A stretch of DNA of 64,000 nt, taken from positions 1 to 64,000 of the forward strand of contig JAHLVW010000058.1 in assembly GCA_019058275.1 (NCBI GenBank), in the 5' to 3' direction. Each line of letters begins with the position of its first letter. The stretch's first letter is position 1. The position numbers were made by a program, and so were the translations under genes. Source of the DNA: Candidatus Heimdallarchaeota archaeon. GTDB taxonomy: Archaea > Asgardarchaeota > Heimdallarchaeia > JABLTI01. The notes below the pieces were generated by a model. The model was not told the DNA's origin. It was given only the letters and a program-made list of their open reading frames with translations, and did no database searches. Positions 1 to 64,000 of this stretch are shown here, piece by piece.

Positions 1-2
1 GA

Positions 3-314
3 TTAGTCTCGTCTGAAATTCAAATAATTGGTGAATTAGATTCTATTCGTCATCACCCTTCTAATTTCTTACTTGCACCAATTGTAGGTTTACTAAATTA
101 TCCATTTGTATTAAACATAAATAAAGAAGAAGTGGAAGAAGTCATTGAGATTCCTTTAGAAGAATTCTTTACGTTAGATAATTGGGAATCTAGTGATGTG
201 GAGATAGATTCAGGAATACATACTATTTGGTTCTTTACCTACAAAAAGTGGGTTGTTTGGGGAGCAACTGCAAAAATAATTAAGCATTTCGTTTCTATGT
301 TTGAGTTAGATTAA
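3..314 (+). CDS. Nudix hydrolase, CoA pyrophosphatase (NudL-like), 5' truncated by the window
   Basis: Frame is open from base 3 (LVSSEIQIIGELDSIRHHPSNFLLAPIVG...NKEEVEEVIEIPL). The C-terminal VWGATAKI motif is typical of CoA pyrophosphatases. Confidence 0.8.
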   Translation, partial: LVSSEIQIIGELDSIRHHPSNFLLAPIVGLLNYPFVLNINKEEVEEVIEIPLEEFFTLDNWESSDVEIDSGIHTIWFFTYKKWVVWGATAKIIKHFVSMFELD

Positions 315-426
315 AAAGAATCTAATAATATTCTTGTTATACAAAATCCTTAGAAATTGTTAAAAAGAACATTGTAATCGTAAACTCTATATAATAAAGA
401 GATAGTAAAAATTTGAACTAAAAAGG

Positions 427-1281
427 ATGGATAACGATTTGAGACACAAGGGAATGAAAAAGACTGCATTCTTATTATTAATAGCAGCTGTAGTAATCAT
501 TTGGAATGTTAGCAGTTATTATTTGGTTGCTTACGAAGGTGTAAATCTATTCGCACCAATGCAAAATAGCATCCTTGTAAATGATGATCCTGCAGTAAAT
601 ATCGATCATGTAATTGATCCTCCTCTTGGAAATCAAACGATTATGCCTGGATTCACTACTTTTGTTACATTAATGGTTTTTAATTTACCAATTGAAATTA
701 CGATTGTATTTCTCGCTGAGATGATTTTTGGTTCTTTTTTGAGACAAGAACGTGAAAAAATGAACTTTCTACGATTACTATTATTGTTGGGATCTGCATT
801 GGCTTTAACAGCAGTAAATTCATTGGTTCATTATACAATGATTTGGCCAGCAATGCATGATTGGCCTATACATGCAGGACATACATACAATGTTTCAAAT
901 ATTTTGTATCCACAATATGGTGTTTTTGAAACCTTCTTTTCAATGGGTGCTGATATTATGTTGTTCTTAGCAGCAGCAATAATTGTTGTAGGTATTCATT
1001 TCCTTGCATTCAAATATATACAAAAATTAAGCTACACACATAGCATTGTTTCACTAGTAGTACCAATTGTTTATTATCCTGCTATCTGGGGTATACTGGC
1101 TAAGCAAATAACGTCATTAAATTTCTTTGAGAAAGTTGGAAATATATTCATGTTTGGTCTAATTGTATCTGGAACATTCATTTTAAGTATACTTCTGATT
1201 CTTCTATGGAACTTAACATTATTTGGTACACAACCTGAAGGTTCTAAACAAACAGCAGAAAAACCAATGAAAGAAAACTAA
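427..1281 (+). CDS. Hypothetical multi-pass membrane protein
   Basis: 284-aa ORF with about 6 hydrophobic segments; no motif recognised. Confidence 0.7.
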   Translation: MDNDLRHKGMKKTAFLLLIAAVVIIWNVSSYYLVAYEGVNLFAPMQNSILVNDDPAVNIDHVIDPPLGNQTIMPGFTTFVTLMVFNLPIEITIVFLAEMIFGSFLRQEREKMNFLRLLLLLGSALALTAVNSLVHYTMIWPAMHDWPIHAGHTYNVSNILYPQYGVFETFFSMGADIMLFLAAAIIVVGIHFLAFKYIQKLSYTHSIVSLVVPIVYYPAIWGILAKQITSLNFFEKVGNIFMFGLIVSGTFILSILLILLWNLTLFGTQPEGSKQTAEKPMKEN

Positions 1282-1422
1282 GTATTTTCTATTTTGAAAA
1301 TACTTTATTCTTTATATTTACTTTTTAGATTTTTTATGCAAATACTTGCGGGTAAATTTACTAGATTCTTTGTATAGATTTTCCAGAACGCCTTTTAATA
1401 TTGATTCAAAATATTAAACTGT

Positions 1423-1650
1423 AAATTGTTCCCTTGTAAAGGGTTAATTTATATCTGCAGTGACATTCCTTTTCGGAATGTCATTTTATAATCCTTCCAT
1501 ATCCCTCCCTCCAGTATTTAGTCCATAAATAAAATTCCCCCTAATAAAAATATGAGTGATCTGCCTGAAACAACAATCATCCTCCTTGTAAAACTTATTT
1601 TAAAAGGCACCCACTCGTTAAACGGACAGGGAATTTCTCCCTGTCCTGTT
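1423..1650. ncRNA. Candidate structured RNA, or a terminator cluster, between convergent genes
   Basis: Three stem-loops: CCCTT-GTA-AAGGG (1431-1443), TGACATTCC-TTTTC-GGAATGTCA (1461-1483) and GGACAGGGA-ATTTC-TCCCTGTCC (1624-1646), separated by C-rich spacers, in an otherwise AT-rich ~400-bp gap. Confidence 0.35.
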
Positions 1651-1677
1651 CTACTCTCACTAATGAATTTGAGCTTG

Positions 1678-2391
1678 CTAGATTTTACTATAGATTTTTG
1701 TTAGAAAATCTCGAGTGTTCTTTTGGAATACTTCTTCTGCTTCTTTTATAGTTAGTCCAGAACCAAGCAGAATTCTTTTTCCTTCATCATAGTTTAGCAT
1801 ATCACTTGGTCTATGTGTATCTGTATTTTGAATAAAATTGGCTTTAGCTTTTCTCCCTACATCTACTACATGACCATTAGTTATTGAATGTGCTTTATTG
1901 CTTGTTATTTCTAGAAAGACATCATTTTTCTTACAATTTTCTGCTACTTCCTTCGTAACAAGTCCGGGATGTGCCAAAATATCCACAAGCTTACATTTTG
2001 AAGCTATCAGATTGGTTCCTGGTTCGACTGGTTCTGAAATGGTTTCACCATGTATGACAATTACCAAAGCACCCATTTCAACTGCTTGTTCAGTAATTTC
2101 TTCAATAGCACCAACTGGGACATGCGTTAATTCAACACCATGCAAAGCAAGAAAACCCCAGTGTTTAGTTGCTAATTTACAATCTCTATCCAATTTAGGA
2201 ATAATGTCTAGATTTGAAGCGCTAACATGATCTGTGATTGCATATCCCTCATGACCTTTAACAAATGCTCTTCTTAGTTGTTCAATTGGTAGCAATACAC
2301 CATCGCTCAAAAATGAGTGTGAATGAAAATCACATCTGCCTATTCGATCTTTCGCTAATAAGTTCTCAATGGCTTTCTTATATACTTTCAT
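1678..2391 (-). CDS. PHP-domain protein (archaeal histidinol-phosphatase-like family)
   Basis: DFHSHSFLSDG, AITDH, GVELTHVP, ILAHPG and NTDTH metal-binding motifs. Confidence 0.88.
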   Translation of the reverse strand: MKVYKKAIENLLAKDRIGRCDFHSHSFLSDGVLLPIEQLRRAFVKGHEGYAITDHVSASNLDIIPKLDRDCKLATKHWGFLALHGVELTHVPVGAIEEITEQAVEMGALVIVIHGETISEPVEPGTNLIASKCKLVDILAHPGLVTKEVAENCKKNDVFLEITSNKAHSITNGHVVDVGRKAKANFIQNTDTHRPSDMLNYDEGKRILLGSGLTIKEAEEVFQKNTRDFLTKIYSKI

Positions 2392-2422
2392 ACATTCTAT
2401 AGTGAAACTACAAATTTAAATT

Positions 2423-3439
2423 TTAACCAGGCTGATAATCAGGAATATCCTTAGCTCTCCAACAAGCAACTTGGTGATTCTCTTCATATTCCTCTAAATT
2501 CGGAGCTTCAACTTTACATTTATCAATTGCATAAGTACATCTTGGATGAAATCTACAACCACTTGGATAATTTCTAGGATCAGGAATTTCGCCAGGAATT
2601 GGTTTTAGTTTACCTCGTATTGCCATGCTTGGCGTTGCATAAAATAGTCCTTGAGTGAAAGGATGTCTTGGGGAATAGAACATTGTTTCTACATCACCAT
2701 ACTCGATGATCTTACCTGCATAAAGAATAGCTATATGATCTGATAATTCAGCTAACACACCTAAATTGTGTGCAATGATCATCATAGTTAATCGATGTTT
2801 CTCCTTCATTATTCGCAATAAATCTAAAATTTGTCTTGCGATTGTTGCATCAAGGTTTGAAACTGGCTCATCTGCGATTAACAAAGAAGGATTATTTATT
2901 AGAGCAGTAGCAATTTTCACTCTTTGACTTTCACCACCACTCATTTGATGTGCATATTTATCTGAAGTTCTCAATGGTTCCGGAATTGCTACAGTACCAA
3001 GCTGACTGATAACAAGCATTTTTATTTCTTGCCTATCTGGTTCAATTTCAGCATGTTCCCGATAAGGTTGACTTGTAGTATATGTCATATCTCTTAAAGG
3101 GTCAAATCCACCAGAAATACTTTGTAAAACAAGTGCTAGATCTTTTCCTCTTATAGTATCCAAGATTTCATTTGGAAGTGTGAGTATATTTTTACCTTTG
3201 AATAGAATCTCACCATCAATGATTTTTCCCGGTCGTTCTATTAATTTGAAAATGGATTTAGCTAAGATAGATTTTCCAGCACCTGATGGTCCTAAAATAC
3301 CTAAAGTTTCACCTCGATGAATCTTGAGATTAACACCATCTAGTACTTTCCAAACTACATTATCATGTTCATAAAAATATGTCTTAAGATTCTTTACTTC
3401 TAATATAACTTCTTTTTCTTTCTCTTCGAAAGGAGACAT
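2423..3439 (-). CDS. oppD: Oligopeptide/dipeptide ABC transporter ATP-binding protein (OppD/DppD family)
   Basis: Walker A GPSGAGKS, signature MSGGE, Walker B LIADEP, and the C-terminal HP.T...GCRFHPRC...C...VACW oligo_HPY extension. Confidence 0.9.
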   Translation of the reverse strand: MSPFEEKEKEVILEVKNLKTYFYEHDNVVWKVLDGVNLKIHRGETLGILGPSGAGKSILAKSIFKLIERPGKIIDGEILFKGKNILTLPNEILDTIRGKDLALVLQSISGGFDPLRDMTYTTSQPYREHAEIEPDRQEIKMLVISQLGTVAIPEPLRTSDKYAHQMSGGESQRVKIATALINNPSLLIADEPVSNLDATIARQILDLLRIMKEKHRLTMMIIAHNLGVLAELSDHIAILYAGKIIEYGDVETMFYSPRHPFTQGLFYATPSMAIRGKLKPIPGEIPDPRNYPSGCRFHPRCTYAIDKCKVEAPNLEEYEENHQVACWRAKDIPDYQPG

Positions 3440-3471
3440 ATTAATTCATCTCTTATCAAATAATTTGAAGG

Positions 3472-4260
3472 TTACAACCAATTCTCTTTTGTCCAAGGTT
3501 CATTTAGAAATATCCATTGTTCTGGATTTTCAATAAATGATAGGTAGAATGGTTTATCAACAATTTTTGATGGAAACTTCTCTTTTACAATTACTTTGTC
3601 TTTACAAGTAGGGTTTCTTATCCAAACTTCTTTATGGTGATAAAGGTAGACTGCTCCTTTTTGTTTCTTAATAGGTTCATAAATGGAACTAAACTCAGAA
3701 CTTACCAAATTATTCATGATAAGTGGAGTTTCTTTTGATGGATTAATCGTTACATGACCATAACCAGGTGGGATTAAAATCTGATCTCCTGCTTTTGCAC
3801 TTATGATTAATACTTCATAAGGATCAAGTGTTTTGTTTTTTCTCTTCTTCTTTTGCTCTTTTTTCTCTTTTTGTAATAAGTAGAGTCCCTTACCAAACAT
3901 TACTTCATAAACCTCAGGAAAACTGAATCCTTCCTTTGCTTCAGGATGGAAGTGACCAGTGGTTTTAATATATTCTGCTCCTAGAAAATTTGGAGGGATA
4001 ATAGTAATGTCAAACCTAACTCCGTGTTTTTGAAATATTGGTTTATCTTCATCTCTAGTCAAATCACGATACATATAATACAAGTCAAAATTTTCTTGTT
4101 GTGAGTTTAACCAATTTTTATCGTAAATAACATCTTTCATATCAAATAATTTTCGAGTTGAAAAAACAAGTTCAATATCTCCGGCTTTAACAATTTTACT
4201 AGTTTCTTTGTCAACCTCTAATTCAAAAGGTACAAATTTGGAAAGATCAATTATTACCAT
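3472..4260 (-). CDS. pgiA: Cupin-type (archaeal) glucose-6-phosphate isomerase
   Basis: LYYMYRD, RFDITIIPP, EYIKTTGHFH, PEVYEV and IPPGYGHVTIN cupin-PGI motifs. Confidence 0.85.
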   Translation of the reverse strand: MVIIDLSKFVPFELEVDKETSKIVKAGDIELVFSTRKLFDMKDVIYDKNWLNSQQENFDLYYMYRDLTRDEDKPIFQKHGVRFDITIIPPNFLGAEYIKTTGHFHPEAKEGFSFPEVYEVMFGKGLYLLQKEKKEQKKKRKNKTLDPYEVLIISAKAGDQILIPPGYGHVTINPSKETPLIMNNLVSSEFSSIYEPIKKQKGAVYLYHHKEVWIRNPTCKDKVIVKEKFPSKIVDKPFYLSFIENPEQWIFLNEPWTKENWL

Positions 4261-4404
4261 TTCTATCAGCTTTTAGTTGATGTTTCAACATATCAGTTTT
4301 TTGTTTAAAAATACAAATTTATAGTAATTAATAAATTAGCATGTTTAAAACTAAATAATTAAAAGAAAATGTTTATCTAATAGATTCATAATAAGCTATT
4401 TAGT

Positions 4405-4418
4405 ATAACATATGTTAT
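4405..4418. promoter_or_regulatory. Perfect 14-bp palindrome, candidate transcription-factor operator
   Basis: ATAACATATGTTAT lies in the divergent pgi/antiporter intergenic region, about 20 bp before the 4439 start. Confidence 0.3.
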
Positions 4419-4438
4419 CTATGAGGAATTTCTAAAAG

Positions 4439-5890
4439 TTGGTAGACAACAATACTGATGAATCATTAAAATTGGAAAAGGATAATGAGATCCGTTCTTT
4501 TGAAGATGAACTATTCAAAAATATAGAATTGGATGAAGAAGCAGATTCCCATGAAGTAGATCTGGATCTTTTGGAACCAATTGAATCTATTGGTGAGTTA
4601 TTCGAGAAAATAAACCCTTTAACAATACCTTCTATAATTCTTGGTGTGATTATCTTAATTATTACATTTACTAATGTACTTGAAAATCATCCTGTTTGGA
4701 ATATAATCCTAGGATTTATAGGTGGGTTGTCTTTTGTTTTTGGTTGTTCTGAGCTGATTATTTTTGGTGTAAAAGGCATCGGAAAGAAATTGGGTTGGTC
4801 TCAATATTTCATGGGTATTATGGCTGCAATAGGCGCTGATTCCAGCGATATTATCGTAGTTTCTATCCTTTTGACTCGAGCAAAAACCCTAAGTGCAACT
4901 GGTATAACAGAGAATATTGAATTAGCTAATAATCTAACAGTTACGAGCATTACATTAGTTCTAACTACTGTATTGATTAATATGTTAATACTTGGTATAA
5001 CAATCCTAGTAGTTGCTAGAAAGAAACCTTTCAAACTTCCTAAACAATTATCGCAAAATGAATCAAATCTTGTTCTTGCAATGACAATATTTTCATTTAT
5101 TCTAATTGCATTTGGATTTACTCATAATGCTATAGGAATAGAGCAATTTGATAGAGTATTTCAGGGGGCAATTGGTGTTTCACTATTACTATTCTACATT
5201 TTGTTTATTGGTTTTTTAATAGGAGATGCAAGAGAGAAACTAGCAGAAAGAATAGGTCCACAAACTCTAATTACAGAATATTTTCCTGAAGAGGATGACA
5301 CACAAGAAGAAGGTGAAGAGAAAAAGCATCCAATTAAAGATAAAATAAAAGAAATGTTCTCAAATGGAAATGATGATGAGACAGAGCAATTTATATCACT
5401 AAGACGATTTCCATGGTTTGTACTTGTTATTGTCTTTGTTGTTGGCATTTCAGGAATTATTTTTGGTGGTACACTGATCTCAGAATCAATAGAAACTGGT
5501 TTAGAGATATACAATCTGCCCATTCTAGTTTATTGTGTAGTAATTGGATTTATTTCATCAGCACCAGAGATGACGATAACATTCAGAGCCATTTTAAACC
5601 CAGAAGAAGAAGATACTGAAATAGGTATGATTCATCAAATATCATCAGTAAATCAAACATTCTTTTTATTATTTGGTTTACCTTTCCTCTTTGCTTCGAT
5701 AATAAATGTAAATATCCCAGTAGCACTGGATACAACACTAGTATTGACAGGTATATTTGCCATATCTTTGGCATTGCATCTGACTATTATTGATGATAAC
5801 CACTTTGATCGTGTTGAAGGAGCTTTAATACTGGTAGCGTCTATAGCAAGTCTTCTGACCTTAGCAATTGTTGGTGGATTAATAAGTTAG
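4439..5890 (+). CDS. Cation/Ca2+ antiporter (CaCA superfamily), paralog 1
   Basis: Two inverted 5-TM halves, alpha-2 motif ISSAPE, divergent alpha-1 IGADSSD, C-terminal FDRVEGALIL, acidic N-tail and central loop. Confidence 0.8.
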   Translation: MVDNNTDESLKLEKDNEIRSFEDELFKNIELDEEADSHEVDLDLLEPIESIGELFEKINPLTIPSIILGVIILIITFTNVLENHPVWNIILGFIGGLSFVFGCSELIIFGVKGIGKKLGWSQYFMGIMAAIGADSSDIIVVSILLTRAKTLSATGITENIELANNLTVTSITLVLTTVLINMLILGITILVVARKKPFKLPKQLSQNESNLVLAMTIFSFILIAFGFTHNAIGIEQFDRVFQGAIGVSLLLFYILFIGFLIGDAREKLAERIGPQTLITEYFPEEDDTQEEGEEKKHPIKDKIKEMFSNGNDDETEQFISLRRFPWFVLVIVFVVGISGIIFGGTLISESIETGLEIYNLPILVYCVVIGFISSAPEMTITFRAILNPEEEDTEIGMIHQISSVNQTFFLLFGLPFLFASIINVNIPVALDTTLVLTGIFAISLALHLTIIDDNHFDRVEGALILVASIASLLTLAIVGGLIS

Positions 5891-6085
5891 ATATCGAGAG
5901 ACGAAATAATGTATTTCTAGATGATGGATAAAAGCTATTTGGTATTTGAATATCTATTATTATCAACAATCTTTTGACAAAAAGGTAAGCAACAGCAAAT
6001 TATTTAAAAGGGAACAAAAAAACATAACTTAAGTATATTTGGTCTTGAACATTTTTATGTTCCCTAAAGAGGTAAATCGAATCAA

Positions 6086-7714
6086 ATGACTGAAAACGAC
6101 GAGGGCAGCGAACCCCCGCCTAAAGATTCAATGGAATTAGAGGATTATTCTGAACCAGAAGATTGGGATCTTCCAACTGTTATTACTGAAGATGACGAAT
6201 ATCCTGATATATTTGATAATATTGAACCCGAAGAAGCTCTTGAAACTATTATTGGCAATATATCTTTATTGACTATAATTTCTCTCTTATTGGGAATAGG
6301 TATAGCGATAGCAAATTATATACTATATCGTTATTTACCTCATAATACAAGGAATTCCATTATATTAATGGTAATTGGTTTTGTAGCTGGTCTTCTTATA
6401 GTATTTGGAGCAGCTGAAATAATTATTTTAGGAGTAAAAGGCATTCAAGATAAACTAAACTTGTCACCATACTTGAGTGGTATTCTGCAAGCCATAGGTG
6501 CAGCACTTGCAGAATTAGTAGTTATTACTTTTCTACTTGTACGTGCAAAACAAATTGAAGCATCTGACATTGCTCATGCGAATAGTTTAGCAATTACTGC
6601 TATAACTTTGATATTAACAACAGTAATTATTAATATCTTCTTCCTTGGTATAGGAATAATCTTTGTCTCAAAAGATGAACCATTTGATTTACCTAAGGAA
6701 TTAATATTCTTCGAAGCAAATCTAATCTTAGGAATGATGGTATTTTCATTTGTAATGATGATTTATGGTTTCTATTTCCAACTTACTAATCCACAAACGG
6801 TTGTAGAAGGTTTAACAACATTTGATCGGGGATTTACGATTATAATCGGTTTAGCGTTAATTCTAGTATATTTCATATTTTTGTTCCTGCTTATTCAACG
6901 TTGGGGGAAGAGAACTTCAACACCACAAACATTGATATCAGAATTCTTTCCAGATGAGGACCAAGTAGTTGTTGAAGAACCAAGTAGCACGAAACTCATT
7001 CAATCACGATTGATCATGGAATCAAAAAGTAAAAGCAAGCAAAAACCACCGGAGCAAATTGAACTAGATAGTGAACCTAGTGAAGATAAACCTCTTAGGA
7101 AAGGAAGAAAGAGAAACAATAATGATAATAAATCAAATCATGAAAGAGAAACCGCTTTAGCAACTTTACGGCGATTTCCATGGTATATAATTATCATTTT
7201 GTTCATTATAGGTGCAGGTGGAATTGTGTGGGGAGGTCAAATACTTTCAAGATCTATTGAAGATGGTATTAAGATTTTTAGAACAGTACCAATTCTAGTA
7301 TATTCTGTAGTAGTTGGATTAATTTCTTCTTCTCCGGAATTAGTAGTAACTTTGAGAGGAATATTCAGCCGAAACCAAGAAGCAAGAGAAGTGGGACTAG
7401 TTCATCAAGTTTCAGCAATAAATCAAACTTTCTTTATTCTATTTGGCATTCCATTTGTCCTTAGTGGAATACTAAACATTGGTATTCCTATTGCTCTTGA
7501 GATCACAGTTGTGATGGGTGGAATCTTCATCATGTCAGCAGCAGCGATACTAATGATTATGGATGATAACAAATTCGACCTTCTCGAAGGTGTAGTTATA
7601 ACAATACTAGCTGTGGTAAGTTTACTAGCACTAATGCTTATAGGCGGTATACCGACAGAAGCTGAAACCGCAAGTACAGCTCTTCAGCTAGTTAATTTCG
7701 CAAAAGTGTTATAA
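6086..7714 (+). CDS. Cation/Ca2+ antiporter (CaCA superfamily), paralog 2
   Basis: Alpha-2 ISSSPE, alpha-1 IGAALAE, FDLLEGVV. Shares PQTLI.E.FP and LRRFPW with 4439..5890. Confidence 0.8.
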   Translation: MTENDEGSEPPPKDSMELEDYSEPEDWDLPTVITEDDEYPDIFDNIEPEEALETIIGNISLLTIISLLLGIGIAIANYILYRYLPHNTRNSIILMVIGFVAGLLIVFGAAEIIILGVKGIQDKLNLSPYLSGILQAIGAALAELVVITFLLVRAKQIEASDIAHANSLAITAITLILTTVIINIFFLGIGIIFVSKDEPFDLPKELIFFEANLILGMMVFSFVMMIYGFYFQLTNPQTVVEGLTTFDRGFTIIIGLALILVYFIFLFLLIQRWGKRTSTPQTLISEFFPDEDQVVVEEPSSTKLIQSRLIMESKSKSKQKPPEQIELDSEPSEDKPLRKGRKRNNNDNKSNHERETALATLRRFPWYIIIILFIIGAGGIVWGGQILSRSIEDGIKIFRTVPILVYSVVVGLISSSPELVVTLRGIFSRNQEAREVGLVHQVSAINQTFFILFGIPFVLSGILNIGIPIALEITVVMGGIFIMSAAAILMIMDDNKFDLLEGVVITILAVVSLLALMLIGGIPTEAETASTALQLVNFAKVL

Positions 7715-7728
7715 AAAATAAGAGGAAA

Positions 7729-7746
7729 ACCACGAATAATCGTGGT
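7729..7746. terminator. Hairpin between convergent genes, candidate bidirectional terminator
   Basis: ACCACGA-ATAA-TCGTGGT flanked by A- and T-rich tracts in the 40-bp gap between the stops at 7714 and 7755. Confidence 0.5.
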
Positions 7747-7754
7747 AATTTTTC

Positions 7755-9032
7755 TTAAAACAATTCTTCAGTTTCTGTTTCAATATCGTATACGAGTTCA
7801 CCATCTATGAAAACTTTTTGAGCTTTTGATTGAATGTCTAATGGATTACCACTCCATAGAACAATATCAGCATCTTTTCCTTCTTCAATGGAACCAACTC
7901 TATCATCAATACCAAGGATTTTAGCGCTGTTAAGGGTGATTACTTCATAAGCACCTTGTAAAGGCAATCCTTCGCGATGAGCAATAGCTGCATAAAGAGT
8001 TTGGAATTGTAAAGGAACTACCGGATGATCAGCAGTCATTGAGACCAAAACGCCTGCTTTATAGAGTATACCAATTGTTTTCCAAGTCATTTCTCGTAAT
8101 TCGATTTTAGTTCTAAAACCAAAAGTAGGACCAACAACAGCAGGGATTTTATTTTCTGCTAAGAAATCAACCACTTTGTGACCGTAAGTACAATGCTCTA
8201 TGATAACATCCACATCAAATTCTTTTGCTAATCGTACTGCAGTAACAATATCATTAGCTTGGTGAGCATGAGCTCGTAAAGGTAGTTCTTTCTTTAGGAT
8301 TGGAACCATCGCTTCATACTTAATATCCTTATCAGGTTTGGTAGGTTCAGTTGGTTTTTTAGTGTCTTTATCTTTACCTCCCTTAACTTTCTTGTTATAG
8401 TCTTTCAAGTCTTCTTTGTATTGCTTAAGCTTCTTCTCATATTCTTCTGCTTTATTCATGTAATTCTGAGTTTCAAACATCAATTGCCTAAAGAGACCAA
8501 GACTGCCCATTCTAGTACCTGGCATACGCTTTAGAGCATCACCATAACATCTCTTTGGGTTTTCACCAAAAGCACATTTCATACCAGCAGTTTCTTGAAC
8601 GACCATTTTATCAACAATCGTACCATGCATTTTAATGGTGGTCATTTGACCTCCGACAACATTAGCACTGCCTGGTGAAATGCAAATACAAGTAACACCG
8701 CCACTAATTGCTCTTCTCATACCCTTCTCAACAGGATTGATAGCATCAAGAACTCTAATCTGTGGGGTGATCGGATCAGTCATTTCATTGCCATCTTGTA
8801 AGGTAAGACCGATTTCTTCTTCCCAAACAGCAGCGTGACAATGGGCATCAATGATTCCTGGAAAAGCTACTAAGTCTTTTGCATCAATGATTTCAGCATC
8901 TTTTGGTACATCGAACCCCTTACCAACTTTTTTGATTTTCCCTTTATCGTCAATCAAAATATGACCGTTATCAAACTCTTCTTTACCAACAGGTATTATC
9001 TTTCCACATAAAATTGCTTTCATGGAAGTCAC
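7755..9032 (-). CDS. Metal-dependent amidohydrolase (imidazolonepropionase-like family)
   Basis: PGIIDAHCH, MKCAFGENPK, RAHAHQANDI, IEHC, TADHPV and GSIEEGKDADIVLW motifs. Confidence 0.9.
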   Translation of the reverse strand: MTSMKAILCGKIIPVGKEEFDNGHILIDDKGKIKKVGKGFDVPKDAEIIDAKDLVAFPGIIDAHCHAAVWEEEIGLTLQDGNEMTDPITPQIRVLDAINPVEKGMRRAISGGVTCICISPGSANVVGGQMTTIKMHGTIVDKMVVQETAGMKCAFGENPKRCYGDALKRMPGTRMGSLGLFRQLMFETQNYMNKAEEYEKKLKQYKEDLKDYNKKVKGGKDKDTKKPTEPTKPDKDIKYEAMVPILKKELPLRAHAHQANDIVTAVRLAKEFDVDVIIEHCTYGHKVVDFLAENKIPAVVGPTFGFRTKIELREMTWKTIGILYKAGVLVSMTADHPVVPLQFQTLYAAIAHREGLPLQGAYEVITLNSAKILGIDDRVGSIEEGKDADIVLWSGNPLDIQSKAQKVFIDGELVYDIETETEELF

Positions 9033-9241
9033 ATCTTCATTGTGATGTTTCAGAAATAATTAAACGTTTTGTAGAGTTTTAATATAATTACTAATGTTAT
9101 CTTTGTTAGCATTTCTGAAAGACTTTAAAATCAATTTTAATTAATCCTAACTAATTACTACAATCTATTATGATTTATTACTTTCAATTAAAAGATTGAT
9201 GTCTATTAATTGAAATATTTAGAACAATTACACACCATACT

Positions 9242-10630
9242 TTACTTTAGAATCTTATTTTTTCTGGATGACTTGTCAATAATTAACAAACTGAAGGTTG
9301 TCAAAATTAGCAAGAAAACTGATTTAATTGAAACATCTAAAGTTGGCTCTTCAGAAGGTGTTTGAACACCAGGATAGCTTTGATCATCAAGTGGATCAGT
9401 TCCAGCAAGAATTTCTTCATAATCAGAAAAACCATCATCATCTGTATCAAATGGACCAGTGCCATGAACTTCTATTTCAATTAAGTCATCTAAACCTTCT
9501 AAGTCACTATCTTGTAATACAAGTGGGTAAGGGTCAACTATTCCACCAGAACCATCTAATGAATAACTTCCTACTCCAATCCAGTCCGAATAGTAATTCC
9601 CTTCATTAACAGAAACATCATATCATGTATTATCATTATAAGATGTATTAGTCGAACCTCCATTGCTTGCTTGTGGATGCGATTCAAAATCTAATGAATT
9701 ATGAAAAAAGTAATTGTGATGGAAAACAATGTTTTGGGATGTATCTAAAGTATCTATCCCATAATTGTCATTTTCTATTATAGTGTTACAAAATATTTCA
9801 GTGTCATAGACAGCTGTTAATTCAATACCACAACCGCCATTTCCTATTAGAGAATTATTCTTGATTACTGAATCATCAATTGTTGAAAGCTTAATGCCAT
9901 CTTCCAAATTTTCATTGAACATATTATTCGAAATAAAGATATTCATTCCATCTGATGCAAGAATTCCATATCTTCCACAAGATGCTATGGAATTGTTTAC
10001 TATTACTTCATTATCACCATAGGTAATTATGCCATCATAATAATTCATAACTGTGTTATTTTCTATAATAGAATTAGGAGCCATAATCTTAATCCCGGTT
10101 CCAAAAGCTCCACCATTATCTAGTTCATTATTAACAACTGTGAAATTAGTTGATGTCATAACACAAATTGCATGTTGACCAACATTCTCAATTGTATTGC
10201 CATCTATTATTGTTCTGTTAGAAAAGACATTTCTTATGTATGTTCCATCAATATTTGATTCTATATGACAATTCCTAATCGTAAAGCATTTCGTTACATC
10301 TATAATAAAAATACCATATGAATTACTTGCTATTATTTCATAGTTGCTAATAATATAGGGATCATCGATAGCCCCATTACCTGGGTATCCTTGAACAATA
10401 AAATCATTATCTTCAGTGATTACGATACTATCATGTGGTACGAGTGATTTGGTGTTTTTAGCAATATCTAGTTGATTGGAATTGAAACTGCTTGTTAATC
10501 CAACCATTACTAACCCAACAAAAAATAGCGAAATAAAAAGAATCCCCAAAAGGGGCATAGAAAATAATTCTCTCTTCCCCATATTCATCAAATATACAAA
10601 CTTATTATGTTTTATAAACAAATCTACCAT
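9242..10630 (-). pseudogene. Surface protein (N-terminal hydrophobic segment, NosD-like parallel beta-helix, Ca-binding TSP3-like repeat, C-terminal TM) interrupted by one in-frame TGA
   Basis: The frame continues past TGA at 9623-9625 as NDNT*YDVSVNEGNYYSDW...DPYPL...DTDDDGFSDYEEILAGTDPLD...VFLLILTTFSLLII-DKSSRKNKILK, ending at TAA 9242. The N-terminus has HDSIVITEDNDF...GNGAIDDPYII and repeated I.NN.I turns. Confidence 0.8.
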
Positions 10631-10670
10631 TGGAACCTATGTCTTGGATATTATCTAATTTGAGGATGCT

Positions 10671-11942
10671 CTAGAAAAGTTCCTCGTTATCTCTTATATC
10701 AAATACAGCTACACCATCAATATATACTCTCATAACTTTAGTTCTTGCATCCAATGGATCACCATTTAAGAGTAAAATATCTGCATCTTTTCCTACTTCA
10801 AGAGAACCGATCCTATTTTCTAAACCAAGGATTTTTGCACCATTAATAGTTAAGATTTCATAAGCTCCTTGTCTTGACAGTCCTTCACGATGAGCTAAAA
10901 TAGCATAAATAAATTGATACTGACACTGAGTTACAGGATGATCAGACGTAAGTGCTACCAAGATTCCTGCATTGTGTAGTAAACCCAATGTTTTCCAAGT
11001 TTTCTTTCTTGTTTCAATTTTTGATTTATAGGACATTGTTGGACCAACAACAGCAGCGATTTTATTTTCAACCAAAAAGTCAAGTATCAAATGTCCCTCA
11101 CTACAATGATCAATGATAACCTCTACATCGAATTCTTTGCTTAAACGAACTGCAGTTATTTATGTCATTTGCTTGATGGGCATGAGCTCTTAAAGGTACT
11201 TTTTTTCCATTACCGGAATCATAGATTCATATTTCAAATTCCTTTCAGGTTTTGAAGGCTCTATGGGTTTTGTCAAATCCTTATTATTACCTTCTTTCTC
11301 TTTTTTATCATAATCCTTTAGGTCTTCTTTATACTGCTTCATTTTCTTTTTGTAATCAGCCCATTTATTCATATAGTTTTGAGTTTCCATTAGTAGTTGT
11401 CTGAATAATCCAAGACTACCCATTCTTGTTTGGGGCATAACATTTCTGCTACCATAATTCCTTTTTGGATTCTCACCAAATGCACATTTCATACCTGAAT
11501 TTTCTTTGATTATTATATCGTCAGCAATAGTTCCATGGGTTTTCATTGTGGTCATTTGTCCTCCGACAACATTTCCACTGCCTGGTGCAACGCAAATTGT
11601 AGTTATACCACCAGCAACCGCTCTTCGTAAACCTAAATCATCAGGATTAATCGCATCTATTACTCTAATGAAAGGAGTGACTGGGTCTGTTGATTCGTTT
11701 CCATCTTGGAGTCCTATGCCAATGCTTTCTTCAAAAACTGAGGCGTGACAATGAGAATCAATAATGCCAGGAAATGCTACAAAATCACTAGCATCAATTA
11801 TTTCTGTTCCCTTTAGAACATCTTTCCCATTAGCTATTTTCTTAATTTTTCCCTTATCATCAATTAGGATATAGCCTTCTTTTATTGATTCTTTTGTTAC
11901 GGGAATAATTTCTTTACACAATATTGCTTTCAATTTCATCAT
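10671..11942 (-). pseudogene. Amidohydrolase paralog of 7755..9032, split by two compensating 1-nt indels
   Basis: ORFs 11190..11942 and 10671..11090 are in the same frame. The conserved VPLRAHAHQANDI segment lies in a shifted frame between an A7 run (11200-11206, one A short) and an extra A (11159-11161). Confidence 0.85.
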
Positions 11943-12012
11943 CCTATTTTGTTATTTTTTTAGATTAACTAAAAAATTCTGTTTGTTTTGTTATGAATTT
12001 TAATTCTTAAAT

Positions 12013-13659
12013 TCAAGGATTCCAAGTTAAATCCTTAACATAATTGTCAAATTGCTGTTTCTTTTGATTTTTATCCCAACCAAGTATATTTCCCATTTCT
12101 TCAGCAATTCTTTCTGCACAATCTAATCCTTGGTGTTCCAGTAATTGTAATTGTGTTCTCCTCAACATGAAGTCACTTAGCGATAAGCACATCTCATTCT
12201 CTATAGAGTAAACTATTTCTACCAGAATATGAGGACGATCTTTAACGATTCTTTCTTTTAATTTCTTATCCTTCTCTATTAGAGTCAGAATTTTTTGGTG
12301 ATTTGTCCCATATGTATGAACTATGTGGTCAGCTACTTCAAAATCAAATCCAAATTTCTTAATTATTAAGGAAACATTTGTTCTTAGATAATCTATCATA
12401 TTCTTTATCCCTATTGCACCATATAATTGAGTTTTTTTTGTTTTACAAGGATAGTCCCTTTTCTTCAAGTGCATTATTTTTAGAATTTTATCTACAGTTT
12501 TCTCAGCCATGTGTCTAAAAATTGTATATTTTCCACCTGTTACAGTAAGTAAATTGAATTTTGATTCTATAATTTCAAAACCTCTTGAAGTTTTGTCTTC
12601 TGACTTAGCGGTTGGATCTAGCAGTAAAGGTCTTACGCCGGAATATGCACTAATGACATCATCCTTTGTTAATGCTCCTGGGAAATCATTGTTTACTGCT
12701 GAAATAACATACTCAATATCCTCATTTGTTACAGCTACATAATCATTACTTTCTGTGTAATCTGTATCAGTAGTTCCGATCAAAGAATACTTACTTCGAA
12801 ATGGTATAACAAACAAACTTCGTCCATCATCTGCTGTTACAACTACAACAAGGTTATTTCTTACAATTCGTTTAGTTACAATATGAATTCCCTTTGTTGT
12901 TCTAAGAAACTTAGATTCTATTCCAAGTGTTGATAGGACCTCATCTGTCCAAGGACCAGTGGAATTTATAATAACCTTTCCTTTAATTGAGAACGATTTT
13001 CCTGATATTATATCTGTTACATTTACACCCTTAACGATTTCATCTTGTTCAAACTTCTCAAGAATAAATGAATCAGCTTTAACATAATTAATGCACAAGG
13101 CACCATTTTCTTGAGCAGAAAGGATTGTTTCGAGAGTAACTCGAGCATCATCCATTATACCATCCCAATAATAAAGTGAATGTTTTAGGTCATCGGTTTT
13201 GATGTGTGGAACTTTTTCAAGTGTTTTTTCTTTTGATAGGAAATTAAAATTCTCAGTATTTTTGAAACTCGAAAGTGTGTCATAAAGCACTCCCGCTGCT
13301 AGCATTCTAAGAGTGGTATTTTTACCCTTCTTGTAAACTGGAATAAGAAATGGTATTGGTGCAGTTTGATGAGGACACATTTTAAACATTAGCATCCTTT
13401 CTTGAGAAGCTAATTTTACTAGGCTAAATTCACAATTTGATAAATATCTGATTCCCGCATGAACAAGTTTGGATGAACAACTACTAGTTCCTTCTCCATA
13501 ATCACCTTTATCTATAATAGCAACTTTTAAACCTCTTAATGCAGCATCCCAGGCTATTCCAGCACCTGTTATACCTGCTCCAATAATTACAACATCGAAT
13601 TCTTCTTTTTCAAGAAGTTCTATTTTTTCTTGTCTAAGTTTTAGAGATGAAGATGGCAT
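12013..13659 (-). CDS. glpD: FAD-dependent glycerol-3-phosphate dehydrogenase/oxidase
   Basis: IIGAGITGAGIAWDAALRG, GTSSCSSKLVHAGIRYL, DDAR, GGKYT and LRRT motifs. Start placed at MPSSS; the ORF is open to 13689. Confidence 0.92.
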   Translation of the reverse strand: MPSSSLKLRQEKIELLEKEEFDVVIIGAGITGAGIAWDAALRGLKVAIIDKGDYGEGTSSCSSKLVHAGIRYLSNCEFSLVKLASQERMLMFKMCPHQTAPIPFLIPVYKKGKNTTLRMLAAGVLYDTLSSFKNTENFNFLSKEKTLEKVPHIKTDDLKHSLYYWDGIMDDARVTLETILSAQENGALCINYVKADSFILEKFEQDEIVKGVNVTDIISGKSFSIKGKVIINSTGPWTDEVLSTLGIESKFLRTTKGIHIVTKRIVRNNLVVVVTADDGRSLFVIPFRSKYSLIGTTDTDYTESNDYVAVTNEDIEYVISAVNNDFPGALTKDDVISAYSGVRPLLLDPTAKSEDKTSRGFEIIESKFNLLTVTGGKYTIFRHMAEKTVDKILKIMHLKKRDYPCKTKKTQLYGAIGIKNMIDYLRTNVSLIIKKFGFDFEVADHIVHTYGTNHQKILTLIEKDKKLKERIVKDRPHILVEIVYSIENEMCLSLSDFMLRRTQLQLLEHQGLDCAERIAEEMGNILGWDKNQKKQQFDNYVKDLTWNP

Positions 13660-13855
13660 TTTAAACAACACGATATAACTGTATATCATTTTTTAAGGAT
13701 TTTTTCCATTGTTACTATTGCTAGATTTCTATAAAAATCTCTCAATCTATAGCAAAAGGGGTTTATTTGATAAAATAATTTAAAAATTCTTACTAGAATA
13801 GAGATTAGGTTAGGCATAACTGATAAAATTCTTAAAACTGTAGGATTCATCGACT

Positions 13856-14839
13856 ATGGCAATAAAGGCTCAGATAACAGAAGACATTAAATCACCTGAA
13901 TTAACAGTCACCTTTGAACAACAGAAGAAAATAGATACAATGATTGAAGCATCAAAAATTGATAATGTTATTCATTGGGATCCGCAAGTTACTAAAGAAA
14001 TCTACGTACCTGTTGATGGAGAAAAAATAAGAGTTCTCCATATTAAATCCAAAAACCTAGCAAATAAGCGAATAATTGTTTTTATTCCTGGTTGGGGTGT
14101 AACATCTGAAGGATTTGATGTGTTATACGAAGTTTTGCATAATGAAATCGAATTCTACTATATTGAAACCAGAGAGAAACGTTCTAATCAGATACGACGA
14201 AGAAAGGCAAATTTGACTATACAGCAAAAAGCAAAAGATATCATGAAAGTAATAGATTATTTAAAAATCGACAAGGATAAATACACATTAGTAGGACCTT
14301 GCTGGGTTGCAACAATTTTCTTACAAGGATTACTAGACAACAATTTAGAAGCAAATTCAATCTTAATATTTGATCCAATGCATAAACTATGGTTTAACAA
14401 ATTTCTCTTAAATATTTCACCATTTATTCCAACATTTGTTATTACCATAATAAAACCAATAATGTTATTTTTTGCATTTCTTGGTATGAAAGAAAAAACC
14501 CAAAAAGAAAGAAGTCAGGACTTCGCAAAATATGATATCATATGGAAATGGAAAAAAGCGGCATATACTGTAAAGGATCTTGAGTTATTTGGTACACTAA
14601 GTCCTATAAAACAAGTGATACTGGTTTTTAATGGAACAACAGATAAAGTACACAAGCAAACAGATTATCCAAAATTAAGTAAAGAGTTACCAAAAGGACG
14701 GTTCTTTTTCCTGAACACAATAGAATCAAATCGAGAACAAATAATGAGTGTTGTAATAAAGGAATTTGCGAAAACAGAAATGAATGAAAAGATACCTCCA
14801 GTTTTAAGAGAATTTGAAAAGGAATTGGAACGAAAATAG
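13856..14839 (+). CDS. Alpha/beta hydrolase fold protein with an atypical Cys nucleophile elbow
   Basis: IVFIPGWG oxyanion loop, LVGPCWVA at the GxSxG position, and NGTTDKVH acid region. Confidence 0.7.
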   Translation: MAIKAQITEDIKSPELTVTFEQQKKIDTMIEASKIDNVIHWDPQVTKEIYVPVDGEKIRVLHIKSKNLANKRIIVFIPGWGVTSEGFDVLYEVLHNEIEFYYIETREKRSNQIRRRKANLTIQQKAKDIMKVIDYLKIDKDKYTLVGPCWVATIFLQGLLDNNLEANSILIFDPMHKLWFNKFLLNISPFIPTFVITIIKPIMLFFAFLGMKEKTQKERSQDFAKYDIIWKWKKAAYTVKDLELFGTLSPIKQVILVFNGTTDKVHKQTDYPKLSKELPKGRFFFLNTIESNREQIMSVVIKEFAKTEMNEKIPPVLREFEKELERK

Positions 14840-14861
14840 TTTCCATAAACAGGAGAAAAAA

Positions 14862-16321
14862 ATGACGGAAGAATTATCAGAAAAAGATATCAAAGAAGCA
14901 AGAATAGAATCAAAGAAAACAGATAAACGAAATGCCTTTTTATGGTATAGCTACGATATGGCAGATACGTTTTTCTCACAAACAGTTATTAGTTTAGCAT
15001 TTACACCATTTGCAATGCTCCTAGGAGTATCAAATGGTTGGTCGTATGTTCATACTTTCATAATTGTCTCTATATTTATGGCTGGATCTAATTTGCTAGT
15101 AGCCATTTTAGGACCAATTATTGGAGCCATCTCAGATACACTTGGAAAAAGAAAACCACTTGTAATTATTGCAGCAAGTATAATGGTTACTGCTACAATG
15201 CTTATAACTATCTGGGAAAACTTTTGGTGGGCTTGTGGGCTTTTTGTAATAGCAAACTTTTGTTACCAAAATGGACGAATGTTATATGATTCACAGATTC
15301 CATTCATTGCTGAATCAAAAGATAGAAGTACAACACAAGCTGTTGGAGGTGCTTTAGCTGCTTTTGGTTCAATTTTTGGTGTGGTCTTAGGACTTGTACT
15401 CAATGGTATTGGTGGTACTGAAAAATGGTCACCAATAAATACGAACATTTGGGAACTAGCTAATCAACCCATACCTGAAATAAGCCTAGGTAATTACGTT
15501 GGGTCTTTTTTGCTGCAGGTATTTTGATAATATTAATATCTATTCCTTATCTCTTTCATAAAGAAGCTGAATCTCCTAGTAATCTTAAACCCATAGAGAA
15601 TCTCAAACAATCATTTAGTTCTTTGAAAGAATCACTCAAACATATCTTTAAGGATCGCAATTCTCTTTTATTCTTTATAGGTTGGTTTTTCTTGGTTGAT
15701 GCAGCGAATACAACTATTCTTTTCATGGTACCAGTTATCGAAGGTGCTGTAGGAGTTACAAATTCAACAATAACTTACATTATCATTTTGACCGGCATAT
15801 TACTATCAATAGTTTTTGGATTCATAACCGGACACGTTCTAAAAAGATTAGGTCCGAAGAAAACATTTCTTATAAGTGGTATTGCTTGGATGCTTGCTAT
15901 TATCTTTACAATATTTGCTGGTTGGCAATATAAAATTGAACAACTTGACCCCTTATGGTTTCTTATTCATGAATTTCCATGGTGGCTAATGTTTTTTGGA
16001 GCTTTCTTCATTGGTATAGGATTTAGAAGTATTTGGATTATTGGTCGTCAATTTATTATGGTCCTCGCACCACCATCGAAACTTGCTCAATACAATGGTT
16101 TTCAGAAAATTGCTGGAAGGGTAAGTGCAATTGTATCACCTTTGATCTTCGCAGGAATGATGCTCCTAGGTGCAACATTTACTACTGTAAATCACTCCTT
16201 TAGATTAGCCTTAGGAAGTTTATTGTTGTTCTTTATTATTGGTGAGGTACTAATTGCCTTTATCAAAGATCCATTCAAGAGATACATGAAAGGAGAACGA
16301 GCTCCCTATTATGGAATATGA
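14862..16321 (+). pseudogene. MFS transporter (UMF1/ATG22-like), frameshifted
   Basis: WYSYDMA, GAISDTLGKRK and YDSQIP in ORF1; LAPPSKLAQYNGF..IAGRVSAIVSP in ORF2. Adding one T near 15494 restores GNLRWVFFAAGILIILISIP. Confidence 0.8.
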
Positions 16322-16456
16322 AAAGATGAAGGAATAAGTATTAATTACTATTTGAGTGAAGACTAATTCTTCATTCAACTCCTTCTTATTTTGTAGTATC
16401 ATTTATTATTTTGTAAATTGTATACTATTCTAGTTATTTACTAGTGGTAATTTCCA

Positions 16457-17686
16457 ATGAATAGTGAGAACTCTATTGATATTCCACAATTCAAAATTGA
16501 TACGAAATATTTACGTACTTTATTAGACGAAATGATTGAAATCAATTCAGTAGTAGGTGACGAAAAGGACCTAGCTATTCTATTGGCAGAAGAATTACAG
16601 AAATTAGGATTAGCAATACAATTAGAGGATGTTGAAGCAAATAGACCAAACATCTATGCTCATCATCAATTTGCTCAGAAAGGTAAAACTCTAACTTTTA
16701 ATGGTCATTTAGATACAGTCGATGTTTGTGAAGGTTGGACTTTTGAACCATTTATCCCAATTGAAAAGGATGGAAATCTCTATGGTTTAGGCTCAGCTGA
16801 TATGAAAGGCGGAATAGCTTGTCAGATTGCTGCAATAAAAGCTCTAGTAGATTCAAATGAATCACAAATCGGAACAATTCACTTCTCGGCAGTTGTAGAT
16901 GAAGAAGGTTATGGTAAGGGAGGAAGGAAAATGATAAATAACCCATTTTTTGGGAAAGGGAAAACTGATGGAATCATTATCGCTGAACCATTATTTGGTA
17001 ATACTATAGCGAGTAGTTTACCTTTGGGCATGACTGGAAAAGTTTTGTATAAAATAACTATTAAGGGTTTATCAGCTCATGCTTACCGACCTGTGCAAGG
17101 AATAAATGCAATAACTGATGCTTCAAAAATTGTTAATGTAATTGAGAATCTTGGTGATTCATCAAAGAATGAAAATCTGGGATTTACTTTATTGTCTGAT
17201 GATGATTTTGGGAAAGGTTCTTTTTGTATACTGAAAATAGAAGGAGGGTATAAGAAATATAGTGTTGTAGTTCCCGAACATTGCGAAATTATATTGAACA
17301 GATTAACTGTTCCTGGAGAAACAAAAGAATCTCTTAATCAAGACTTAGAACAACTCATTGAAAAGCTTAACTTAAAGTCCATGGTTACAATTGAACTTGT
17401 TCCTCCATTTTATTATCCCTATAAAATTTCTGAAGATCATGAACTCTTTTCTTCACTTAAAAGAGCATATAAAGAATCTATGGGTGAAGATCCCTATACA
17501 AGTTACATGCGAATGATAACTGATGCAAACGTCTTCATGGGAGAAGGAAAAATTCCTACAGTTCATTTTGGTCCAAAGGGTAACAATTTGCATAGTCCAA
17601 ACGAAAACGTCAATGTTAATTCCTTAGAGGTATGTGCAAAGATTTATGCTCAAACCTACTGCATTTTTCAAAAGAAGAATAAATAA
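16457..17686 (+). CDS. M20 family metallopeptidase/deacylase (ArgE/DapE-like)
   Basis: NGHLDTV, YGLGSADMKGG, VDEE, IAEP, SAHA, TDAN and FGP...LHSPNE motifs. Confidence 0.9.
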   Translation: MNSENSIDIPQFKIDTKYLRTLLDEMIEINSVVGDEKDLAILLAEELQKLGLAIQLEDVEANRPNIYAHHQFAQKGKTLTFNGHLDTVDVCEGWTFEPFIPIEKDGNLYGLGSADMKGGIACQIAAIKALVDSNESQIGTIHFSAVVDEEGYGKGGRKMINNPFFGKGKTDGIIIAEPLFGNTIASSLPLGMTGKVLYKITIKGLSAHAYRPVQGINAITDASKIVNVIENLGDSSKNENLGFTLLSDDDFGKGSFCILKIEGGYKKYSVVVPEHCEIILNRLTVPGETKESLNQDLEQLIEKLNLKSMVTIELVPPFYYPYKISEDHELFSSLKRAYKESMGEDPYTSYMRMITDANVFMGEGKIPTVHFGPKGNNLHSPNENVNVNSLEVCAKIYAQTYCIFQKKNK

Positions 17687-17699
17687 AACTAAATTGAGA

Positions 17700-18146
17700 T
17701 TAAACTCCATTTTTTATACTAGAAAATGATGGGCAAGTAATTGTCTTGGCTACACCCTTTACTGTTCGAATTTCATCCAAAACAATACGACCTATTGCAT
17801 CTAGTGATTCACCTCTAATCTTAACTAAGATATCCCATTCTCCAGAAATAAGATGTACTTCATAGACATTCTCAATTTGAGCTATTTTTTCAGCTAATTC
17901 CCTTTGTGTTATATTTTCATTTGGTGAAAACGAAACAAAAACAAAAGCTGTAACTGGTAAACCTAATTTTCTATAATCTGCTAGAATTGTAAATTTCTTT
18001 ATTACCCCTTCTTGTTTCATTTTTTCTATTCTTGTATGAACTGTAACTCGAGGGATATCTAGGTTAGTAGCAATTCGTTTAGTAGGTAATCTTGCATCTT
18101 TTGAAAGCTCTTCCAGAATTAATCTATCTTTATCATCAACTGGCAA
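17700..18146 (-). CDS. Lrp/AsnC family transcriptional regulator
   Basis: DDKDRLILEELSKDAR HTH and EVHLISGEWDILVKI RAM domain. Confidence 0.92.
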   Translation of the reverse strand: MPVDDKDRLILEELSKDARLPTKRIATNLDIPRVTVHTRIEKMKQEGVIKKFTILADYRKLGLPVTAFVFVSFSPNENITQRELAEKIAQIENVYEVHLISGEWDILVKIRGESLDAIGRIVLDEIRTVKGVAKTITCPSFSSIKNGV

Positions 18147-18287
18147 ATCATATTCTCCTGTTTCTTCTTCTATTTGGTAATACTATAAGCAATACATTTT
18201 GTTTGATTAACATGATATTATACAACAATATGTTTAAAATCTTGCTCTAAAGAAAAATAAAAGACAAAAGCCAAGAAAAAATCTTGA

Positions 18288-20012
18288 CTAATGTTCACTA
18301 GTAATTTCAGGATCCTCTTTTGCTTCCTCTATTACTTGTTCTGAATCATCATTCTCTTGGTATTGTGCAATTTGCTCTTCATACCTTATAATTTCATCTG
18401 AACTTTTGTAGGTAACAATTGAGTAAGTAGCAAATCCTCCGGAAGTAATTCCGAATGCTACTAATGTCCAACCAAAAGCGTAGCCACCAATTCGCATTAC
18501 TTCTCCAACAATTACTATATTACCTCTAGCATCAAAATAAGTACTACTACTAGTACTAAAGTAAGTCATTAGAAGTACAAGATAATAGGTTGTTGTTGTA
18601 TCCACTTCCAAGTTAACTGATCTTTGGGTGTTAGTAGAGATTCTATCGTGTTCTATCGAATCATCTAAGAATTGATTTGCTAGATTAAAGTAATCAGCTA
18701 GTAATGACTCGAAATAACCAAAAGGTCCGTAGAGAGTATAATATTCTGCATAATCTAACCAAATTTCTTGACATGCTTCTACAAAAGTATCAAATGTAGC
18801 TTTATCACATATTACACTATGTATATCATATGTTGATTCGAAATAAACATCATCCAACGAAAATTCTACCGTTGTTTCATCACCTTTAAGTATTGTAAGT
18901 GATATGTATTCTCCAAATCCCATATCTTCCATTGAAGGTGGAGTAGGATCGTTGTCATCATACCAGAAATAGATGTCAGGTCTGATATTCATTGAGACAT
19001 TTTTGTAAGTTTCTATATCTTTTGTTAATCCATTTATCGGACCAACAACAACTCCAATTGATATGAATAAGATTCCAAAGGTTATCAAATAACTTCTTAC
19101 TTCTTTTAAGTAATACTTCCAACCTCCAGGTCGTCTACCTGCTTGATAAGGAACTCTAAATCTATCACCTTGTAATAGACCCCAAGCTAGTGTTATAGAA
19201 ACTACAACTACGACTGCTAGGACTACAATCAGAGTTAAAACATTAGCAGGTCTGTTATTGAATTTGAATAGATGAGCTTGATTATTAAAGAATACTGCTG
19301 GTGAATCCCTAAAATCATCATTAGGATAAATATCTGTAACTATTAGTGATTTGATGTAGAATGCGATTGTTAACTTATTCAATGTCGCTGAGAAACTTGC
19401 AAAGACAAATTCCCATATGAAAACAAAGAATAAACCAAACCACAATGGATTTTTGAATAATAATCCAATGAATAGGAAGATAGCACCATAAACTGCTGAT
19501 GAGACAAAAGCTGCAAGCAAGAACCAGAGCATCATATCAAAATGCTGGAATCCTGATAGTGCTGCAAATGACAAATAGTTTAATCCTGTTGCAATTATAG
19601 AAAATAGCGGGATTATTGATAGATAACTAAGATATTTCACAATAACCAATTCAAATCTATGAATTGGTCGAGATGTTAAGTAAGTAATTGACCTATCACT
19701 TTTTTCATCATTAAACATCATAGATGCAATATACATAGTAAACAATGGAATGATTATTCCAAAATAACCTAAGAACATAATGTCTGAATACAAAGAGTAG
19801 AAATCATCTGCTGAAATGAATCTAGTTGAAAATGCAACTATTGGACCTGCAATGATTGGTAGTAACATTAATGAGTTAAATATCCAAGTTCTCTTGCTTT
19901 TTACTAATGTATGCCAGAGTTTGTTCAAGTAAAGCATATATAAAGTTCTGAATCGACTTGTCCAACTATGTTTCTTTTCAAATTGAGTTAGATTTGTGTA
20001 GAGTTCTTTCAT
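18288..20012 (-). CDS. ABC-2 type exporter permease with an extra C-terminal extracytoplasmic domain
   Basis: DEKSDRSITYLTSRPIHRFELVIVKY ABC-2 motif; six TMs followed by a TM-flanked ~180-aa domain. Confidence 0.8.
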   Translation of the reverse strand: MKELYTNLTQFEKKHSWTSRFRTLYMLYLNKLWHTLVKSKRTWIFNSLMLLPIIAGPIVAFSTRFISADDFYSLYSDIMFLGYFGIIIPLFTMYIASMMFNDEKSDRSITYLTSRPIHRFELVIVKYLSYLSIIPLFSIIATGLNYLSFAALSGFQHFDMMLWFLLAAFVSSAVYGAIFLFIGLLFKNPLWFGLFFVFIWEFVFASFSATLNKLTIAFYIKSLIVTDIYPNDDFRDSPAVFFNNQAHLFKFNNRPANVLTLIVVLAVVVVVSITLAWGLLQGDRFRVPYQAGRRPGGWKYYLKEVRSYLITFGILFISIGVVVGPINGLTKDIETYKNVSMNIRPDIYFWYDDNDPTPPSMEDMGFGEYISLTILKGDETTVEFSLDDVYFESTYDIHSVICDKATFDTFVEACQEIWLDYAEYYTLYGPFGYFESLLADYFNLANQFLDDSIEHDRISTNTQRSVNLEVDTTTTYYLVLLMTYFSTSSSTYFDARGNIVIVGEVMRIGGYAFGWTLVAFGITSGGFATYSIVTYKSSDEIIRYEEQIAQYQENDDSEQVIEEAKEDPEITSEH

Positions 20013-20031
20013 TTTCCGTACCTTCCTTTTA

Positions 20032-20970
20032 TTACATTCCCTTTGTTAGATATTCAAATACAGCTTCCAAGCCTGCATCCAAACTTGTCATCTCACTAAT
20101 TTCAATTTTTGATTCAATAGCAATTTCAGGTATTAAGCAATAAAATGCATCTGGATCAGCTGTCCGGATACTAATATACTCCTTGTTCAAAACATCCATT
20201 TCGATATTCTGAACAAAATCGTAATCTAATAATTCGATAGCTAATTTCTTTCTCTCAGGAGTTCTAATCCTAATTGTGTGGGGATAATTGTCCATAAGTT
20301 CTCGAATGCTACTGATATCTCCTTGAGCAATTGCTCTACCAGCAAAAATCAACAAGATATTAGAAGTAACTCTTTCAACCTCATGTAGAATATGACTTGA
20401 GATTAGTATATCTTTACCAAATTCACGACCAAGAGATTGAATCAAAATTACTAATTCTCTTCTGACTAATGGATCGGTTGATTGTAATGGTTCATCAAGA
20501 AATAGAATGTCAGGATCATGAACAATAGCTTGTGCAATTTTTATTCTTTGTCTCATACCCTTTGAATAACCACCAATTGCTCTATCCATGCTATCCGTCA
20601 TTCCAACTAGATCAATTGCAGTTAAAGCTGCTTTCTCAGCTTCTTCTCTTGATATACCACTTAGCTTTGCTAAATCTCTAATAAATTTGCGACCAGTCAT
20701 CCACTCGAATAATTTCTCTTGCTCTGGACAAAAACCAAACCGTTTTAGAATTTCAGGATTATTCCAAACTTCATGTCCTTCAATGTAAATTTCACCTGAG
20801 CTTTGTCTGATTTGAGAAGTAGCAATATTCAAGAAAGTTGATTTTCCTGCTCCATTTGGCCCCAATAACCCAACGATACCTCTATCAATTTTAACTGTAA
20901 CTTTGTTGAGAGCCATTACTTCTTTGTACCATTTATTTAAATCATAAGTTTCTATAAAGTAACTCTTCAT
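20032..20970 (-). CDS. ABC transporter ATP-binding protein
   Basis: GPNGAGKST, YSKGMRQR, LFLDEP, SSHIL. Confidence 0.92.
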   Translation of the reverse strand: MKSYFIETYDLNKWYKEVMALNKVTVKIDRGIVGLLGPNGAGKSTFLNIATSQIRQSSGEIYIEGHEVWNNPEILKRFGFCPEQEKLFEWMTGRKFIRDLAKLSGISREEAEKAALTAIDLVGMTDSMDRAIGGYSKGMRQRIKIAQAIVHDPDILFLDEPLQSTDPLVRRELVILIQSLGREFGKDILISSHILHEVERVTSNILLIFAGRAIAQGDISSIRELMDNYPHTIRIRTPERKKLAIELLDYDFVQNIEMDVLNKEYISIRTADPDAFYCLIPEIAIESKIEISEMTSLDAGLEAVFEYLTKGM

Positions 20971-21872
20971 CAGTCAATTTCCTCCTTGTAAAGATTGTTT
21001 ATTGTGAAAAGGACACATATAATTGCAATTGCTAAAAGGATAACGATTGATATCCATCCATTGATATTAGCCTCATAGAAGGAACCTAGTAAGCCTTCAA
21101 AATCTGGTTTTCCAAATATAAGGAAAATCGCTGCGGTTAACAGAGTTGAGATAGATAGGTAATTTATCCAACTTATATCAAGAATACCTGAAATAGTTGT
21201 TATCAAAATGTCAGGTAGGAACAATATCATAATCGTAAGTATTCCAGCTAAAACGCTTTGATTGCTAAATGATGAGAAAAGCAATACTATTGATCCTAAG
21301 AAAAGTATTACCACTAAAGCAGAACCTGATGTTGATAAATAAACCCATAAAGTGTCTAAAAATTGTATTTGTGTGGAACCAGCTAGTAATGTGAAAAGAA
21401 TAAGAAACATTAACCACGGGATAAGAGTTACGAACGATGAAATCATGTAAACTGAGATTGTCTTACCTAATACATAGTCAATTCTGTCAATTGGTTTAGC
21501 CATATAAAGAGCCAGACTATTATGCTTCTTATCATTAGCAATAGTTCCTGAATTTAATGCACTTATGAATACTATTGGTAGAAAAATCAATCCAGCATTA
21601 AAGGTAAAATTAATCACCGTATACATAGCAACATCTAGCGTTCCAAACATACCAAAAAGCATTTCAGTTAAACCTTGTGGAAAGAATATTGCAGTAAAGA
21701 CTAACATTAATGTGAATGCAATCATAGGGATGTTGCAAAGTATCAATAGAAAAATGATTTTTTTGCCTGAAAATTGCACCCTAAAAGTCGTTGTGGCAAT
21801 TGACCATATTTTGAACCATCTCCCTTTTAATTCACCTTTATATCTTCTATAGCTTTTATCGAAAACGCTCAT
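20970..21872 (-). CDS. ABC-2 type exporter permease
   Basis: IANDKKHNSLALYMAKPIDRIDYVLGK motif and six TMs; overlaps the next gene's start by 1 nt. Confidence 0.85.
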   Translation of the reverse strand: MSVFDKSYRRYKGELKGRWFKIWSIATTTFRVQFSGKKIIFLLILCNIPMIAFTLMLVFTAIFFPQGLTEMLFGMFGTLDVAMYTVINFTFNAGLIFLPIVFISALNSGTIANDKKHNSLALYMAKPIDRIDYVLGKTISVYMISSFVTLIPWLMFLILFTLLAGSTQIQFLDTLWVYLSTSGSALVVILFLGSIVLLFSSFSNQSVLAGILTIMILFLPDILITTISGILDISWINYLSISTLLTAAIFLIFGKPDFEGLLGSFYEANINGWISIVILLAIAIICVLFTINNLYKEEID

Positions 21873-21875
21873 ACT

Positions 21876-22871
21876 TCATTTACCTCCTGAAGGTTGGCTT
21901 ACATTAGAATTATCCACATCATCTTCAATTCTGTGAATAAATACATCTTCCAAAATTACTTTTCTAGGAATCATAGTTCTAATCTGAACGCCAGTTTTAT
22001 AGGCTATTTCTATGATTTTCTGATTGATATGTTCATCAGAAAAATCAACCTTCACTATTTTATCTTCAACTCTAAATTGCAACCCATTTTCTTTTAATCC
22101 GATCAAAAATTCCTCTAAATTGCCTTTTATTCTGACATTCATCACTTTTTGTTCTTGACTCAAAGATTCTTGACCAGTTAATTCTGAGATACTTCCTTGA
22201 GTAACTACTTCCCCTCTGTTTAATATAGTAGCATAATCACACATGGCTTCTATATCAGGTAGTAAATGAGAACAGACAATAATGTCAATTCCATGATCTT
22301 TGCTTATTTCTCTAATAAGTGCAATCATGTCAATTCTACCTTTCGGATCAAGGCCATTTGTTGGTTCATCTAGAAATATTAATACTGGATCATTAACAAG
22401 TGCTTGAGCCAGTTTTAACCTTTGAAGCATACCTGTTGAAAATTCGTTTACCTTCCTATAACGAGCTTCATCTAATCCAACATATTGCAATGTTTCATGT
22501 GATCTTTGCATCGCTTCTGCTTTTGGCAAACCAGCTATTCTGCCTAAAAGCGAAACTTGTTTAACTGCGTTGACACCAGGAATCAAAGTATAATGTTCAG
22601 GCATATAACCAACTCGTTCTCTAATTTGCTTTCCTTCTTTGAAAATGTCAAATCCAAGAACCTGTGCATCTCCTGATGTTGCACCTATGTATCCTAGTAG
22701 TACTTTTAATAAAGTACTTTTACCTGCACCGTTTGGACCAAGAATTGAATTAGCTCCTGAGTTAATAGAAAACGAAATCTCATTTAATGCTAAAACGCTA
22801 TGCTCGGATTTGGGATTACCAAAAATCTTTGTAATCCCATCTACAAATAATACTTCTTGAGTGCTACCCAT
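21876..22871 (-). CDS. ABC transporter ATP-binding protein
   Basis: GPNGAGKST, FSTGMLQR, IFLDEPTNGLDP, SHLL. ATG at 22871 follows GGAGTGA. Confidence 0.92.
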   Translation of the reverse strand: MGSTQEVLFVDGITKIFGNPKSEHSVLALNEISFSINSGANSILGPNGAGKSTLLKVLLGYIGATSGDAQVLGFDIFKEGKQIRERVGYMPEHYTLIPGVNAVKQVSLLGRIAGLPKAEAMQRSHETLQYVGLDEARYRKVNEFSTGMLQRLKLAQALVNDPVLIFLDEPTNGLDPKGRIDMIALIREISKDHGIDIIVCSHLLPDIEAMCDYATILNRGEVVTQGSISELTGQESLSQEQKVMNVRIKGNLEEFLIGLKENGLQFRVEDKIVKVDFSDEHINQKIIEIAYKTGVQIRTMIPRKVILEDVFIHRIEDDVDNSNVSQPSGGK

Positions 22872-23145
22872 TGTCTTCACTCCAAAGTCTCGATATATCC
22901 TCAAACAATCGAAATACTTTGCATTAGTCTATTGTATTATTGAGCTATTCCTTTTTAATACTAACTAAACTCTCGGATTCTAGGTAATGTAAAAACAGAA
23001 AGATATTCAGAAGAATTAAAATAATTTGCCAACGATAATTAACAAAGCAAATTTGTATCATTGGTTTGAGTATTAAATTCCGAGAAAATTAATAATAAGA
23101 TTGTGTCAAATTTAGAGTAAACTATCTTAATAGGAACAACAGTAT

Positions 23146-25050
23146 ATGCAAAATAAAAAGAAAGCACTAGAGGGAGGAAACATTAGTAAAAATCCAAGAG
23201 ACGATTTAACGATCTTTGACGATCAGGAAATTGTTCTTTGGGCAAATGCTTTTCGAGATATTTTAGATATACGTATATCACTTATAGATTCAAATAAAGA
23301 GCTAATATTTACCACAGATAATTCAGTAGATGTTATTGGTTATTCTTTAGAAGATTTCAAACTACTAACGATTTTCGGTTACATCCATCCAGATGACAGA
23401 GAAAAAGTTAGATTGAACTTTAATGATTTTAATGATAATAATATTTCAAATCCTTTGGTTTATCGTATTTTCAAACCAAATGGAGAAATGAGATGGATAC
23501 GAGGAATAGCTCAAAAATTCTTAAATAATGAGACAAAAACTGAAATTGGTACAACTATTGTAGAATTTGATGTTACAGATCAAATTAAACCCAATGAGTT
23601 CGATTCAGAGGAAGGTATCTTTAGAACCTTAATTGAGCTAATTAGGACACCAATTCTCTTTATGAAAAATAATCAAATATACTGGACTTCAAAGAATTGG
23701 CAAAAGTTTTTTGGATATACTCATAACGAAGTGAAAAATAATTCCATAGAATTCCTGTTCAAAAATCAAGATTGCTTCGCGAAATTTCTTTTTGATTGTA
23801 ATAAAATTTTGAAAATAGAAGGAGAATTACTTCACCAAGCAGAATTTGTAACAAAGAAAAAAGTCTCTCATTTGTTTGATGTTCGTATTTACACAATTGA
23901 TAAAAATAATCTTTCAAAAGGAGTATTGCTATTTTTCGTAGATGTAACTCAAGAGAATAGTATAAATCAAACTAAAGATGAAACAATAGACTTCTATGAA
24001 AATATTGTAGAGAATTTTGAGACAATAATCCTAAGAATAGAAAATAAAAAAATTATTTGGGTAAATAAACTTGTACAAAGTATACTTCAATATAAAACTG
24101 ATGAATTAATTGGTATGAATTTAGATATTCTGTTTCAAACTAAAGATGCACTTAAAGAATTAATTAATGAAATAAATAAAGCATTTCTTGACAATAGGAA
24201 TTTTGTTAGTGAAATTACATGTATACGCAAAGATCGTATGCCTTTATCATTTCTAGCTAGAGCAACTAATGTATCTTATGAAGAGAAGCTATGTTACATT
24301 TTAGTTCTTGATCCAGTTAGTGATTTGAGACAATTGATTAATGAATTAAGAGATGAAAAAAGTGAATTAGAGTTCTATAGTGATCTACTATTTCATGATG
24401 TAAAGAATCTTTGTCAGGATGCATTATCGCAGATTGATCTATCATTACTAAGAATGGAGACAAATCCTTCAGAGTCTGAGAGTAGACAAAGAAAAAGTAT
24501 GATCGAAATTCTACGTATTGCAGAACTAATAACCAACGTGGATAAATTCTTCAAAATAAAACGGAAAGGATATGAAATACAATCATATGATATTCGTAAA
24601 TCTCTAGAAAGAGCGATTGAAAAAATTCAAACAAAATTCGACCACAAAAAGGTCACAATTAGTCACAATCTAAAATCAGGAAGGTTCTTTACTTTGGGAA
24701 ATGAACTTCTTGATGATGCTTTCTTCAATATATTTGATAATGCAGTAATGTATGATCGAAATCCCGAAGTTATAATTGATTTTCAAATATCTACTTCTGA
24801 TAATATTGATGGTTATTGGAAAATTGAATTCCTTGATAATGGACCTGGGATTGGAAATGAGATGAAGAAATTTCTGTTTGATCGCTTTGCTAGAAGTAAA
24901 GGAACAATACATGGCTCTGGCTTTGGTTTAACCTTGGTAAAAGCAATAATTGAAAGTTTCAATGGTCATATCTCGGTTAAGGATAAGGATGAAAAGAATC
25001 GATCTAAAGGTTCCATATTTATTATTGAGATTCCGAAAGCAGTTTCATAA
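23146..25050 (+). CDS. Cytoplasmic multi-PAS sensor histidine kinase
   Basis: PAS (IHPDDRE...GEMRWI) plus two more PAS-like repeats; H-box LFHDVKN, N-box NIFDNAVMY, G1 DNGPGI, F box LFDRF, G2 GSGFGL. Confidence 0.88.
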   Translation: MQNKKKALEGGNISKNPRDDLTIFDDQEIVLWANAFRDILDIRISLIDSNKELIFTTDNSVDVIGYSLEDFKLLTIFGYIHPDDREKVRLNFNDFNDNNISNPLVYRIFKPNGEMRWIRGIAQKFLNNETKTEIGTTIVEFDVTDQIKPNEFDSEEGIFRTLIELIRTPILFMKNNQIYWTSKNWQKFFGYTHNEVKNNSIEFLFKNQDCFAKFLFDCNKILKIEGELLHQAEFVTKKKVSHLFDVRIYTIDKNNLSKGVLLFFVDVTQENSINQTKDETIDFYENIVENFETIILRIENKKIIWVNKLVQSILQYKTDELIGMNLDILFQTKDALKELINEINKAFLDNRNFVSEITCIRKDRMPLSFLARATNVSYEEKLCYILVLDPVSDLRQLINELRDEKSELEFYSDLLFHDVKNLCQDALSQIDLSLLRMETNPSESESRQRKSMIEILRIAELITNVDKFFKIKRKGYEIQSYDIRKSLERAIEKIQTKFDHKKVTISHNLKSGRFFTLGNELLDDAFFNIFDNAVMYDRNPEVIIDFQISTSDNIDGYWKIEFLDNGPGIGNEMKKFLFDRFARSKGTIHGSGFGLTLVKAIIESFNGHISVKDKDEKNRSKGSIFIIEIPKAVS

Positions 25051-25779
25051 ATTGTGTAAAAGTGTATTGCTTTTCAATTTCATTAGTAGGTTTGGAAGTT
25101 CTTTTACATGATTTATAATGAAATCAGGTTTAAACTGTTCAAGAACCATTCGCTTACCTTTCTCAGCTCCAATAAAATTAACAACAGCACATGTCAAAGT
25201 TCCTGCTCTCTTTCCAGCTTGAATATCATGTGGTAAATCACCAACAAAAATCGTTTCCTGAGGTTTCAATCCGAGTTTCTTCATAGCCATTATTAGTCCA
25301 AAAGGGTGCGGTTTGGTGTATTTTAAATCTTGTTGTGCAATTATTACATCAACATCTTTTAGGTGTTTAAATTTCTTATAAGCACTTTCTATAACATCTT
25401 TTTCTGCATGAGTTACTAAAGCTGTTTTGTAGTTTTTCGTTGCAAATTCCAAAACTTCATCCGCATATTCTTCAGGAGTAATATTATTGTTGTTTTTCTT
25501 AATTAAAACAGATAAGTAAATTATGAATCTTAACATTTGAAAATAGTTTAGGTTTAATGTTCGACTAATTTTAACAATAACTTTAGGAACATAAAATAGA
25601 CTTCTTTTTTGTTCTTTCAAATAGATTTTCATTATTTCATTCAAAGAATAGAGGATTTCTATTTTTGTAGCATTTGGTTTTACTTTTTTTAGTGCATGAA
25701 AGAATGGCCAACCTAGTCTAACAACAATTGACGAAAGCACTCCATCAAAATCAAATAGTATTCCTCTTATTTTTTTCAT
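25045..25779 (-). CDS. HAD-superfamily hydrolase (phosphoglycolate-phosphatase-like)
   Basis: LFDFDGVL, LVT, TKPHP and FVGDLPHDIQAGKRAG motifs. Confidence 0.9.
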   Translation of the reverse strand: MKKIRGILFDFDGVLSSIVVRLGWPFFHALKKVKPNATKIEILYSLNEIMKIYLKEQKRSLFYVPKVIVKISRTLNLNYFQMLRFIIYLSVLIKKNNNNITPEEYADEVLEFATKNYKTALVTHAEKDVIESAYKKFKHLKDVDVIIAQQDLKYTKPHPFGLIMAMKKLGLKPQETIFVGDLPHDIQAGKRAGTLTCAVVNFIGAEKGKRMVLEQFKPDFIINHVKELPNLLMKLKSNTLLHNL

Positions 25780-25989
25780 TGAATTTTCATCCTAAATCAT
25801 TTGTCTAAACACAATTAATGATGGTATAATCTACTATCTTTTCTCTCTCAGAAAAAGCTTAAAAAGTTCTAAATAATGATTTATAATTTTTACAAACATT
25901 ATGAAATGGTTTAAAATGTTAATAAGCAATATTACAAACGTGATTTCCTTATCCCGGAATGTATTTTCTTGGCTTCTGGTGACAAATTG

Positions 25990-27777
25990 ATGACTGAAAA
26001 CAACAACAATGATGATAAACCAAATGAACAAACAAGTGAGGATACAAGAGATAGTCAGATTTGTTCAAATTGTGGAGAGAAGAATCCGATAAATAATCTC
26101 TTTTGCAATTATTGTGGTCATCATTTCGTAGAAAAAGTAAAATGTAGAAGATGCGATCGAGAAATTCCTGTTTATAATACATTTTGTGGTTACTGTGGAG
26201 CACCAATGAGAGCTACACAACAGACCACTCGAACTACAACTGAAACACCGCATCAAGGATTCATTCAGCAACAGCAACCAATTCAGAGGAGCTACTATGA
26301 TACTCCTTCTATGTCACGACTACCTCCAGAAGTAGAAGCAAGATTAATAGAGCAGCAACGTTTAGCAAAACTTGAATCAAGAAATACATTAGCTAAAATT
26401 TTCGGTATAATATTTCTTATTATTGGAATTGGTGTTTTAATTAACTACATAACTTCAATTTTCATTTATAGTACTGAATATTTCGAACAAATAATTGCTG
26501 ATTATGGTTACGAAGAAGTAAGTGATGGTTTGCTTTATGGAATGCTAACCGCTTTAAATCTACCAGCTATTGTAATCTTCTTTGGTGCAGGTGCTTCACT
26601 TATATGGTACAAACCAGAAGGAAACTATTGGAAAGGCATGTATCAAACTTTAAGGTTTATTTTTGTTGGCTTTTCGATGGTTTTAGCTTTGATTTCAATA
26701 ATATCTACAATTACTTGGTTATTTTATAATCCTAGTGTTCAAATTACTGGATACGAAAGCTTCTGGTTATTCTATATTATCAGAATTCCAGTAGACATGA
26801 AGATTTCAAATCTTTATATAGCACTATTGTCTGTTTATCTATTCTGTATATTTATATTGATTCTACCTCCAATCATAAAGAGTGTTAAAGAGAGAACTTC
26901 TCAAAGTAGCGATAAAGAAGTTACCAAATATAAGACAGAAGAAGCTAATGAAATCGAAGAAACAAAACCCGAAAACCCAGATTTAGAATTAAAAAGTAAA
27001 ACTGAGACAATAAGCCGTTTAGAAGCTAAAAAAGGCAGGATGCCAGCTATTTTCTACACTATAAAGAATACTCCTCTAATAAAAACAATGGAACTGTTAG
27101 GACTTTCAATGATAGTATCAATAATTCTGATTTTCATATTATCTCCTTTTATCAATGAAGAAACTACTGTTGAACTAGAAGATCCATTTATCACTGTAAT
27201 AGCTGTTTTTTGGGCAGGAATTTTTGAAGAAATAAGTTTTCGACTAATTTTAATCGGAGTTCCTATGATTATTGTTGTAATCGTTAGATACAATTTGCAG
27301 AACAAACAAACTAGGGAGAAAATAGAGAACAGTTTTGGTAAATTGCCAAAAAGTCAACCTAAACTTACAATTATAGATGTAGTGCTTTCATTTAGAGGAA
27401 AATATAAGATCATAGGTTATCCTGAATGGATACTAGTTGGGATATCTTCATTGCTATTTGGATTTGCACATTGGAGCAAGTGGACTGGTGGATGGGGTGC
27501 ATGGAAAATAGTTCAAGCAGCAGTTGCTGGTTTCTTTTTAAGCTATGCATTTGTAAAGTATGGACTTACATCTGCAATATTCATCCATGTAACAAATAAT
27601 GTTATTTCAGCTCTTTCAATTTTTAGCGCAGAAATCGATAATGCTGAATTCCTTGCTGGTTTTACAATGTTCCTGACAATGATACTATTGTTATTAGGAT
27701 TAATGAAAGCAGTAAGCATAATAATCAATTTAGTCTACAAGCAATTTGTCTTGAAAAAATCTGGGATTTCAAGATAA
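25990..27777 (+). CDS. Double-zinc-ribbon CPBP (Rce1/Abi-like) intramembrane glutamic endopeptidase
   Basis: Four CxxC pairs at the N-terminus; CPBP motifs EEISFR, FGFAH and AIFIHVTNN. ATG at 25990 follows GGTGA. Confidence 0.85.
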   Translation: MTENNNNDDKPNEQTSEDTRDSQICSNCGEKNPINNLFCNYCGHHFVEKVKCRRCDREIPVYNTFCGYCGAPMRATQQTTRTTTETPHQGFIQQQQPIQRSYYDTPSMSRLPPEVEARLIEQQRLAKLESRNTLAKIFGIIFLIIGIGVLINYITSIFIYSTEYFEQIIADYGYEEVSDGLLYGMLTALNLPAIVIFFGAGASLIWYKPEGNYWKGMYQTLRFIFVGFSMVLALISIISTITWLFYNPSVQITGYESFWLFYIIRIPVDMKISNLYIALLSVYLFCIFILILPPIIKSVKERTSQSSDKEVTKYKTEEANEIEETKPENPDLELKSKTETISRLEAKKGRMPAIFYTIKNTPLIKTMELLGLSMIVSIILIFILSPFINEETTVELEDPFITVIAVFWAGIFEEISFRLILIGVPMIIVVIVRYNLQNKQTREKIENSFGKLPKSQPKLTIIDVVLSFRGKYKIIGYPEWILVGISSLLFGFAHWSKWTGGWGAWKIVQAAVAGFFLSYAFVKYGLTSAIFIHVTNNVISALSIFSAEIDNAEFLAGFTMFLTMILLLLGLMKAVSIIINLVYKQFVLKKSGISR

Positions 27778-27857
27778 AATTACTAGATTTGAATCTTGGT
27801 AAGAAATTTATAATTATCTATGCTACAGAAGATGAATAGATATTAGGGATAACTGAA

Positions 27858-28361
27858 ATGAATAATGATAAATCAAAAGAGAAGCAAATTGTACACGTTA
27901 TAGGAATAGGTAACCTTACTCGTTTAGATGATGGTGTTGCTATTAGAGTGGTGCATGAGCTTGAAAAGATAGAATTTCCTTCTGGTGTAAAAATTACTGA
28001 TTTAGGTACTGGCGGTGTAGACATAGCTCTAATCTTTGATGGATGGTCATATGGAATAATAATTGATGCAGTTGATATTGAAGGGTTAACACCGGGAGAA
28101 GTTGTAGAGTTCAAAATAACAGAAAATAATTTACCTGATGTAAAAGGACTAAGTTCTAGTCATGGTTTCGATGCCTTAATAGCACTAAAACTTGCTTATG
28201 TGGTTTCAGAATTTAACCTTCCAAGGGAAATTGTTATACTAGGAATCCAGATAGAACAAATGGCTGGTTTTGGAATTAAACTATCATCATCTGTTGAAAA
28301 AGCAATACCTATTGTTATAGAAAGAGTTGATGAACTTATTGAATTATATCTTCAAAAATAA
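27858..28361 (+). CDS. Hydrogenase maturation protease (HycI/HybD family)
   Basis: VIGIGNLTRLDDGVA, IIIDAVD...PG, SSHG. Confidence 0.88.
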   Translation: MNNDKSKEKQIVHVIGIGNLTRLDDGVAIRVVHELEKIEFPSGVKITDLGTGGVDIALIFDGWSYGIIIDAVDIEGLTPGEVVEFKITENNLPDVKGLSSSHGFDALIALKLAYVVSEFNLPREIVILGIQIEQMAGFGIKLSSSVEKAIPIVIERVDELIELYLQK

Positions 28362-28889
28362 TTAATCGAATTTAGAAATTTTGTCTAAAGATAATCGAGC
28401 AATTTCATTGAAAACTAACTCAACTCCTAAACCATTCGCAGAAGAAGTCTCAATATATCTGATAGCATTGTATTTCTTTATTGTATCCTCAACAATATCA
28501 TCTGCAATTAGTGTATCTCTCGGTAAATCGCTTTTTCCACCAACTAAGATTATTTCAGTTTTTGTATTTTTATCAACAAAACCATACCAAGTATCTAAAC
28601 CACCAATAGATAAGGCTCGAGTTAAATCAAACATTAAAACAGCAACAAGTGCTCCTCTAAAATAATTATCGAAAATACCCATTTGTTTGAATTGTTCTTG
28701 CCCACCACAATCCCAAACGCTTAAAGAAATGTCTCTTCCTTGATGACTCATCTGATGTATGTGAAAACCAACACCAATTGTGAGTTTTGTTGTATCGATA
28801 AATTCTCCTGTTAGATAACGTTGAATCAGTGTAGTTTTTCCAACACCACCATCTCCACCAAACACAACTTTAGCTATTATTTTCGACAT
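28362..28889 (-). CDS. Rab/Ras-like small GTPase (175 aa)
   Basis: G1 GDGGVGKT, G2 LTIGVGF, G3 WDCGGQE, YFRGA, G4 GGKSD, G5 ETSS. ATG at 28889 follows GGTGG. No C-terminal Cys/CAAX. Confidence 0.92.
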   Translation of the reverse strand: MSKIIAKVVFGGDGGVGKTTLIQRYLTGEFIDTTKLTIGVGFHIHQMSHQGRDISLSVWDCGGQEQFKQMGIFDNYFRGALVAVLMFDLTRALSIGGLDTWYGFVDKNTKTEIILVGGKSDLPRDTLIADDIVEDTIKKYNAIRYIETSSANGLGVELVFNEIARLSLDKISKFD

Positions 28890-29034
28890 TGATGCGTCCC
28901 ACCAAAGTAATTTATCAACATATATTTTGTAATAACAAATCAATAGTGCAATATTATTTAATATAAAGCTATTCGTTTTAACAAATAGCTTTTCAAAAAG
29001 CTTCAAAATAATAAAAAAATAAAGAGGAGATTGA

Positions 29035-29838
29035 CTAATGTATCTTTTCAATGGAAACATTAAGTCTATCAAGAATTTTGGACATTTCATTAATTTCAGT
29101 AACTGAAACAACTTTGAGTCTGTTTTTGAAAACACTAGAATTTAATTCTGATGCACTTTTATAGATCTGTCTTCTTCTCCAAACAGAAGGATCTGGATGA
29201 TAAAAAAGAATTGATAAAGTATTTTTGCTTTTATCAGCAACATAGAAGACATCTGTTGCTGGGATTTTCTTGCCAATTAATTCTTTTGGTGAGCCATCTT
29301 CAAGGATTGTGAAAATTCTTGGTAGTTTGCCTGAGAATAATAATCCCATTTTCTTAGAAAGCTCTTGAAGATTAGCGTGTGTTAAATCTCTTTCAGAAGT
29401 TATATCCCTAACGATAACAGAGAAGTATGGCTTAATTAAACCATAAGCATCTAAGATTTCTCGAGTATAATCTTCGTTAAACAATAAGAAGAGAATGCAT
29501 TTTCGACCAAATTCCATTATGCGTTGGTCTTCAGATGCCTCAGCTTCAACATCGAAAGTAATTGCCATTGCACGTAAATTACTAGCATCTGGAACAGGTA
29601 AGGGACCAAATGATCTTTTATCATCCATTGTGTCAAAGATTTGTGCTTTTTTCTCTTTCATTGTTTTGTTTGAAGCCCCTTCATCTAAACCTACAATTGT
29701 CATTCCTTCTACAGCTAACGTAAGAGTTTGCTCTTCTTTAAGATCTGTATCATTATAAATGACTGAAGGTCCAGTATCTTCAAATGTTACAAAGACAATT
29801 CCCAGTAAGTGTTCTTTTTTCGATTCCAATCCAGACAT
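29035..29838 (-). CDS. Putative uDENN/longin-domain plus gelsolin-like domain fusion protein
   Basis: N-terminal GIVFVTFEDTGPSVIY (uDENN F..GP hairpin), FGPLPVP and DQR...GRKCILF. C-terminal RIF...DVFYVAD...S..RR....ASELN...V..V.E matches the gelsolin-repeat pattern. Confidence 0.6.
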   Translation of the reverse strand: MSGLESKKEHLLGIVFVTFEDTGPSVIYNDTDLKEEQTLTLAVEGMTIVGLDEGASNKTMKEKKAQIFDTMDDKRSFGPLPVPDASNLRAMAITFDVEAEASEDQRIMEFGRKCILFLLFNEDYTREILDAYGLIKPYFSVIVRDITSERDLTHANLQELSKKMGLLFSGKLPRIFTILEDGSPKELIGKKIPATDVFYVADKSKNTLSILFYHPDPSVWRRRQIYKSASELNSSVFKNRLKVVSVTEINEMSKILDRLNVSIEKIH

Positions 29839-30009
29839 TTGATATCAACCTTTTTAGGATTTTTTAGTTATATTCTTTAAATGATTTTTAAAGTGCAACG
29901 GATTATGTTATGAAATTATACTTTTGAATTTATAAATCTGTTTTTCTCTGATTTTTTCTGTAAAGTTTTTATTTTTCTGTTAACTTGATGCTAATTTCTA
30001 AATAAATGC

Positions 30010-30975
30010 TTAAATGGGTATGCCATCATCTTTATTTTTGCTTACTTCGATGAGATTTTCTATAGCAATTCTGCCATTTTCTCCTTCCTCTATGAAGATA
30101 TCTAATACCATTTCTGCGATTTGCTTTGCTTTACCTAGAGCACCACCACGTTCTACAAACAAGCAGCATATTTTTTGCATTCTTGATACCAGAACCATTG
30201 AATAGTCACCTACAGTTACAACATCAAGAAAACTTGAATCCTTAAATAGAGTTCTAGTCATGGAATTTAACGCTGAAAGCAAACCAGTGATTAAAACAGC
30301 ATCCTGTTCTCTATCTGTAACATTCGAAAATTGAGCATCAAAATCAAGCAAACCATTGACATCGTAAATTAACGCTCTGTGAACTGTAACAGTTTCATGA
30401 TATCCTTCATAGGCCATTAGTTTGGAAACAAACCAATCAAAAGCACGATAGATGCCTTCACCTGAAATTATAGTACAAATTTCAAAATGGAAAGATCTCG
30501 GTTCAGTTGGTGATGAGATTCTTGTTAAATCAAAATAGTTCATAACTTCACTAAGATTGATTTTTCGTTCAGGATCTCTTTTATTGATCATAACTAAAAG
30601 AGGAACGTTTGAAGGTAATTGATCAACAATAGTATGGAAAGGTTCTATGGATTTTTGTAAACTTTCTTCTGATTCTCCATTAATAGTGTAAACAATTCCA
30701 TCTGTAATGGACAAGAAATATTCTACAATCTTTTCATCATTTAGAATATCCTTGCCAAGATCGATAAGTTTGAACCATTCTGTACCGTAAGAGATATCAA
30801 CCCAATTCATAACAGTGTCAGGATAGACTTTATCACGACTAGAAGAAAGCAAATGATAAAGCAAAGTAGTCTTACCAGAACTCTTTTCACCCATCAGTAA
30901 AACCCAAGGAATAGTGTGATCTTTCTTTTGCAAATAAGTTGAAAATGCTTCGATTGCTTTGCGTGAACCTTTCAT
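30010..30975 (-). CDS. Degenerate Arf-like GTPase fused to a C-terminal longin/roadblock-like domain
   Basis: G1 GEKSSGKTT, altered G3 IDLGKD, G4 NKRD, GEGIYRAFDWF; C-domain ALIYDVNGL...DAVLITGLLSAL...VTVGDYSMVLV. Confidence 0.75.
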   Translation of the reverse strand: MKGSRKAIEAFSTYLQKKDHTIPWVLLMGEKSSGKTTLLYHLLSSSRDKVYPDTVMNWVDISYGTEWFKLIDLGKDILNDEKIVEYFLSITDGIVYTINGESEESLQKSIEPFHTIVDQLPSNVPLLVMINKRDPERKINLSEVMNYFDLTRISSPTEPRSFHFEICTIISGEGIYRAFDWFVSKLMAYEGYHETVTVHRALIYDVNGLLDFDAQFSNVTDREQDAVLITGLLSALNSMTRTLFKDSSFLDVVTVGDYSMVLVSRMQKICCLFVERGGALGKAKQIAEMVLDIFIEEGENGRIAIENLIEVSKNKDDGIPI

Positions 30976-31111
30976 AATTTCTTCTCCCTTAACAGAAGAT
31001 TATCCTTAACGTTGCAATTTTTTTATGATAATTATTTGTAAGTATTAAATATATGATTATCGGTCTGTAATAAACTGGGAAAAGAAGAATAAAAAGAAGG
31101 AAAAAGAGAAT

Positions 31112-32074
31112 TTAAGAGATAGCATCAAGCGGGAAGTAATTTGAGATTACTTTTTCTAATGAAACAGAGAGACCTTTAAGGTAATCCATCTCAATTGCTT
31201 CAAAGATACGACTTGCTATTGTGAGAACTCTACTGACAGGATCATTGACATCAATCAAAATACCCATCACAAAAAGCTTATTCTTAATGATAACAAGCTG
31301 GTAATGTCCCATAATTTCCAAAACAGTGACAGCTTCGTTGTAATCTCTCATCTGTTTTGCAAATCGTTCTGTTTCTTTAATTGATTCCCGATATGCAGTA
31401 GCTACATCTGCTTGCTGAGTCGGGCTACCAAAGATGGCTTGATCAAGTTCTTTACCATTAGAATCAAAAACAACAGCTGAGAAAATCTTAACATGCCAAG
31501 TAGGGATAGCTTTATCTTTAGAGACAATATTAACTAACCAATCCCAAGCAGGGAATAATCCCTCGCCAGATAAGGCAGAGCACCTGAACATATTGAAAGC
31601 ACGATCTTGGCGAGTCATTTTTTGTAATTCAAGGGTTTCCATAACTTCAACAGTTGAAGCAGCTTCTTCTTTATCAGATTTGTTGACCAAGAAAAGAATG
31701 GGAGCACTCTGATCAGTATTTTCTAAAGATTCGTAAAAGACGTCTTTAGCCAATTGAAAGCGCTTCTTATCAGCAGCATCAATGACAAAGACAATAACTT
31801 GAGCTTTAGTAATAAATTTCTTCCACAAAGTCTTACGAATTGGTGCATGACCACCAAGATCCCAAACAACGAATTCTAAAGTACGATAACGATAAAGTTC
31901 AATATTAACGCCAAAAGTTGGCTTGGAAAGGGTGTACTCAGAACGTAAAATTCTTTTCATGATTGTTGTCTTCCCCGCTGCATCCAGTCCTATTATCGCT
32001 ACATGTTGTTTTACTGGTCTTCCATCTGCCCCTTTTCTTTTGTCTGCGCTGATTAATCTTCTTAGGAAACTCAA
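31112..32074 (-). CDS. Arf/Sar1-like GTPase with N-terminal amphipathic helix and C-terminal longin/roadblock-like domain
   Basis: MSFLRRLI N-helix, G1 GLDAAGKTT, G2 PTFG, G3 WDLGGH, FVIDAAD, G4 NKSD, G5 CSA, GEGL...WDWL; C-domain AVVFDSNGK...LEIMGHYQLVIIK. Confidence 0.88.
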   Translation of the reverse strand: MSFLRRLISADKRKGADGRPVKQHVAIIGLDAAGKTTIMKRILRSEYTLSKPTFGVNIELYRYRTLEFVVWDLGGHAPIRKTLWKKFITKAQVIVFVIDAADKKRFQLAKDVFYESLENTDQSAPILFLVNKSDKEEAASTVEVMETLELQKMTRQDRAFNMFRCSALSGEGLFPAWDWLVNIVSKDKAIPTWHVKIFSAVVFDSNGKELDQAIFGSPTQQADVATAYRESIKETERFAKQMRDYNEAVTVLEIMGHYQLVIIKNKLFVMGILIDVNDPVSRVLTIASRIFEAIEMDYLKGLSVSLEKVISNYFPLDAIS

Positions 32075-32412
32075 ACTTTGTTTTTCTCCATTTTCTTTCT
32101 ACTTTTTTTTCGTTATTCTTTGTTGTTCTCTTTTACTAAAAAGTCTTTTTATTTACTTTCCATCTGCTTCCTTTTTTAAATTCCTTTTGTGCTAAGATAT
32201 ATATTAGTCGGTTTTCAATCTTCAAAAATCTTCCCTTTCTGCTATTCTTTCCCTTTACTGTTTATTTTTCTTTGAAAATTCTAAAGTCTTTTCTTTCACA
32301 TTTTTTTTGTCAGTTTGTTTTGTCTGTACCCTCTATTAGCTAAGCATTCAAATACATTCAATTTTTTTAGCTTGTGAGAATTAAAATAACGATGAATTGT
32401 TATTTAATTAGA

Positions 32413-33537
32413 TTATTGATTATAAGCTTCATTGAATTGTTCTTTCACTGATTCTGCTATACTCTCAGGAGTTGCAGCTGCGATTGGTTCAAAATGTAAA
32501 AGTTCCATGAATCCAATATCTCCTGTATAATTTGGCATAAGGTTTGGTCTTGTGACAATTCTTAAGTTAATTCGAAATGAATCATAATGATCTTCATTTA
32601 TTGGTCCTATATACATAGCCACATTCACTGATGTTGCTCCTCTTCCAATGTAAAGAGCTTTTAGTGCCTGTGAAATGCCCTTTGCCAATTCTGTACTTTC
32701 TTCTTTTGTAAATACAGATATATCTGTTTTTGGAATTTTAACAATGCCAGTTAGTTCATTTTTCCCTAAAGGTGAGTAAGTTGCTATCCAAGCCATAAAG
32801 TTATTTTCAGTAATAAACCGTTCATTGATTTCCTTTTCAGCTTCAATAAGATCTAACCAATAATTTGAACCATTTTTTGCATATTGTTTACTTCTACCCA
32901 TTAGAATTTCGGTGTATTTTGTTGGTTTAACATCTTGAATAATTTGAATATGTGGATGTATTATTGATGACGCGGATGGTGGGAGATAATTGAAATTGAT
33001 TGACGGATATTTTACAGATTTATCAAATTTATTCACAGCTTTAAAATATTTAATTGAACCTGCTATTGCATCTTGCCAAATTTCAGGTGTAAAATCTTGC
33101 AATGGGGTAAAATGCTTATCTCCTAAAGTACCTACCGCATGGTATTGTGAAAAAACAAATAAGTTTGGAAATAAAGTGAAAGTTCCTTGTTTTATCCTAT
33201 CACCTAATCCTAATTCTTTGGGAAATCTTGGAGTAGATTTCTCAACATTTTCAGGACAGAAAAAACATTTCTTAGAAGAATTCTCGATAACAGATTGTAG
33301 ATTTTGCTCGTAATTTTCACTAGGCATCGTAGCTTGTTTAACACGATCTGCTCGCAATTTGTTAATTCTTGAGTAATGATTTGTTAAAGGATCTTTTCTG
33401 TACTCGATTTTTTGCTCCACAAGCTTGTAGCTGTCTAAAGGACTATGGATTTTTGCAGAACGAATTACTTTTTCGAATTTAATCTTACCTACTTTAACTT
33501 TTATATTTTCTTCGTTTTTCTTTACTTTTTCTGGCAT
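32413..33537 (-). CDS. galT: Galactose-1-phosphate uridylyltransferase-like (HIT/GalT family)
   Basis: EYRKDPLT, CFFCP, FPNLF and ASSSIIHPHIQ (HxHxQ) motifs. Confidence 0.8.
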   Translation of the reverse strand: MPEKVKKNEENIKVKVGKIKFEKVIRSAKIHSPLDSYKLVEQKIEYRKDPLTNHYSRINKLRADRVKQATMPSENYEQNLQSVIENSSKKCFFCPENVEKSTPRFPKELGLGDRIKQGTFTLFPNLFVFSQYHAVGTLGDKHFTPLQDFTPEIWQDAIAGSIKYFKAVNKFDKSVKYPSINFNYLPPSASSIIHPHIQIIQDVKPTKYTEILMGRSKQYAKNGSNYWLDLIEAEKEINERFITENNFMAWIATYSPLGKNELTGIVKIPKTDISVFTKEESTELAKGISQALKALYIGRGATSVNVAMYIGPINEDHYDSFRINLRIVTRPNLMPNYTGDIGFMELLHFEPIAAATPESIAESVKEQFNEAYNQ

Positions 33538-33716
33538 TCTATCACAACTTTAATTCTTAAGATGAATTTATTTTTCTAACTTTACCTTCGACTTAAAAAA
33601 TGTGCTATTATACCTAACTTATTTTTTCATGGCATAAGAAATGGTTATTAAAAACAATTGAGTATATTATTTCAGAGATTAGTGCTTTTGCAAGATTTTC
33701 TGGGTTGTTATGAAAT

Positions 33717-34016
33717 TTGCCAAAAACAAAAATCGAAAGACCTGAAGCTATTTTAAGAAAGAAAAGAAATACACAGAAGGGATTACAAGTACGTAATAGA
33801 ATTTTGAAATTACTTTATGAAAATCCTACAAAGTCCTTTACTACTTCAGAAATTATTGAGGGTGTAGGTATAAATTATTCATCGATTACTTACCATCTAA
33901 AAAACATGCTAGTAGAAAATGTCGTTAATAACAGAAAAAGAGCAAGAAGAAATATTTGGCAAATTACTGGTTTAGGTCAACAAACAATCAAAAGATGGTT
34001 AGAAAACGATGAATAG
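33717..34016 (+). CDS. Winged helix-turn-helix (ArsR-like) transcriptional regulator
   Basis: RNRILKLLYE...TTSEIIEGVGINYSSITYHLKNM...WQIT. Confidence 0.8.
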   Translation: MPKTKIERPEAILRKKRNTQKGLQVRNRILKLLYENPTKSFTTSEIIEGVGINYSSITYHLKNMLVENVVNNRKRARRNIWQITGLGQQTIKRWLENDE

Positions 34017-34142
34017 CTTATTTTGTTTAAACAATCAAGATTACAAACATTTCCTAATCTTTTTTTTTAATTCATTAACCTTAGAAAAGCAAAGCAAATA
34101 TTTTTGAATCACTTCGAGAAAACAAGATAAGGTTAGATCCGT

Positions 34143-35603
34143 ATGAGTTATGTATCCTGGTACCCCAAAAATCCGCGTGAAAGATTAAACTTCTTCTTGC
34201 GAACATTTCCAGCATTTCTAGTTATGTTATTTGTCTTATACTATGTTTTAGATTGGGTAGGAGCATTCGAATTTTTAGAAATATTGGTCAGAGATAATTC
34301 TGTTTGGTTGTTAAAAGTAATATTTGGTTATGAAAATGCAAATCCTGGACTGTTTGAAAGAAGAGATCTAGATCCTCTAACAGGTGGTATCATTCGTTTT
34401 GGAACACCACATTTTCCAGGATTAGATCTAGGTGCAGATTATCCTAGAATTTTATTGATAATTCGCGCTTGCACTGGCATGGAAGCAGGTGCCTTGTTGG
34501 GTGCACTTATCTTTATCACTCCAGCAAAGTGGGAAAATAAAGTAGTTGCTCATATAACAAACCTATTAATGATGCATATAGGTAATACTTTTAGAGTAAC
34601 ATTCCATTTTTGGTTTACTCAATACCTTTATGGATTATGGGGAGATGCAGATAAAGCATTCTTTTACGCTCATGATATGTTAAGTAAAGTCTTTGGGTTT
34701 GTAGGCATCGTTATTTTTACTCTTGTAATAGAAAGAACTGGAGTGAAAATAGTATCAACATTCGGTGCGTGGATCGATGCTTTTGCCGAAGGATTCAAAC
34801 GATTTACATGGAGAATAAGAGGTAAAGCTTACTACACAAAAGCTTCAGAAGCATATGAAGAAATAGCTACTGCTGATGCAAGTGTTCCAACAAGAGTAGA
34901 AAAGCTTGATGAGGTGAATTTCTATCCGCAGGAAGAAATTTCCAATAATAAATGGAAATTCTTTACAAATACCTTTACAATTTTTGCAGGAGTTTCATTA
35001 GGAATTATGTTATTAGGTCTAATACCTCCACTAAATCAAATAATTGGAACATCATCAGATGCAATTGCAGTGAATTGGTTTGGAGCTGCTAGAACGGAAT
35101 CTGAAGCTCTTAACACGTTTTGGTGGACTTCAAGATACTTAAGATTAGAAGGAAATGATTTTGTAATAAATATTGCCAGTTCTGGAATGCTTATGTTTGC
35201 CATCTTAATTGCAGGATTAATTGTCACCCCAGGAAGATGGAAAAATAAATCAATTGCAATGTCAATAACCCTTTTTGTTATTTTCCCGCTAAACATCTTC
35301 AGACTAGGTTTCCAAAAATGGGCAACATGGGCTTTAGCAAATGGTGAAATTAGTGGTACTCGACCTTTAATGTATCTGAATTTAGCTGATATGATTACTA
35401 CTTGGTTCCCCTTTATTTTCTGGGTTTTGATATTTGCTATATTACTTGTGATCTATAACAAATTAAATGTGAAGGTTTTCACTGTTATGTGGGCTTGGTT
35501 ACATCAACTAGTATTCACTTTAGGTTGGATAGTTGGTTTACAAGATAAGCCAGGTAAAATAGTAAAAGATACAGAGGAAAAAGTAGCAATAAGTAGTGAA
35601 TAA
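34143..35603 (+). CDS. Exosortase/archaeosortase family protein with two tandem sortase domains
   Basis: Domain 1: IIRAC110TG, NTFR151V, AH177D (Cys-Arg-His triad). Domain 2: INIAS346SG, NIFR387L, LA415D. Confidence 0.85.
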   Translation: MSYVSWYPKNPRERLNFFLRTFPAFLVMLFVLYYVLDWVGAFEFLEILVRDNSVWLLKVIFGYENANPGLFERRDLDPLTGGIIRFGTPHFPGLDLGADYPRILLIIRACTGMEAGALLGALIFITPAKWENKVVAHITNLLMMHIGNTFRVTFHFWFTQYLYGLWGDADKAFFYAHDMLSKVFGFVGIVIFTLVIERTGVKIVSTFGAWIDAFAEGFKRFTWRIRGKAYYTKASEAYEEIATADASVPTRVEKLDEVNFYPQEEISNNKWKFFTNTFTIFAGVSLGIMLLGLIPPLNQIIGTSSDAIAVNWFGAARTESEALNTFWWTSRYLRLEGNDFVINIASSGMLMFAILIAGLIVTPGRWKNKSIAMSITLFVIFPLNIFRLGFQKWATWALANGEISGTRPLMYLNLADMITTWFPFIFWVLIFAILLVIYNKLNVKVFTVMWAWLHQLVFTLGWIVGLQDKPGKIVKDTEEKVAISSE

Positions 35604-35637
35604 ATTTGGACTTCTCTTTCTAGCTGGTGATGTAGTC

Positions 35638-36339
35638 TTGTCAAAAAAAGATAAAAGAACTGAAAAAAAAGAAAAATTAGAAGCAAGACTAAGAAAAGAA
35701 AAGATAGAAAAACAAGTCCAAGAAATTACTGATGAGTATAAACCTGCAGATATTAGAACATTAGTTGAATTAATTGAAGAAAAATATGAAACCCCACAAG
35801 ATGAAGTACTCAAGATTTTAAGAGAAAAGGAACAAAGAAAAGAAATAACTTTACAAGAACCAATTGTTGAACCCACTTCATTACCAAAAAATCTCAAAGA
35901 ATATTTCTTTAAGAAAAATTATTTCTCAATTGAATTCTGGACAGTAATCATAACCATTTGTTTGGTATCAATATTTGTCTTTGTAAATGTGGAAACAGGT
36001 TTCTTCTTTATAATGAGATACATTGTTGTAAGTTTCTTCATGCTTATATTATCTGGTTGGACATTGACAGCAGCAATATTTCCTGAATTGAATGATAATT
36101 TCCGGTTTTTAGAAAGAGCAGCAACAGCAATTGGATTCAGTATTGTAATCCTTGTAGTTGATGGCTTATTTCTAAATTATACTTTTCATTTCAATCCAGT
36201 ATCAATTGGTGTTAGTCTAATTATCATAACCATATTACCATTGGTAATAGCAATAGGTTTGAGAATGAAATTATCTAGAGATGGGTATATTTTCAGAAGA
36301 AAGGAAGATGAACCAGAAGAAGAAATCTTTGAAGGTTGA
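35638..36339 (+). CDS. DUF1616-type membrane protein (membrane half)
   Basis: RY.....ML..SGW.L.AAIFP....RFLERAA.AIGFSI...GLFLNYT pattern. TTG at 35638 follows GGTGA. Confidence 0.7.
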   Translation: MSKKDKRTEKKEKLEARLRKEKIEKQVQEITDEYKPADIRTLVELIEEKYETPQDEVLKILREKEQRKEITLQEPIVEPTSLPKNLKEYFFKKNYFSIEFWTVIITICLVSIFVFVNVETGFFFIMRYIVVSFFMLILSGWTLTAAIFPELNDNFRFLERAATAIGFSIVILVVDGLFLNYTFHFNPVSIGVSLIIITILPLVIAIGLRMKLSRDGYIFRRKEDEPEEEIFEG

Positions 36340-36346
36340 TGATTAT

Positions 36347-36841
36347 ATGTTCGATTATAATAAAAGGAAATTCTCACAAAAATCTAGATCAAAATTGATT
36401 ATCAGCTTACTAATTTCTAGTGTAGTAGTTCCTGTTTTCTTTTATGAATTAAATTTATCTAAAGTATCAGCTGCAACACAAACAGAAGCTTTTGAAGCAA
36501 TCACAACTGCATTTGAATTAATTGAACAAGCGAGTGAACAAGGTATTAATGTTACAAATCAAGCAACTAAATTAAATAGTGCAATTTCTGATTATAACTC
36601 AGGGAATTATAATAATGCGTATAATGTTGCACAAGAAATAATTGTTGATGTTGAAGAATTAATAGATAATTATCGAACTGGAAGATTATTCCCATATATT
36701 CTCATCCCATTTAATTTAGCATTAGTTGCATCATTAATTATTTTTTTTGGCAGAAATGTCAAGAATTGGTATCAGAAAAGAAGAGATGAAGAATATCTGG
36801 ATTTGGAAATCGTTTATGAAAATGGAGAAGAGAGAAACTAA
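36347..36841 (+). CDS. Small secreted helical protein with a C-terminal TM anchor
   Basis: Signal peptide ending VSA-A, helical AFEAI..A.E.G.NV....LN.A domain, then PYILIPFNLALVASLIIFFG followed by RNVKNWYQKRR. Confidence 0.7.
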   Translation: MFDYNKRKFSQKSRSKLIISLLISSVVVPVFFYELNLSKVSAATQTEAFEAITTAFELIEQASEQGINVTNQATKLNSAISDYNSGNYNNAYNVAQEIIVDVEELIDNYRTGRLFPYILIPFNLALVASLIIFFGRNVKNWYQKRRDEEYLDLEIVYENGEERN

Positions 36842-36859
36842 ATGCTAGGTGGTGAAAAA

Positions 36860-37468
36860 ATGACCAAGAATAGTAAACCAGAAAGAGCCAAACGAGAAAT
36901 AGACTTAGATCTTGTAGCTAAAATTGTTATGGTTTTATCTATTATTGGTATAGTTGTTACTACAATTATGATCTTTACTCCACCTATAAGTAGTGAGGAT
37001 TATGCAGAACTAGCATTACTGACTTATGATCCTGCTACAGAAGAATATAGAGCAGATAATTATCCAACAAGTGTTGATTACAATCAAACTGCAGGATTAT
37101 CTGAAGGCATTTCACTTTCCTTCATGCTGAGTAATTATTACAACATCGCTAAATTTTATGAAGTTAGACTAAAAATCGGTTTATACAATGTTGTGATTTC
37201 AGAGGATACACCCGGCTCCAATACATCGACATACTTCTATCAAGAGCATTGGAAGCAAAAGGTTTTAGCTTATGAACAAATCTGGGGTCCATCTCAACAA
37301 ACAAATGTTACCTTTAACTTTAATTCGGATATAATTACTAAACTAGGACTGGAAAGCAATGGTTACAAATTGATTTTTGAGTTATGGGAATGGAACAGTA
37401 ATCTAGATGATTTCGATTATACTGGAATATTTGTTTATCTTACATCTTTTAAACTAAATCTAGTCTAA
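36860..37468 (+). CDS. DUF1616-type protein (N-terminal TM plus extracytoplasmic half)
   Basis: Single TM, then EDYAELALL...ADNYP...Y.VRLK...KLIFELW. Confidence 0.65.
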   Translation: MTKNSKPERAKREIDLDLVAKIVMVLSIIGIVVTTIMIFTPPISSEDYAELALLTYDPATEEYRADNYPTSVDYNQTAGLSEGISLSFMLSNYYNIAKFYEVRLKIGLYNVVISEDTPGSNTSTYFYQEHWKQKVLAYEQIWGPSQQTNVTFNFNSDIITKLGLESNGYKLIFELWEWNSNLDDFDYTGIFVYLTSFKLNLV

Positions 37469-37542
37469 CTCGTTATGACTTTCCTTTTCAGAATTAATTT
37501 CAATCATGATTCTATTTAACTGCTTAGAGTGATTTTTCTTTT

Positions 37543-37707
37543 CTAAAGTTCATTTTCATTAGACATATTTTTACTTGAAAAATTTTGACAATTTCGTAAC
37601 TTAGTTGTATTCCTTGATAAAATATATTTTCCTTTAACTAAGCAAAAATTATCAACTCTCAAATACTCACAATTATAACAACAATTGCGAATGTTTGATG
37701 GTAGCAT
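37543..37707 (-). CDS. Small Cys-rich protein (54 aa), putative metal or Fe-S binding
   Basis: MLPSNIRNCCYNCEYLRVDNFCLVKG...RNCQNF, with CxxC-x8-C-x17-C spacing. Confidence 0.45.
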   Translation of the reverse strand: MLPSNIRNCCYNCEYLRVDNFCLVKGKYILSRNTTKLRNCQNFSSKNMSNENEL

Positions 37708-37756
37708 AGATAAATATACAGAGTTCAGTATAAAAACACACGAAAAAAAAAGAGCT

Positions 37757-38602
37757 TTATGCATCAATTATTTCTTCTGTTTCTGCTCTTTTCTCAAGGT
37801 TTAGCTTAACCTTTGTCTGCTGAATATGAGCATTGAATGCTTTCTGCCAGAAAAAATCCAGTGTTAAATTGATAATTGTTAAAGCAAAAATTATCCCTAG
37901 AATGCTCCAAAACAATGCTGGGAATGAGTTACGTATGTCAATGCTTGTTGCAAAATTGATTATTGTAGGAATTAATGCTATTAGATGAGAGAGAATTAAT
38001 GGTACCATATAGTAAGCTGGGTGAGGAATTTTGAAAAAAGCCATTTCTTTTTTCTGATCTCTCAAATGATAATATAGACTTGAATACTTCTTATGATATA
38101 TCCACCAGAGAATGGGAATAAAACCGAAACAAATAGCTATGAAAAATAACATCAGTGTTTGTGAAGCACTGACTTGAATTGACTCTGCTCTGGACTCATT
38201 TGGATAATGGGAATGCTTCTCTAAATCCTCTATATTTATGAACAAATAAATGAGAAAGAATAAACCAACAGTAACTATTCCCAAAATCAACCAAATCAGG
38301 TAATTTCTTTGAGGTATAATCTCGTGAGATTTTGGGATATATTGTGGTTTAGCTTCAAGTTGATCCATTGTATCAATATCAGGTGTGTGAATAATTATTG
38401 CATTATTTGATTCATCATCTTGGATAAAATCTTGATATTGTTGTTGTGGAATTACCTTTGTTTCTTCTTTATCATTACTTACAGTTTCATCATTTGCAGC
38501 AAAATCGATCTTGTCGATATCAGCACCACAAAAAGGACACTTGTCAATTTCTTCATCTACAAATGAACCACAGTTTTTACAAGTTGGCAAGTTAAATTCC
38601 AC
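37757..38602 (-). CDS. Zinc-ribbon plus DUF4234-like membrane protein
   Basis: N-terminal CKNCG...CPFCGA; RNYLIWLILGIVTVGLFFLIY and a WQKAFNAH end. Confidence 0.7.
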   Translation of the reverse strand: MEFNLPTCKNCGSFVDEEIDKCPFCGADIDKIDFAANDETVSNDKEETKVIPQQQYQDFIQDDESNNAIIIHTPDIDTMDQLEAKPQYIPKSHEIIPQRNYLIWLILGIVTVGLFFLIYLFINIEDLEKHSHYPNESRAESIQVSASQTLMLFFIAICFGFIPILWWIYHKKYSSLYYHLRDQKKEMAFFKIPHPAYYMVPLILSHLIALIPTIINFATSIDIRNSFPALFWSILGIIFALTIINLTLDFFWQKAFNAHIQQTKVKLNLEKRAETEEIIDA

Positions 38603-38663
38603 ATGAAAGTTTTTTTAATTTCTAAGGCTAATTGGCAAAAGGGATATTCCAGTTATTAAATTT

Positions 38664-40310
38664 TTACTCTTTTCTTCTCTTGATTTTTTCACCAAATTTC
38701 TGAAACACCCTAACAATGAAAGAACGCTTATCTCCCTCTTGGTCAACGGAAAATTTACTTTTTTGTGCAGTGAAAAAAATAATTTGAATTATTATTACTC
38801 CTAATAGTATTGCTATTGCAAAACCAATTCCCATATTTCTCCAAATCTTTTGCATTCTTGGATTACTTCTTGCTTTCAAAGGATCAGTGAATGCTAAATA
38901 TTCCTCACCATCTAGAAAACCATCTCCATCTGTATCCGGGTTTGTTGGATCAGTTCCTATTTTTGGTTCCCAGAAATCACTCAATATATCCTTATCAAGA
39001 TCTCTTGTATAAGATATTAGTAATCTAGTAAATATTACATCAAAGTTATACTTGCTCTTTCCAACTGAAACTAGATATCCGTTATTCGTAATTACTATAT
39101 CAACAAGATCGCTATATTCAAAATTCTCTGTTTTTTCAAAATAGATGATTTCACCATTTGATTTAGCTGAAGCAAGAAGTGCTGCCTGATCTTTCTTCAC
39201 TTCTGAATCACTTTTACCAACTATGAACATTGATCCATCAGATGTTAGACTAAGAGCATTAGCTGATTCAGTCAATCTCTCTTTACCAAATGTTATTTGC
39301 TTGGTTAATCCCCCTGAAAAATTGTAAAAGATAATTGTACAATCACGATAATTGATATTGCCATATTCGAACTTATCACCTAGTAAAATAATTGAGCTTG
39401 AATTGTGACAAATCACTAAATCATTAATTCTTGGACTAGTTTCGTTTCCAATAGTTTGTTCCCAAGAAATTTCTCCACTAATTGTTAGTTTTCGTAAATA
39501 GTATTGATAATATTTTATCTCATCTACCCTTTTGTATCGATTAGAAACGAGGTATATGTTATCATTCTCGTTATCAAAAACCAATGATGGAAATCTATCT
39601 GTAAAAAAAGTAATGTAAGATTTTTCCCAAATTAAACTTCCATTATTCTTGTTTATACACGTAAGTGAGATATCAGCATTAGAATAGACATGGAAGTAAT
39701 TTGTTTTTGTTCCTGCAATGTAAATATGATCTGAATTTATTATTACCGAATTCGCTTCTTCTGATAAATTCACTTCACCATACGTATTATTCCATATCTC
39801 TTGTCCAGTGTTACTATCAAAACAAACCACAAGTAAATCAGAAAAAATATGATCTGAATCGATAATTGTTTCTCCTACAACAATAATTTGCTCATTATCA
39901 TCATTAAACACAATATCATTTGCTATATCAATTCCTTGGAAATCCCATTGTTTTATCCAAACCAAAGTTCCATTACTAGTAATTTTCCCGATGAAGATAT
40001 TTGTTGTTAGTGAAAATAATTCAGTTTGAATAGTTCCAGCAACATAACAATTACTTTCATTATCATTTGTAACTGAAAGTGTTTCAACAAGGAAGAAGTC
40101 AGACCAAACAGTTAATTTTCCTAATAAAAAGTCTTCTAGATTTATTATAGATTCCTTAAGAGAAATATCTTGATTCTTAGGTGTAGTTTGTGAATTAACA
40201 AATAAGATTTTCAAAGAGAAGGGGACTAAAGGGAGAGATGCTAAAATGAAAAGAAGAAAGAAAATTCTCATAAATTTACTCGAAATTCGTTTTAACATTA
40301 AGCTTAACAC
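38664..40310 (-). CDS. Cell-surface beta-propeller (SBBP-like repeats) protein with a Ca-binding TSP3-like repeat and C-terminal TM
   Basis: Repeated YVAG/IVVG...D......G...W blades; DLDKDILSD.WE..GTDPTNPDTDGDGFLDGEE; TM followed by a basic tail. Confidence 0.75.
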   Translation of the reverse strand: MLSLMLKRISSKFMRIFFLLFILASLPLVPFSLKILFVNSQTTPKNQDISLKESIINLEDFLLGKLTVWSDFFLVETLSVTNDNESNCYVAGTIQTELFSLTTNIFIGKITSNGTLVWIKQWDFQGIDIANDIVFNDDNEQIIVVGETIIDSDHIFSDLLVVCFDSNTGQEIWNNTYGEVNLSEEANSVIINSDHIYIAGTKTNYFHVYSNADISLTCINKNNGSLIWEKSYITFFTDRFPSLVFDNENDNIYLVSNRYKRVDEIKYYQYYLRKLTISGEISWEQTIGNETSPRINDLVICHNSSSIILLGDKFEYGNINYRDCTIIFYNFSGGLTKQITFGKERLTESANALSLTSDGSMFIVGKSDSEVKKDQAALLASAKSNGEIIYFEKTENFEYSDLVDIVITNNGYLVSVGKSKYNFDVIFTRLLISYTRDLDKDILSDFWEPKIGTDPTNPDTDGDGFLDGEEYLAFTDPLKARSNPRMQKIWRNMGIGFAIAILLGVIIIQIIFFTAQKSKFSVDQEGDKRSFIVRVFQKFGEKIKRRKE

Positions 40311-40476
40311 CCATAAATTGCTAATTCAGATTACTACCCATAGATGATTTTAAATAGTGGTTTTTTATAAACTAGACTGGTTTTAAACCCAAACAGTGCA
40401 ATTTATTTATTATAACTGTTAATAATATTTTGTCACTATATAGTAGTTAAAATAATTCCTTAATAAAAGAATAGGA

Positions 40477-40971
40477 TTGGCCAGAATGAGCGGACCAGAT
40501 AAGAAAAAGCTGGATAAAATGATTTGGCAACTTAGAGAAGGTTGGGGCGAAAGTACCCGTATTGAAGCTGCAAGGGATCTAGGTTGGATAGGTACACAAG
40601 CTGCAGAGGAAGCTGTTCCTGAACTTATAAAAGCTCTTTTAGATGATAAAAGTGAGAATGTTCGTGTAGAGGCAGCAATATCATTACAATGGATAGGTGC
40701 AAATGCATCCAATGCAATTCCAGCTTTAGTTAAAGCATTAAGAGAAGATCATAGTGAAAAAGTGAGAGAGCGAGCTGCAATTGTTCTTCAAGGGATGGGT
40801 GAGGTAGTTCAAAATGCTATTTCTGAATTAGCTAATGCACAGGTTGATGACAAAAGTCTATTAGTAAGAGAAGCAGCAGCAAATACCTTAGATAAACTTG
40901 CACCAAAATTAGGTTATGATAATGCAGATGCTATGCTCAAAGCAAATAATATTACTTCTAAAAGGAAGTAA
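40477..40971 (+). CDS. HEAT-repeat protein
   Basis: About 4 repeats of AVPELIKAL.DD.SE.VR..AA..L..IG. Confidence 0.85.
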   Translation: MARMSGPDKKKLDKMIWQLREGWGESTRIEAARDLGWIGTQAAEEAVPELIKALLDDKSENVRVEAAISLQWIGANASNAIPALVKALREDHSEKVRERAAIVLQGMGEVVQNAISELANAQVDDKSLLVREAAANTLDKLAPKLGYDNADAMLKANNITSKRK

Positions 40972-41102
40972 ATTGATTTTTCCTTTAGCATAATCTTCTC
41001 ATATTTTTATCTTTAATTCTACTGGAATATTAATTTTTCAATTTCCCTTCCATCATCAAATAAAGACAAAACTATTTTAACGTACTAATATTAGATAAAA
41101 TT

Positions 41103-43277
41103 ATGACAACAGAAAATAAAGAAAAAAAGAAGAGTTCTATAGGAATTAAAGACTTATTTAATTTGAAACAAGTAAGTGACCCAACATTTAGACCAAAAAC
41201 AAATGAAGTTTATTATGTTGTAAATCAAGCAAATAATGAGGATAATGGTTACAGAAATTCTATTTGGCGTTATCGTGAAAAACCTTCGCAATTCACTCAA
41301 GGATTGCCAAGTGACTTCTCTATAAAATGGTCACCTGATGGAAAAACATTGGCTTTTATTTCAGTACGAACAGTATTAAAAAAACCAACTGCTGGTAAGC
41401 CTTCAGAACCACCAAAACCTCAAATTTTCCTTATGCCATCAGATGGTGGTGAAGCAATACAATTAACAAATATACCCAATGGTGTTTTGCCATCTTTTGA
41501 GTGGAGCCAAGATGGTAAGAAGATTATTTTTATCTCTAGACTAAACAAGGAAGAACTGGAAGCTCCAACACCTGAAAAAATGAAATTAATGGATTCTGAA
41601 GAATCTGCATTATTACATATGAGCAAACAAAAGAGTGAAGAAAAGAAAAAAGAGCCAAGAATTATCACTCGAGAAGTTTACCGAGTAGGTACTTCCTATT
41701 TAGATGATCGCAAAGGACAAATCCATGTTATTGATGTAGAATCAAAGAAAGTAACAAGATGGACAAGCAACATAGATGATGATTATACACAAGCTTACTT
41801 AACACCAGATAACAATTATGCAATCACTGCTCGACAGAAACCTGGGGAAGGAGATGAAACAAGATATTGGGAATTCTTGAAAATCTCACCAAAAGGTGAG
41901 ATGGAAATTATTCTGAAAGATCATTATAATTGGGGAGCATTTATTCGATTGTCTTATGATGGTAAGTATATAGCAACTGAAATTGGAGATTCTGGGTTAG
42001 GAACCTTAGCGCAAACGAATCTTTGTATAATAGACGTCGAAGATGGAACAAAGAAAGTTCTAACAGAAAAAATAGAAAACAATATTGCAATGTATAAATG
42101 GACAAAAGATAGCCAATATTTATACTTTATAATTTTTGAAAAAGCAGTCTCAGTTATTTGGCGTGCTAAGGTAGTAACAGGTGAAGTTGAGAAAGTAATA
42201 GAAGGAGACAAAGTTATCTTTGGTTTTGATATTTCAGATGATGGTAAATGGTTAACATATCAAGCACATCACGTTAATGATCCTTCTAGATTATATAAAT
42301 ACAATATTTCAACTAAAAAAGAAGAACTGCTAGATGCTCCAAATGAGGAATTTTTGAAGAATAAGAAGCTTGGCAAAACTGAAGAAGTTTGGTATGATGG
42401 ATTTAATGATGAATATAAAATCCAAGGTTGGATTCTGACACCTCCTGATTTTGATCCAGAAAAGAAATATCCTCTTGCTTTAAACATGCATGGAGGACCT
42501 CATGTTATGTGGAGCTGCCATTTAGACATTCCAATATTTCATGAATTTCAATTACTAGCAGCAGAAGGTTATGTTGTTTACTATTGCAACCCAAGAGGAA
42601 GCAATGGGTATGGACCTGATTTCTATAAAGCAATAGAGAAATCATGGGGTGATGCTGATTCACAAGACATCTTGAAAGGTGTTGATCTGGTCGTTGATCG
42701 TGGTTTTATTGATCCTAAGAGAATGGGAATCACAGGTGGTTCTTATGCAGGATTCCTTACTGCATGGATAGTTGGACATGATAATCGCTTTGCAGCAGCA
42801 GTACCTCAAAGAGGTGTTTATTTCTTGTCTAGCTTTTGGGCTACAACAGATGGTGCAAGAGTTTTAATTGACGATGAATTTGGTACTACACCAATAAAAG
42901 ATTCAACCTTCTTATGGGAACGTTCTCCAGCTGCTTATGCTAAGAATATTAAAACACCAATGCGAATCATTCACAGTGATTTAGATTATAGAGCACCAAT
43001 ACCAGATGCTGAAATGCTCTATACAGCAGCAAAAAGAATTAATCCAAAACTAGATATAGAATTTATCAGATACCCCGGAGAAGGACATGAACTCTCGAGA
43101 TCAGGACAACCAGATAGAAGATTAGATAGATTAGGTAAAATTGTCGACTGGTTTGACAAATATTGCCAACCCAAGAAATACAAAGACAAACAAAAACAAG
43201 CAGAGAAAATCAAAAAGATAAAAGACGATTACAAGAAAAAGATGAGAGAAAAAATAAAGGAAATAAAGAAAAACTAA
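41103..43277 (+). CDS. S9 family peptidase (acylaminoacyl/dipeptidyl peptidase)
   Basis: WSPDGK propeller repeats, HGGP, NPRGS.GYG, GGSYAG nucleophile, DYRAP, EGHELSRSG. Confidence 0.93.
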   Translation: MTTENKEKKKSSIGIKDLFNLKQVSDPTFRPKTNEVYYVVNQANNEDNGYRNSIWRYREKPSQFTQGLPSDFSIKWSPDGKTLAFISVRTVLKKPTAGKPSEPPKPQIFLMPSDGGEAIQLTNIPNGVLPSFEWSQDGKKIIFISRLNKEELEAPTPEKMKLMDSEESALLHMSKQKSEEKKKEPRIITREVYRVGTSYLDDRKGQIHVIDVESKKVTRWTSNIDDDYTQAYLTPDNNYAITARQKPGEGDETRYWEFLKISPKGEMEIILKDHYNWGAFIRLSYDGKYIATEIGDSGLGTLAQTNLCIIDVEDGTKKVLTEKIENNIAMYKWTKDSQYLYFIIFEKAVSVIWRAKVVTGEVEKVIEGDKVIFGFDISDDGKWLTYQAHHVNDPSRLYKYNISTKKEELLDAPNEEFLKNKKLGKTEEVWYDGFNDEYKIQGWILTPPDFDPEKKYPLALNMHGGPHVMWSCHLDIPIFHEFQLLAAEGYVVYYCNPRGSNGYGPDFYKAIEKSWGDADSQDILKGVDLVVDRGFIDPKRMGITGGSYAGFLTAWIVGHDNRFAAAVPQRGVYFLSSFWATTDGARVLIDDEFGTTPIKDSTFLWERSPAAYAKNIKTPMRIIHSDLDYRAPIPDAEMLYTAAKRINPKLDIEFIRYPGEGHELSRSGQPDRRLDRLGKIVDWFDKYCQPKKYKDKQKQAEKIKKIKDDYKKKMREKIKEIKKN

Positions 43278-43295
43278 ACTAATGTCTTTCCTTTC

Positions 43296-44447
43296 TTATT
43301 TTTTATTCTTAGGTTCTAAACGTATATATTCATGTTGTTCTCTAATGAAATCCCAGTGACTATTCACTCTGTTTATAACATCATCAGATATTTCATGAAC
43401 ATTTGGTTTATAGGTTGCTTGAGATTTGAAATAAGCTACGAAATCATCCTTAATATTTTCATATCCGTCTATCTTCAAATCTTTGTAAAGGCTCTCCATG
43501 AAAGGCATTGGATCTTTAATAAAATCTTCATATTTAATGTCAATAATGTTCTCTTTTGGAATAAGTGATCTTGTTTCGTTGAATACTTCATACATCTCTT
43601 TTACATTATCAAGAATACCTTGTTGAAGATCTTCATCTTTCCAAGTTTGAAGTGCATAAATAGCAAAAACCTCACGGAAGAATTTAACTGATGATGCATA
43701 CATTCCATAAGGATCTCTATATAGGTGTATGAATTTAGCATTTGGATACATTTTTAGAATATGTTCAATTCGATAAGTTGTTGTAGGATTTTTCAAGAAA
43801 ATTCTTTTGCCTTTGTATTTGTAAGTCATTTTCTTGACAAAATATTGGTATGTTTTCTTCCAACGCTCAACATCTTTTTCTTTACAAGTTCTAAAGGAAT
43901 TATATCTGGAATAAAGTTTGAATTTCCATGGAAAAATGAATCCATTATAAAAACCATACTTGCTCATAGCTCCAATAGAATATTCTTCCTCAGTTGGTTC
44001 ATCACTCCCCATAACAACATTATCCATTGGTCGCTGTTCAGGAAGCGACATGTCAATCAAATTCTTTGTAAACTTATGAAAAGCTAGAAAGAAATGTGGA
44101 GCATAACCTTCTAGATTTGAAACATAACCCATATTTTTATCATGAGCTAATAATGTCATGAGATAGGTTGTGCCAGTTCTATAATGTCCTATTATAAAAA
44201 GGGGATCAATTTCTACTTTCGTTTTCTTGATTCTTCTTTGAAAACGAAGAATCTCTATAACCCTAAGAGGAGTTGTTACCCAACTTAAAGCAATGGCATA
44301 CCAAAAACGTAACCAATATTTTGGATGAACATAAAATTTGTTCTGCCACAAAAGTCTAAAGATATTAATCATACTCATGCCTGCTAAAGGCTCTTCTTTT
44401 ACTATAAGATGTGTTCTATCCTTTTTCTTCTTATCATCCTGTTTCAT
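43296..44447 (-). CDS. PAPS-dependent sulfotransferase (Sulfotransfer_3 / Stf3-like)
   Basis: 5'-PSB loop PLFIIGHYRTGTTYL, LKNP, 3'-PB FIHLYRDP...S, KYEDF..DP. ATG at 44447 follows GGTGG. Confidence 0.88.
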   Translation of the reverse strand: MKQDDKKKKDRTHLIVKEEPLAGMSMINIFRLLWQNKFYVHPKYWLRFWYAIALSWVTTPLRVIEILRFQRRIKKTKVEIDPLFIIGHYRTGTTYLMTLLAHDKNMGYVSNLEGYAPHFFLAFHKFTKNLIDMSLPEQRPMDNVVMGSDEPTEEEYSIGAMSKYGFYNGFIFPWKFKLYSRYNSFRTCKEKDVERWKKTYQYFVKKMTYKYKGKRIFLKNPTTTYRIEHILKMYPNAKFIHLYRDPYGMYASSVKFFREVFAIYALQTWKDEDLQQGILDNVKEMYEVFNETRSLIPKENIIDIKYEDFIKDPMPFMESLYKDLKIDGYENIKDDFVAYFKSQATYKPNVHEISDDVINRVNSHWDFIREQHEYIRLEPKNKK

Positions 44448-44589
44448 TAATGAATCCACCTTGTAAAATCGCAAAGATATTATTGCCAAACTTATTTTGA
44501 AGTAAACTTAACTAGTTATATATTTTACTCTAATAAATTAAATTAAAGTGGAAAATAGCTTAAAGAATAAAAAAAATGAAAAAAGAAAA

Positions 44590-45147
44590 TTAGATTTTAA
44601 TCTGTAATGGGATAATTTTCTCTTTTTCCAAAAAATCAAGAACTATTTTTGTGCTCTCTTCTTCAGTTTCATATTCAGTATTGCAAACTATTTCAGGTGT
44701 TGGAGGTTCCTCATAAGGATGGGATACTCCTGTGAAATTCTCAATTTCACCTGCGAATGCTTTCTTATAAAGACCTTTGATATCTCTACTAGCACATTCC
44801 TCAACAGATGCATTTACGAAAACTTCTACAAATTTTGCATTTTCTTCATTTACTTCTTTCCTAGCATTATCTCTAACTGAAATATATGGAGAAATAAATG
44901 ACACCAAAGTAGCTACACCATGTTTTGCTAATAATCGAGTAACAAATGTTATTCTCTCGATGTTCTTCTTTCGATCTTCTTCAGTGAAACCTAAATCCCT
45001 TGTTAAGGATTTTCTAACAATATCACCATCAAGTCGTTGAACTCTAAGGTTTCGTTTTAGAAGTTTTTTTTCTAGTTCAACTGCAATAGTTGTTTTTCCT
45101 GAGCCTGACAATCCTGTAAACCAAACAACAAATCCTGGTTCGTTCAT
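44590..45147 (-). CDS. cysC: Adenylyl-sulfate kinase
   Basis: WFTGLSGSGKTT, LDGD, SFISPY, RDIKGLYKKA, FTGVSHPYEEP. Confidence 0.95.
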   Translation of the reverse strand: MNEPGFVVWFTGLSGSGKTTIAVELEKKLLKRNLRVQRLDGDIVRKSLTRDLGFTEEDRKKNIERITFVTRLLAKHGVATLVSFISPYISVRDNARKEVNEENAKFVEVFVNASVEECASRDIKGLYKKAFAGEIENFTGVSHPYEEPPTPEIVCNTEYETEEESTKIVLDFLEKEKIIPLQIKI

Positions 45148-45167
45148 ATCTATTCACATCTTTAATT

Positions 45168-46319
45168 TTACTTTACAAATAACTCATCCTCTTTTACCAG
45201 GTATTCTGCAACCTCTGGTCGCATGTATTCTACTAATCCATCAAGTTCTTTATTCATGATCATTTGACGGATTTTTTTACCACTGATAAACTTTTGATAC
45301 TTTGTTCCATCATGGGGGCAAGTATTGTCATTGACCACTCCAGTACATTTCTCACAGATAAAGAATGATCGGAAACATATAGGTTCTATATCTAAATCTG
45401 GGAAATTCTCAAAGATTTTATGGGCATCAAAAGGTCCATAGTAATCGCCAACACCTGCATGATCTCTTCCAACAATGAAATGACTACAACCAAAATTCTT
45501 ACGCATAATTGAGTGGAAAATAGCTTCTTTTGGTCCACCGTATCTCATTCTTGTTCTTAGAATAGCCATTGTTGATTTATCGCTTCTATAATAATGCTTC
45601 ATTAAAACATTATATGCTCCTAAAATTACTGGATCTAAGAAATCATCCTTCTTTTTCTTACCAATAATTGGATTTACAAATAATCCATCAACAAGAGTTA
45701 ATGCTGTCTTCTGTATATATTCATGACCTAAATGTGGAACATTTCTTGTTTGGAAACCAACTACAGTTTTCCATCCCATTTCCTTAAATATTTGTCTAGT
45801 TTCACTTGGATATTTTGTGAACTCTTTGTATTGTTTAACAGCAGTATTAACGAGATCAATTTTTCCCGCAAAGAGTTTCTCATTAGAACTCATAACTTTT
45901 GCTACTCCGGGATGTTCGTTATCTAATGTTTGAAAAATCCTTTCAGCAATTGTCTTCTTCTTGTAGTGGTAAATTTGATCTAAATGTAGTACTCCAATTA
46001 CTTGGTCATCGTTAATTAGAGCTATTTCATCACCTATGGAGTACTTCTTAGCAGTTTCAGATGAAACATCAAATGTAATAGGTATTGTCCAAGGTAAATC
46101 ATTTGCAAGTCTATCATTTTTAATGATAGATTCAACATCTTCTTCTCCCATGAAACCTTCTAATGGACTAAAAACTCCATGAGAAATATTGAAGAGATCT
46201 TCAACAACCTCATTGTTTACTTTTAGTTGAGCCATTTCTTGATATTCATTCAAGATTTTTTCTTTCTTATTATCAGGGAGAACTCTATTGATTAGTTTAC
46301 CACCATGTGGTTTAATCAT
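45168..46319 (-). CDS. sat: Sulfate adenylyltransferase (ATP sulfurylase)
   Basis: PHGGKL, FSPLEGFM, FQTRNVPHLGHE, MRYGGPKEA, RKNFGCSHFIVGRDHAG. Confidence 0.95.
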   Translation of the reverse strand: MIKPHGGKLINRVLPDNKKEKILNEYQEMAQLKVNNEVVEDLFNISHGVFSPLEGFMGEEDVESIIKNDRLANDLPWTIPITFDVSSETAKKYSIGDEIALINDDQVIGVLHLDQIYHYKKKTIAERIFQTLDNEHPGVAKVMSSNEKLFAGKIDLVNTAVKQYKEFTKYPSETRQIFKEMGWKTVVGFQTRNVPHLGHEYIQKTALTLVDGLFVNPIIGKKKKDDFLDPVILGAYNVLMKHYYRSDKSTMAILRTRMRYGGPKEAIFHSIMRKNFGCSHFIVGRDHAGVGDYYGPFDAHKIFENFPDLDIEPICFRSFFICEKCTGVVNDNTCPHDGTKYQKFISGKKIRQMIMNKELDGLVEYMRPEVAEYLVKEDELFVK

Positions 46320-46448
46320 AATTCACTATCTCCATTTTGTGTTTACTGTTTAAATTGTTGTTAATAATTGACTTGAATAGATGTAATAGAGGAAATCTCA
46401 TTAACATTTGAACTCTATCAAAGTAATTTACTCTCGAGTCTTAAAGGT

Positions 46449-46468
46449 TAAATCTACAAGTAGATTTA
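46449..46468. promoter_or_regulatory. Inverted repeat upstream of sat, candidate operator
   Basis: TAAATCTAC-AA-GTAGATTTA, a perfect 9-2-9 dyad about 130 bp upstream of the sat start. Confidence 0.45.
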
Positions 46469-46960
46469 CATACCAAACCTTCGCTTTAAATGAAAATATG
46501 TCATTAATAAGTTTATTCAAGATTTTCCATTTGTTAGTTTGATAAAACAACTATTTAAGTAAAAACAAGTTAAACACTAAGAAATTTTTGGGTTTTAATG
46601 GTTTACATTAATTATTACCATTAATACCAAATTTCTTAAATCTTACCCAGCCATTTTTTGCCTTCTACCACTTTTCCTGAAACAGAAGGTACAACTAACA
46701 TTGTTGTAAAAAAAATTTGAAGAGTGTTTTTATGAAATAGCCCACTCATTTTATTCTTATTTGTAAATGTTCTAACTGCCTTCCCATTCAACTTTTCCGA
46801 AGTTCCCTCAGCTATTTTTTGAAAATGATCTGAATAAGTATTTAAAGCTATCAAATTGAAAAGCTGAAATTTCAAATCTTTGCTTTTTTGTCGTAAAGAC
46901 AATAAACAATTGTGCTTTTCTAAATGATGTGATATGTTAAAGAAACATTCACACCAGTAA

Positions 46961-49168
46961 TTAACACATGCTTTCACAAATTTCATTCAATCCTTGTAAG
47001 AATGAACTTTGTGGATAATTCGCAACAATAAAGTTGAATTCTTTTCTAATTGACTGTAATTTTATTGGTTGTTTGTAAATTCTGGATATAATCATTGCCC
47101 ATAAAAGACCAAGTGCTGCTTTCTCCTCTATCTGCTGATTATTTCTATATGTTTTGGAGAAATCAATTAACTTATCAATAATCTTACTTCCTGCTTTAAA
47201 ATTATCTAATGCTAAGTCTATTATAACGAAATTAAGTCCTTCAACATATTTGATTTGTATATTAACATTAAAGGAGTGTACTTTGGCAAATTCCCTTAAG
47301 ATCTCTAACAATTCAAGTTTTTTAAATGGATTCTTAGCTGAATATGATAAAATACCTTCATTAAATGCTCGTGCAATTCTAAGAGAAATTTTATCATCCT
47401 CTAAACTCATACGATTTGCTTTCTCGAGCTCATTCGTTATCTCAATAAGTAATTCCTTCTCACCAGTTCGTCCTAAATAGCTAATTAGTCTTATAAGATT
47501 ATCAACAAAATTATACTGTTTGTAATATTTGGTAAGGAACTTAACTCCTCTGTGATTCAGAAGATCGAATAAAATACTAGTTGCTTCACCATCTAGTCTT
47601 GCAGCACGTAGTGTAACAGCACGTACTAATGGATCTACTAATTCCAAAATCATTCTCCTCTCACAAAGACCTTCAATATGATTTACCAATTCTCCAGGAG
47701 TAACTTTAAGTAATGGAGAATTAAATCCAAACATTCCAACAGCAAAAATAAGTGCTTTTGTATATAACAGTTGATTAACAAGAAATCTATTGTCATCAAA
47801 TTCTAACTGCTTCAGAAATAGTAATTGCTTAACAATTTTGTTCTCTCGAATAGCTGGTTTTGTTAGATCATCATCTTTGGATGTCATATCTTGAAGTTCA
47901 TCAACAGTTTTTCTATCAGTAGGGATTTGACCTGTTTCTCTCAAATGATCCTTCAATTCATCATCAAATTCTATTATAGCATCTAACTCCTCAACCAATT
48001 CAATTGGTTCAATTCTATTAGGTGATTGCTTCGAAATTTCTTCAGCTATTTTGCTAATGTCTTCAAGATCATTTAAGTCATAAGCTAAGACAATTCCTCT
48101 TCTACCAATCTTTAAAGAATCATATTCTTCAATACGCATATTCTTTATTATTGCAAGTAGTTTTGCTTCAGCTAATTGGTAAGTTTCATTTTTATCTCTC
48201 TCTTCTTTCAACTTTTCAATTAAAGGTAACTTGAGAAAATAACCCCACAGTTTAAATTGATCAAAAGCATAACTTAATCGATAAATATCTTTGAAAAATT
48301 CCTTACCCTCTTTCCTTAGAAGATATTCTGAATCTTCAATGATTTCTTTAATACCATTAATACATTCTTCACAGGTATCTTCAAGTTTACTATTAACTCG
48401 AGCCAATCCAATTATAGCATTTATAGCTCCTTCTTGTAAAATCTCATTAAGTTCAACACCAAATATTAAACTTGATGAATGGCAATCGTCTTTCACTTCA
48501 TCTTGATAATGACTAATTGAAAAACTGCTAAGTTCTTTGTAAATTCGTAAGAGAGTATTACAGTCTTGTTCATCAAGATAAAAAAGTGTATTCATAAACA
48601 CTTTTGCATCAAGAAGTTGTATAGCATTAACTAATGGATAAATCGCTGATTTTTCTTGCATTATATCAAGAATATCTAAAATTTCTTTATCTGATCCCCA
48701 CTTGATTAGTTCAACAGCTGCTGTCGATATAGCAGAATAAATAATTTTGTTTTCTGGAAATCTAGCAATTATATCAATGAAATCACTAAATAGCTCTATC
48801 CTATCCTTACCTCTTGTAGCTCTACTATCAATTAATAATTTTGAAATTCCTCTAGATAAAACATAAAACGTTTCACTGAGTTCTTTTGCCCACCAAGCTA
48901 CTTCTACAAGTTGATTAAGTATAATTCTTTCAGAATTTGAGTCTCCCTTTTGACTGAATAATTCCATTAATAAATACAACATTTCTGCAAATTCAGTTGT
49001 CTTTTTTTGATCTTTCTTTAAATCAAGCTTACTTCGGATTATTCTAACAGCTGAAAAAATCTCTTCTTTAGATAAGGATTGATACCTCTTTTTTAGTAGC
49101 TTCAACTCATTATGCATATATTGTGCACCAAGATTTAACAATAAATTCTCAATATTATTATTCACCAA
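46961..49168 (-). CDS. Hypothetical alpha-solenoid (ARM/TPR-like) protein
   Basis: 735 aa, amphipathic helices, recurring ~40-aa units (FPENKII, YPLVNAIQLLDAK, HSFNVNIQIKYVEGL, YRNNQQIEEKAALGL). Confidence 0.65.
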   Translation of the reverse strand: MVNNNIENLLLNLGAQYMHNELKLLKKRYQSLSKEEIFSAVRIIRSKLDLKKDQKKTTEFAEMLYLLMELFSQKGDSNSERIILNQLVEVAWWAKELSETFYVLSRGISKLLIDSRATRGKDRIELFSDFIDIIARFPENKIIYSAISTAAVELIKWGSDKEILDILDIMQEKSAIYPLVNAIQLLDAKVFMNTLFYLDEQDCNTLLRIYKELSSFSISHYQDEVKDDCHSSSLIFGVELNEILQEGAINAIIGLARVNSKLEDTCEECINGIKEIIEDSEYLLRKEGKEFFKDIYRLSYAFDQFKLWGYFLKLPLIEKLKEERDKNETYQLAEAKLLAIIKNMRIEEYDSLKIGRRGIVLAYDLNDLEDISKIAEEISKQSPNRIEPIELVEELDAIIEFDDELKDHLRETGQIPTDRKTVDELQDMTSKDDDLTKPAIRENKIVKQLLFLKQLEFDDNRFLVNQLLYTKALIFAVGMFGFNSPLLKVTPGELVNHIEGLCERRMILELVDPLVRAVTLRAARLDGEATSILFDLLNHRGVKFLTKYYKQYNFVDNLIRLISYLGRTGEKELLIEITNELEKANRMSLEDDKISLRIARAFNEGILSYSAKNPFKKLELLEILREFAKVHSFNVNIQIKYVEGLNFVIIDLALDNFKAGSKIIDKLIDFSKTYRNNQQIEEKAALGLLWAMIISRIYKQPIKLQSIRKEFNFIVANYPQSSFLQGLNEICESMC

Positions 49169-49271
49169 TAATCAATATAGTAAATAAGATTCTTTTTCTT
49201 AAGGCAAAAAATATTTTCTTAACAAAAAGTAAAGGTTAGAGAAGATTTTGGATTAATTCTTCTCTGTTAGG

Positions 49272-50155
49272 TTATTTATCTGGCATTGTGATAACTGTCA
49301 ATGCTTTGTGAAGGCATTTGAACTCTTAAGGGTATTCACTATACATTTCTCCCATAAAGTGTATTGGGCGAGTTTTATCTCCAACGTTTTCTAAAACAAC
49401 TTTCTTACCATTGAATTGTTCAACTTTTTTGTGTTTAATGTGAGTACCTTTCTTCAAACGACTTAGGATATTTAATTTCTCAAAGAAATTAACATTACCT
49501 ACAAGTGAGATGTCAAGCAAACCATCATCAAAAATTGCATCTGGACATAAGATCATTTTATTTCCAGCACAAATTCCTTCCCAATGGCTACATCAAGAGC
49601 ATTAGCATCATGAACTATCTTACCATCATCAATTGTTAATTTCATAGGATGTGGTTTTTAAGTATTTATATTCTTCACTAAATTGTACATATATGCTCCT
49701 GGTGATTTTTGACCTAAACTTGCTTCAGGAACAGCCTCACTAATTCCTGCACCAACTATCCCTATAACATATCTCACCCCTTTGTTTACTTCGATACAAT
49801 CGATTTTTCTTTGTTGCTTTGTTAGAAGCATATCAACCATATCGTCAAGATTGTTTGAAATCTGCAAAGTAAAAGCATCATCGTTGCCACGACTAGCTGG
49901 TAAAATACAAAGAGTATTTTTAAAACCCGTTTGACCAATTCCAGTTAACACTTCATTAACGGTTCCATCACCACCATAAGCACAGATAATTTTGTGATCC
50001 TTGTAAGACTCTTTCACAATTCTAGTGGCATCATTAACATCTTTAGTCCATTCAACTTCAAAATCAAGTCCTGCTTCTTTAAAAGCAGTAACAAATTTGG
50101 GCCAATTTTTAAGACTATTACCAGCATAAGTTGTAGGATTACCAATAATTTTCAC
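49272..50155 (-). pseudogene. Diacylglycerol/lipid kinase family (YegS/BmrU-like), disrupted
   Basis: NP, YGGDGTVNEV, LPASRGND and PDA.FDDGLLD motifs. In-frame TAA at 49658 (NT*KPHP), a 1-nt deletion near 49580 (VAIG-N-GICAG), and a second in-frame TAA at 49326 (YP*EFKCLHKALTV). Confidence 0.85.
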
Positions 50156-50381
50156 TGAACTATCACCTGTTAAATACCTTATACTGCAAGAACAACATTC
50201 ATTTTAAATCTAGCAGTAAAGAATTGTAATTTTTTTCAAAAAGATCTGATTTTTTTTTAATTTTTTGCCACAACCATTTAGTTTTAATAGCAAAAAGATA
50301 GTAAAAAAGAGGAAGAGAAAATAAAGAGCGAGGTTTTTTTTGAAACCTAATCTTTACTTGGCTTAAGAAGGGACCAAGTCA

Positions 50382-53300
50382 ATGAGCATTCTACTGAAAA
50401 TTCACGATATGAGGTTAATAAAACTAATACTACCAATATACCTTATGGTAATAGCCATACTTATACCCATCTCTCTTAAATCATTATTAACATCAACAAG
50501 TGGACATTCAAGCAATGCTGTTCCAATAGCATTATTCTCATTATGGAATGATACCGCACCTACAATTGATGGTCAAATCGTTTTTAATTCAAGTTCACTT
50601 TCCACTGAATGGTCTGCAGCAGCTGTTTATTATCTGGTTGATAAGGTTAATAGTCCAGATTCCAAATTACTCCTTCAAAATAATGATGCAAATTTCTTTG
50701 TTGGACTGGATGCCACATCCCAGCTTAGTGATCCAGTAACTACTTGGGGTTTTGGAGTATATCTTGATAGAGATCATAATGGCATTTTAACTAGTTTTGA
50801 TAGAGCAATATTCTTGAATGATTCTGGTTCAGGTGAAATTGTAAGTTACAATTACTATAGTCAGACGATTAAAAATTGGATTGAGATAGATTCAGGACCT
50901 GTTGGAATAGCTTTCACATCTGGTATTTTAGTATCTACTGCATATACTGACTCCTTTTTTGAATCTAACAATCATCGTCAATATGAAGTAAGAATTCCTT
51001 TTACAGAGATTAATGTTCAATCAGGTGAAGTTACTGGAATGGCTTTTGAGATATTTCAAGATTTTGAGAATAATGATGATGAAATCACTTGGCCTTATAT
51101 TAGTTCCACACCGAGTGAATTACGAACAAATGCTGGACTATGGGGTGATATTCATTTTGGATTAAACACAAGCTTGAGCTATTACTATTCTAAATACTCT
51201 GTTGAAGAAAATACAAACATAAAATCTAGTGCTGTTGGATATAATAATGGTACATTTATTACTACTGGTGATATTAATGGTGATGGGGATCAAGAACTCA
51301 TTGTAAGCTCAAATCGTACCGTTGCTGGTGACAGCAATCTCTTAGCAATATACGATCATGCAGATGGTGGATTAATTCGCAATTGGACTTCATGGACAAC
51401 TAGTCACCAATCAAAAATGTTTCTAGTAAGAAGTATTGCAACCCACGATTTTGATGGTAATGATGAAGATGAAATCTTTCTAAGTGGAGAAGACAGTCGT
51501 ATCTTAAGATTATCTTCATGGAATGCTGGAAACAATGATTTTGATAGTTCTGATTATGCATTTTCTCATACGAGTGGTTTAACCGGTTATTTGGCTATTG
51601 GAGACATCAATAATGATGGTACCGCTGAACTAGTTTTCGGTGATCAGAATGGGTATGTAAATGCTCTTAAATATAACTCACTAACAAACAGTTTTAGACA
51701 TGATAAAAGATCACCTTTCACAGTAGCTGGTTTAAAGAAAATACATAGTATCACTTTGGGTGATATGGATGATGATGGTGAAACTGAAGTACTATTTCAA
51801 GGGCAAACCGATAGTCTAATACCTGAAACAAAGCTTTACATATATTTGCGATTCTTTTCTAAATTCCTTGATAATCCAGAAGATAATCTGCCATCAGATT
51901 CTGCTCCATCTACTGCTGATAGATTTGGTCATACTATTCTTGTTGAAGATGTCGATAATGATGGTATTACAGAGATTGTTACTGTGGGTCAAAATTATCT
52001 GAAAATTTTTGGGAAAGATACTTTCTTAGCAGCATTTCCTCCTTTGGAAATACAAATCAATGATGGCCTACAAGATCCAAAAATGGGAGGTGGAGCAGCA
52101 GTTGCAGATCTTAATGGTGATTCATTAAATGAGCTTATTTTTAGTTTTAATAATGGTACAATTATGGTTTTGAATATAACAGATAGCGGTAGTGATAATT
52201 TATCCTATGACATAGAATGGTCTGCTGATTATGGGTCTTCCTTTGGAAAAAGAAACTCGCTAAAAGTATTAGATATCGACAATGACAATGAAAATGAAAC
52301 AATAACTGGTGATGTATTCGGTCAAATATTGATTCTAGGTAAATCTTCTCCACCTGATATTACCATCACTTCACCAACAACTGGTTCGATTTTTTCATCC
52401 TCACCTATTGAAGTTGCATGGGATGCAACTGATGATTTAGCAATACATCATTATGACATATCAGTTGGAGAGGTTTTCAATGTAAGAATACCTGGATCAC
52501 AAACAAGCTTTATGATTCCTATTTCAGCAGCTGATAATCTCATAAAAGTAAATGCATTTGATGTAAATGGGAAAAATACCTCTGATAGTGTAATTGCTAA
52601 GTATAATGTATTGTCACCTCAAATAGATATTTCTAGTCCTGAAAATTATCTAATGACAGCAAATGATACTATAACTGTATTGTTTACAAATTCTAATCCA
52701 AATGGTGATTTTGATCATTATGAAATATATGTTAATGGTTTCAAAGAAGAAGATTACTGGATATTTAATTTCTATGTTGCTTCTCTACCTTCTGATGGTA
52801 TTTATAATATTACTATTGTAGGAATAGATTATTTGAGTAATGAAGGAAAAAGTTCTATTTTCATTACCAGAGATAGAACATCACCGAATATCGCTATAAC
52901 CTCACCTATATCTGGATCATATGTTAAAAGTGATGAAATCGATATACAATGGAGTGCTTCTGATTCTCTTAGTGGAATATCTCATTTTAATTTATATCTC
53001 GATAATGAATATTTACTCACCACAACAAATCAATTTCAAACAATCTTTCTTGATCGGGAAAAAACATATCAAATTAATGTTGAAGCATTTGATTTAGTTG
53101 GCAATTCCCAGTTCCATAATATTACTGTTAAGAAAGACTCAATACAGCCAAAGATAACAATTCTTTATCCTGAATCTGGATTCATTTCATCATCTAATCA
53201 GATAAATTTGGCTTGGGAAACAATAGATAATCTAGATGGTTCTGGGATACATCACTCTGAAGTAGTTGTTAACCATGTAACAAAATATACAGGAACTGAT

Positions 53301-55898
53301 GATTCAATTCTATTAGATCTTGTAGATGATGGGTTTAAAGATATTCTTGTAACTAGTTATGATAGAGCTGGTAATAGCAAAACAATCTATCTTTCTGTAA
53401 TTGTTGATCAAACTGATCCATTTGTCAAAATTATTAGCCCCGAAGATAATTTTGAAACTGGATTAACTTATGCAATCATAAGTTGGGAAAGTCAAGATAA
53501 TGGAACAGGCATAAACAAACATGAAATCTATGTTGATGGCGTTTTAACTGAAACAATAACTGATCCTACAATTGATTATTATCAAGTTGATTTATCCTTG
53601 GATAGCACTTCAATTATAACAGTTCAAGCACTTGATTATCTAAATAGAACATCTTCAGACAGTGTATCCATTATTCAAAATTCAACCTTACCAACAATTA
53701 ACATTATTGATCCAGCGAATCCTATGTCATATTATTCTACTGCCTCATTTGATATTTCTTGGGATATTGCAAATATTCCAAATCTAAATGGGTTTGAAAT
53801 TTTAAGAAACGGAACAAGTATGTATAATATAACAAACCTAAGTGATCGTAGTTATACAATTGATTTAGGTGAAATTCCATTAGACCAATATCATCTTCAC
53901 AATTTAACAATAATCGCAAATACAACAAATCCAGATGTTAAATTCTATGATTATTGTTGGATAATGATTGATCAGACAAAGCCAGTCATAACAATAACAA
54001 CTCCTGAAAATTATACTATGGTAATCCACCAAGGTTTGTATATACAATGGACAAGTTCTGATTTTGGATCTGGATTAAAAAACATCAAAATGAAAGTTAA
54101 TGGAGAATACTTGGTAATATGTTTCTGTTCAAGAAATGATTATTATCTTATTTTTAATGTTGGAGATGGATTATATACAATTGAAATTGAAGCATTTGAT
54201 TTTGCTAATAATATGAAAAGTAGTTTACTATATCTTGATGTTTACTTATTGCTTCCTGACTTTACAACTGATTTACCAAATACTTACTATACACAAACTG
54301 GAATTTTTCAGTTTGAGCTATTAATCAATAACCCTCAAACCGGCGTAAAAAGAATACAAGTAAAATTAGACAATAATGAGGTTTATACACGATATCATTA
54401 TGAAACATTAATAATAACCCAATTTTCAGTGCTCATAAATATTACAGATAGTCATTACAATGGTTTATTAAATGAACATACAATGATTATTGGTATTTTA
54501 GATTCATTCAATCGAGAATCTTTGCTAACCTATACAATAATTATTGATAATGAACCACCAGAACTACTTGGTTCTATAAGCATTGACTCTCAATCAATAA
54601 CTTCGAATTCTCATGAGCTACAACTTTATGAAGATTCAGCTCAAAATAATCATTCATTTTCCATAACTTTTACAGACAATTATGCAGTTCAAAGAGTAAC
54701 CATAACAATTGTTGGAGTAGATTATAACAAAACATTTGAAATGATTCCTAATCCAACAACTAGGTTGGATATTGTAACATTTAGCATTACAATCAATTTT
54801 GGTAATTTGATAGAAGAAAATTATGAGGTAATATTTACTGCCTATGATTTTGCTGGAAATAAGCAAAATATAACACTAAATTTAACAATATTACCAGAGG
54901 AGAAAACTCCTTGGCTATTCCAAGGGAATAATCTGATTTACTTTATAGTCAGTGGTATTTTTGTCATTGTTCTCTCTTTAGTTTGGACTGTAGGACTTAG
55001 AAAACCTTTGCTCAACAGAAATTGGCAAGACAATGTTATTGCTGTAATTTATGTTCGTAATACAGGTTTAACTTGTGTTTATGCACCATATTATCCAGAC
55101 ATAATACAAGAAGAGCAACTGTTTGGAGGAGCTATGATAGCTATTCAAAGCTTATTAGATGAGATTTCTGTTGAAGAAAAGAAGAGAACGAGATTAGAGA
55201 CTTTAGAAATAGGTGATAAAACACTTCTCATTGCATCTGGAATCTATGGTTTTGGTGCCTTGTTAACAAAGAAAGTCAAACCAAAACATAAGAATTCTGT
55301 GAAATCATTTACCAAGAAATTTGAATCAATCTATAAACGTCCTTTAGAAAGCTCATATTATGTTTCTTCAACTGAATTTACTGGATCGTTGAAATTAGTT
55401 GAACAATATTTTGGTTCATTGGATAATGGTGAGAGGGTTATTGCTGAAGAGGGATTAAGTCAACAATTAATTGAATTAAAAGAGAAGCGAGAAAAAGAAC
55501 CTAACATATTGATTGATATTGAAACAACAAACAAATACGTACTAAAGAAAATAACTCCAATTGATGATTTATTGAGTAAAATTTCAAGAGAAGCAAAGAA
55601 TCGGTTATTAAAAGTAATAGAAAATACTCCAAAAGTCATAATTGGCCTTGTAGAAAATAATTTTGATCAAACAGAAATAACTTTACAAGAAATAACTAAT
55701 GATCTAGAATTTTTACTACGAATTGAAAGATCAAACAAAGATTTTGATTACTTTATTAGAACAATGATCAACTTAACCCTGAATATCAGTTCGGGAATAG
55801 AAAATGGACGATCAGATAATGTGGCAGAGCTTCAAAATGCCATTGAATCTGCAAGTAAAATCTGGTTTGATGAAATAGTTGAGAAATGGTCGGCATAA
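50382..55898 (+). CDS. Giant type-I membrane receptor-like protein A: CBM9/DOMON-like + 7 FG-GAP + 9 Ig-like + TM + longin-like + helical tail
   Basis: APTIDG/RQYEVRIP domain; GDINGDG, HDFDGND, GDINNDG, GDMDDDG, EDVDNDG, ADLNGDS and LDIDNDN loops; P.I.I.SP...W...D..GN repeats; TM near 54930-55000; EEQLFGGAMIAI. Confidence 0.85.
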   Translation: MSILLKIHDMRLIKLILPIYLMVIAILIPISLKSLLTSTSGHSSNAVPIALFSLWNDTAPTIDGQIVFNSSSLSTEWSAAAVYYLVDKVNSPDSKLLLQNNDANFFVGLDATSQLSDPVTTWGFGVYLDRDHNGILTSFDRAIFLNDSGSGEIVSYNYYSQTIKNWIEIDSGPVGIAFTSGILVSTAYTDSFFESNNHRQYEVRIPFTEINVQSGEVTGMAFEIFQDFENNDDEITWPYISSTPSELRTNAGLWGDIHFGLNTSLSYYYSKYSVEENTNIKSSAVGYNNGTFITTGDINGDGDQELIVSSNRTVAGDSNLLAIYDHADGGLIRNWTSWTTSHQSKMFLVRSIATHDFDGNDEDEIFLSGEDSRILRLSSWNAGNNDFDSSDYAFSHTSGLTGYLAIGDINNDGTAELVFGDQNGYVNALKYNSLTNSFRHDKRSPFTVAGLKKIHSITLGDMDDDGETEVLFQGQTDSLIPETKLYIYLRFFSKFLDNPEDNLPSDSAPSTADRFGHTILVEDVDNDGITEIVTVGQNYLKIFGKDTFLAAFPPLEIQINDGLQDPKMGGGAAVADLNGDSLNELIFSFNNGTIMVLNITDSGSDNLSYDIEWSADYGSSFGKRNSLKVLDIDNDNENETITGDVFGQILILGKSSPPDITITSPTTGSIFSSSPIEVAWDATDDLAIHHYDISVGEVFNVRIPGSQTSFMIPISAADNLIKVNAFDVNGKNTSDSVIAKYNVLSPQIDISSPENYLMTANDTITVLFTNSNPNGDFDHYEIYVNGFKEEDYWIFNFYVASLPSDGIYNITIVGIDYLSNEGKSSIFITRDRTSPNIAITSPISGSYVKSDEIDIQWSASDSLSGISHFNLYLDNEYLLTTTNQFQTIFLDREKTYQINVEAFDLVGNSQFHNITVKKDSIQPKITILYPESGFISSSNQINLAWETIDNLDGSGIHHSEVVVNHVTKYTGTDDSILLDLVDDGFKDILVTSYDRAGNSKTIYLSVIVDQTDPFVKIISPEDNFETGLTYAIISWESQDNGTGINKHEIYVDGVLTETITDPTIDYYQVDLSLDSTSIITVQALDYLNRTSSDSVSIIQNSTLPTINIIDPANPMSYYSTASFDISWDIANIPNLNGFEILRNGTSMYNITNLSDRSYTIDLGEIPLDQYHLHNLTIIANTTNPDVKFYDYCWIMIDQTKPVITITTPENYTMVIHQGLYIQWTSSDFGSGLKNIKMKVNGEYLVICFCSRNDYYLIFNVGDGLYTIEIEAFDFANNMKSSLLYLDVYLLLPDFTTDLPNTYYTQTGIFQFELLINNPQTGVKRIQVKLDNNEVYTRYHYETLIITQFSVLINITDSHYNGLLNEHTMIIGILDSFNRESLLTYTIIIDNEPPELLGSISIDSQSITSNSHELQLYEDSAQNNHSFSITFTDNYAVQRVTITIVGVDYNKTFEMIPNPTTRLDIVTFSITINFGNLIEENYEVIFTAYDFAGNKQNITLNLTILPEEKTPWLFQGNNLIYFIVSGIFVIVLSLVWTVGLRKPLLNRNWQDNVIAVIYVRNTGLTCVYAPYYPDIIQEEQLFGGAMIAIQSLLDEISVEEKKRTRLETLEIGDKTLLIASGIYGFGALLTKKVKPKHKNSVKSFTKKFESIYKRPLESSYYVSSTEFTGSLKLVEQYFGSLDNGERVIAEEGLSQQLIELKEKREKEPNILIDIETTNKYVLKKITPIDDLLSKISREAKNRLLKVIENTPKVIIGLVENNFDQTEITLQEITNDLEFLLRIERSNKDFDYFIRTMINLTLNISSGIENGRSDNVAELQNAIESASKIWFDEIVEKWSA

Positions 55899-55948
55899 AA
55901 TAGAAATTTTAATTTTTTAAAAAATTAGAAAAGAGAAAGAATATTTGT

Positions 55949-58900
55949 TTAATATTCTTCATTTCTATATTCATTGTTTGCATTTTCTTCATAGTTTTCT
56001 TGGTAATAACTTACAGCAATATCTTGATTTGTTTGATGTGAAGTGTCATGTTCTGGTGTACTATAGTCTTGTGTATCTATTGTATTTAGCAATTGATCAG
56101 TTTGTCGTTGAAATATGTTCTTTCTAAAACCAAAAATACTTTCTACTAGTAATGGCGCACTTGAATATTCATTCAAATCAATGAGCTCTTGTGTTAAACT
56201 AAATTTGTAGGCTGTTTCAAAGTCATTTATGAATTGTTTTAACAATTCTTTCAGTTTTGATTTTACATCAGTAACTAATAGAATTCCATTACCAAAATAG
56301 CCAGAACAAATCATGAGTCTCTTGTCACCATATTCCATAACATGAACTTTCATTGCAACTTCAGTTTCACCAGTAATTTCACCGAGAATACTCATAATGC
56401 CAGTTAAAGCTCCACCAAAAAGCTGTTCATCTTCAAAAAGATCAGGTGAGTAAGGAACATAAGTCAATGTTAATCCTGTTTTTGTAACATAAGCAACAGC
56501 TACTATAGCGTCTTCCCATCCTCTATTCAATCTTTTTTTGCGTGTAGTAACTGAGAGTATTGCAGAAAGTAAAATTATAAATAGAATTCCGCCAGTACTT
56601 GGAATAACTATTGTAAATAGATTTTCTCTTAACCATTTACTGCCACCAATTGGAGGTGAAGTCGGAGGTCCATCTGAGCTTATTGTAATATTGAAGGAAT
56701 AACTACTTGAAATCGAATTCCCAGCAACATCTACTGCATCAAATTTAAATTCATAAACTCCTGCTGCGAAAATGTTGAAGTCAATTGTTACTTCAAAAAC
56801 AAATATATCACCTATTGATTGACCTTTGTTAAGAATCATATTATATTGAAATGTTGTTGTATCATTAGTAATATTAAGAGAAACTGAACCAACACCATTT
56901 GTATCTCTTGTTGTTATGCTTATATCATATACATTCTCATCATATACATCAGTAATTTCGAGAATATTCAAGTCCAAACTAATTCGTGTATCACCTAATA
57001 TTGGTCTATCAAAAATAGTAGGTGCTACATAATCAATTACTATGTCGACAAAAATATTACTCCATCGACTAGCTTGATCATAAACAGTAATTGTTAAATT
57101 GTGATCATCAATTTCTATAAGAAAATCATCATCTGTTATAGCAAATAGATAGGAATCTGGATCATACTGAATATCTCCTTCAAAATTAAGAGCGTCAACG
57201 ATAATAATATTATCAGCAATAATTTGAATTAATTCTACACCATATCCTACATTTGTTACTTGCACGTTGATTGGGAAATTGGGATCATTTGTTATTACAA
57301 ATGAAGGAAGATCAACATTGAATTCAGGTGGATTGGGATAAAATTCAACTATAATTGAAGAATTATCACAATTTCCTGCATAGTCAAATGCTGAGAGAGT
57401 TATATTATAGTATCCTTCCTCATATGATGATATATCTAATGTTGTATCAACAGAACTGCTTCCATAGTATTGGATCAATCTATTATTGATGTAGAGTATA
57501 TATTGATCAATTCCAGAACCAGTATCAAAACCAGACCATGAAATATAAAGCGAATCTTCAGGAATTTCATCATTGTTTTCAGGTGTAAGAATTGAAACTA
57601 GTGGTGAGGATTGATCAATAGTTACAAATCTCGATAATACCCAAGTATAAATTCCTCCATTATTTACTGCAATTGTAATATTTACTTCTGGAAAACTATC
57701 TTCAGGTATAATACCAATTATTGTAGTTACATCAACTAAATCAGAAAATGTTGTATTTGGATAACTATTATAATGAATTCCATCAACAAAGATTTCGAAA
57801 GTATCTAAGAAGATATTTGTAATTCCCCAAGAAACAAAAATTAAAGGAGAAGTTGAATAACTATAAAGGTCCTCTGGAATATTTATATAAAATGTAGGCG
57901 TATCAGCATCACGACGAACTAAAATTGTGTCCTCATCAAAATTGCCTAGGAAGTCAACTGCTTTGACAGTTATAATGTAATCTTTTTCTTCAGGAAGATC
58001 AACAAGATAGGATGATGTTGATATATCAGTGATAATTTCTACTAAAGTACCATTAACTATTATTTCATAATATTCAATTCCCGCTCCTTCATCAAATCCA
58101 TTCCATTTAACATTAACAGTATCTGAGCTAGTAACAAAATCATCTTCTGGAGATGTAATATTTACATCGGGATTTTGTGTATCATAAGCAATAATATAGA
58201 AATCAAATGCACTATTACCGGCAAAATCCCAAGCAATTATTCTTATTTCATTAGGTCCTTCAGAGCTTAGTAAGATAGTAGTATTTAGTACATCAGGTGA
58301 AAAATCGAAAGAAGTACCATCAACAATTAATTCAAATTTGTCTAATCCAGTTCCACCAACATTGTCTTCACCATACCAACTTACAAAAACAGACGAGATT
58401 GATGTGTAGTAATATCCTTCATAATTGGCTGGAAGAGATAATGAATCAAGATATGCGTAGGGAGTTCCTGTATCTCGAGTAATATAGACAATATCTTCAC
58501 TAAATTTTCCAATTGCATCATAAGCAACTACTTTCAATGAATATATATCATCTGATACCAAGGCAATATCAAGATAGGAATTTGAATATGATACTCCTAA
58601 TAATATCTCATTTCTATATACTTCACAATATTCTATCCAAGAACTGTCATCATAAGCATCCCAATAAAGATCTATAGTTGTAGATTTAATTGCTGATCCG
58701 TCTAAGGGAGATGTAATAGTAACTACAGGATTAACTGTATCTCGAATAACATAAACACTATCATTTGCTTCATTAGTTCCATCCGAAACAACAATTGTAA
58801 TTAACCATAATCCATCTGATGGTAAGTCAACATCCACATAATAATTATCAGATCCTATCGGTGTTGGGGTTACAGCTTGAAGGCTACTATTTCTGTATAC

Positions 58901-61300
58901 ATCAAAGGATAGTGTATCATCTACATCAGGATCATCTGCCCAAAATTCAACTCTAATTGAAGAAGAGTCTGTAACATAATAGTTTGTTGGTAAAGTTATA
59001 TCAATTTCTGGTGCACTAGCACTATAAACTATAGAAATATAATCAAAAGCGATTTTACTTGTAACATCAATACAGTAGATATCAATATTATTAGATCCTG
59101 CTTCTAATGGAATAATAGCACTATCTTGACTTCCTCCAGTTTTATATTCTAGAAATCCATTTAGATATATTGAGATAGAATCTATTGGTAAAGATTCATT
59201 AGAAATTTCCCACTCAAGTAAAATGTTTTGTTTATTTGATGTTCCTGAGCTTGGTGAAGTAATGGTTATTTCTGGATTTGGTCCTTCACCTATTATGAAA
59301 ATTTGACCAAAACTATCACTGATAATAGCTTCAGTTGCACCATCACCATCTATGTCATAACCTAATATTGAATTTCTTTTTCCGGGACAAGAACCTATAT
59401 CCATTCTCCATTCTTCACTTAAGGATAGATCTTCAATTAATGGATCTGAATCAGAATCAATTACTTCATAAACAATTATTGTTCCATTATTACAACCTAC
59501 GATAAGCTCTTTATCACCATCATCATCAAGATCAATTACTCCAGCTCCTCCTCCCATGTTTGGATCTGATATTCCATCATTAATAGCTATCTCTAAAGGA
59601 GGTTCTGTTTGTAAGAATGTAAATGGACCAAAGATTTTCAAATAATCACGACCTACAATTATTGTTTCATTTTCTCCATCATTATCTACGTCATCAATAA
59701 TGATTGTATGGCCATAATAATCATAAGTTAATTTGGAAGAGTTTTCAAATAAATCATCTTCATGATAACTAGCCCAAAATGTAGGATTATCATAATATGA
59801 ATCCACATCAAATTCATAAATATGTAAAGCTGTTGAACCATTAGAAGAGAACTGTGATAAAATTATCACTTCTTGCCAGCTTGATTCATTATCCATATCC
59901 CCGATTTCAACATCATGAATATAAGTTACTGGTTCAGTACCATCAACATCATCAGGTATCATAAAACCTGCATGAGCAAATTTTTTGTTAATCGTATAAT
60001 CAATGAAATGAACTCTACCTATAACATCACCAATAACTATTTGTTTTTCGCCTGTCCAGTAATTTAAACCATCACCAATATCAATATAACCTGAGAGATC
60101 AACACTATTTGAAAATACGTTTACTTGTTTTTGAAAATCACTTACAGAAGAACTCCAATCAAATAACCTAATTACTCTAGGATCATCTCCACAGATGAAT
60201 ACTTCATCTTCACCATTGCCATCAAAATCATATGTTGCAATGCCTTTTACAATAAATGGAACTGTTATATCAGCAGCAGTCCAAGAATTCCAAATCTGAG
60301 TGATCTCACCACTTACATATTTATAAATTGCTAAAAGATAATTTGCAGAACTATCCGTTTTATTTGAGCTGACAATTAATTCTAGTTCACTATCGCCGTC
60401 TATATCACCAGTAGCTAGGAAAGTTCCATAATTCTCACCAATCTGATCATCAAGGATATTAAAATTATCTTCAATAACAAATGCTTCAAAAGTGAATTCA
60501 TGGCCTAGTCTTAAATCACCCCATGAATAAGGTTTCTCTCTAAATGTAGTATCTAAGAAACTACTATCTATGAATGGCCAAGTAAAACTGCCTGAGCGAG
60601 AGACTTCTTTGTTTGTTGCTTCAAATAATACCCCTACGAGATTTTGTGGTGCTAAGTCTAATTCTGACAATCCGATTTTATATTCATATTGCCTATGAGA
60701 AACTGTCACTAGGCCTGAGCTACCAAAATAGGTATCCATAATTATATCGTAAGAGAGAAAGATAGTTCCTGGAGTACTTGTTTCTAAATCTTCCCAACTA
60801 CTAGAAATAGAATTCCAATATTGGAACTTAACTGTTTCAATTGCACCAAAGTTTCTATATACAATAGCACGATCAGATGAATCAATTATTCCATTATGAT
60901 TGAGATCCAGATAAATTGATGATCCCCATTCAGTAACTGGATCCTCTATTATATGAGCAGTAATATCTAAACCAATATAGAGATGATCATTATCATTTTG
61001 TAGCAATAATTTTGTTCTAATGTTTTGTAAATCATCGTACATATTGTAAACTGCAGCCATATTCCACTCAGTTGCTGGGTGGGTTTCATTAAAGTTGATT
61101 TGACCATCAATCAATGGAGCAGTATCATTCCATATCGAAAAGATTTCTATAGGGTCTGCAAGAGGATAATGAGCTCTTACATTGTTAATTTCAAAAGGTT
61201 GAATTGAAATGAAAATTGATGTGATAATTATAGATAATAAAAATAGCTTTATACTTTTCTTCTTAGATATACTAGAATAACTACATAAAAGCTTGGACAT
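55949..61300 (-). CDS. Giant type-I membrane receptor-like protein B, collinear paralog of A, with an acidic Tyr-rich tail
   Basis: Same domain order as A (WNDTAP.IDGQI, GDIDGD, YDFDGNG, DDVDNDG, DPNMGGGA, 9 Ig-like repeats, TM, DEQLFGGALTGI). Start placed at MSKLL (61300); the ORF is open to 61378. Confidence 0.85.
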   Translation of the reverse strand: MSKLLCSYSSISKKKSIKLFLLSIIITSIFISIQPFEINNVRAHYPLADPIEIFSIWNDTAPLIDGQINFNETHPATEWNMAAVYNMYDDLQNIRTKLLLQNDNDHLYIGLDITAHIIEDPVTEWGSSIYLDLNHNGIIDSSDRAIVYRNFGAIETVKFQYWNSISSSWEDLETSTPGTIFLSYDIIMDTYFGSSGLVTVSHRQYEYKIGLSELDLAPQNLVGVLFEATNKEVSRSGSFTWPFIDSSFLDTTFREKPYSWGDLRLGHEFTFEAFVIEDNFNILDDQIGENYGTFLATGDIDGDSELELIVSSNKTDSSANYLLAIYKYVSGEITQIWNSWTAADITVPFIVKGIATYDFDGNGEDEVFICGDDPRVIRLFDWSSSVSDFQKQVNVFSNSVDLSGYIDIGDGLNYWTGEKQIVIGDVIGRVHFIDYTINKKFAHAGFMIPDDVDGTEPVTYIHDVEIGDMDNESSWQEVIILSQFSSNGSTALHIYEFDVDSYYDNPTFWASYHEDDLFENSSKLTYDYYGHTIIIDDVDNDGENETIIVGRDYLKIFGPFTFLQTEPPLEIAINDGISDPNMGGGAGVIDLDDDGDKELIVGCNNGTIIVYEVIDSDSDPLIEDLSLSEEWRMDIGSCPGKRNSILGYDIDGDGATEAIISDSFGQIFIIGEGPNPEITITSPSSGTSNKQNILLEWEISNESLPIDSISIYLNGFLEYKTGGSQDSAIIPLEAGSNNIDIYCIDVTSKIAFDYISIVYSASAPEIDITLPTNYYVTDSSSIRVEFWADDPDVDDTLSFDVYRNSSLQAVTPTPIGSDNYYVDVDLPSDGLWLITIVVSDGTNEANDSVYVIRDTVNPVVTITSPLDGSAIKSTTIDLYWDAYDDSSWIEYCEVYRNEILLGVSYSNSYLDIALVSDDIYSLKVVAYDAIGKFSEDIVYITRDTGTPYAYLDSLSLPANYEGYYYTSISSVFVSWYGEDNVGGTGLDKFELIVDGTSFDFSPDVLNTTILLSSEGPNEIRIIAWDFAGNSAFDFYIIAYDTQNPDVNITSPEDDFVTSSDTVNVKWNGFDEGAGIEYYEIIVNGTLVEIITDISTSSYLVDLPEEKDYIITVKAVDFLGNFDEDTILVRRDADTPTFYINIPEDLYSYSTSPLIFVSWGITNIFLDTFEIFVDGIHYNSYPNTTFSDLVDVTTIIGIIPEDSFPEVNITIAVNNGGIYTWVLSRFVTIDQSSPLVSILTPENNDEIPEDSLYISWSGFDTGSGIDQYILYINNRLIQYYGSSSVDTTLDISSYEEGYYNITLSAFDYAGNCDNSSIIVEFYPNPPEFNVDLPSFVITNDPNFPINVQVTNVGYGVELIQIIADNIIIVDALNFEGDIQYDPDSYLFAITDDDFLIEIDDHNLTITVYDQASRWSNIFVDIVIDYVAPTIFDRPILGDTRISLDLNILEITDVYDENVYDISITTRDTNGVGSVSLNITNDTTTFQYNMILNKGQSIGDIFVFEVTIDFNIFAAGVYEFKFDAVDVAGNSISSSYSFNITISSDGPPTSPPIGGSKWLRENLFTIVIPSTGGILFIILLSAILSVTTRKKRLNRGWEDAIVAVAYVTKTGLTLTYVPYSPDLFEDEQLFGGALTGIMSILGEITGETEVAMKVHVMEYGDKRLMICSGYFGNGILLVTDVKSKLKELLKQFINDFETAYKFSLTQELIDLNEYSSAPLLVESIFGFRKNIFQRQTDQLLNTIDTQDYSTPEHDTSHQTNQDIAVSYYQENYEENANNEYRNEEY

Positions 61301-61437
61301 ATGGGGACTCTCATTATAAATTGATTTTAACTCAAATGAGTAAAGATATACCGACAAATACATTCTGCTTAAATTCAAATAAAAGACTTTAGATTTGGGA
61401 ATTTTTTTACAATAAATGAAAGAAAAGAAGAAAAAGA

Positions 61438-63999
61438 TTACTTTCCTAGTGCAAATCTTAATTCTTCCATTTTTTCTCTAGGTTGGTTAATCATTATAGC
61501 AAATTCCATTGATGAACTACTATTTGGTTTAGTATATTGTAAACCCAAAGCCCATTTTAGTAACATCACTCCAAGATCTGCAACAACTGAAGATCCATGA
61601 GAACCTGTTGGAACGACGAAAGAAATGGATTGATTTCCTTTTGTTATTCTACTGTAAGGTTTGTTGAAAGATCCTTGACTTATGAACTGCTTCTTAACTG
61701 AATTTCGTATCCACAAATCATCAGTTCCTTTCACTTCAATTACATTGCCTTCTTTAGAACCTTGTAAACCAATATCAGAAATTAATGAACCTATCCATGG
61801 TATGCTTCTAGAAGTTTTATTATGTAGAGTTAAAATAACTCTAATTACTTCGCTGTTTGGAATTGTCAAGTATTGTAACTCAACTTTTTGCCCAAAGAGA
61901 TACTGCTTTTCCTTCTTAATTGTCCAAATGGTTTTGACACCTTTCCACATTCCATCTTCGAAAACTACACTTTTTGTTTCTTCCATTTCTGCAAATGGAT
62001 CATCAGATACTAAATGGAAAATGGCTGGTTGTATTCCTCCTAAATAATGTTCTAGGAAGAATTTTGGTTTAACTTCAGGATAACCATCAAGTAAGAAACT
62101 CCTCTTTTTGGAATCTTCTAGCCTTATTAGATTTCCACCAATATCTGCAACTACTTTGAAGTCTAAGGCACCATTTGATACTTCAATAACCTTCTTTCCA
62201 TCGAGCATCTTTTCTTGAACTTCAACACTTCCTTTTTCAGTAACCAGAATCTGATTATCGAAATCTATTTCAAATTCTCCACTGAAATGTAAAATTATAT
62301 TTTCTATGGGTGAGTTAATTTTCTCAGGAACAACTAGCTCTATGTCAATAGGTGATGATTTAAACGGTTCCAGCTTAGGCATTTCAATCTTAGATGCTTT
62401 CTTTCCATCAACAATGAAATTTCCTTTCCAATTCTTTGGTAATTTCAAGCTTAATGATCCTTGTAGTGGGTAGGCTGAAGCAAGAGAAATTAGAAATGTC
62501 TTTTTTACTGTTTCACCAGCAGTTAGAACTGTTTTATCTGACAATTCAACTTCTAGAGCTTTTGACAATTTTGGTCCTACAGTTGATTCCATGTGGTCAA
62601 ATTCGATATTTCCTACCAATTGATTCCATCTGTTTCTAATTTCATGAATCATATTATAACCAAAACTATACCAAAGATGTACTGGTTTGTATGTTTCTCC
62701 AGGTTGAATTTCCTCAGTTTTACTTTCTAATTGTGATAAATGACCTTGACGAAGCTTTATCTTCTCTATCTTCTCTGGTTTCCATATCCATGCTGAATAA
62801 TCACCTAACATTAGACCTTCGACAGCAGTCCATGTTTCAGACCAGAATTGAGGTTCAGTAGGAAGTAACGGATCAGTTAAGAAATTTGTAAAAGTATCGC
62901 TTTCGTAAATTTTTCCACCAATAGGTGTAAATGCTTTTCCTTTAGCTGTGTATGGATTTAAACTAATACCTTGAAAACCAGTTGATGTTCTTGCTGATGC
63001 ATGGATGGATTTCTTGTCAACGTTTCTATAAGTAACCCAATATTCTATCTCATTCATTCCAGGAGAAATTTTGATATGTTTCTTAACAACTAAACCAGGA
63101 ACGTGAATGCTTTTACCAGTTAAAATGAGAGTTTTGTATCTTCCTTCCTCTATTAATTCGTACTCATGAAGAAGTGTTCTATCCAAAGAAAGCCCATAGG
63201 GAGGTCCAGTTTGATGATTAAGTGGATTAAGTCCATTATTCTCTTGTTGAAAAATACGCAGATTTCCACCTTCAAGCATCGCCCGAACAGTCAATTTATC
63301 AGTAATAAAGAAGAGCATATTTCGATCTTTGAGTTCAACTAATTCTATCAGATCATTTGTTTTAGCAAACACTGGTATATCATAAGTTGGCATTTCGATT
63401 TCATGACCATTGTATTGAATCGTAGGAGTTGTTTTTATAATGAATTTGTTTGTTTTTCGAGTTGCAGGAATTGTAATTGGGATATTTATGCCGATAATTT
63501 CCTCCGGTTTGATTTTTATTGGAATTTTTATTGAACTATCTTTAATCCCCTCAATTTCAATATGCGCAAATCCTTCAATCGTTGTTTTTGTTGTATTGAG
63601 AACATCCATTGGAATTTTAACTTCAGAACCAACAGGTGCTGTGCTAAATCGATTCTCATTAATGCTTCTTAATTTTACAGCAGATTGAATTTTACCACTT
63701 GTTGACAATTCGATGACATTATCACCAAGATTTATTTTAACAAAAATTGATTCACAAGCTCTATCATTATCCCTGAATAATTTTGCACTTTTGTCTATGA
63801 CAAATTCTCGAGATATTTGTATTGATTCGTCTTTTTTCACAATCACAGTTTTTGGGAACTCTTCTTTCCATTTCAACCCTTTGAATTCTTTAATATCCAG
63901 CTTTGCTTCAATTTCATTCTCATAATCGTTTTGCAGTGTAACTGTTAATGTGTTCGGGATACCAATAAAGATATCATGTGAAGATAATCTAGTTTTGGC
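61438..63999 (-). CDS. Large beta-rich hypothetical protein, 5' truncated by the window
   Basis: Frame is open to the window end (AKTRLSSHDIFIGIPN...). Ig-like and beta-sandwich segments; no catalytic motif seen in the visible part. Confidence 0.7.
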   Translation of the reverse strand, partial: AKTRLSSHDIFIGIPNTLTVTLQNDYENEIEAKLDIKEFKGLKWKEEFPKTVIVKKDESIQISREFVIDKSAKLFRDNDRACESIFVKINLGDNVIELSTSGKIQSAVKLRSINENRFSTAPVGSEVKIPMDVLNTTKTTIEGFAHIEIEGIKDSSIKIPIKIKPEEIIGINIPITIPATRKTNKFIIKTTPTIQYNGHEIEMPTYDIPVFAKTNDLIELVELKDRNMLFFITDKLTVRAMLEGGNLRIFQQENNGLNPLNHQTGPPYGLSLDRTLLHEYELIEEGRYKTLILTGKSIHVPGLVVKKHIKISPGMNEIEYWVTYRNVDKKSIHASARTSTGFQGISLNPYTAKGKAFTPIGGKIYESDTFTNFLTDPLLPTEPQFWSETWTAVEGLMLGDYSAWIWKPEKIEKIKLRQGHLSQLESKTEEIQPGETYKPVHLWYSFGYNMIHEIRNRWNQLVGNIEFDHMESTVGPKLSKALEVELSDKTVLTAGETVKKTFLISLASAYPLQGSLSLKLPKNWKGNFIVDGKKASKIEMPKLEPFKSSPIDIELVVPEKINSPIENIILHFSGEFEIDFDNQILVTEKGSVEVQEKMLDGKKVIEVSNGALDFKVVADIGGNLIRLEDSKKRSFLLDGYPEVKPKFFLEHYLGGIQPAIFHLVSDDPFAEMEETKSVVFEDGMWKGVKTIWTIKKEKQYLFGQKVELQYLTIPNSEVIRVILTLHNKTSRSIPWIGSLISDIGLQGSKEGNVIEVKGTDDLWIRNSVKKQFISQGSFNKPYSRITKGNQSISFVVPTGSHGSSVVADLGVMLLKWALGLQYTKPNSSSSMEFAIMINQPREKMEELRFALGK

Positions 64000-64000
64000 A

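Follow-up and report, generated by a model that had tools for sequence, protein, structure and literature searches.

A conserved gene trio in Heimdallarchaeia combines a pair of Arf-type GTPase-like proteins with a longin-gelsolin protein, a candidate regulator

Native regulators of the Asgard Arf GTPases are unknown (PMC11914678), and Asgard longins that carry a GP motif have been proposed as relatives of GAPs, with an unknown GTPase partner (PMC12290439). Does a locus in which genes of both kinds lie side by side encode one regulatory module, and if so, which protein regulates which? The locus is found in the window analyzed here, a stretch of 64,000 nucleotides from a Candidatus Heimdallarchaeota archaeon. 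A preliminary description had claimed four consecutive minus-strand genes, and all four open reading frames (ORFs), here called A to D, are indeed co-oriented. Their features are as follows.

31112..32074, minus strand: gene A, Arf/Sar-type GTPase with a C-terminal alpha/beta domain (Rag-like architecture), 320 aa, TTG start
32039..32074, minus strand: A residues 1-12, short basic amphipathic helix, MSF..R..I invariant
31514..32011, minus strand: A residues 22-187, G domain with GLDAAGKT, PTFGVNIE, WDLGGH, NKSD, and SAL
31130..31492, minus strand: A residues 195-315, C-terminal domain, beta-beta-alpha-beta-beta-beta-alpha-alpha (AF2), predicted roadblock/longin-type platform
30010..30975, minus strand: gene B, paralog of A sharing its two-domain layout, switch II degenerate, 321 aa
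29035..29838, minus strand: gene C, longin plus gelsolin-fold protein, candidate regulator, 267 aa
29326..29823, minus strand: C residues 6-171, longin domain (fold searches on the AF2 model)
29767..29772, minus strand: C G23-P24, GP motif at the start of longin strand 2, within the hairpin FEDTGP (residues 18-24)
29521..29529, minus strand: C D104-x-R106, on the loop joining strands 4 and 5 (AF2), R106 being a candidate arginine finger
29038..29325, minus strand: C residues 172-267, gelsolin-fold domain (VIA-align on the AF2 model)
28362..28889, minus strand: gene D, Ras/Rab-like GTPase, 175 aa, with GGKSD replacing NKxD and no C-terminal Cys

The intergenic gaps from A to D measure 136, 171, and 145 nt and are AT-rich, with a T-tract 3' of A, much as the preliminary description had them, and with TATA-like boxes; the four genes therefore need not share one transcript here. 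Clustering of GTPase genes around C nevertheless exceeds chance: the source genome holds 27 small-GTPase-like ORFs in 4.12 Mb, three of which lie no more than 1.3 kb from this C gene. The genome's six other C-family ORFs have no such ORF within 5 kb.

Genes A, B, and C form a conserved core. Of the 12 genomes from the window's family, 11 have the three side by side, as do 27 of the 29 from the Heimdallarchaeaceae; in the others contig ends interrupt the cluster. Coordinates likewise put C beside B in 27 of 29 Heimdallarchaeaceae genomes. There the three genes make up a tightly packed operon, including in the closed Ca. Heimdallarchaeum genomes. In four further genera A, B, and C occur at approximately 38%, 28%, and 39% identity, respectively, separated by gaps of 0-10 bp or overlapping by 4 bp. 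A profile of the A/B C-terminal domain recovered the tandem pair in all 10 genomes searched from the window's family and in all 29 from the Heimdallarchaeaceae, and almost nowhere outside these two families among 301 Asgard genomes. In a phylogenetic tree one clade (support 97/95) unites the C genes that sit in the operon in the two families. A point against one regulatory module is that other C-family paralogs, among them one at 45% identity in the source genome, lack a GTPase neighbor. The synteny check across Heimdallarchaeia and other Asgard genomes that had been proposed for this locus thus returned a neighborhood conserved in two families.

Gene A, for which orthologs were found in 15 genomes, matches the Pfam Arf family over residues 23-182 (144.8 bits, 2.4e-42), leaving about 130 residues beyond. 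A sequence search of the PDB gave Arl1/Arf1 (1e-30) and HodArfR1 (3.6e-27) as top matches, and its G-domain motifs (P-loop, PTxGVNxE, DLGGH, and NKSD) are invariant in both families. The AF2 model (pLDDT 75.7) aligns in VIA-align with Arf6, Arf1, Arl8, HodArfR1, and Sar1 at Z 20-21.5 and with LokiRagO at 17.2, and LokiRagM (9m28_A) aligns with residues 22-299, spanning both domains. At the N-terminus, M1, S2, F3, R5, and I8 are invariant among orthologs; the helix modeled at residues 3-10 has a hydrophobic moment of 0.73, the second highest among 309 windows of A, and may serve in membrane binding. The C-terminal domain has no sequence match in the PDB or Pfam, and a weak language-model lead (score 0.83) points to Robl_LC7/LAMTOR3 clusters; for A and B alike, a roadblock-like fold is predicted from a single AF2 model, without a sequence match. 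The earlier view of A as an Arf-like GTPase with a longin/roadblock-like domain is borne out by the Pfam match and by the predicted C-terminal alpha/beta domain.

Gene B had been called a degenerate paralog with the architecture of A, and it is similar to A across both domains (24% identity, BLASTP 2e-22), matching Pfam Arf at 65 bits (7.9e-18). It has the P-loop and NKRD, with DLGK in place of the DLGGH of A. Among its orthologs the P-loop GxxxxGK[ST] is retained and NKxD mostly so, and the switch II DxxG is absent, being replaced by DLGK/DIGN in the window's family and by EADE in the Heimdallarchaeaceae. These substitutions suggest that B is likely a pseudo-GTPase or hydrolysis-dead.

The protein encoded by gene C matches nothing in Pfam or NCBIfam at E<=1, including Pfam Gelsolin, Folliculin, and NPR2, and its family is small (165 clusters in 1.84 billion representative proteins). 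Its AF2 model (pLDDT 78.9) places a gelsolin-fold domain after a longin domain. In VIA-align the longin domain scores Z 13.3 to the Loki Roadblock-Longin protein 8yqg_B, 11.3 to 7o2w_A (C9orf72-SMCR8 complex), 11.0 to Lst4, 10.3 to 6nzd_H (folliculin complex), and 9.3 to 8fw5_B (GATOR1), and about 7-8 to the longins of adaptin sigma, VAMP7, TRAPP, DENND10/11, and Mon1-Ccz1. Matches in a structure atlas include a C9orf72 cluster (TM 0.51) and Heimdall clusters, some with Pfam Folliculin or NPR2. The domain is thus predicted to belong to the folliculin/NPRL2/SMCR8/C9orf72 class. An F..GP hairpin had been pointed out in C and is present as FEDTGP; G23, P24, D104, and R106 do not vary among 19 homologs, and in a set of 69 each is conserved to at least 90%. 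The GP position agrees with the GP motif of FLCN, NPRL2, SMCR8, C9orf72, and Asgard longins (PMC12290439), and R106 may be equivalent to FLCN R164, NPRL2 R78, or SMCR8 R147. The uDENN label given to this region survives in part: the longin is of the FLCN/C9orf72/DENN class, but the central and downstream DENN domains are absent. The proposed gelsolin-like C-domain is matched by the predicted fold, which scores Z 9.6 to Thorarchaeota ProGel (86/88 residues, rmsd 2.7), 8.7 to adseverin, 8.0 to gelsolin, and 7.6 to Heimdall 2DGel; residues 171-261 align with the gelsolin-like domain of Sec23a at Z 6.8.

Further support for one module comes from an independent parallel. A third family carries a tight operon in the order Rag-type GTPase, degenerate Rag-like protein (pseudo-GTPase), longin-gelsolin protein of the C family, and Rag-type GTPase; it was present in all five genomes fetched, with a full-length C-family paralog at position 3. 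Natural fusions are also known. P0177 joins an Arf domain with the longin type of C, and P0095 unites genes 3 and 4 of the third-family operon in one protein. Since the partner of the C-family protein in P0095 is the downstream GTPase and not the upstream pair, the true client may be the GTPase at position 4.

The explanation we favor, to which we give an even chance, is that A, B, and C make up one small-GTPase module, a Rag-style dimer with a dedicated longin regulator, and that C is probably a GAP. A would be the working switch, with its Arf/Sar-type G domain, Sar1-like catalytic His, N-terminal amphipathic helix, and roadblock-like C-terminal domain, and would pair with B through the C-terminal domains, by analogy with the Rag/Gtr GTPases. 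C would be the dedicated regulator, presumably binding A/B directly; the direction of its action is likewise conjectural. A GAP is its most likely role because its longin is of the FLCN/NPRL2/SMCR8/C9orf72 class and has the GP motif and a neighboring invariant Asp-x-Arg loop, from which Arg106 would be inserted into the active site of A. The gelsolin-fold domain could conceivably make a second GTPase contact or link the module to another partner, such as actin. Eukaryotic longin GAPs are heterodimers of two longin proteins, each with DENN domains following; the C operon has no second longin partner and C no DENN domain, which speaks against the GAP reading.

If C were instead a GEF or scaffold, its longin platform would load or anchor the A/B dimer in the manner of Ragulator, Mon1-Ccz1, TRAPP, or DENN. 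Longin and roadblock domains are mostly GEFs or platforms (PMC3747258, PMC12290439), the longins of DENND10/11, Mon1-Ccz1, and TRAPP are among the structural matches of C noted above, and the synteny and fusions are equally compatible with such a role. The best matches of C, however, are GAP-class longins (7o2w_A, Lst4, 6nzd_H, and 8fw5_B; Z 9.3-11.3), and C has the invariant Arg and the GP motif, the latter reported as specific to GAP longins (PMC12290439), so that we consider this role unlikely. Somewhat less probable is a cascade of four genes, as the preliminary description had it, in which the A/B dimer, C, and a downstream D act in one pathway and C acts on D besides or instead of A. D is a Rab-like GTPase as first called (Pfam Ras, 117.8 bits, 4.5e-34); its start codon and GGKSD are invariant among six orthologs, and because every ortholog begins MSKIIAKVV it is placed at 28362-28889 and not at the 28362-29135 of the ORF list. 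A-B-C-D and flanking genes are retained throughout the window's genus, with D adjoining C in every member genome that was looked at, and the third-family operon also has a position-4 GTPase, to which P0095 fuses the longin-gelsolin protein. The Heimdallarchaeaceae operon, however, lacks D, with C preceding an NYN-domain gene or others; D is an ordinary Ras-family protein and the third-family position-4 gene a Rag-type one with a C-terminal domain; and D is preceded by a 145-nt spacer with its own TATA-like box. Three of the four proposed members thus stand as a conserved neighborhood and the fourth only within the genus, where D is a Ras-like GTPase added beside the module and may be a second client of it.

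Also improbable is that C is an effector or adaptor whose gelsolin-fold domain binds actin, with the A/B switch controlling actin dynamics or a membrane-cytoskeleton tie. The fold does match actin-binding Asgard gelsolins (ProGel and Heimdall 2DGel), and co-immunoprecipitation of Lokiactin from Lokiarchaeum ossiferum enriched five gelsolin homologues and an ARF GTPase (PMC13716822), but C has no Pfam Gelsolin match at the sequence level, proteins with no actin binding, Sec23/24 among them, have the fold as well, and the neighborhood of the cluster contains no actin gene. We hold it very improbable that the genes are mere neighbors, a tandem GTPase duplicate with one copy decaying beside unrelated genes with no common function. 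The T-tracts in the gaps of the source genome are terminator-like, and MK-D1 small-GTPase genes generally lie outside operons with their regulators (PMC10933270); against this, the B frame is intact with motifs conserved across two families at 27% identity, the Heimdallarchaeaceae keep the A-B-C order with overlapping stops and starts, and a paralogous operon and a natural fusion are known. We found no description of the A-B-C module in the searchable papers. As a Rag-style dimer with its own longin, the module would name a concrete, testable regulator for a eukaryote-like switch in the archaea closest to eukaryotes.

Among known systems, A resembles the ArfR/AArf proteins (Vargova et al., bioRxiv 10.1101/2024.02.28.582541; Zhu et al. 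2025, PMC11914678) in its Arf-type G domain and N-terminal helix, and HodArfR1 matches its residues 3-182 (3.6e-27; Z 20.4). In the solved structures HodArfR1 and GerdArfR1 have lengths of about 180-190 residues, and their membrane binding requires the N-terminal helix (Vargova et al., 10.1101/2024.02.28.582541; PMC11914678); unlike them, A and B bear an additional C-terminal domain of 130 residues. Promethearchaeum syntrophicum MK-D1 encodes in an operon a Rag-like GTPase-roadblock pair, predicted to form a Gtr1-Gtr2-like heterodimer (Tran et al. 2024, PMC10933270), although in general its GTPase genes do not share operons with those for longin or roadblock proteins; many such Rag-like proteins are annotated as Arf by sequence (PMC10933270). 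A and B share with that pair a small-GTPase domain followed by a roadblock-type domain and the side-by-side arrangement of paralogs, and A aligns over both domains with LokiRagM (LokiRagM/LokiRagO structures 9m28 and 8yl2). They differ in that B lacks switch II, that the conserved unit includes a third gene encoding a longin-gelsolin protein, that the G domains match Arf (145 and 65 bits) rather than Gtr1_RagA, and that A has NKSD in place of the HKxD of Rag proteins.

In common with the Asgard gelsolins ProGel and 2DGel (7c2f, 7whf), C has one gelsolin-homology fold, some 90 residues long (Z 7.6-9.6), but this predicted fold sits behind a longin domain and gives no Pfam Gelsolin signal, and actin binding is putative. 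Sec23 is the GAP of Sar1 in COPII. Its catalytic residue comes from a gelsolin-like domain (PMC11914678), and A has the DLGGH switch II of its client Sar1; C, however, lacks the trunk, zinc-finger, barrel, and helical domains, its gelsolin-fold domain matches Sec23a more weakly than it does actin-binding gelsolins, and in that domain no residue was identified as a counterpart of the Sec23 arginine. Closest to the role proposed for C are the longin GAPs FLCN, GATOR1, and C9orf72 and the Asgard FLCN/SMCR8-type longins (PMC12290439), with which C shares the longin fold, GP before strand 2, and a nearby conserved Arg; unlike the eukaryotic proteins it has 267 aa and a single longin followed by a gelsolin fold, not DENN, and its GAP role is putative. 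The longin GAPs and the A-B-C operon have the same kinds of client in common, namely Rag- or Arf-type GTPases. In eukaryotes FLCN-FNIP acts on RagC/D, the NPRL2-NPRL3 subunits of GATOR1 on RagA/B, and C9orf72-SMCR8-WDR41 on Arf1.

The locus comprises four genes, here designated A to D, which lie as follows:

31112-32074, minus strand: gene A, Arf/Sar-type GTPase, TTG start, 320 amino acids
30010-30975, minus strand: gene B, paralog of A with a degenerate switch II, 321 amino acids
29035-29838, minus strand: gene C, predicted longin plus gelsolin-fold protein, 267 amino acids
28362-28889, minus strand: gene D, Ras/Rab-like GTPase, start set from orthologs

The reading frame of D in the ORF list reaches 29135, and the gene was placed at 28362-28889 because the start MSKIIAKVV is common to all of its orthologs. 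The preliminary description of four same-strand genes with T-rich gaps was confirmed: all are on the minus strand, with AT-rich spacers of 136 (A-B), 171 (B-C), and 145 nt (C-D). When the intergenic DNA was inspected by eye, a T-tract was seen 3' of A and TATA-like boxes ahead of B, C, and D; a scan for sigma-70 promoters and intrinsic terminators, which are bacterial models not applicable to archaea, gave no excess over shuffled sequence. The flanking genes, encoding a 374-amino-acid protein that contains an HPHIQ motif and is without a Pfam match (32413-33537, minus strand) and a HycI-type hydrogenase maturation protease (27858-28361, plus strand), look unrelated to the module. Two genes from the cluster, and syntenic within the genus, is a plus-strand gene (25969-27777) for a 602-amino-acid protein combining double zinc ribbons at its N terminus with a CAAX-protease domain (CPBP, Rce1-like). 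A C-terminal CAAX box is found in none of the four proteins A to D.

Protein A was identified as a canonical Arf-like GTPase, as had been proposed earlier. It matches Pfam Arf (PF00025) with 144.8 bits (cutoff 22.3) over residues 23-182, with approximately 130 residues beyond, and its best matches in a PDB sequence search are Arl1 and Arf1 (1e-30), the Asgard protein HodArfR1 aligning from residue 3 (3.6e-27). The predicted structure of its G domain scores Z 20-21.5 (VIA-align structural score) to Arf6, Arf1, Arl8, HodArfR1, and Sar1, as against 17.2 to a Loki RagA-like protein. Among 15 orthologs from two families, the P-loop, PTxGVNxE, DLGGH, NKSD, and SA motifs are invariant. The switch signature, PTFGVNIE with WDLGGH, departs from the Arf-family consensus (PTxGFNVE...WDxGGQ) in replacing Q with H, the residue that Sar1 has in place of the catalytic Gln. 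The N terminus is likewise invariant in the 15 orthologs at MSF..R..I; it lacks the Gly2 required for myristoylation, and residues 3-10 are predicted by AF2 to form a short helix with a hydrophobic moment of 0.55-0.73, in a stretch of about 10 residues that is very basic. This helix is a candidate counterpart of the amphipathic N-terminal helix by which Arf proteins bind membranes.

B shares both domains of A at 24% identity and matches Pfam Arf at 65 bits, in keeping with its first assignment as a degenerate paralog. GxxxxGK[ST] is kept and NKxD mostly kept, but the switch II DxxG is missing in both families (DLGK or DIGN in the window's family, EADE in the Heimdallarchaeaceae), and its loss is therefore old and maintained rather than a recent decay.

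The C-terminal part of A (residues 197-313) has the predicted order beta-beta-alpha-beta-beta-beta-alpha-alpha (AF2, pLDDT 75.7), and LokiRagM, a solved Loki Rag-like protein, aligns to residues 22-299, spanning both domains, with a high rmsd of 10.3. Profile searches with the C-terminal domain of A and B gave no sequence relative, and a language-model search gave a weak lead for the domain of A to Robl_LC7/LAMTOR3 clusters (score 0.83). The G domains do not follow this likeness: Pfam Gtr1_RagA has no match in A at E<=1 and reaches 20.5 bits in B, under the cutoff of 22, and the Rag-type G4 motif HKxD is missing, the corresponding residues being NKSD in A and NKRD in B. Given the predicted fold of the C-terminal part and the Arf-type sequence and structure matches, the architecture of A appears Rag-like, whereas its G domain is Arf-like. 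Such a combination has been described in general terms for MK-D1, one operon-encoded pair of which is predicted to dimerise like Gtr1-Gtr2 (Tran et al., PMC10933270). By their paralogy and conserved adjacency, A and B would likewise form a heterodimer through their C-terminal domains.

C has no match in Pfam or NCBIfam at E<=1 and belongs to a small family, of which a set of 1.84 billion representative proteins yields 165 clusters at 50% identity. Its AF2 model (pLDDT 78.9) has two domains, a longin at residues 6-171 and a gelsolin fold at 172-267. The longin has as its top match a Loki Roadblock-Longin protein (Z 13.3), followed by chains of the C9orf72-SMCR8 complex (7o2w_A, 11.3), Lst4 (11.0), the folliculin complex (6nzd_H, 10.3), and GATOR1 (8fw5_B, 9.3); the longins of adaptin sigma, VAMP7, and TRAPP score lower (Z ~7-8). 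An ESM Atlas search with C returned clusters of C9orf72, Asgard longin-GTPase fusions, Folliculin, NPR2, DENND11, NPRL3, and Avl9. The modelled longin fold is thus closest to the FLCN/NPRL2/SMCR8 class. A GP motif at the junction of the loop and strand 2 is reported for one class of Asgard longins and for FLCN, NPRL2, SMCR8, and C9orf72, but not for non-GAP longins (PMC12290439). G23-P24 of C occupy the position so defined, at the start of strand 2 (strand 23-29 in the model). Across 19 homologs these two residues never vary, and across 69 they stay at least 90% conserved; the same is true of D104 and R106, which lie in the strand 4-5 loop, around which R112 is also nearly invariant. R106 is a candidate arginine finger. 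Derivation of the longin from the C-terminal domain of A was considered and rejected, because BLASTP of C against A found no similarity.

The second domain of C superimposes on Thor ProGel with Z 9.6 and rmsd 2.7 (86/88 residues), with further matches to adseverin, gelsolin, villin, fragmin, and Heimdall 2DGel and a weaker one to the gelsolin-like domain of Sec23a (Z 6.8). The preliminary description had seen in C a uDENN-type hairpin and a gelsolin-like C-terminal domain. What stands of the former is a longin fold with the GP motif, although no DENN domain follows it; the latter holds as a fold, but not as membership of the Pfam Gelsolin sequence family, which has no match in residues 172-267 at E<=1.

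D, previously described as Rab-like, contains a Ras-superfamily G domain (Pfam Ras 117.8 bits, Roc 81.3 bits) but lacks a canonical NKxD motif and a C-terminal Cys for prenylation. Asgard "Rab-like" proteins have been classed as RasL rather than as true Rabs (bioRxiv 10.1101/2024.02.28.582541). In place of NKxD, the guanine-specificity motif, D has GGKSD, invariant in all six sequences compared (the window and relatives' loci L013, L014, L029, L031, and L032), a substitution which may mean that nucleotide specificity or affinity is altered.

Conservation of the gene neighbourhood extends to two families for A-B-C, whereas D is collinear with them, along with the flanking genes, within the genus only. 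The Heimdallarchaeaceae, among them Ca. Heimdallarchaeum aukensis and endolithica with closed genomes, have orthologs that share approximately 38%, 28%, and 39% identity with A, B, and C of the window, respectively. There the three genes are separated by gaps of 0-10 bp or overlap by 4 bp and thus form an operon; D lies outside it, and C is followed by the gene for an NYN-domain protein or by another gene. By coordinates, C adjoins B in 27 of 29 Heimdallarchaeaceae genomes, the other two being cut by contig ends. A search with a profile built on the C-terminal domain of A and B revealed a tandem pair in every genome of the window's family (10/10) and of the Heimdallarchaeaceae (29/29), a single weak match per genome in a third family, and hardly anything in the other 240 Asgard genomes of the sample.

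In a tree of C homologs, the linked genes of both families and the unlinked paralog copies of the window's family form one clade (97/95 support). The best homologs of C in other families have no A/B-like neighbours, lying instead beside Fe-ADH, GCD14, JAB, MCP, and DUF389 genes, and within the window's genome GTPase neighbours occur at this C-family gene only. That genome has a further longin-gelsolin paralog at 10892-11656 of contig C41, which shares 45% identity with C and is found genus-wide; it lies beside a DUF389 membrane protein gene and has no GTPase neighbour. Another copy, on the minus strand of contig C54 (82142-82922), appears split over two overlapping frames (matches at 82455-82922 and 82142-82522) and may be frameshifted or decaying.

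The third family carries a full-length longin-gelsolin paralog in a tight four-gene operon, found in 5/5 genomes fetched (L041:3887-7673, L046:4709-8550, and loci L043, L044, and L047):

gene 1: Gtr1/RagA-type GTPase (~5e-36), with DLGGQ and HKTD
gene 2: degenerate Rag-like protein, with P-loop GKD, no DxxG, and NRGH
gene 3: C-family protein (longin-gelsolin)
gene 4: second Gtr1/RagA-type GTPase, 309 amino acids

The order working GTPase, pseudo-GTPase, longin-gelsolin protein, GTPase mirrors that of A-B-C-D, and the Rag-type genes match Pfam Gtr1_RagA at 109-125 bits and carry HKTD. In another assembly, a gene standing alone on its contig (L040:4001-5794) encodes P0095, a 597-amino-acid natural fusion of operon genes 3 and 4 (36% identity to gene 3 over its whole length, 2e-55; 40% to gene 4, 6e-81), and in a further fusion protein, P0177, a C-type longin is joined to an Arf domain. 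The best support for a direct action of longin-gelsolin proteins with these GTPases comes from linkage that recurs in two paralogous systems, together with fusion, and we consider it very improbable that A to D are mere neighbours.

The most likely reading, to which we give about an even chance, is that A and B form a Rag-style dimer on which C acts as a GAP. Pairing would be through the C-terminal domains, with A hydrolysing GTP and B locked or structural; the longin of C would dock onto the G domain of A and stimulate it through R106, and the gelsolin-fold domain would provide a second contact or recruit another partner. That C is instead a GEF or a scaffold seems to us unlikely. A role as an actin-linked effector gains from the enrichment of gelsolin homologues and an ARF GTPase in a co-immunoprecipitation with Lokiactin, yet we judge it improbable. 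Much the same holds for a full cascade of all four genes; P0095 speaks for it in fusing a C-family protein to the position-4 GTPase, and because the fusion takes in the downstream GTPase, position 4 (D in the window) is possibly a client too.

GP-motif longins have been reported in Heimdallarchaeia, and the question was raised whether they partner with ArfR or Rag/Gtr GTPases (Novak Vanclova et al. 2025, PMC12290439); partners and regulators are stated as unknown there and by Zhu et al. (PMC11914678). The locus suggests an answer to the partner question by gene context, a GP-motif longin sharing an operon with an Arf-type pair in one lineage, with a Rag-type set in another, and fused to a GTPase in one genome. 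The components are known separately: Asgard Rag-like GTPase-roadblock pairs (PMC10933270), GP-motif longins (PMC12290439), gelsolins, and Arf GTPases. In the searchable literature we found no description of the longin-gelsolin architecture, of its operon with an active and a pseudo Arf-type pair, or of the Rag-type sister operon or P0095. The protein pairs are defined, some of them from closed Ca. Heimdallarchaeum genomes, and are open to direct expression and assay. If C does regulate the GTPases, the archaeal relatives of eukaryotes would have yielded their first cognate pair of small GTPase and regulator, and the longin-GAP mechanism would date from before eukaryogenesis.

We propose, tentatively and as a possibility short of even odds, that A-B-C is an archaeal precursor to those systems of eukaryotes in which a dimeric GTPase is paired with a longin GAP (Rag with FLCN/GATOR1, Arf with C9orf72-SMCR8). 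Since a Rag-type version exists in a sister family, the design would be older than the divergence of Arf-type from Rag-type clients. The eukaryotic longin-DENN GAPs carry a DENN domain after the longin and heterodimerise with a second longin-DENN subunit, whereas C has a gelsolin-fold domain in that place and no second longin gene in its operon. The precursor would be an Arf/Sar-type switch built as a Rag dimer, with one subunit a pseudo-GTPase, and turned off by just one small protein uniting the GP/Arg longin of SMCR8 and FLCN with a gelsolin-like domain such as that of Sec23, which are separate devices in eukaryotic Arf-family GAPs.

Follow-up and report, generated by a model that had tools for sequence, protein, structure and literature searches.

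A longin-gelsolin protein encoded beside a Rag-architecture GTPase pair in Heimdallarchaeia: a candidate GTPase-activating protein

Eukaryotic longin GTPase-activating proteins (GAPs) are heterodimers of two longin subunits, and longin/roadblock platforms such as Mon1-Ccz1, TRAPP, DENN and Ragulator are mostly GEFs or scaffolds, not GAPs. Longin GAPs that employ an arginine finger work on Arf and Rag GTPases (PMC8213707). According to PMC12290439, a GP motif is found in GAP longins and is missing from non-GAP (GEF-type) longins. Asgard archaea possess many Arf-, Rag- and Ras-like GTPases, the regulators of which are described as unidentified, both in PMC11914678, with regard to Arf regulators in particular, and in PMC12290439. 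Gene order was seldom informative in Prometheoarchaeum MK-D1 (Tran et al.); it is informative in the case described here: two deep Heimdallarchaeia clades keep a longin protein with GAP hallmarks next to GTPase pairs of Rag architecture, and in one fusion it is joined to such a GTPase. The longin class with a GP motif and an arginine was published for Heimdallarchaeial proteins in 2025 (PMC12290439), and the gelsolin fusion and Rag-type gene context reported below appear to be undescribed in the literature. No paper on a longin-gelsolin fusion, or on its connection with Rag-like GTPase genes, was found; a preliminary description of this DNA, made from the sequence alone, had called the fusion unfamiliar among described proteins.

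The window is a 64,000-nt stretch of contig JAHLVW010000058.1 from a Candidatus Heimdallarchaeota archaeon, and the genes considered here are as follows.

29035..29838, minus strand: longin-gelsolin protein gene, an open reading frame of 267 aa with an ATG start.
31112..32074, minus strand: ArfA, an Arf/Sar-type GTPase that looks active and carries a longin/roadblock-like domain at its C-terminus, the proposed client (Pfam Arf, 2.4e-42).
30010..30975, minus strand: ArfB, a degenerate ArfA paralogue of the same architecture (Pfam Arf, 7.9e-18; Gtr1_RagA, 3.6e-4).
28362..28889, minus strand: Ras/Rab-like small GTPase of about 175 aa with the motif DCGGQ (Pfam Ras, 1.5e-33, the domain running from residue 89 of the long open reading frame).

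The longin-gelsolin gene is a real and strongly conserved one. Its length and start are shared by 33 relatives at 77-93% identity, and an exhaustive search at the cluster level of 50% identity (E<=1e-3) returned the representatives of 80 further clusters. The family has expanded in Heimdallarchaeia, where a genome carries 3 to 6 copies or more. Pfam gave no match at E<=1 on the whole 267-aa protein. The downstream open reading frame, in its long form (28362-29135), overlaps the gene because it is read from a far-upstream GTG start, its Ras domain beginning only at residue 89; the methionine at residue 83 (window position 28889) is likely the true start. The strings that the preliminary description had quoted are found in the translation and its numbering is correct, with D104, R106, G111 and R112 all in AEASEDQRIMEFGR.

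In the AlphaFold2 model of the protein (pLDDT 84.5, pTM 0.70), an N-terminal longin domain is followed by a separate C-terminal gelsolin-fold domain. The parts of the protein discussed below are encoded at these positions.

29326..29817, minus strand: N-terminal longin domain, aa 8-171, FLCN/NPRL2/SMCR8/C9orf72-like (model and structure searches).
29047..29325, minus strand: C-terminal gelsolin/cofilin-fold domain, aa 172-264 (model, structure and profile searches).
29767..29778, minus strand: D21-T-G23-P24, the GP motif directly ahead of beta2 (family conservation).
29590..29607, minus strand: G78-P-L-P-V-P83, a signature of the family where beta3 begins (family conservation).
29503..29544, minus strand: beta4-beta5 loop AEASEDQRIMEFGR with D104, R106, G111 and R112, the candidate arginine finger (translation, DSSP on the model).

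The N-terminal domain of the model consists, by DSSP, of strands 11-19 and 24-29, helix 35-52, strands 75-82, 85-98 and 112-121, and helices 122-145 and 154-168, and this predicted order (beta-beta-alpha-beta-beta-beta-alpha-alpha) is that of a longin. The top VIA-align partners of the domain are a Lokiarchaeal longin (8yqg_B; Z 13.5, 139 aa, RMSD 2.9), C9orf72/SMCR8, Lst4, FLCN and NPRL2, with Z values down to 9.3 (7o2w_A, Z 11.5; 4zy8_C, Z 11.4; 6nzd_H, Z 9.5; 8fw5_B, Z 9.3). Foldseek matched it to chains of the SEA complex, GATOR1 and the SMCR8 complex, and ESM Atlas to C9orf72 and to Asgard clusters tagged Folliculin and NPR2; the ESM Atlas feature search returned nothing but "hypothetical protein" clusters. 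By sequence profile, the domain did not match Pfam PF11704 (Folliculin) or PF06218 (NPR2), the 69 N-domains of the family gave a single Folliculin match at E 0.15, and a profile built from them retrieved no longins from the PDB sequences, only chance helical matches. Because the N-domain has no significant match to Folliculin, NPR2 or solved longins, its membership of the FLCN/NPRL2/SMCR8 "GAP longin" class, which the model supports, is an assignment by predicted fold and motifs.

Those motifs are conserved in the family. Among the 80 aligned representatives, G23 and P24 are each present in 77 of 78 and D21 in 72; beta2 begins at residue 24 in the model, and the position of G23-P24 fits the GP-motif definition given in PMC12290439. 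The signature at the start of beta3 is likewise kept (G78 in 76/77, P79 in 67, P81 in 73, P83 in 64). In the loop between beta4 and beta5, where the local pLDDT is 90-94, D104 is conserved in 76/78 and G111 in 72. R106 (74/78) sits in a short helical turn, residues 105-110, and R112 (68/77) is the first residue of beta5, so that both arginines named as possible fingers in the preliminary description do fall within the modelled loop or at its end and are conserved in the family. Three computations that could have spoken against that proposal, on arginine conservation, on loop position and on the gelsolin type of the C-domain, all came out in its favor. More distant paralogues in the same genome keep R106 and do not keep R112.

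The same genome also encodes FLCN-like longin-DENN proteins that score above the Pfam Folliculin cut-off; they are 379-444 aa long, distinct from the protein studied here, and carry A-R-G-x-x-R or L-R-G-G-Q-R at the equivalent place in the loop. An hhalign comparison of the family with these proteins, weak at a probability of 11-36%, is colinear, pairing GP with GP and R112 with the arginine ahead of beta5, the "RG" arginine being at most 2 residues away from R106. This two-step residue mapping ended at the archaeal FLCN-like proteins because a phmmer search of one of them against the PDB gave nothing useful; since the profile of the 69 N-domains found no longins in the PDB, an equivalence of R106 or R112 to FLCN R164, NPRL2 R78 or SMCR8 R147 is putative.

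The model folds residues 172-264 into an alpha/beta domain of their own, for which the best VIA-align partner is the Thorarchaeal ProGel (7c2f_D; Z 10.2, 86 of 88 aa, RMSD 2.7), followed by adseverin, gelsolin, villin, fragmin and Asgard 2DGel (Z 7.7-8.7; many gelsolin, villin, adseverin and fragmin domains lie at Z 7.3-8.7) and the gelsolin-like domain of Sec23 (Z 7.1). The family profile found ProGel among the PDB sequences (7c2f_B, chain residues 3-92, that is, the whole length; E 2.6e-4), which is the only significant sequence match for these residues. An hhalign comparison with the gelsolin-domain protein of the same genome, itself only a sub-threshold Pfam Gelsolin match (E 0.009), gave a probability of 77% (E 1.9e-5). 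The suggestion that the last ~90 aa are gelsolin-like is thus borne out by the ProGel matches, and the wider one, a FLCN/NPRL2-type longin joined to one gelsolin-fold domain, by the model, the fold searches and the profile search together. The top ESM Atlas match, a eukaryotic C9orf72 cluster covering residues 6-266 (195 aa, TM 0.56 by query), would suit another description, in which residues 172-264 would be a reduced alpha/beta domain resembling a DENN core, within a miniature FLCN/C9orf72-type longin-DENN protein. This is very improbable: PDB chains of C9orf72, FLCN, NPRL2 and DENND1A align to residues 5-171 only, every strong match to residues 172-264 is a gelsolin-family domain, the family profile picks up ProGel from sequence, ~95 aa are insufficient for cDENN plus dDENN, and the genuine FLCN-like proteins of the genome are the longer, distinct ones described above.

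The gelsolin-fold domain differs in its conservation from the longin domain. It is nearly invariant inside the orthologue group, and its best-kept position across the family reaches only 64%, the family-wide constraint being concentrated in the longin domain. Pfam PF00626 (Gelsolin) gave no match to residues 167-267, and the W-x-G/DWG motif is missing, F-Y-H-P-D-P standing in its place (at the aligned site, L-W-R-G in ProGel and F-Y-H-P in this protein). No arginine of this domain is conserved across 53 family members; a Sec23-style finger delivered from the gelsolin domain, which the preliminary description had entertained, is unsupported for this reason and was rejected for the whole family.

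A protein that is chiefly an actin regulator like the Asgard ProGel and 1DGelX, with the longin domain recruiting or gating the gelsolin-fold domain upon a GTPase signal, would account for the near invariance of that domain among orthologues and for its best match being an actin-bound ProGel. In vitro, Asgard gelsolins act as actin regulators (PMC7444086), and in L. ossiferum an ARF GTPase was co-precipitated together with Lokiactin and gelsolins (PMC13716822). We nevertheless consider this distinctly unlikely, in view of the weak family-wide constraint outside the longin domain, the missing motif and the failure of the Pfam Gelsolin model; moreover, ProGel itself is a very weak actin binder (Kd 337 uM), and Sec23-like gelsolin domains are not known as actin binders.

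ArfA and ArfB are adjacent genes for a pair of ~315-aa GTPases. The motifs of ArfA are conserved (GLDAAGKT, PT[FY]GVN, DLGGH, NKSD, SAL), and its model aligns with Arf6, Arf1 and Sar1 at Z 21-22 (VIA-align) and with LokiRagO (8yl2) over residues 22..285, which gives it, as modelled, the Rag-like architecture of a G domain plus a longin/roadblock-like domain. ArfB keeps the P-loop and NKxD in the alignment and lacks DxxG as well as the Q/H of switch II, so it looks incapable of GTP hydrolysis from its sequence. A complex prediction of ArfA, ArfB and the longin-gelsolin protein with 2 GTP had a median score of 0.54, against 0.00 for unrelated partners; as a control in which ArfB was replaced gave 0.42, the mark was missed, and the prediction counts neither for nor against binding.

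No second free-standing longin gene is present in the gene cluster. A 374-aa upstream gene (32413-33537) was considered as a second longin subunit and rejected (hhalign probability 0.1%; it carries HPHIQI, a HIT/GalT-like motif). Such a subunit might instead be supplied by a C-domain of ArfA or ArfB or by a paralogue, for instance C84:46770-47444, in which neither arginine is present.

The arrangement of these genes is conserved. In f1, the family gene adjoins ArfB and/or the Ras-like gene in 12 of 12 genomes, and the full order ArfA-ArfB-family member(-Ras) is found in every locus of sufficient length. The Ras-like gene lies downstream in every f1 locus reaching that far and is absent in f3, so its linkage to the family is confined to f1. 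In f3, at least 23 of 31 genomes (38-41% identity) have ArfA, ArfB and the family gene in a closely packed operon, its genes 0 to ~10 nt apart. In f6, which branches deeply and separately in the family tree, the family gene directly adjoins a Gtr1/RagA-family GTPase in 22 of 22 genomes, and in one f6 locus examined as full sequence it stands between a divergent and a canonical member of that GTPase family. Adjacency to Gtr1/RagA also occurs in G397, P0047 and P0049. In addition, the exhaustive search retrieved a single 597-aa frame (P0106) in which the whole longin-gelsolin module (hhalign E 9.4e-41) is followed by a Gtr1/RagA G domain; the fusion is on one contig, and a lost stop codon is possible. 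A word-indexed database search scored no longer fused relatives, which is weak evidence. Two other candidates were rejected: the 183-aa gene that follows the f6 cluster was not accepted as corresponding to the Ras-like gene, and P0045 (2183 aa), with its 13 matched stretches, is repetitive and no relative. The GTPase linkage is not family-wide, since no GTPase gene adjoins the other paralogues that this genome encodes.

Conserved synteny in two deep clades and one fusion show a functional tie to Rag-type GTPases without giving its direction, and the link to the neighboring GTPases is stronger than the preliminary description could have known. The same tie would also be produced by a non-catalytic GEF, effector or scaffold that binds the same Rag-like GTPases and uses the arginines for binding or stability, as most longin/roadblock proteins act in this manner, Liu et al. 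suggested a GEF role for an Asgard FLCN-like module, and the cluster encodes no second longin subunit; we hold this to be possible but rather unlikely, for the GP motif and the loop arginine, which PMC12290439 reports as specific to GAP longins, are both nearly invariant in the family.

We favor, with a probability of about 0.5, a two-domain regulator of GAP type that acts on the neighboring GTPase pair of Rag architecture, with ArfA as its client. The analysis shows a fold, conserved motifs and a linkage, once a fusion, to Rag-type GTPase genes; direct binding, GAP chemistry, the acting arginine and the partner of the gelsolin-fold domain are what we infer in this GAP model. The longin domain would dock on ArfA, the active subunit of Arf/Sar type, at its switch face; ArfA has a Sar1-like His in DLGGH and an apparently non-hydrolysing partner in ArfB. 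R106 would then reach into the nucleotide pocket and serve as the arginine finger that switches the GTPase off, R112 being a less likely finger. The ProGel-fold domain, having no invariant residue of a catalytic type, would more likely be an adaptor to actin filaments or another protein surface.

Because the longin-gelsolin gene adjoins a Rag-like GTPase pair, its product is a testable candidate regulator of eukaryote-like switches, and a specific GTPase-regulator pair can be named that is open to expression and assay. If GAP activity is confirmed, the relationship between Rag/Arf GTPases and longin GAPs would be older than eukaryotes, and the gelsolin-fold domain would be a first candidate for a physical link from small-GTPase signalling to the Asgard actin cytoskeleton. 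One may go further and regard the ArfA-ArfB-longin-gelsolin triad as an archaeal forerunner of both the Rag-GATOR1/FLCN axis and the Sar1-Sec23 pair that couples nucleotide state directly to actin. On the Rag side, an arginine-finger longin GAP would act on a GTPase heterodimer joined by C-terminal longin/roadblock domains; on the Sar1-Sec23 side, a gelsolin-fold domain would accompany the GAP for a His-type GTPase and could supply the gelsolin domain missing from Asgard Sec23-like proteins. We consider this extension highly doubtful.

Among the known systems, FLCN (with FNIP), NPRL2 (in GATOR1) and SMCR8 (with C9orf72-WDR41) share with the present protein the longin fold, the GP turn ahead of beta2, one or more beta4-beta5 arginines, and Rag- or Arf-type GTPases as genetic partners. 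However, with only 267 aa, it has a gelsolin-fold domain in place of the DENN or NPRL2-type C-domain, and it lacks both detectable sequence-profile similarity to them and an identified partner longin; its loop reads D-x-R-x5-R, whereas the FLCN-like proteins of its own genome have R-G-x-x-R. The Asgard FLCN/SMCR8-type longins of the 2025 Traffic study (PMC12290439) also have a GP motif and an arginine, notably in Heimdallarchaeia, and were proposed as GAPs for ArfR or Rag/Gtr; in its accessible part, that study of 15 proteins leaves the client GTPase open, names no gene-neighborhood partner and does not contain the word gelsolin.

The C-terminal domain resembles the Thorarchaeota ProGel and other Asgard mini-gelsolins (ProGel, 1DGelX, 2DGel; PMC7444086; 7c2f, 7c2h, 7whf, 7whg) in being a single gelsolin/cofilin-fold domain of ~90 aa, but its place C-terminal to a longin is not among the three Asgard gelsolin architectures of PMC7444086. 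Sec23, the Sar1 GAP of COPII, likewise combines a gelsolin-like domain with a client that has a catalytic His, as ArfA does in DLGGH. Unlike the five-domain Sec23, the protein has two domains, without the zinc finger, trunk, beta-barrel and helical domains, and its candidate finger belongs to the longin domain, not to the gelsolin-type domain. The operonic Rag-like GTPase-roadblock pair of MK-D1 (PMC10933270) and LokiRagO/LokiRagM (8yl2, 9m28) resemble ArfA and ArfB in their C-terminal longin/roadblock-type domain, and the ArfA model aligns with LokiRagO over both domains; compared with those Rag pairs, ArfA and ArfB have G domains of the Arf/Sar type, one copy being degenerate.

The target gene stands in a co-oriented row in the order ArfA, ArfB, target, and a Ras/Rab-like GTPase gene, in a window with a G+C content of about 31%; ArfA and ArfB are tandem 320-aa paralogues (30010-32074, minus strand).

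Target gene and neighbouring GTPase genes (window coordinates)
29035-29838, minus strand: target, ATG-started ORF, 267 aa
30010-30975, minus strand: ArfB, length and architecture as ArfA, no DxxG or catalytic residue
31112-32074, minus strand: ArfA, Pfam Arf (2.4e-42), conserved GLDAAGKT, DLGGH, and NKSD

The ORF translation agreed with the residue strings and numbers quoted in the preliminary description, and no Pfam family matched the protein at E≤1. When 1.84 billion representatives were searched exhaustively with HMMER, 80 clusters matched at E≤1e-3; the nearest relatives carry the labels Heimdallarchaeota or Asgard group, and strong conservation is seen in 33 clusters with 77 to 93% identity and with length and N terminus identical to those of the target. 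The downstream ORF overlaps the target in appearance only, owing to a far-upstream GTG start; its Ras domain begins at residue 89, so the Met at window position 28889 is the likely start. Upstream of the cluster, a 374-aa protein (32413-33537, minus strand) without a Pfam match shows an HPHIQI motif of the kind found in HIT/GalT-type nucleotidyl transferases and has no relationship to the longin family.

An AlphaFold2 model of the target, built on a 37-sequence alignment (A2), reached a mean pLDDT of 84.5 and a pTM of 0.70 and was compared exhaustively with 48,161 PDB chains. Residues 11 to 168 follow the longin order (β 11-19, 24-29; α 35-52; β 75-82, 85-98, 112-121; α 122-145, 154-168), with a poorly modelled insert at about residues 53 to 74. 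The top match to residues 5 to 171 comes from a Lokiarchaeal Roadblock-Longin protein, whose longin domain (8yqg_B) aligns at Z 13.5 (139 aa, rmsd 2.9), and the other leading matches include the C9orf72-SMCR8 complex (7o2w_A, Z 11.5), Lst4 (Z 11.4), the folliculin complex (6nzd_H, Z 9.5), and GATOR1 (8fw5_B, Z 9.3). Foldseek was consistent with these matches, and the ESM Atlas returned C9orf72, NPRL3, and DENND11 along with Asgard clusters, some of which bear Folliculin or NPR2 tags. The second domain, residues 172 to 264, best matches actin-bound Thorarchaeal ProGel (7c2f_D, Z 10.2, 86 of 88 residues, rmsd 2.7), followed by adseverin, gelsolin, villin, fragmin, and Asgard 2DGel domains (Z 7.7 to 8.7); the gelsolin-like domain of Sec23 scored Z 7.1. 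Independently of the model, the A2 profile found the ProGel chain at full length in the PDB sequence set (E 2.6e-4) and aligned with a gelsolin-domain protein of the target's own genome (hhalign E 1.9e-5, probability 77%). Because the fold matches and this model-independent profile match to ProGel agree, the two-domain reading, a longin plus gelsolin-type fusion as first proposed, is sound; beside these matches, a C-terminal domain that is a reduced DENN instead of a gelsolin fold is very improbable. The match to an actin-bound chain would suit an actin regulator gated by its longin domain, which we consider improbable.

Conservation was counted over the 80 representatives. In the N-terminal half, D21 is kept in 72, G23 and P24 each in 77 of 78, G78 in 76, P79 in 67, and P81 in 73. 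The GP pair directly precedes β2. One study (PMC12290439) uses this position to define the “GP motif” shared by FLCN, NPRL2, SMCR8, and C9orf72, the GAP longins; it reports that non-GAP longins lack the motif and that some Heimdallarchaeial longins have it along with an arginine finger. The two arginines first proposed as GAP candidates are conserved at the β4-β5 loop: R106 (74/78) lies in the short turn of the model and R112 (68/77) is the first residue of β5, accompanied by D104 (76/78) and G111 (72). More distant paralogues in the target's genome retain R106 and vary at R112 (K, T, Y). Two FLCN-like longin-DENN proteins of that genome exceed the Pfam Folliculin cut-off.

FLCN-like longin-DENN proteins in the target's genome (both with the GP motif and an A-R-G or L-R-G loop)
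L086:1285-2619, contig C55: 444 aa
L087:1261-2400, contig C69: 379 aa

Their loops equivalent to that of the target read ...TARGRRR... and ...KLRGGQR..., and weak but colinear hhalign alignments with the target family place GP opposite GP, R112 opposite the arginine just before β5, and the “RG” arginine within two residues of R106. Given its loop position, its conservation in paralogues, and these FLCN-like loop alignments, we favour R106 as the candidate finger. A parallel was first drawn with Sec23, which delivers its arginine from a gelsolin-like domain. The C-terminal domain was found in 53 of the 80 representatives, its best-kept residue is N233 (64%), and no arginine in it is conserved across those 53, so a Sec23-style finger is unsupported.

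By profile search, the family occurs in 200 of 400 Asgard genomes. Within the Heimdallarchaeial class (genome families f1 to f7) it is present in 81 of 82 other genomes searched, most of them with three to at least six full-length copies; other Asgard lineages mostly give one weak match. The target's genome holds full-length paralogues on contigs C41, C84, and C117, a longin-only copy on C55, and weaker partial matches on C5 and C98. The C84 paralogue (C84:46770-47444, minus strand; L035) lacks both loop arginines (ASDDPIILERGKFC) and could be a non-catalytic partner, as are FNIP, NPRL3, and C9orf72 in eukaryotic heterodimers. A further paralogue, on C54 (82139-82919, minus strand; L036), is divided into a longin ORF of 155 aa and a gelsolin-type ORF of 102 aa that lie 4 nt apart; it may be naturally split, frameshifted, or a pseudogene.

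Gene order ties the family to GTPases, in counts taken from related genomes that are not independent cases. In f1, the family gene adjoins ArfB and/or the Ras-like gene in 12 of 12 genomes, and the full row is seen in every locus long enough. In at least 23 of 31 f3 genomes, judged by coordinates, ArfA, ArfB, and the family member follow one another with 0 to about 10 nt between them; these proteins share 38 to 41% identity with their counterparts in the window. The maximum-likelihood tree unites the copies from f3 and f1 in a single clade (100/99). The unlinked C41-type paralogue belongs to it as well, so the linkage is ancestral in this clade and was later lost by one duplicate that moved out of the cluster. 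The f6 copies form a separate deep clade (90/92). In 22 of 22 f6 genomes the next gene after the family gene encodes a Gtr1/RagA-family GTPase (PF04670, 4e-32), and its start often overlaps the stop of the family gene; at L072 (G058:C87:85506-90254), the single f6 locus read over its whole length, divergent (314 aa) and canonical (310 aa) Gtr1/RagA-like GTPases flank the family gene. The same adjacency recurs at G397, P0047, and P0049. In a Promethearchaeota MAG, one 597-aa frame (P0106, L071:5001-6794) joins the whole longin-gelsolin module (residues 3 to 272, hhalign E 9.4e-41; its GP motif reads G-T) to a Gtr1/RagA G domain (286 to 473); as only one contig shows this frame, it could stem from a lost stop codon. 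The remaining paralogues in the target's genome have no GTPase neighbours. With two deep clades, differing GTPase subfamilies and gene orders, and one fusion, a functional tie to Rag-architecture GTPases is the best-supported statement about the family.

Two further neighbours were seen at other loci. A gene of about 210 aa beside f4 copies (L016:2329-2958, L017:763-1413) has no Pfam match and only a weak match (E about 1.5e-4), confined to the longin/roadblock-type C terminus of the ArfB profile; its product is possibly a longin/roadblock partner that stands alone. At the P0047 locus, a gene with Arf and Gtr1_RagA domains (L081:3002-5187) lies downstream of both the family gene and the Rag-like gene next to it; it encodes at least 993 aa and is incomplete at the locus end.

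Every G motif is retained in ArfA, where DLGGH carries a His as in Sar1. In the ArfA model, an amphipathic helix at the N terminus precedes an Arf/Sar-like G domain (Z 21 to 22) and a C-terminal ββαβββα domain; the model aligns with LokiRagO across both domains, so the predicted architecture is Rag-like. ArfB retains the P-loop and NKxD and has lost DxxG (“IDLGKD” in f1, “IEA[GD]EE” in f3), resembling, by its motifs, a hydrolysis-dead partner. Our preferred proposal, with a probability of roughly one half, is that the target serves the active GTPase of this pair as an arginine-finger GAP or as one subunit of such a GAP. A non-catalytic platform or a GEF would also be compatible with the gene linkage; beside the conserved GP pair and loop arginines, we regard it as less likely. 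As a GAP, the target would dock its longin domain on the switch face of the GTPase, whose active site, with its Sar1-like catalytic His, would be completed by R106 or, less probably, by R112, and the gelsolin-fold domain could serve as an adaptor to actin or another surface.

No paper on the longin-gelsolin fusion or its operon was found in a full-text search of main articles on Asgard, longin, and gelsolin; an earlier mention in a supplementary table is possible. The literature describes three Asgard gelsolin architectures, ProGel, 1DGelX, and 2DGel (PMC7444086). NPRL2-like and FLCN-like proteins were noted in Asgards in 2020/21, with a GTPase outside the Rag family in the FLCN-like operon of that work, and a 2025 paper put forward GP-plus-arginine longins of Heimdallarchaeia as candidate GAPs, leaving their client GTPase open (PMC12290439). 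The proposed switch-face docking is modelled on the SMCR8/C9orf72 longins, which cup ARF1 (PMC8213707).

Follow-up and report, generated by a model that had tools for sequence, protein, structure and literature searches.

Integrin alpha chains stand on legs made up of thigh, calf-1 and calf-2 domains, end in a GFFKR motif and a short cytoplasmic tail, and depend on an obligate beta subunit that carries a beta-I/VWA-like domain. The seven-bladed FG-GAP propeller is itself common to many proteins that are not integrins. Inside the cell, longin is the fold that eukaryotes use for docking small GTPases. It is also at work in SNAREs and coat adaptors, and for this reason the fold alone is no proof of function. 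Asgard archaea encode many small GTPases, together with longin and roadblock proteins.

Longin and roadblock domains typically dimerise (Tran et al. 2024, PMC10933270), and Mon1-Ccz1, Fuzzy-Inturned and TRAPPC1-C4 are paralog heterodimers among the longin platforms of eukaryotes (PMC10933270). Asgard longins are known as soluble proteins or as fusions to GTPases (PMC10933270; bioRxiv 10.1101/2020.10.19.343400). On the side of the propeller, LINKIN is a single-pass FG-GAP propeller protein (PMC4275582), and PMC9258230 cites Liu et al. 2021 for 'integrin repeat-containing ESPs'. A search of the literature found no description of an FG-GAP-TM-longin protein or of a membrane-tethered Asgard longin; the supplements of Liu et al. 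2021 may mention one.

The locus described here lies in a window of 64 kb, the whole stretch of Heimdallarchaeal DNA that was analysed. Two of its genes, A and B, encode what are, on the structural models, paralogous type-I surface proteins, each composed of a cap, probably a beta-sandwich, a Ca2+-type propeller, a stalk of about nine Ig-like domains, one transmembrane (TM) helix and a cytoplasmic longin domain. The ectodomain has the build of an adhesin or a ligand-binding receptor. The longin domain may act as a membrane-tethered docking platform that ties a ligand outside the cell to GTPase-type machinery inside it, a reading to which a probability of about one half is given.

Two convergent giant genes

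The initial annotation had described two collinear paralogs of about 1800 aa, convergent and 50 bp apart, and this description holds (Table 1). The stop codons are separated by 50 nt, and BLASTP aligns the two proteins collinearly with 36% identity across 1709 columns (E = 0). An alternative start for gene A is Met10 at 50409. The longest ORF of gene B runs from 55949 to 61378 on the minus strand, with its upstream end at a TTG at 61378; translation probably begins at the ATG at 61300, for a product of 1783 aa. A chance ORF or an annotation artefact is ruled out by some 55 full-length relatives and by high-confidence models. There are two AF2 models, with pLDDT values of 88.7 and 88.9, one covering the longin domain and the tail and the other a 626-residue stretch of head and propeller.

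Table 1. Genes A and B, the predicted parts of their products and the spacer between them (residues of B are numbered as in P0002).
Feature	Position	Strand	Residues or extent	Description and basis
Gene A	50382..55898	+	1838 aa	P0001, type-I surface protein; ORF and translation
A signal peptide / N-terminal hydrophobic segment	50382..50501	+	aa 1-40	Hydropathy and family alignment
A head	50502..51206	+	aa 41-275	All-beta, family-specific sequence; AF2 model
A propeller	51207..52352	+	aa 276-657	Seven-bladed, FG-GAP/VCBS-type, seven Ca-type loops; model, motifs, fold search
A stalk	52353..54926	+	aa 658-1290; aa 1292-1515	7 clear Big_7-type repeats; ~2 divergent beta-rich segments
A TM helix	54942..54998	+	aa 1521-1539, then RKPLLNR	Hydropathy 2.5; one long helix in model
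A cytoplasmic longin-like domain	55014..55421	+	aa 1545-1680	AF2 topology, fold search
A helical tail	55422..55895	+	aa 1681-1838 (158 aa)	Linker helices and C-terminal four-helix bundle
Intergenic spacer	55899..55948	.	50 nt	Holds palindromic AATTTTTTAAAAAATT tract; sequence
Gene B	55949..61300	-	1783 aa	Paralog, P0002 from Met27; ORF and translation
B acidic tail	55952..56128	-	aa 1751-1809 (59 aa)	Translation
B cytoplasmic longin-like domain	56129..56527	-	aa 1618-1750	HMM E = 2.6e-42
B TM helix	56555..56611	-	aa ~1590-1608, then RKKRLNR	Hydropathy
B stalk	56624..59275	-	aa 702-1585	7 clear repeats and 2 weak
B propeller	59276..60463	-	aa 306-701	Five canonical Ca-type loops; 3 and 4 degenerate
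B head	60464..61171	-	aa 70-305	Collinear with A head, 37% identity
B signal peptide	61172..61300	-	aa 27-69	n-region, core and family alignment

The ectodomain

Both proteins begin with a hydrophobic, signal-like segment, in keeping with the signal peptides first proposed for them. The hydrophobic window of A spans aa 12-30 (ORF residues 17-35; mean hydropathy 2.63), and a block conserved in the family alignment, AHS..A.P.EIFSLWNDT, begins right after the signal segment. In B, a Lys-rich n-region and a hydrophobic core lead to ...NNVRA/H, which is followed by the conserved head block.

The head of A is modelled with about 11 strands at a pLDDT mostly of 80-95 (AF2 model m3622f7f23d4e, residues 1-236). 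The CBM9/DOMON label that had been attached to this part of the proteins is not confirmed, the hints of it being sub-threshold: CBM9_1 appears below threshold in two of 38 orthologs (best E = 9e-4), and a CBM9-like ESM-Atlas feature score of 0.86 for the head of A is a lead only. Neither head has a Pfam match, and a search of the genome with the PF06452 profile returned nothing at A or B. A profile of the head itself found no meaningful relative among PDB sequences and, among 5.8 billion proteins, fragments of the same family only. In Foldseek, VIA and Atlas searches with the 626-residue model, all matches listed are propeller matches. The glycan sensing that had been proposed for the receptor would depend on this putative CBM9-like head and is tentative to the same degree.

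The seven blades proposed for the next segment are borne out by the model of A, in which the propeller is made of 28 strands and, at model residues 229-618, matches seven-bladed propellers with Z scores of 26-30. Loops of the D-x-[DN]-x-[DN] type lie at residues 297, 356, 408, 461, 523, 576 and 631 of A, at a spacing of 52-62 aa. The loss of loops 3 and 4 from B, which had also been remarked upon, extends to its clade, loop 3 being lost in all eight members and loop 4 in six. In Pfam, A scores 38.5 bits with FG-GAP, for which the cut-off is 22.1, and 37.8 bits with FG-GAP_3, for which it is 26.9; B stays under both (18.6 and 18.2 bits, respectively), but the two propellers are 47% identical. 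In the ESM-Atlas, the clusters closest to the propeller consist of FG-GAP/FG-GAP_3/VCBS proteins from bacteria and archaea, and the PDB matches that rank highest for the propeller model include BBS9, BBS2 and KICSTOR/ITFG2.

Nine Ig-like repeats had been counted in each stalk. Seven of these are shown in each protein, each with E < 1e-11 against a self-built repeat profile (3e-24 to 6e-32 for the seven repeat domains of A), and the other two, which are membrane-proximal, are probable, matching the profile weakly with E values of 0.02-0.2 (at 1292-1504 in A). Pfam Big_7 matches in tandem in both proteins (92.6 bits in A, 70.4 bits in B; cut-off 24.1). Glucodextran_B matches the stalks of A and B, above the cut-off in A, and Big_13 matches in A.

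Like integrin alpha chains, A and B have a type-I topology and cross the membrane once, and their seven-bladed FG-GAP propeller, with its Ca-type loops, stands on an Ig-like leg. They differ in having seven to nine bacterial Big_7 repeats in place of thigh and calf domains, in a possible partner that is a paralog, and in carrying a folded longin domain on the cytoplasmic side, where integrins have a short tail. The integrin leg models (thigh/calf) do not match the stalk, and after the TM helix of both proteins the GFFKR motif is absent, a folded domain of about 135 aa standing there instead. In the genome, which is 92.8% complete, PF08441 (thigh) has no match at E <= 0.01, with no control genome matching either, and PF00362 (integrin beta) has none at the same threshold in a search without a positive control. 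The Z scores of the propeller against those of integrin alpha6, alphaM and alphaL (25.6-26.9) tie with those against WD40, BBS and ITFG2 propellers. Thus, the likeness to integrin alpha that had been put forward is only generic, and a true integrin alpha chain is rejected, three defining features not having been found. Prokaryotic FG-GAP/VCBS surface proteins, the metazoan ITFG1/LINKIN and ITFG2, and BBS2/7/9 have the same type of propeller as A and B but no cytoplasmic longin domain, and the family head and the set of four paralogs are particular to the genus.

The membrane helix and the cytoplasmic part

Beyond the signal segment there is one further hydrophobic helix in each protein, as expected of the single-pass proteins that the initial annotation had proposed. 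It is followed by RKPLLNRNW in A and RKKRLNRGW in B. The C-terminal part, described at the outset as a cytoplasmic longin-like domain, is placed inside the cell by these Arg and Lys residues, under the positive-inside rule, and by the occurrence of the same domain at the C-terminus of MFS permeases with 10-12 TM helices; it is also found at the end of many unrelated single-pass proteins.

The fold of the domain is that of a longin. The AF2 model of A has a strand-strand-helix-strand-strand-strand-helix topology at a pLDDT of about 90 (E38-45, E50-55, H64-81, E91-96, E99-105, E109-115, H120-136 and H138-142), in which a five-stranded sheet without an N-terminal helix is packed against by the C-terminal helices. 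Its best structural matches are VAMP7 (4afi; Z 12.6-12.7), Trs23 (2j3t_D; 12.3), Fuzzy (9rs9; 12.2) and Sec22b (1ifq; 12.0), with a Loki longin (8yqg) at 11.1-11.7 and Mon1 at 10.6, and VAMP7 is the top match in both Foldseek-dependent and Foldseek-independent searches. The longin alignments reach model residue 165, covering the C-terminal helices. Eukaryotic longins that serve in GTPase platforms or in trafficking (VAMP7, Sec22b, Ykt6, Trs23/Bet5 of TRAPP, Fuzzy-Inturned and Mon1-Ccz1) have the same fold, with Z scores of 11-12.7 over 114-128 aligned residues, as do the solved Asgard longin/roadblock proteins (PDB 8yqg, 9jue and 7f8m). Unlike these, the longin domains of A and B are fused to a TM helix behind an ectodomain of 1,500 residues. 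The Pfam longin and roadblock models do not match the cytoplasmic domain of A or B, even at E <= 10.

The topology speaks against a Roadblock/LC7 domain (MglB, LAMTOR): strand 1 starts about 7 residues after the TM helix, and no N-terminal helix is present. Roadblock structures (Z 10.2-12.0) align from about chain residue 15-25 onwards, which leaves out the roadblock N-terminal helix, and these alignments stop at about model residue 140. In the models, it is topology only that separates longin from roadblock here, the two folds being closely related.

The longin domains of A and B are 44% identical, and the LFGGA and F...FE motifs are common to both. Among orthologs of the two proteins, conservation is highest in the propeller and in the longin domain; in B the longin domain comes first of all parts (67% identity), with 51% for the TM helix and 39% for the stalk. 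The tails differ in the way first reported, that of A being helical and that of B short and acidic. The helices of the A tail (H222-323; pLDDT > 93) find generic four-helix bundles only, such as the PcaY ligand-binding domain and PsbQ, at Z scores of 10.9-12.0, which is under the helical noise of about 13. Tail length ranges from 6 to 82 aa in the B clade, as against roughly 150-200 aa in the three other clades.

Distribution of the giant proteins and of the longin family

Members of the giant family turned up only in the genus to which the window belongs, where nine of the ten other genomes have them; they fall into four old paralog groups, A, B, C and D. The helical tail is present in clades A, C and D; B, a single-copy gene in each genome, is the only tail-less paralog. 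Paralogs C and D stand alone. A-clade genes are always paired with B-clade genes. The pair is conserved: A and B are convergent neighbours in five of the genus's genomes (G000, G007, G008, G009 and G010) and on two NCBI MAG contigs, one of which has different flanking genes, and the tail-to-tail arrangement is kept in every genome that has both genes on one contig. In L006 the whole neighbourhood is syntenic. The B ortholog of G010 has an in-frame stop.

The longin domain has a far wider distribution. Its family profile retrieves 1189 cluster representatives at E <= 1e-3, and among the best 141 of these 1189, 108 have a TM helix within 70 aa upstream, MFS transporters included. Of the 151 Asgard genomes sampled, 139 contain the family, and all of its organism-named matches are Asgard. 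The commonest sub-threshold Pfam models among 85 family domains are Fuz_longin_1 (7), Intu_longin_1 (7), Sybindin (6) and Robl_LC7 (3). For six further large single-pass proteins with this longin domain, no family matches in Pfam. Of the 27 members in this genome, a TM helix directly precedes the domain in only 7, and much of the family is soluble here.

Links to small GTPases are seen at the level of the family. Within the window, one member is fused to an Arf-like GTPase (E = 5e-6). Across this genome, seven of the 26 unfused members lie 5 kb or less from a small-GTPase gene, where 1.9 would be expected under random placement (p ~0.003), a comparison that covers the whole domain family and in which the neighbours are non-independent, two members flanking one GTPase gene. 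Paralog C is 4 kb from an Arf-like gene. The GTPase gene nearest to A and B is 18-24 kb off, with none adjacent, and on the syntenic MAG contigs there is no GTPase gene within 10 kb of the pair.

Possible functions of the pair

At the cell surface, the propeller and head, held out on the Ig-like stalk, would bind something outside. Directly behind the TM helix, the longin domain would serve as a docking platform tethered to the membrane, where it may pair with a second longin or roadblock domain (of its own kind or from the paralog), bind a small GTPase, or do both, and external binding would thereby be tied to GTPase-type machinery inside. A longin domain at the inner end of receptors and transporters would fix GTPase systems at one place, the membrane, and tie them to one kind of input, the ligand bound by the ectodomain or the transporter. 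How GTPase regulation first came to be coupled to receptors or transporters could then be tested with a handful of recombinant domains.

A less probable explanation, to be taken seriously nonetheless, is that A and B are purely structural surface proteins, forming an adhesin, envelope or sheath, in which the longin domain merely anchors or oligomerises, without GTPase coupling or signalling. An FG-GAP propeller on a Big_7 stalk is the standard build of a prokaryotic adhesin, and the nearest predicted structures are bacterial FG-GAP proteins; that each genome has four paralogs and that their stalks evolve fast (33-43% identity) is as expected for surface-exposed proteins. That no GTPase gene adjoins A or B points the same way, as does the typical role of longin and roadblock domains as dimerisation modules (PMC10933270). 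However, conservation of the longin domain in B orthologs exceeds that of most of the ectodomain, and its presence at the end of transporters and unrelated single-pass proteins is easier to square with a general cytoplasmic adaptor or output module than with an anchor private to these proteins. The proximity of the wider family to GTPase genes, which is above chance, and the GTPase-fused member also argue against a structural role. Should the longin domain prove to be an anchor only, A and B would still stand as members of a cleanly described, large family of Heimdall surface proteins that is confined to one genus.

A heterodimeric receptor had been proposed at the outset. An alpha/beta-like form of it, in which the longin and TM segments hold A and B together as an obligate heterodimer and B is a specialised and perhaps shared partner, is rather unlikely. 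The adjacency of the two genes, retained even where the flanks differ, and the invariable pairing of the two clades would suit such a dimer, as would the clade-wide specialisation of B, which has lost its tail, has degenerate loops 3 and 4 and is most conserved in its TM helix and longin domain. Eukaryotic longin platforms are, moreover, typically paralog heterodimers (PMC10933270). Against this, convergent genes are not co-transcribed, adjacency within one genus may be no more than the inherited synteny that is apparent in L006, C and D are solitary, and B is interrupted by a stop in one genome. More speculative still is an extension of this idea to all four paralogs as one receptor system, with B the shared partner of A, C and D and with TM and longin heterodimers by which a GTPase of the Arf, Rab or Rag type would be recruited or switched. 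If true, it would amount to a prokaryotic receptor-to-small-GTPase relay made from the module of Mon1-Ccz1, TRAPP and Ragulator, and the MFS-longin fusions of Asgard archaea would be its nutrient-sensing counterpart.

Least probable of all is that the longin domain relays no outside signal but is a sorting or membrane-remodelling element, one that controls how the giant proteins are delivered, clustered or turned over, at cell protrusions for instance. The best structural matches do include the longins of VAMP7, Sec22b and Ykt6 and the sigma and zeta subunits of adaptor and COPI coats, and the domain also ends transporters, which resemble cargo. But in longin SNAREs the longin is N-terminal, with the SNARE motif next and the membrane anchor at the C-terminus, an order that is reversed here; A and B lack a SNARE motif, and no coat or SNARE partners were identified.

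The intergenic spacer

No tRNA or Rfam RNA was found across the window. The AATTTTTTAAAAAATT tract between A and B provides a T6 run on both strands. The T6 runs would fit the oligo-T mode of termination of archaea, for both genes.

Two convergent giant surface proteins

The giant proteins A and B belong to the FG-GAP/VCBS surface proteins and carry a fused longin-fold domain. The window that encodes them is contig C51 of a 4.1-Mb genome in 118 contigs (~32% GC). As the initial annotation had proposed, their genes are diverged, collinear paralogs in convergent orientation, 36% identical at the protein level across ~1,700 residues, with 50 nt between the stop codons. The most likely start of B is the ATG at position 61300, which precedes a Lys-rich and then hydrophobic, signal-like segment and gives a protein of 1783 aa. 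A palindromic T6/A6 tract in the spacer would yield an oligo-T run on either strand and may terminate both genes.

Features of the A/B locus and of related loci (G000, the window's genome; G004 and G010, other genomes of its genus; L005 and L009, loci on G000 contigs C67 and C98)
Feature	Location	Strand	Description
Gene A	window 50382-55898	+	ORF, 1838 aa
Gene B	window 55949-61378	-	longest ORF
Small-GTPase genes	window 28395-32008	-	Ras/Rab-like and two Arf-like
Arf-like GTPase	window 30013-30999		C-terminal match to longin profile, E = 5e-6
Sulfate-activation genes	window 43296-46319	-	ATP sulfurylase, APS kinase, sulfotransferase, consecutive
All-helical protein	window 46961-49168	-	735 aa, no Pfam family
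Lipid kinase	window 49326-50203	-	DAGK_cat/YegS type, divergent, upstream of A
Large gene	window 61438-63999	-	to contig end, no usable Pfam match
Propeller-longin protein	L005:1231-3294 = G000:C67:14507-16684	-	688 aa
Arf-family GTPase	L009:3330-3863 = G000:C98:36329-36862	+	177 aa, Pfam Arf E = 1e-37
DAGK-type gene	L009:13454-14398		directly downstream of paralog C
Arf-like gene	G000:C66:16258-16767		flanked by two ~700-aa longin-like-domain proteins
B ortholog	G010:C7:100547-101284		in-frame TAG, open frame 1359 aa
Giant paralog	G004:C361:3386-5281		in-frame TAA

Full-length relatives number ~55 and measure 1,720-1,890 aa; almost all bear the label Heimdallarchaeota or 'Asgard group'. In the GTDB species genomes, the head and propeller were found in nine of the ten other genomes of the genus and in none of 30 searched genomes from the rest of the class. 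Giant genes occur four times in the window's genome: besides A and B there are C, on contig C98, and D, which is split across the ends of C85 and C118; C and D are solitary, with no paired partner. A FastTree phylogeny of 51 sequences resolved four well-supported groups and a small fifth one; all eight short-tailed proteins fall together in the B clade. The expected conservation of the pair was confirmed, as members of the A and B clades are convergent neighbours in five genomes of the genus (G000, G007, G008, G009 and G010) and on two NCBI MAG contigs, which may overlap the GTDB genomes counted. One of these contigs, L006, is syntenic with the window throughout the A/B neighbourhood; on the other, L007, the B-side genes differ from the window's. 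The propeller and longin domain are the best-conserved parts and the stalk the least; between B and its orthologs, identity is 67% in the longin domain and 51% in the transmembrane (TM) segment. The in-frame stops in the G010 B ortholog and the G004 paralog could reflect pseudogenes or assembly errors.

The extracellular region

In both proteins, Pfam recognizes FG-GAP and FG-GAP_3 repeats and Big_7 and Glucodextran_B Ig-like domains, with no match in the first ~270 residues or beyond the membrane helix; in B the FG-GAP and FG-GAP_3 scores are below the cut-offs. A contains seven D-x-[DN]-x-[DN] loops spaced 52-62 residues apart and B contains five, loops 3 and 4 being degenerate, in agreement with the initial annotation. 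Within the B clade, loop 3 is missing in all eight proteins and loop 4 in six; clades A and C, too, frequently lack loop 3. Residues 40-665 of A, modelled with AlphaFold2 (51 relatives in the alignment; pLDDT 88.9), form an all-beta head and, after it, 28 strands arranged as seven four-stranded blades. Compared with 48,161 PDB chains independently of Foldseek, model residues 229-618 matched seven-bladed propellers with Z scores of 25.5-30.2, among them LGI1, BBS2, CIAO1, KICSTOR/ITFG2 and integrins alpha6, alphaM and alphaL, so that the predicted seven-bladed propeller was recovered. The integrins (Z 25.6-26.9) fall within the range of unrelated propellers and thus tie with them. In the ESM Atlas, the closest predicted structures are bacterial and archaeal FG-GAP/FG-GAP_3 proteins.

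The description of the pair as integrin-alpha-like holds only in a generic sense. Integrin alpha chains have thigh and calf legs and a GFFKR motif, whereas A and B have neither, and together with the generic likeness of the propeller this rules out their identity as integrin alpha chains. A profile search of the window's genome (92.8% complete), run without a positive control, gave no match to an integrin beta subunit.

Of the nine Ig-like repeats proposed for each stalk, seven are clear tandem repeats, but the two membrane-proximal segments match only weakly. The CBM9/DOMON-like identity proposed for the head was not confirmed: its only signals are sub-threshold CBM9_1 matches, seen in 2 of 38 orthologs, and a weak language-model lead. 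PDB profile, genome and large protein-set searches found no sequence relatives outside the A/B family.

A longin domain on the cytoplasmic side

Both A and B have a single internal TM helix, as first described, and Arg/Lys residues follow it. In a model of A residues 1515-1838 (85 sequences; pLDDT 88.7), this helix is followed after ~7 residues by a strand-strand-helix-strand-strand-strand-helix domain, linker helices and a four-helix bundle. For this bundle the only matches are generic four-helix bundles, and they score below the noise level of helical proteins. For the cytoplasmic model, the best PDB match in Foldseek is the VAMP7 longin domain. VIA-align likewise favoured longins (VAMP7, Z 12.6-12.7; Trs23, 12.3; Fuzzy, 12.2; Sec22b, 12.0), along with a Prometheoarchaeum roadblock protein (11.7-12.0) and, at 11.1-11.7, a longin domain from a Lokiarchaeon; the result was the same within Foldseek's list and in a search independent of it. 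Longin alignments reach model residue 165, including the C-terminal helices, whereas roadblock alignments end near residue 140 and leave out the N-terminal helix of the roadblock fold. The predicted topology is that of a longin by the criterion of Tran et al. 2024 (PMC10933270).

A profile built from five copies of the domain in the window's genome matched 1189 cluster representatives among 1.84 billion (E <= 1e-3). A hydrophobic helix lies within 70 residues upstream of the domain in 108 of the 141 best representatives; counting all TM helices, 68 of these 108 carry one or two and 27 carry at least six. MFS permeases account for 7 of 50 matches scanned. A 12-TM MFS permease has its C-terminus in the cytoplasm; this is independent evidence that the domain lies inside the cell and, with the fold matches, upholds the proposal of a cytoplasmic longin-like domain. 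Permeases with 10-12 TM helices ending in the same domain include P0109, P0111, P0115, P0132, P0158 and P0164, from other Asgard metagenomes, and their build recalls a transporter-coupled sensor.

All organism-named matches are Asgard (Odin-, Loki- or Promethearchaeota), and the domain was found in 139 of the 151 genomes sampled from the phylum, including all 72 of high quality. Recurrent sub-threshold Pfam matches over 85 family domains are Fuz_longin_1, Intu_longin_1, Sybindin and Robl_LC7. The window's genome has 27 members of the wider family (E <= 1e-5). A TM helix immediately precedes the domain in only seven, namely all four giants, two polytopic proteins and a further, doubtful one; in two others the domain precedes four TM helices, and the remainder look soluble. 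Tethering is thus typical of the domains most closely related to those of A and B rather than of the whole superfamily, and with that scope the domain is an Asgard module that is widespread and mostly tethered to the membrane. Asgards are rich in longin and roadblock proteins with much domain shuffling (PMC10933270; bioRxiv 10.1101/2020.10.19.343400); a literature search of limited reach found no description of a TM-tethered longin behind a surface ectodomain.

The 688-aa protein on C67, which has an ortholog in G008 (C71), lacks a signal peptide and TM helix. Besides a related propeller of FG-GAP/BBS-like type and a zinc ribbon (CxxC...CxxC), it contains the longin-like domain of the giants (E = 1e-29) and a helical C-terminal part, and so resembles a cytosolic relative of the receptors.

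Possible function of the longin domain

What is established is the architecture: a receptor or adhesin with a Ca-type propeller, a long stalk and, just behind the membrane helix, a cytoplasmic longin domain. As the most likely mechanism, with a probability of about 0.5, we see the domain as a membrane-tethered docking platform which, from behind the TM helix, would dock a second longin/roadblock domain and/or a small GTPase. In a rough genome-wide test over 41 small-GTPase loci, in which neighbours are not independent, 7 of 26 unfused longin-family members lay within 5 kb of such a locus against 1.9 expected from random placement (p about 0.003). One of the window's Arf-like GTPases itself carries a C-terminal match to the receptor longin profile. 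Paralog C has an Arf-family gene 4 kb upstream, separated from it by three to four genes that are unrelated or of unknown kind. The nearest GTPase gene to A and B themselves is 18-24 kb away, and it is possible, if less probable, that they are purely structural adhesins whose longin domain only anchors or oligomerises the protein. A specific A/B heterodimer, itself compatible with the docking platform, is doubtful. That the longin domain is a sorting element is improbable.

Several smaller longin-like-domain proteins, to which the count of 7 of 26 refers, are encoded 50-4,000 bp from Ras- or Arf-family GTPase genes on contigs C66, C11, C79, C105 and C55.

Neighbouring genes

The lipid kinase gene beside A is split over three reading frames (181 + 34 + 88 aa); intact orthologs of 302-314 aa adjoin A at the same position in L006, G008 and G010, and not in G009. 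As each genome has 4-9 DAGK-type kinases, adjacency to the giant genes, here and at paralog C, is possibly due to chance. The all-helical protein is 57% identical to its syntenic L006 ortholog, is more conserved than A, and could be a cytoplasmic scaffold. The large gene directly upstream of B runs in the same direction and ends ~138 nt ahead of the ATG of B; it is 44% identical to the L006 gene at the same position and is missing from that position in L007. The sulfate-activation genes form a PAPS-making and PAPS-using set, of which sat and cysC are syntenic in L006; speculatively, the set might sulfate surface glycans or lipids.
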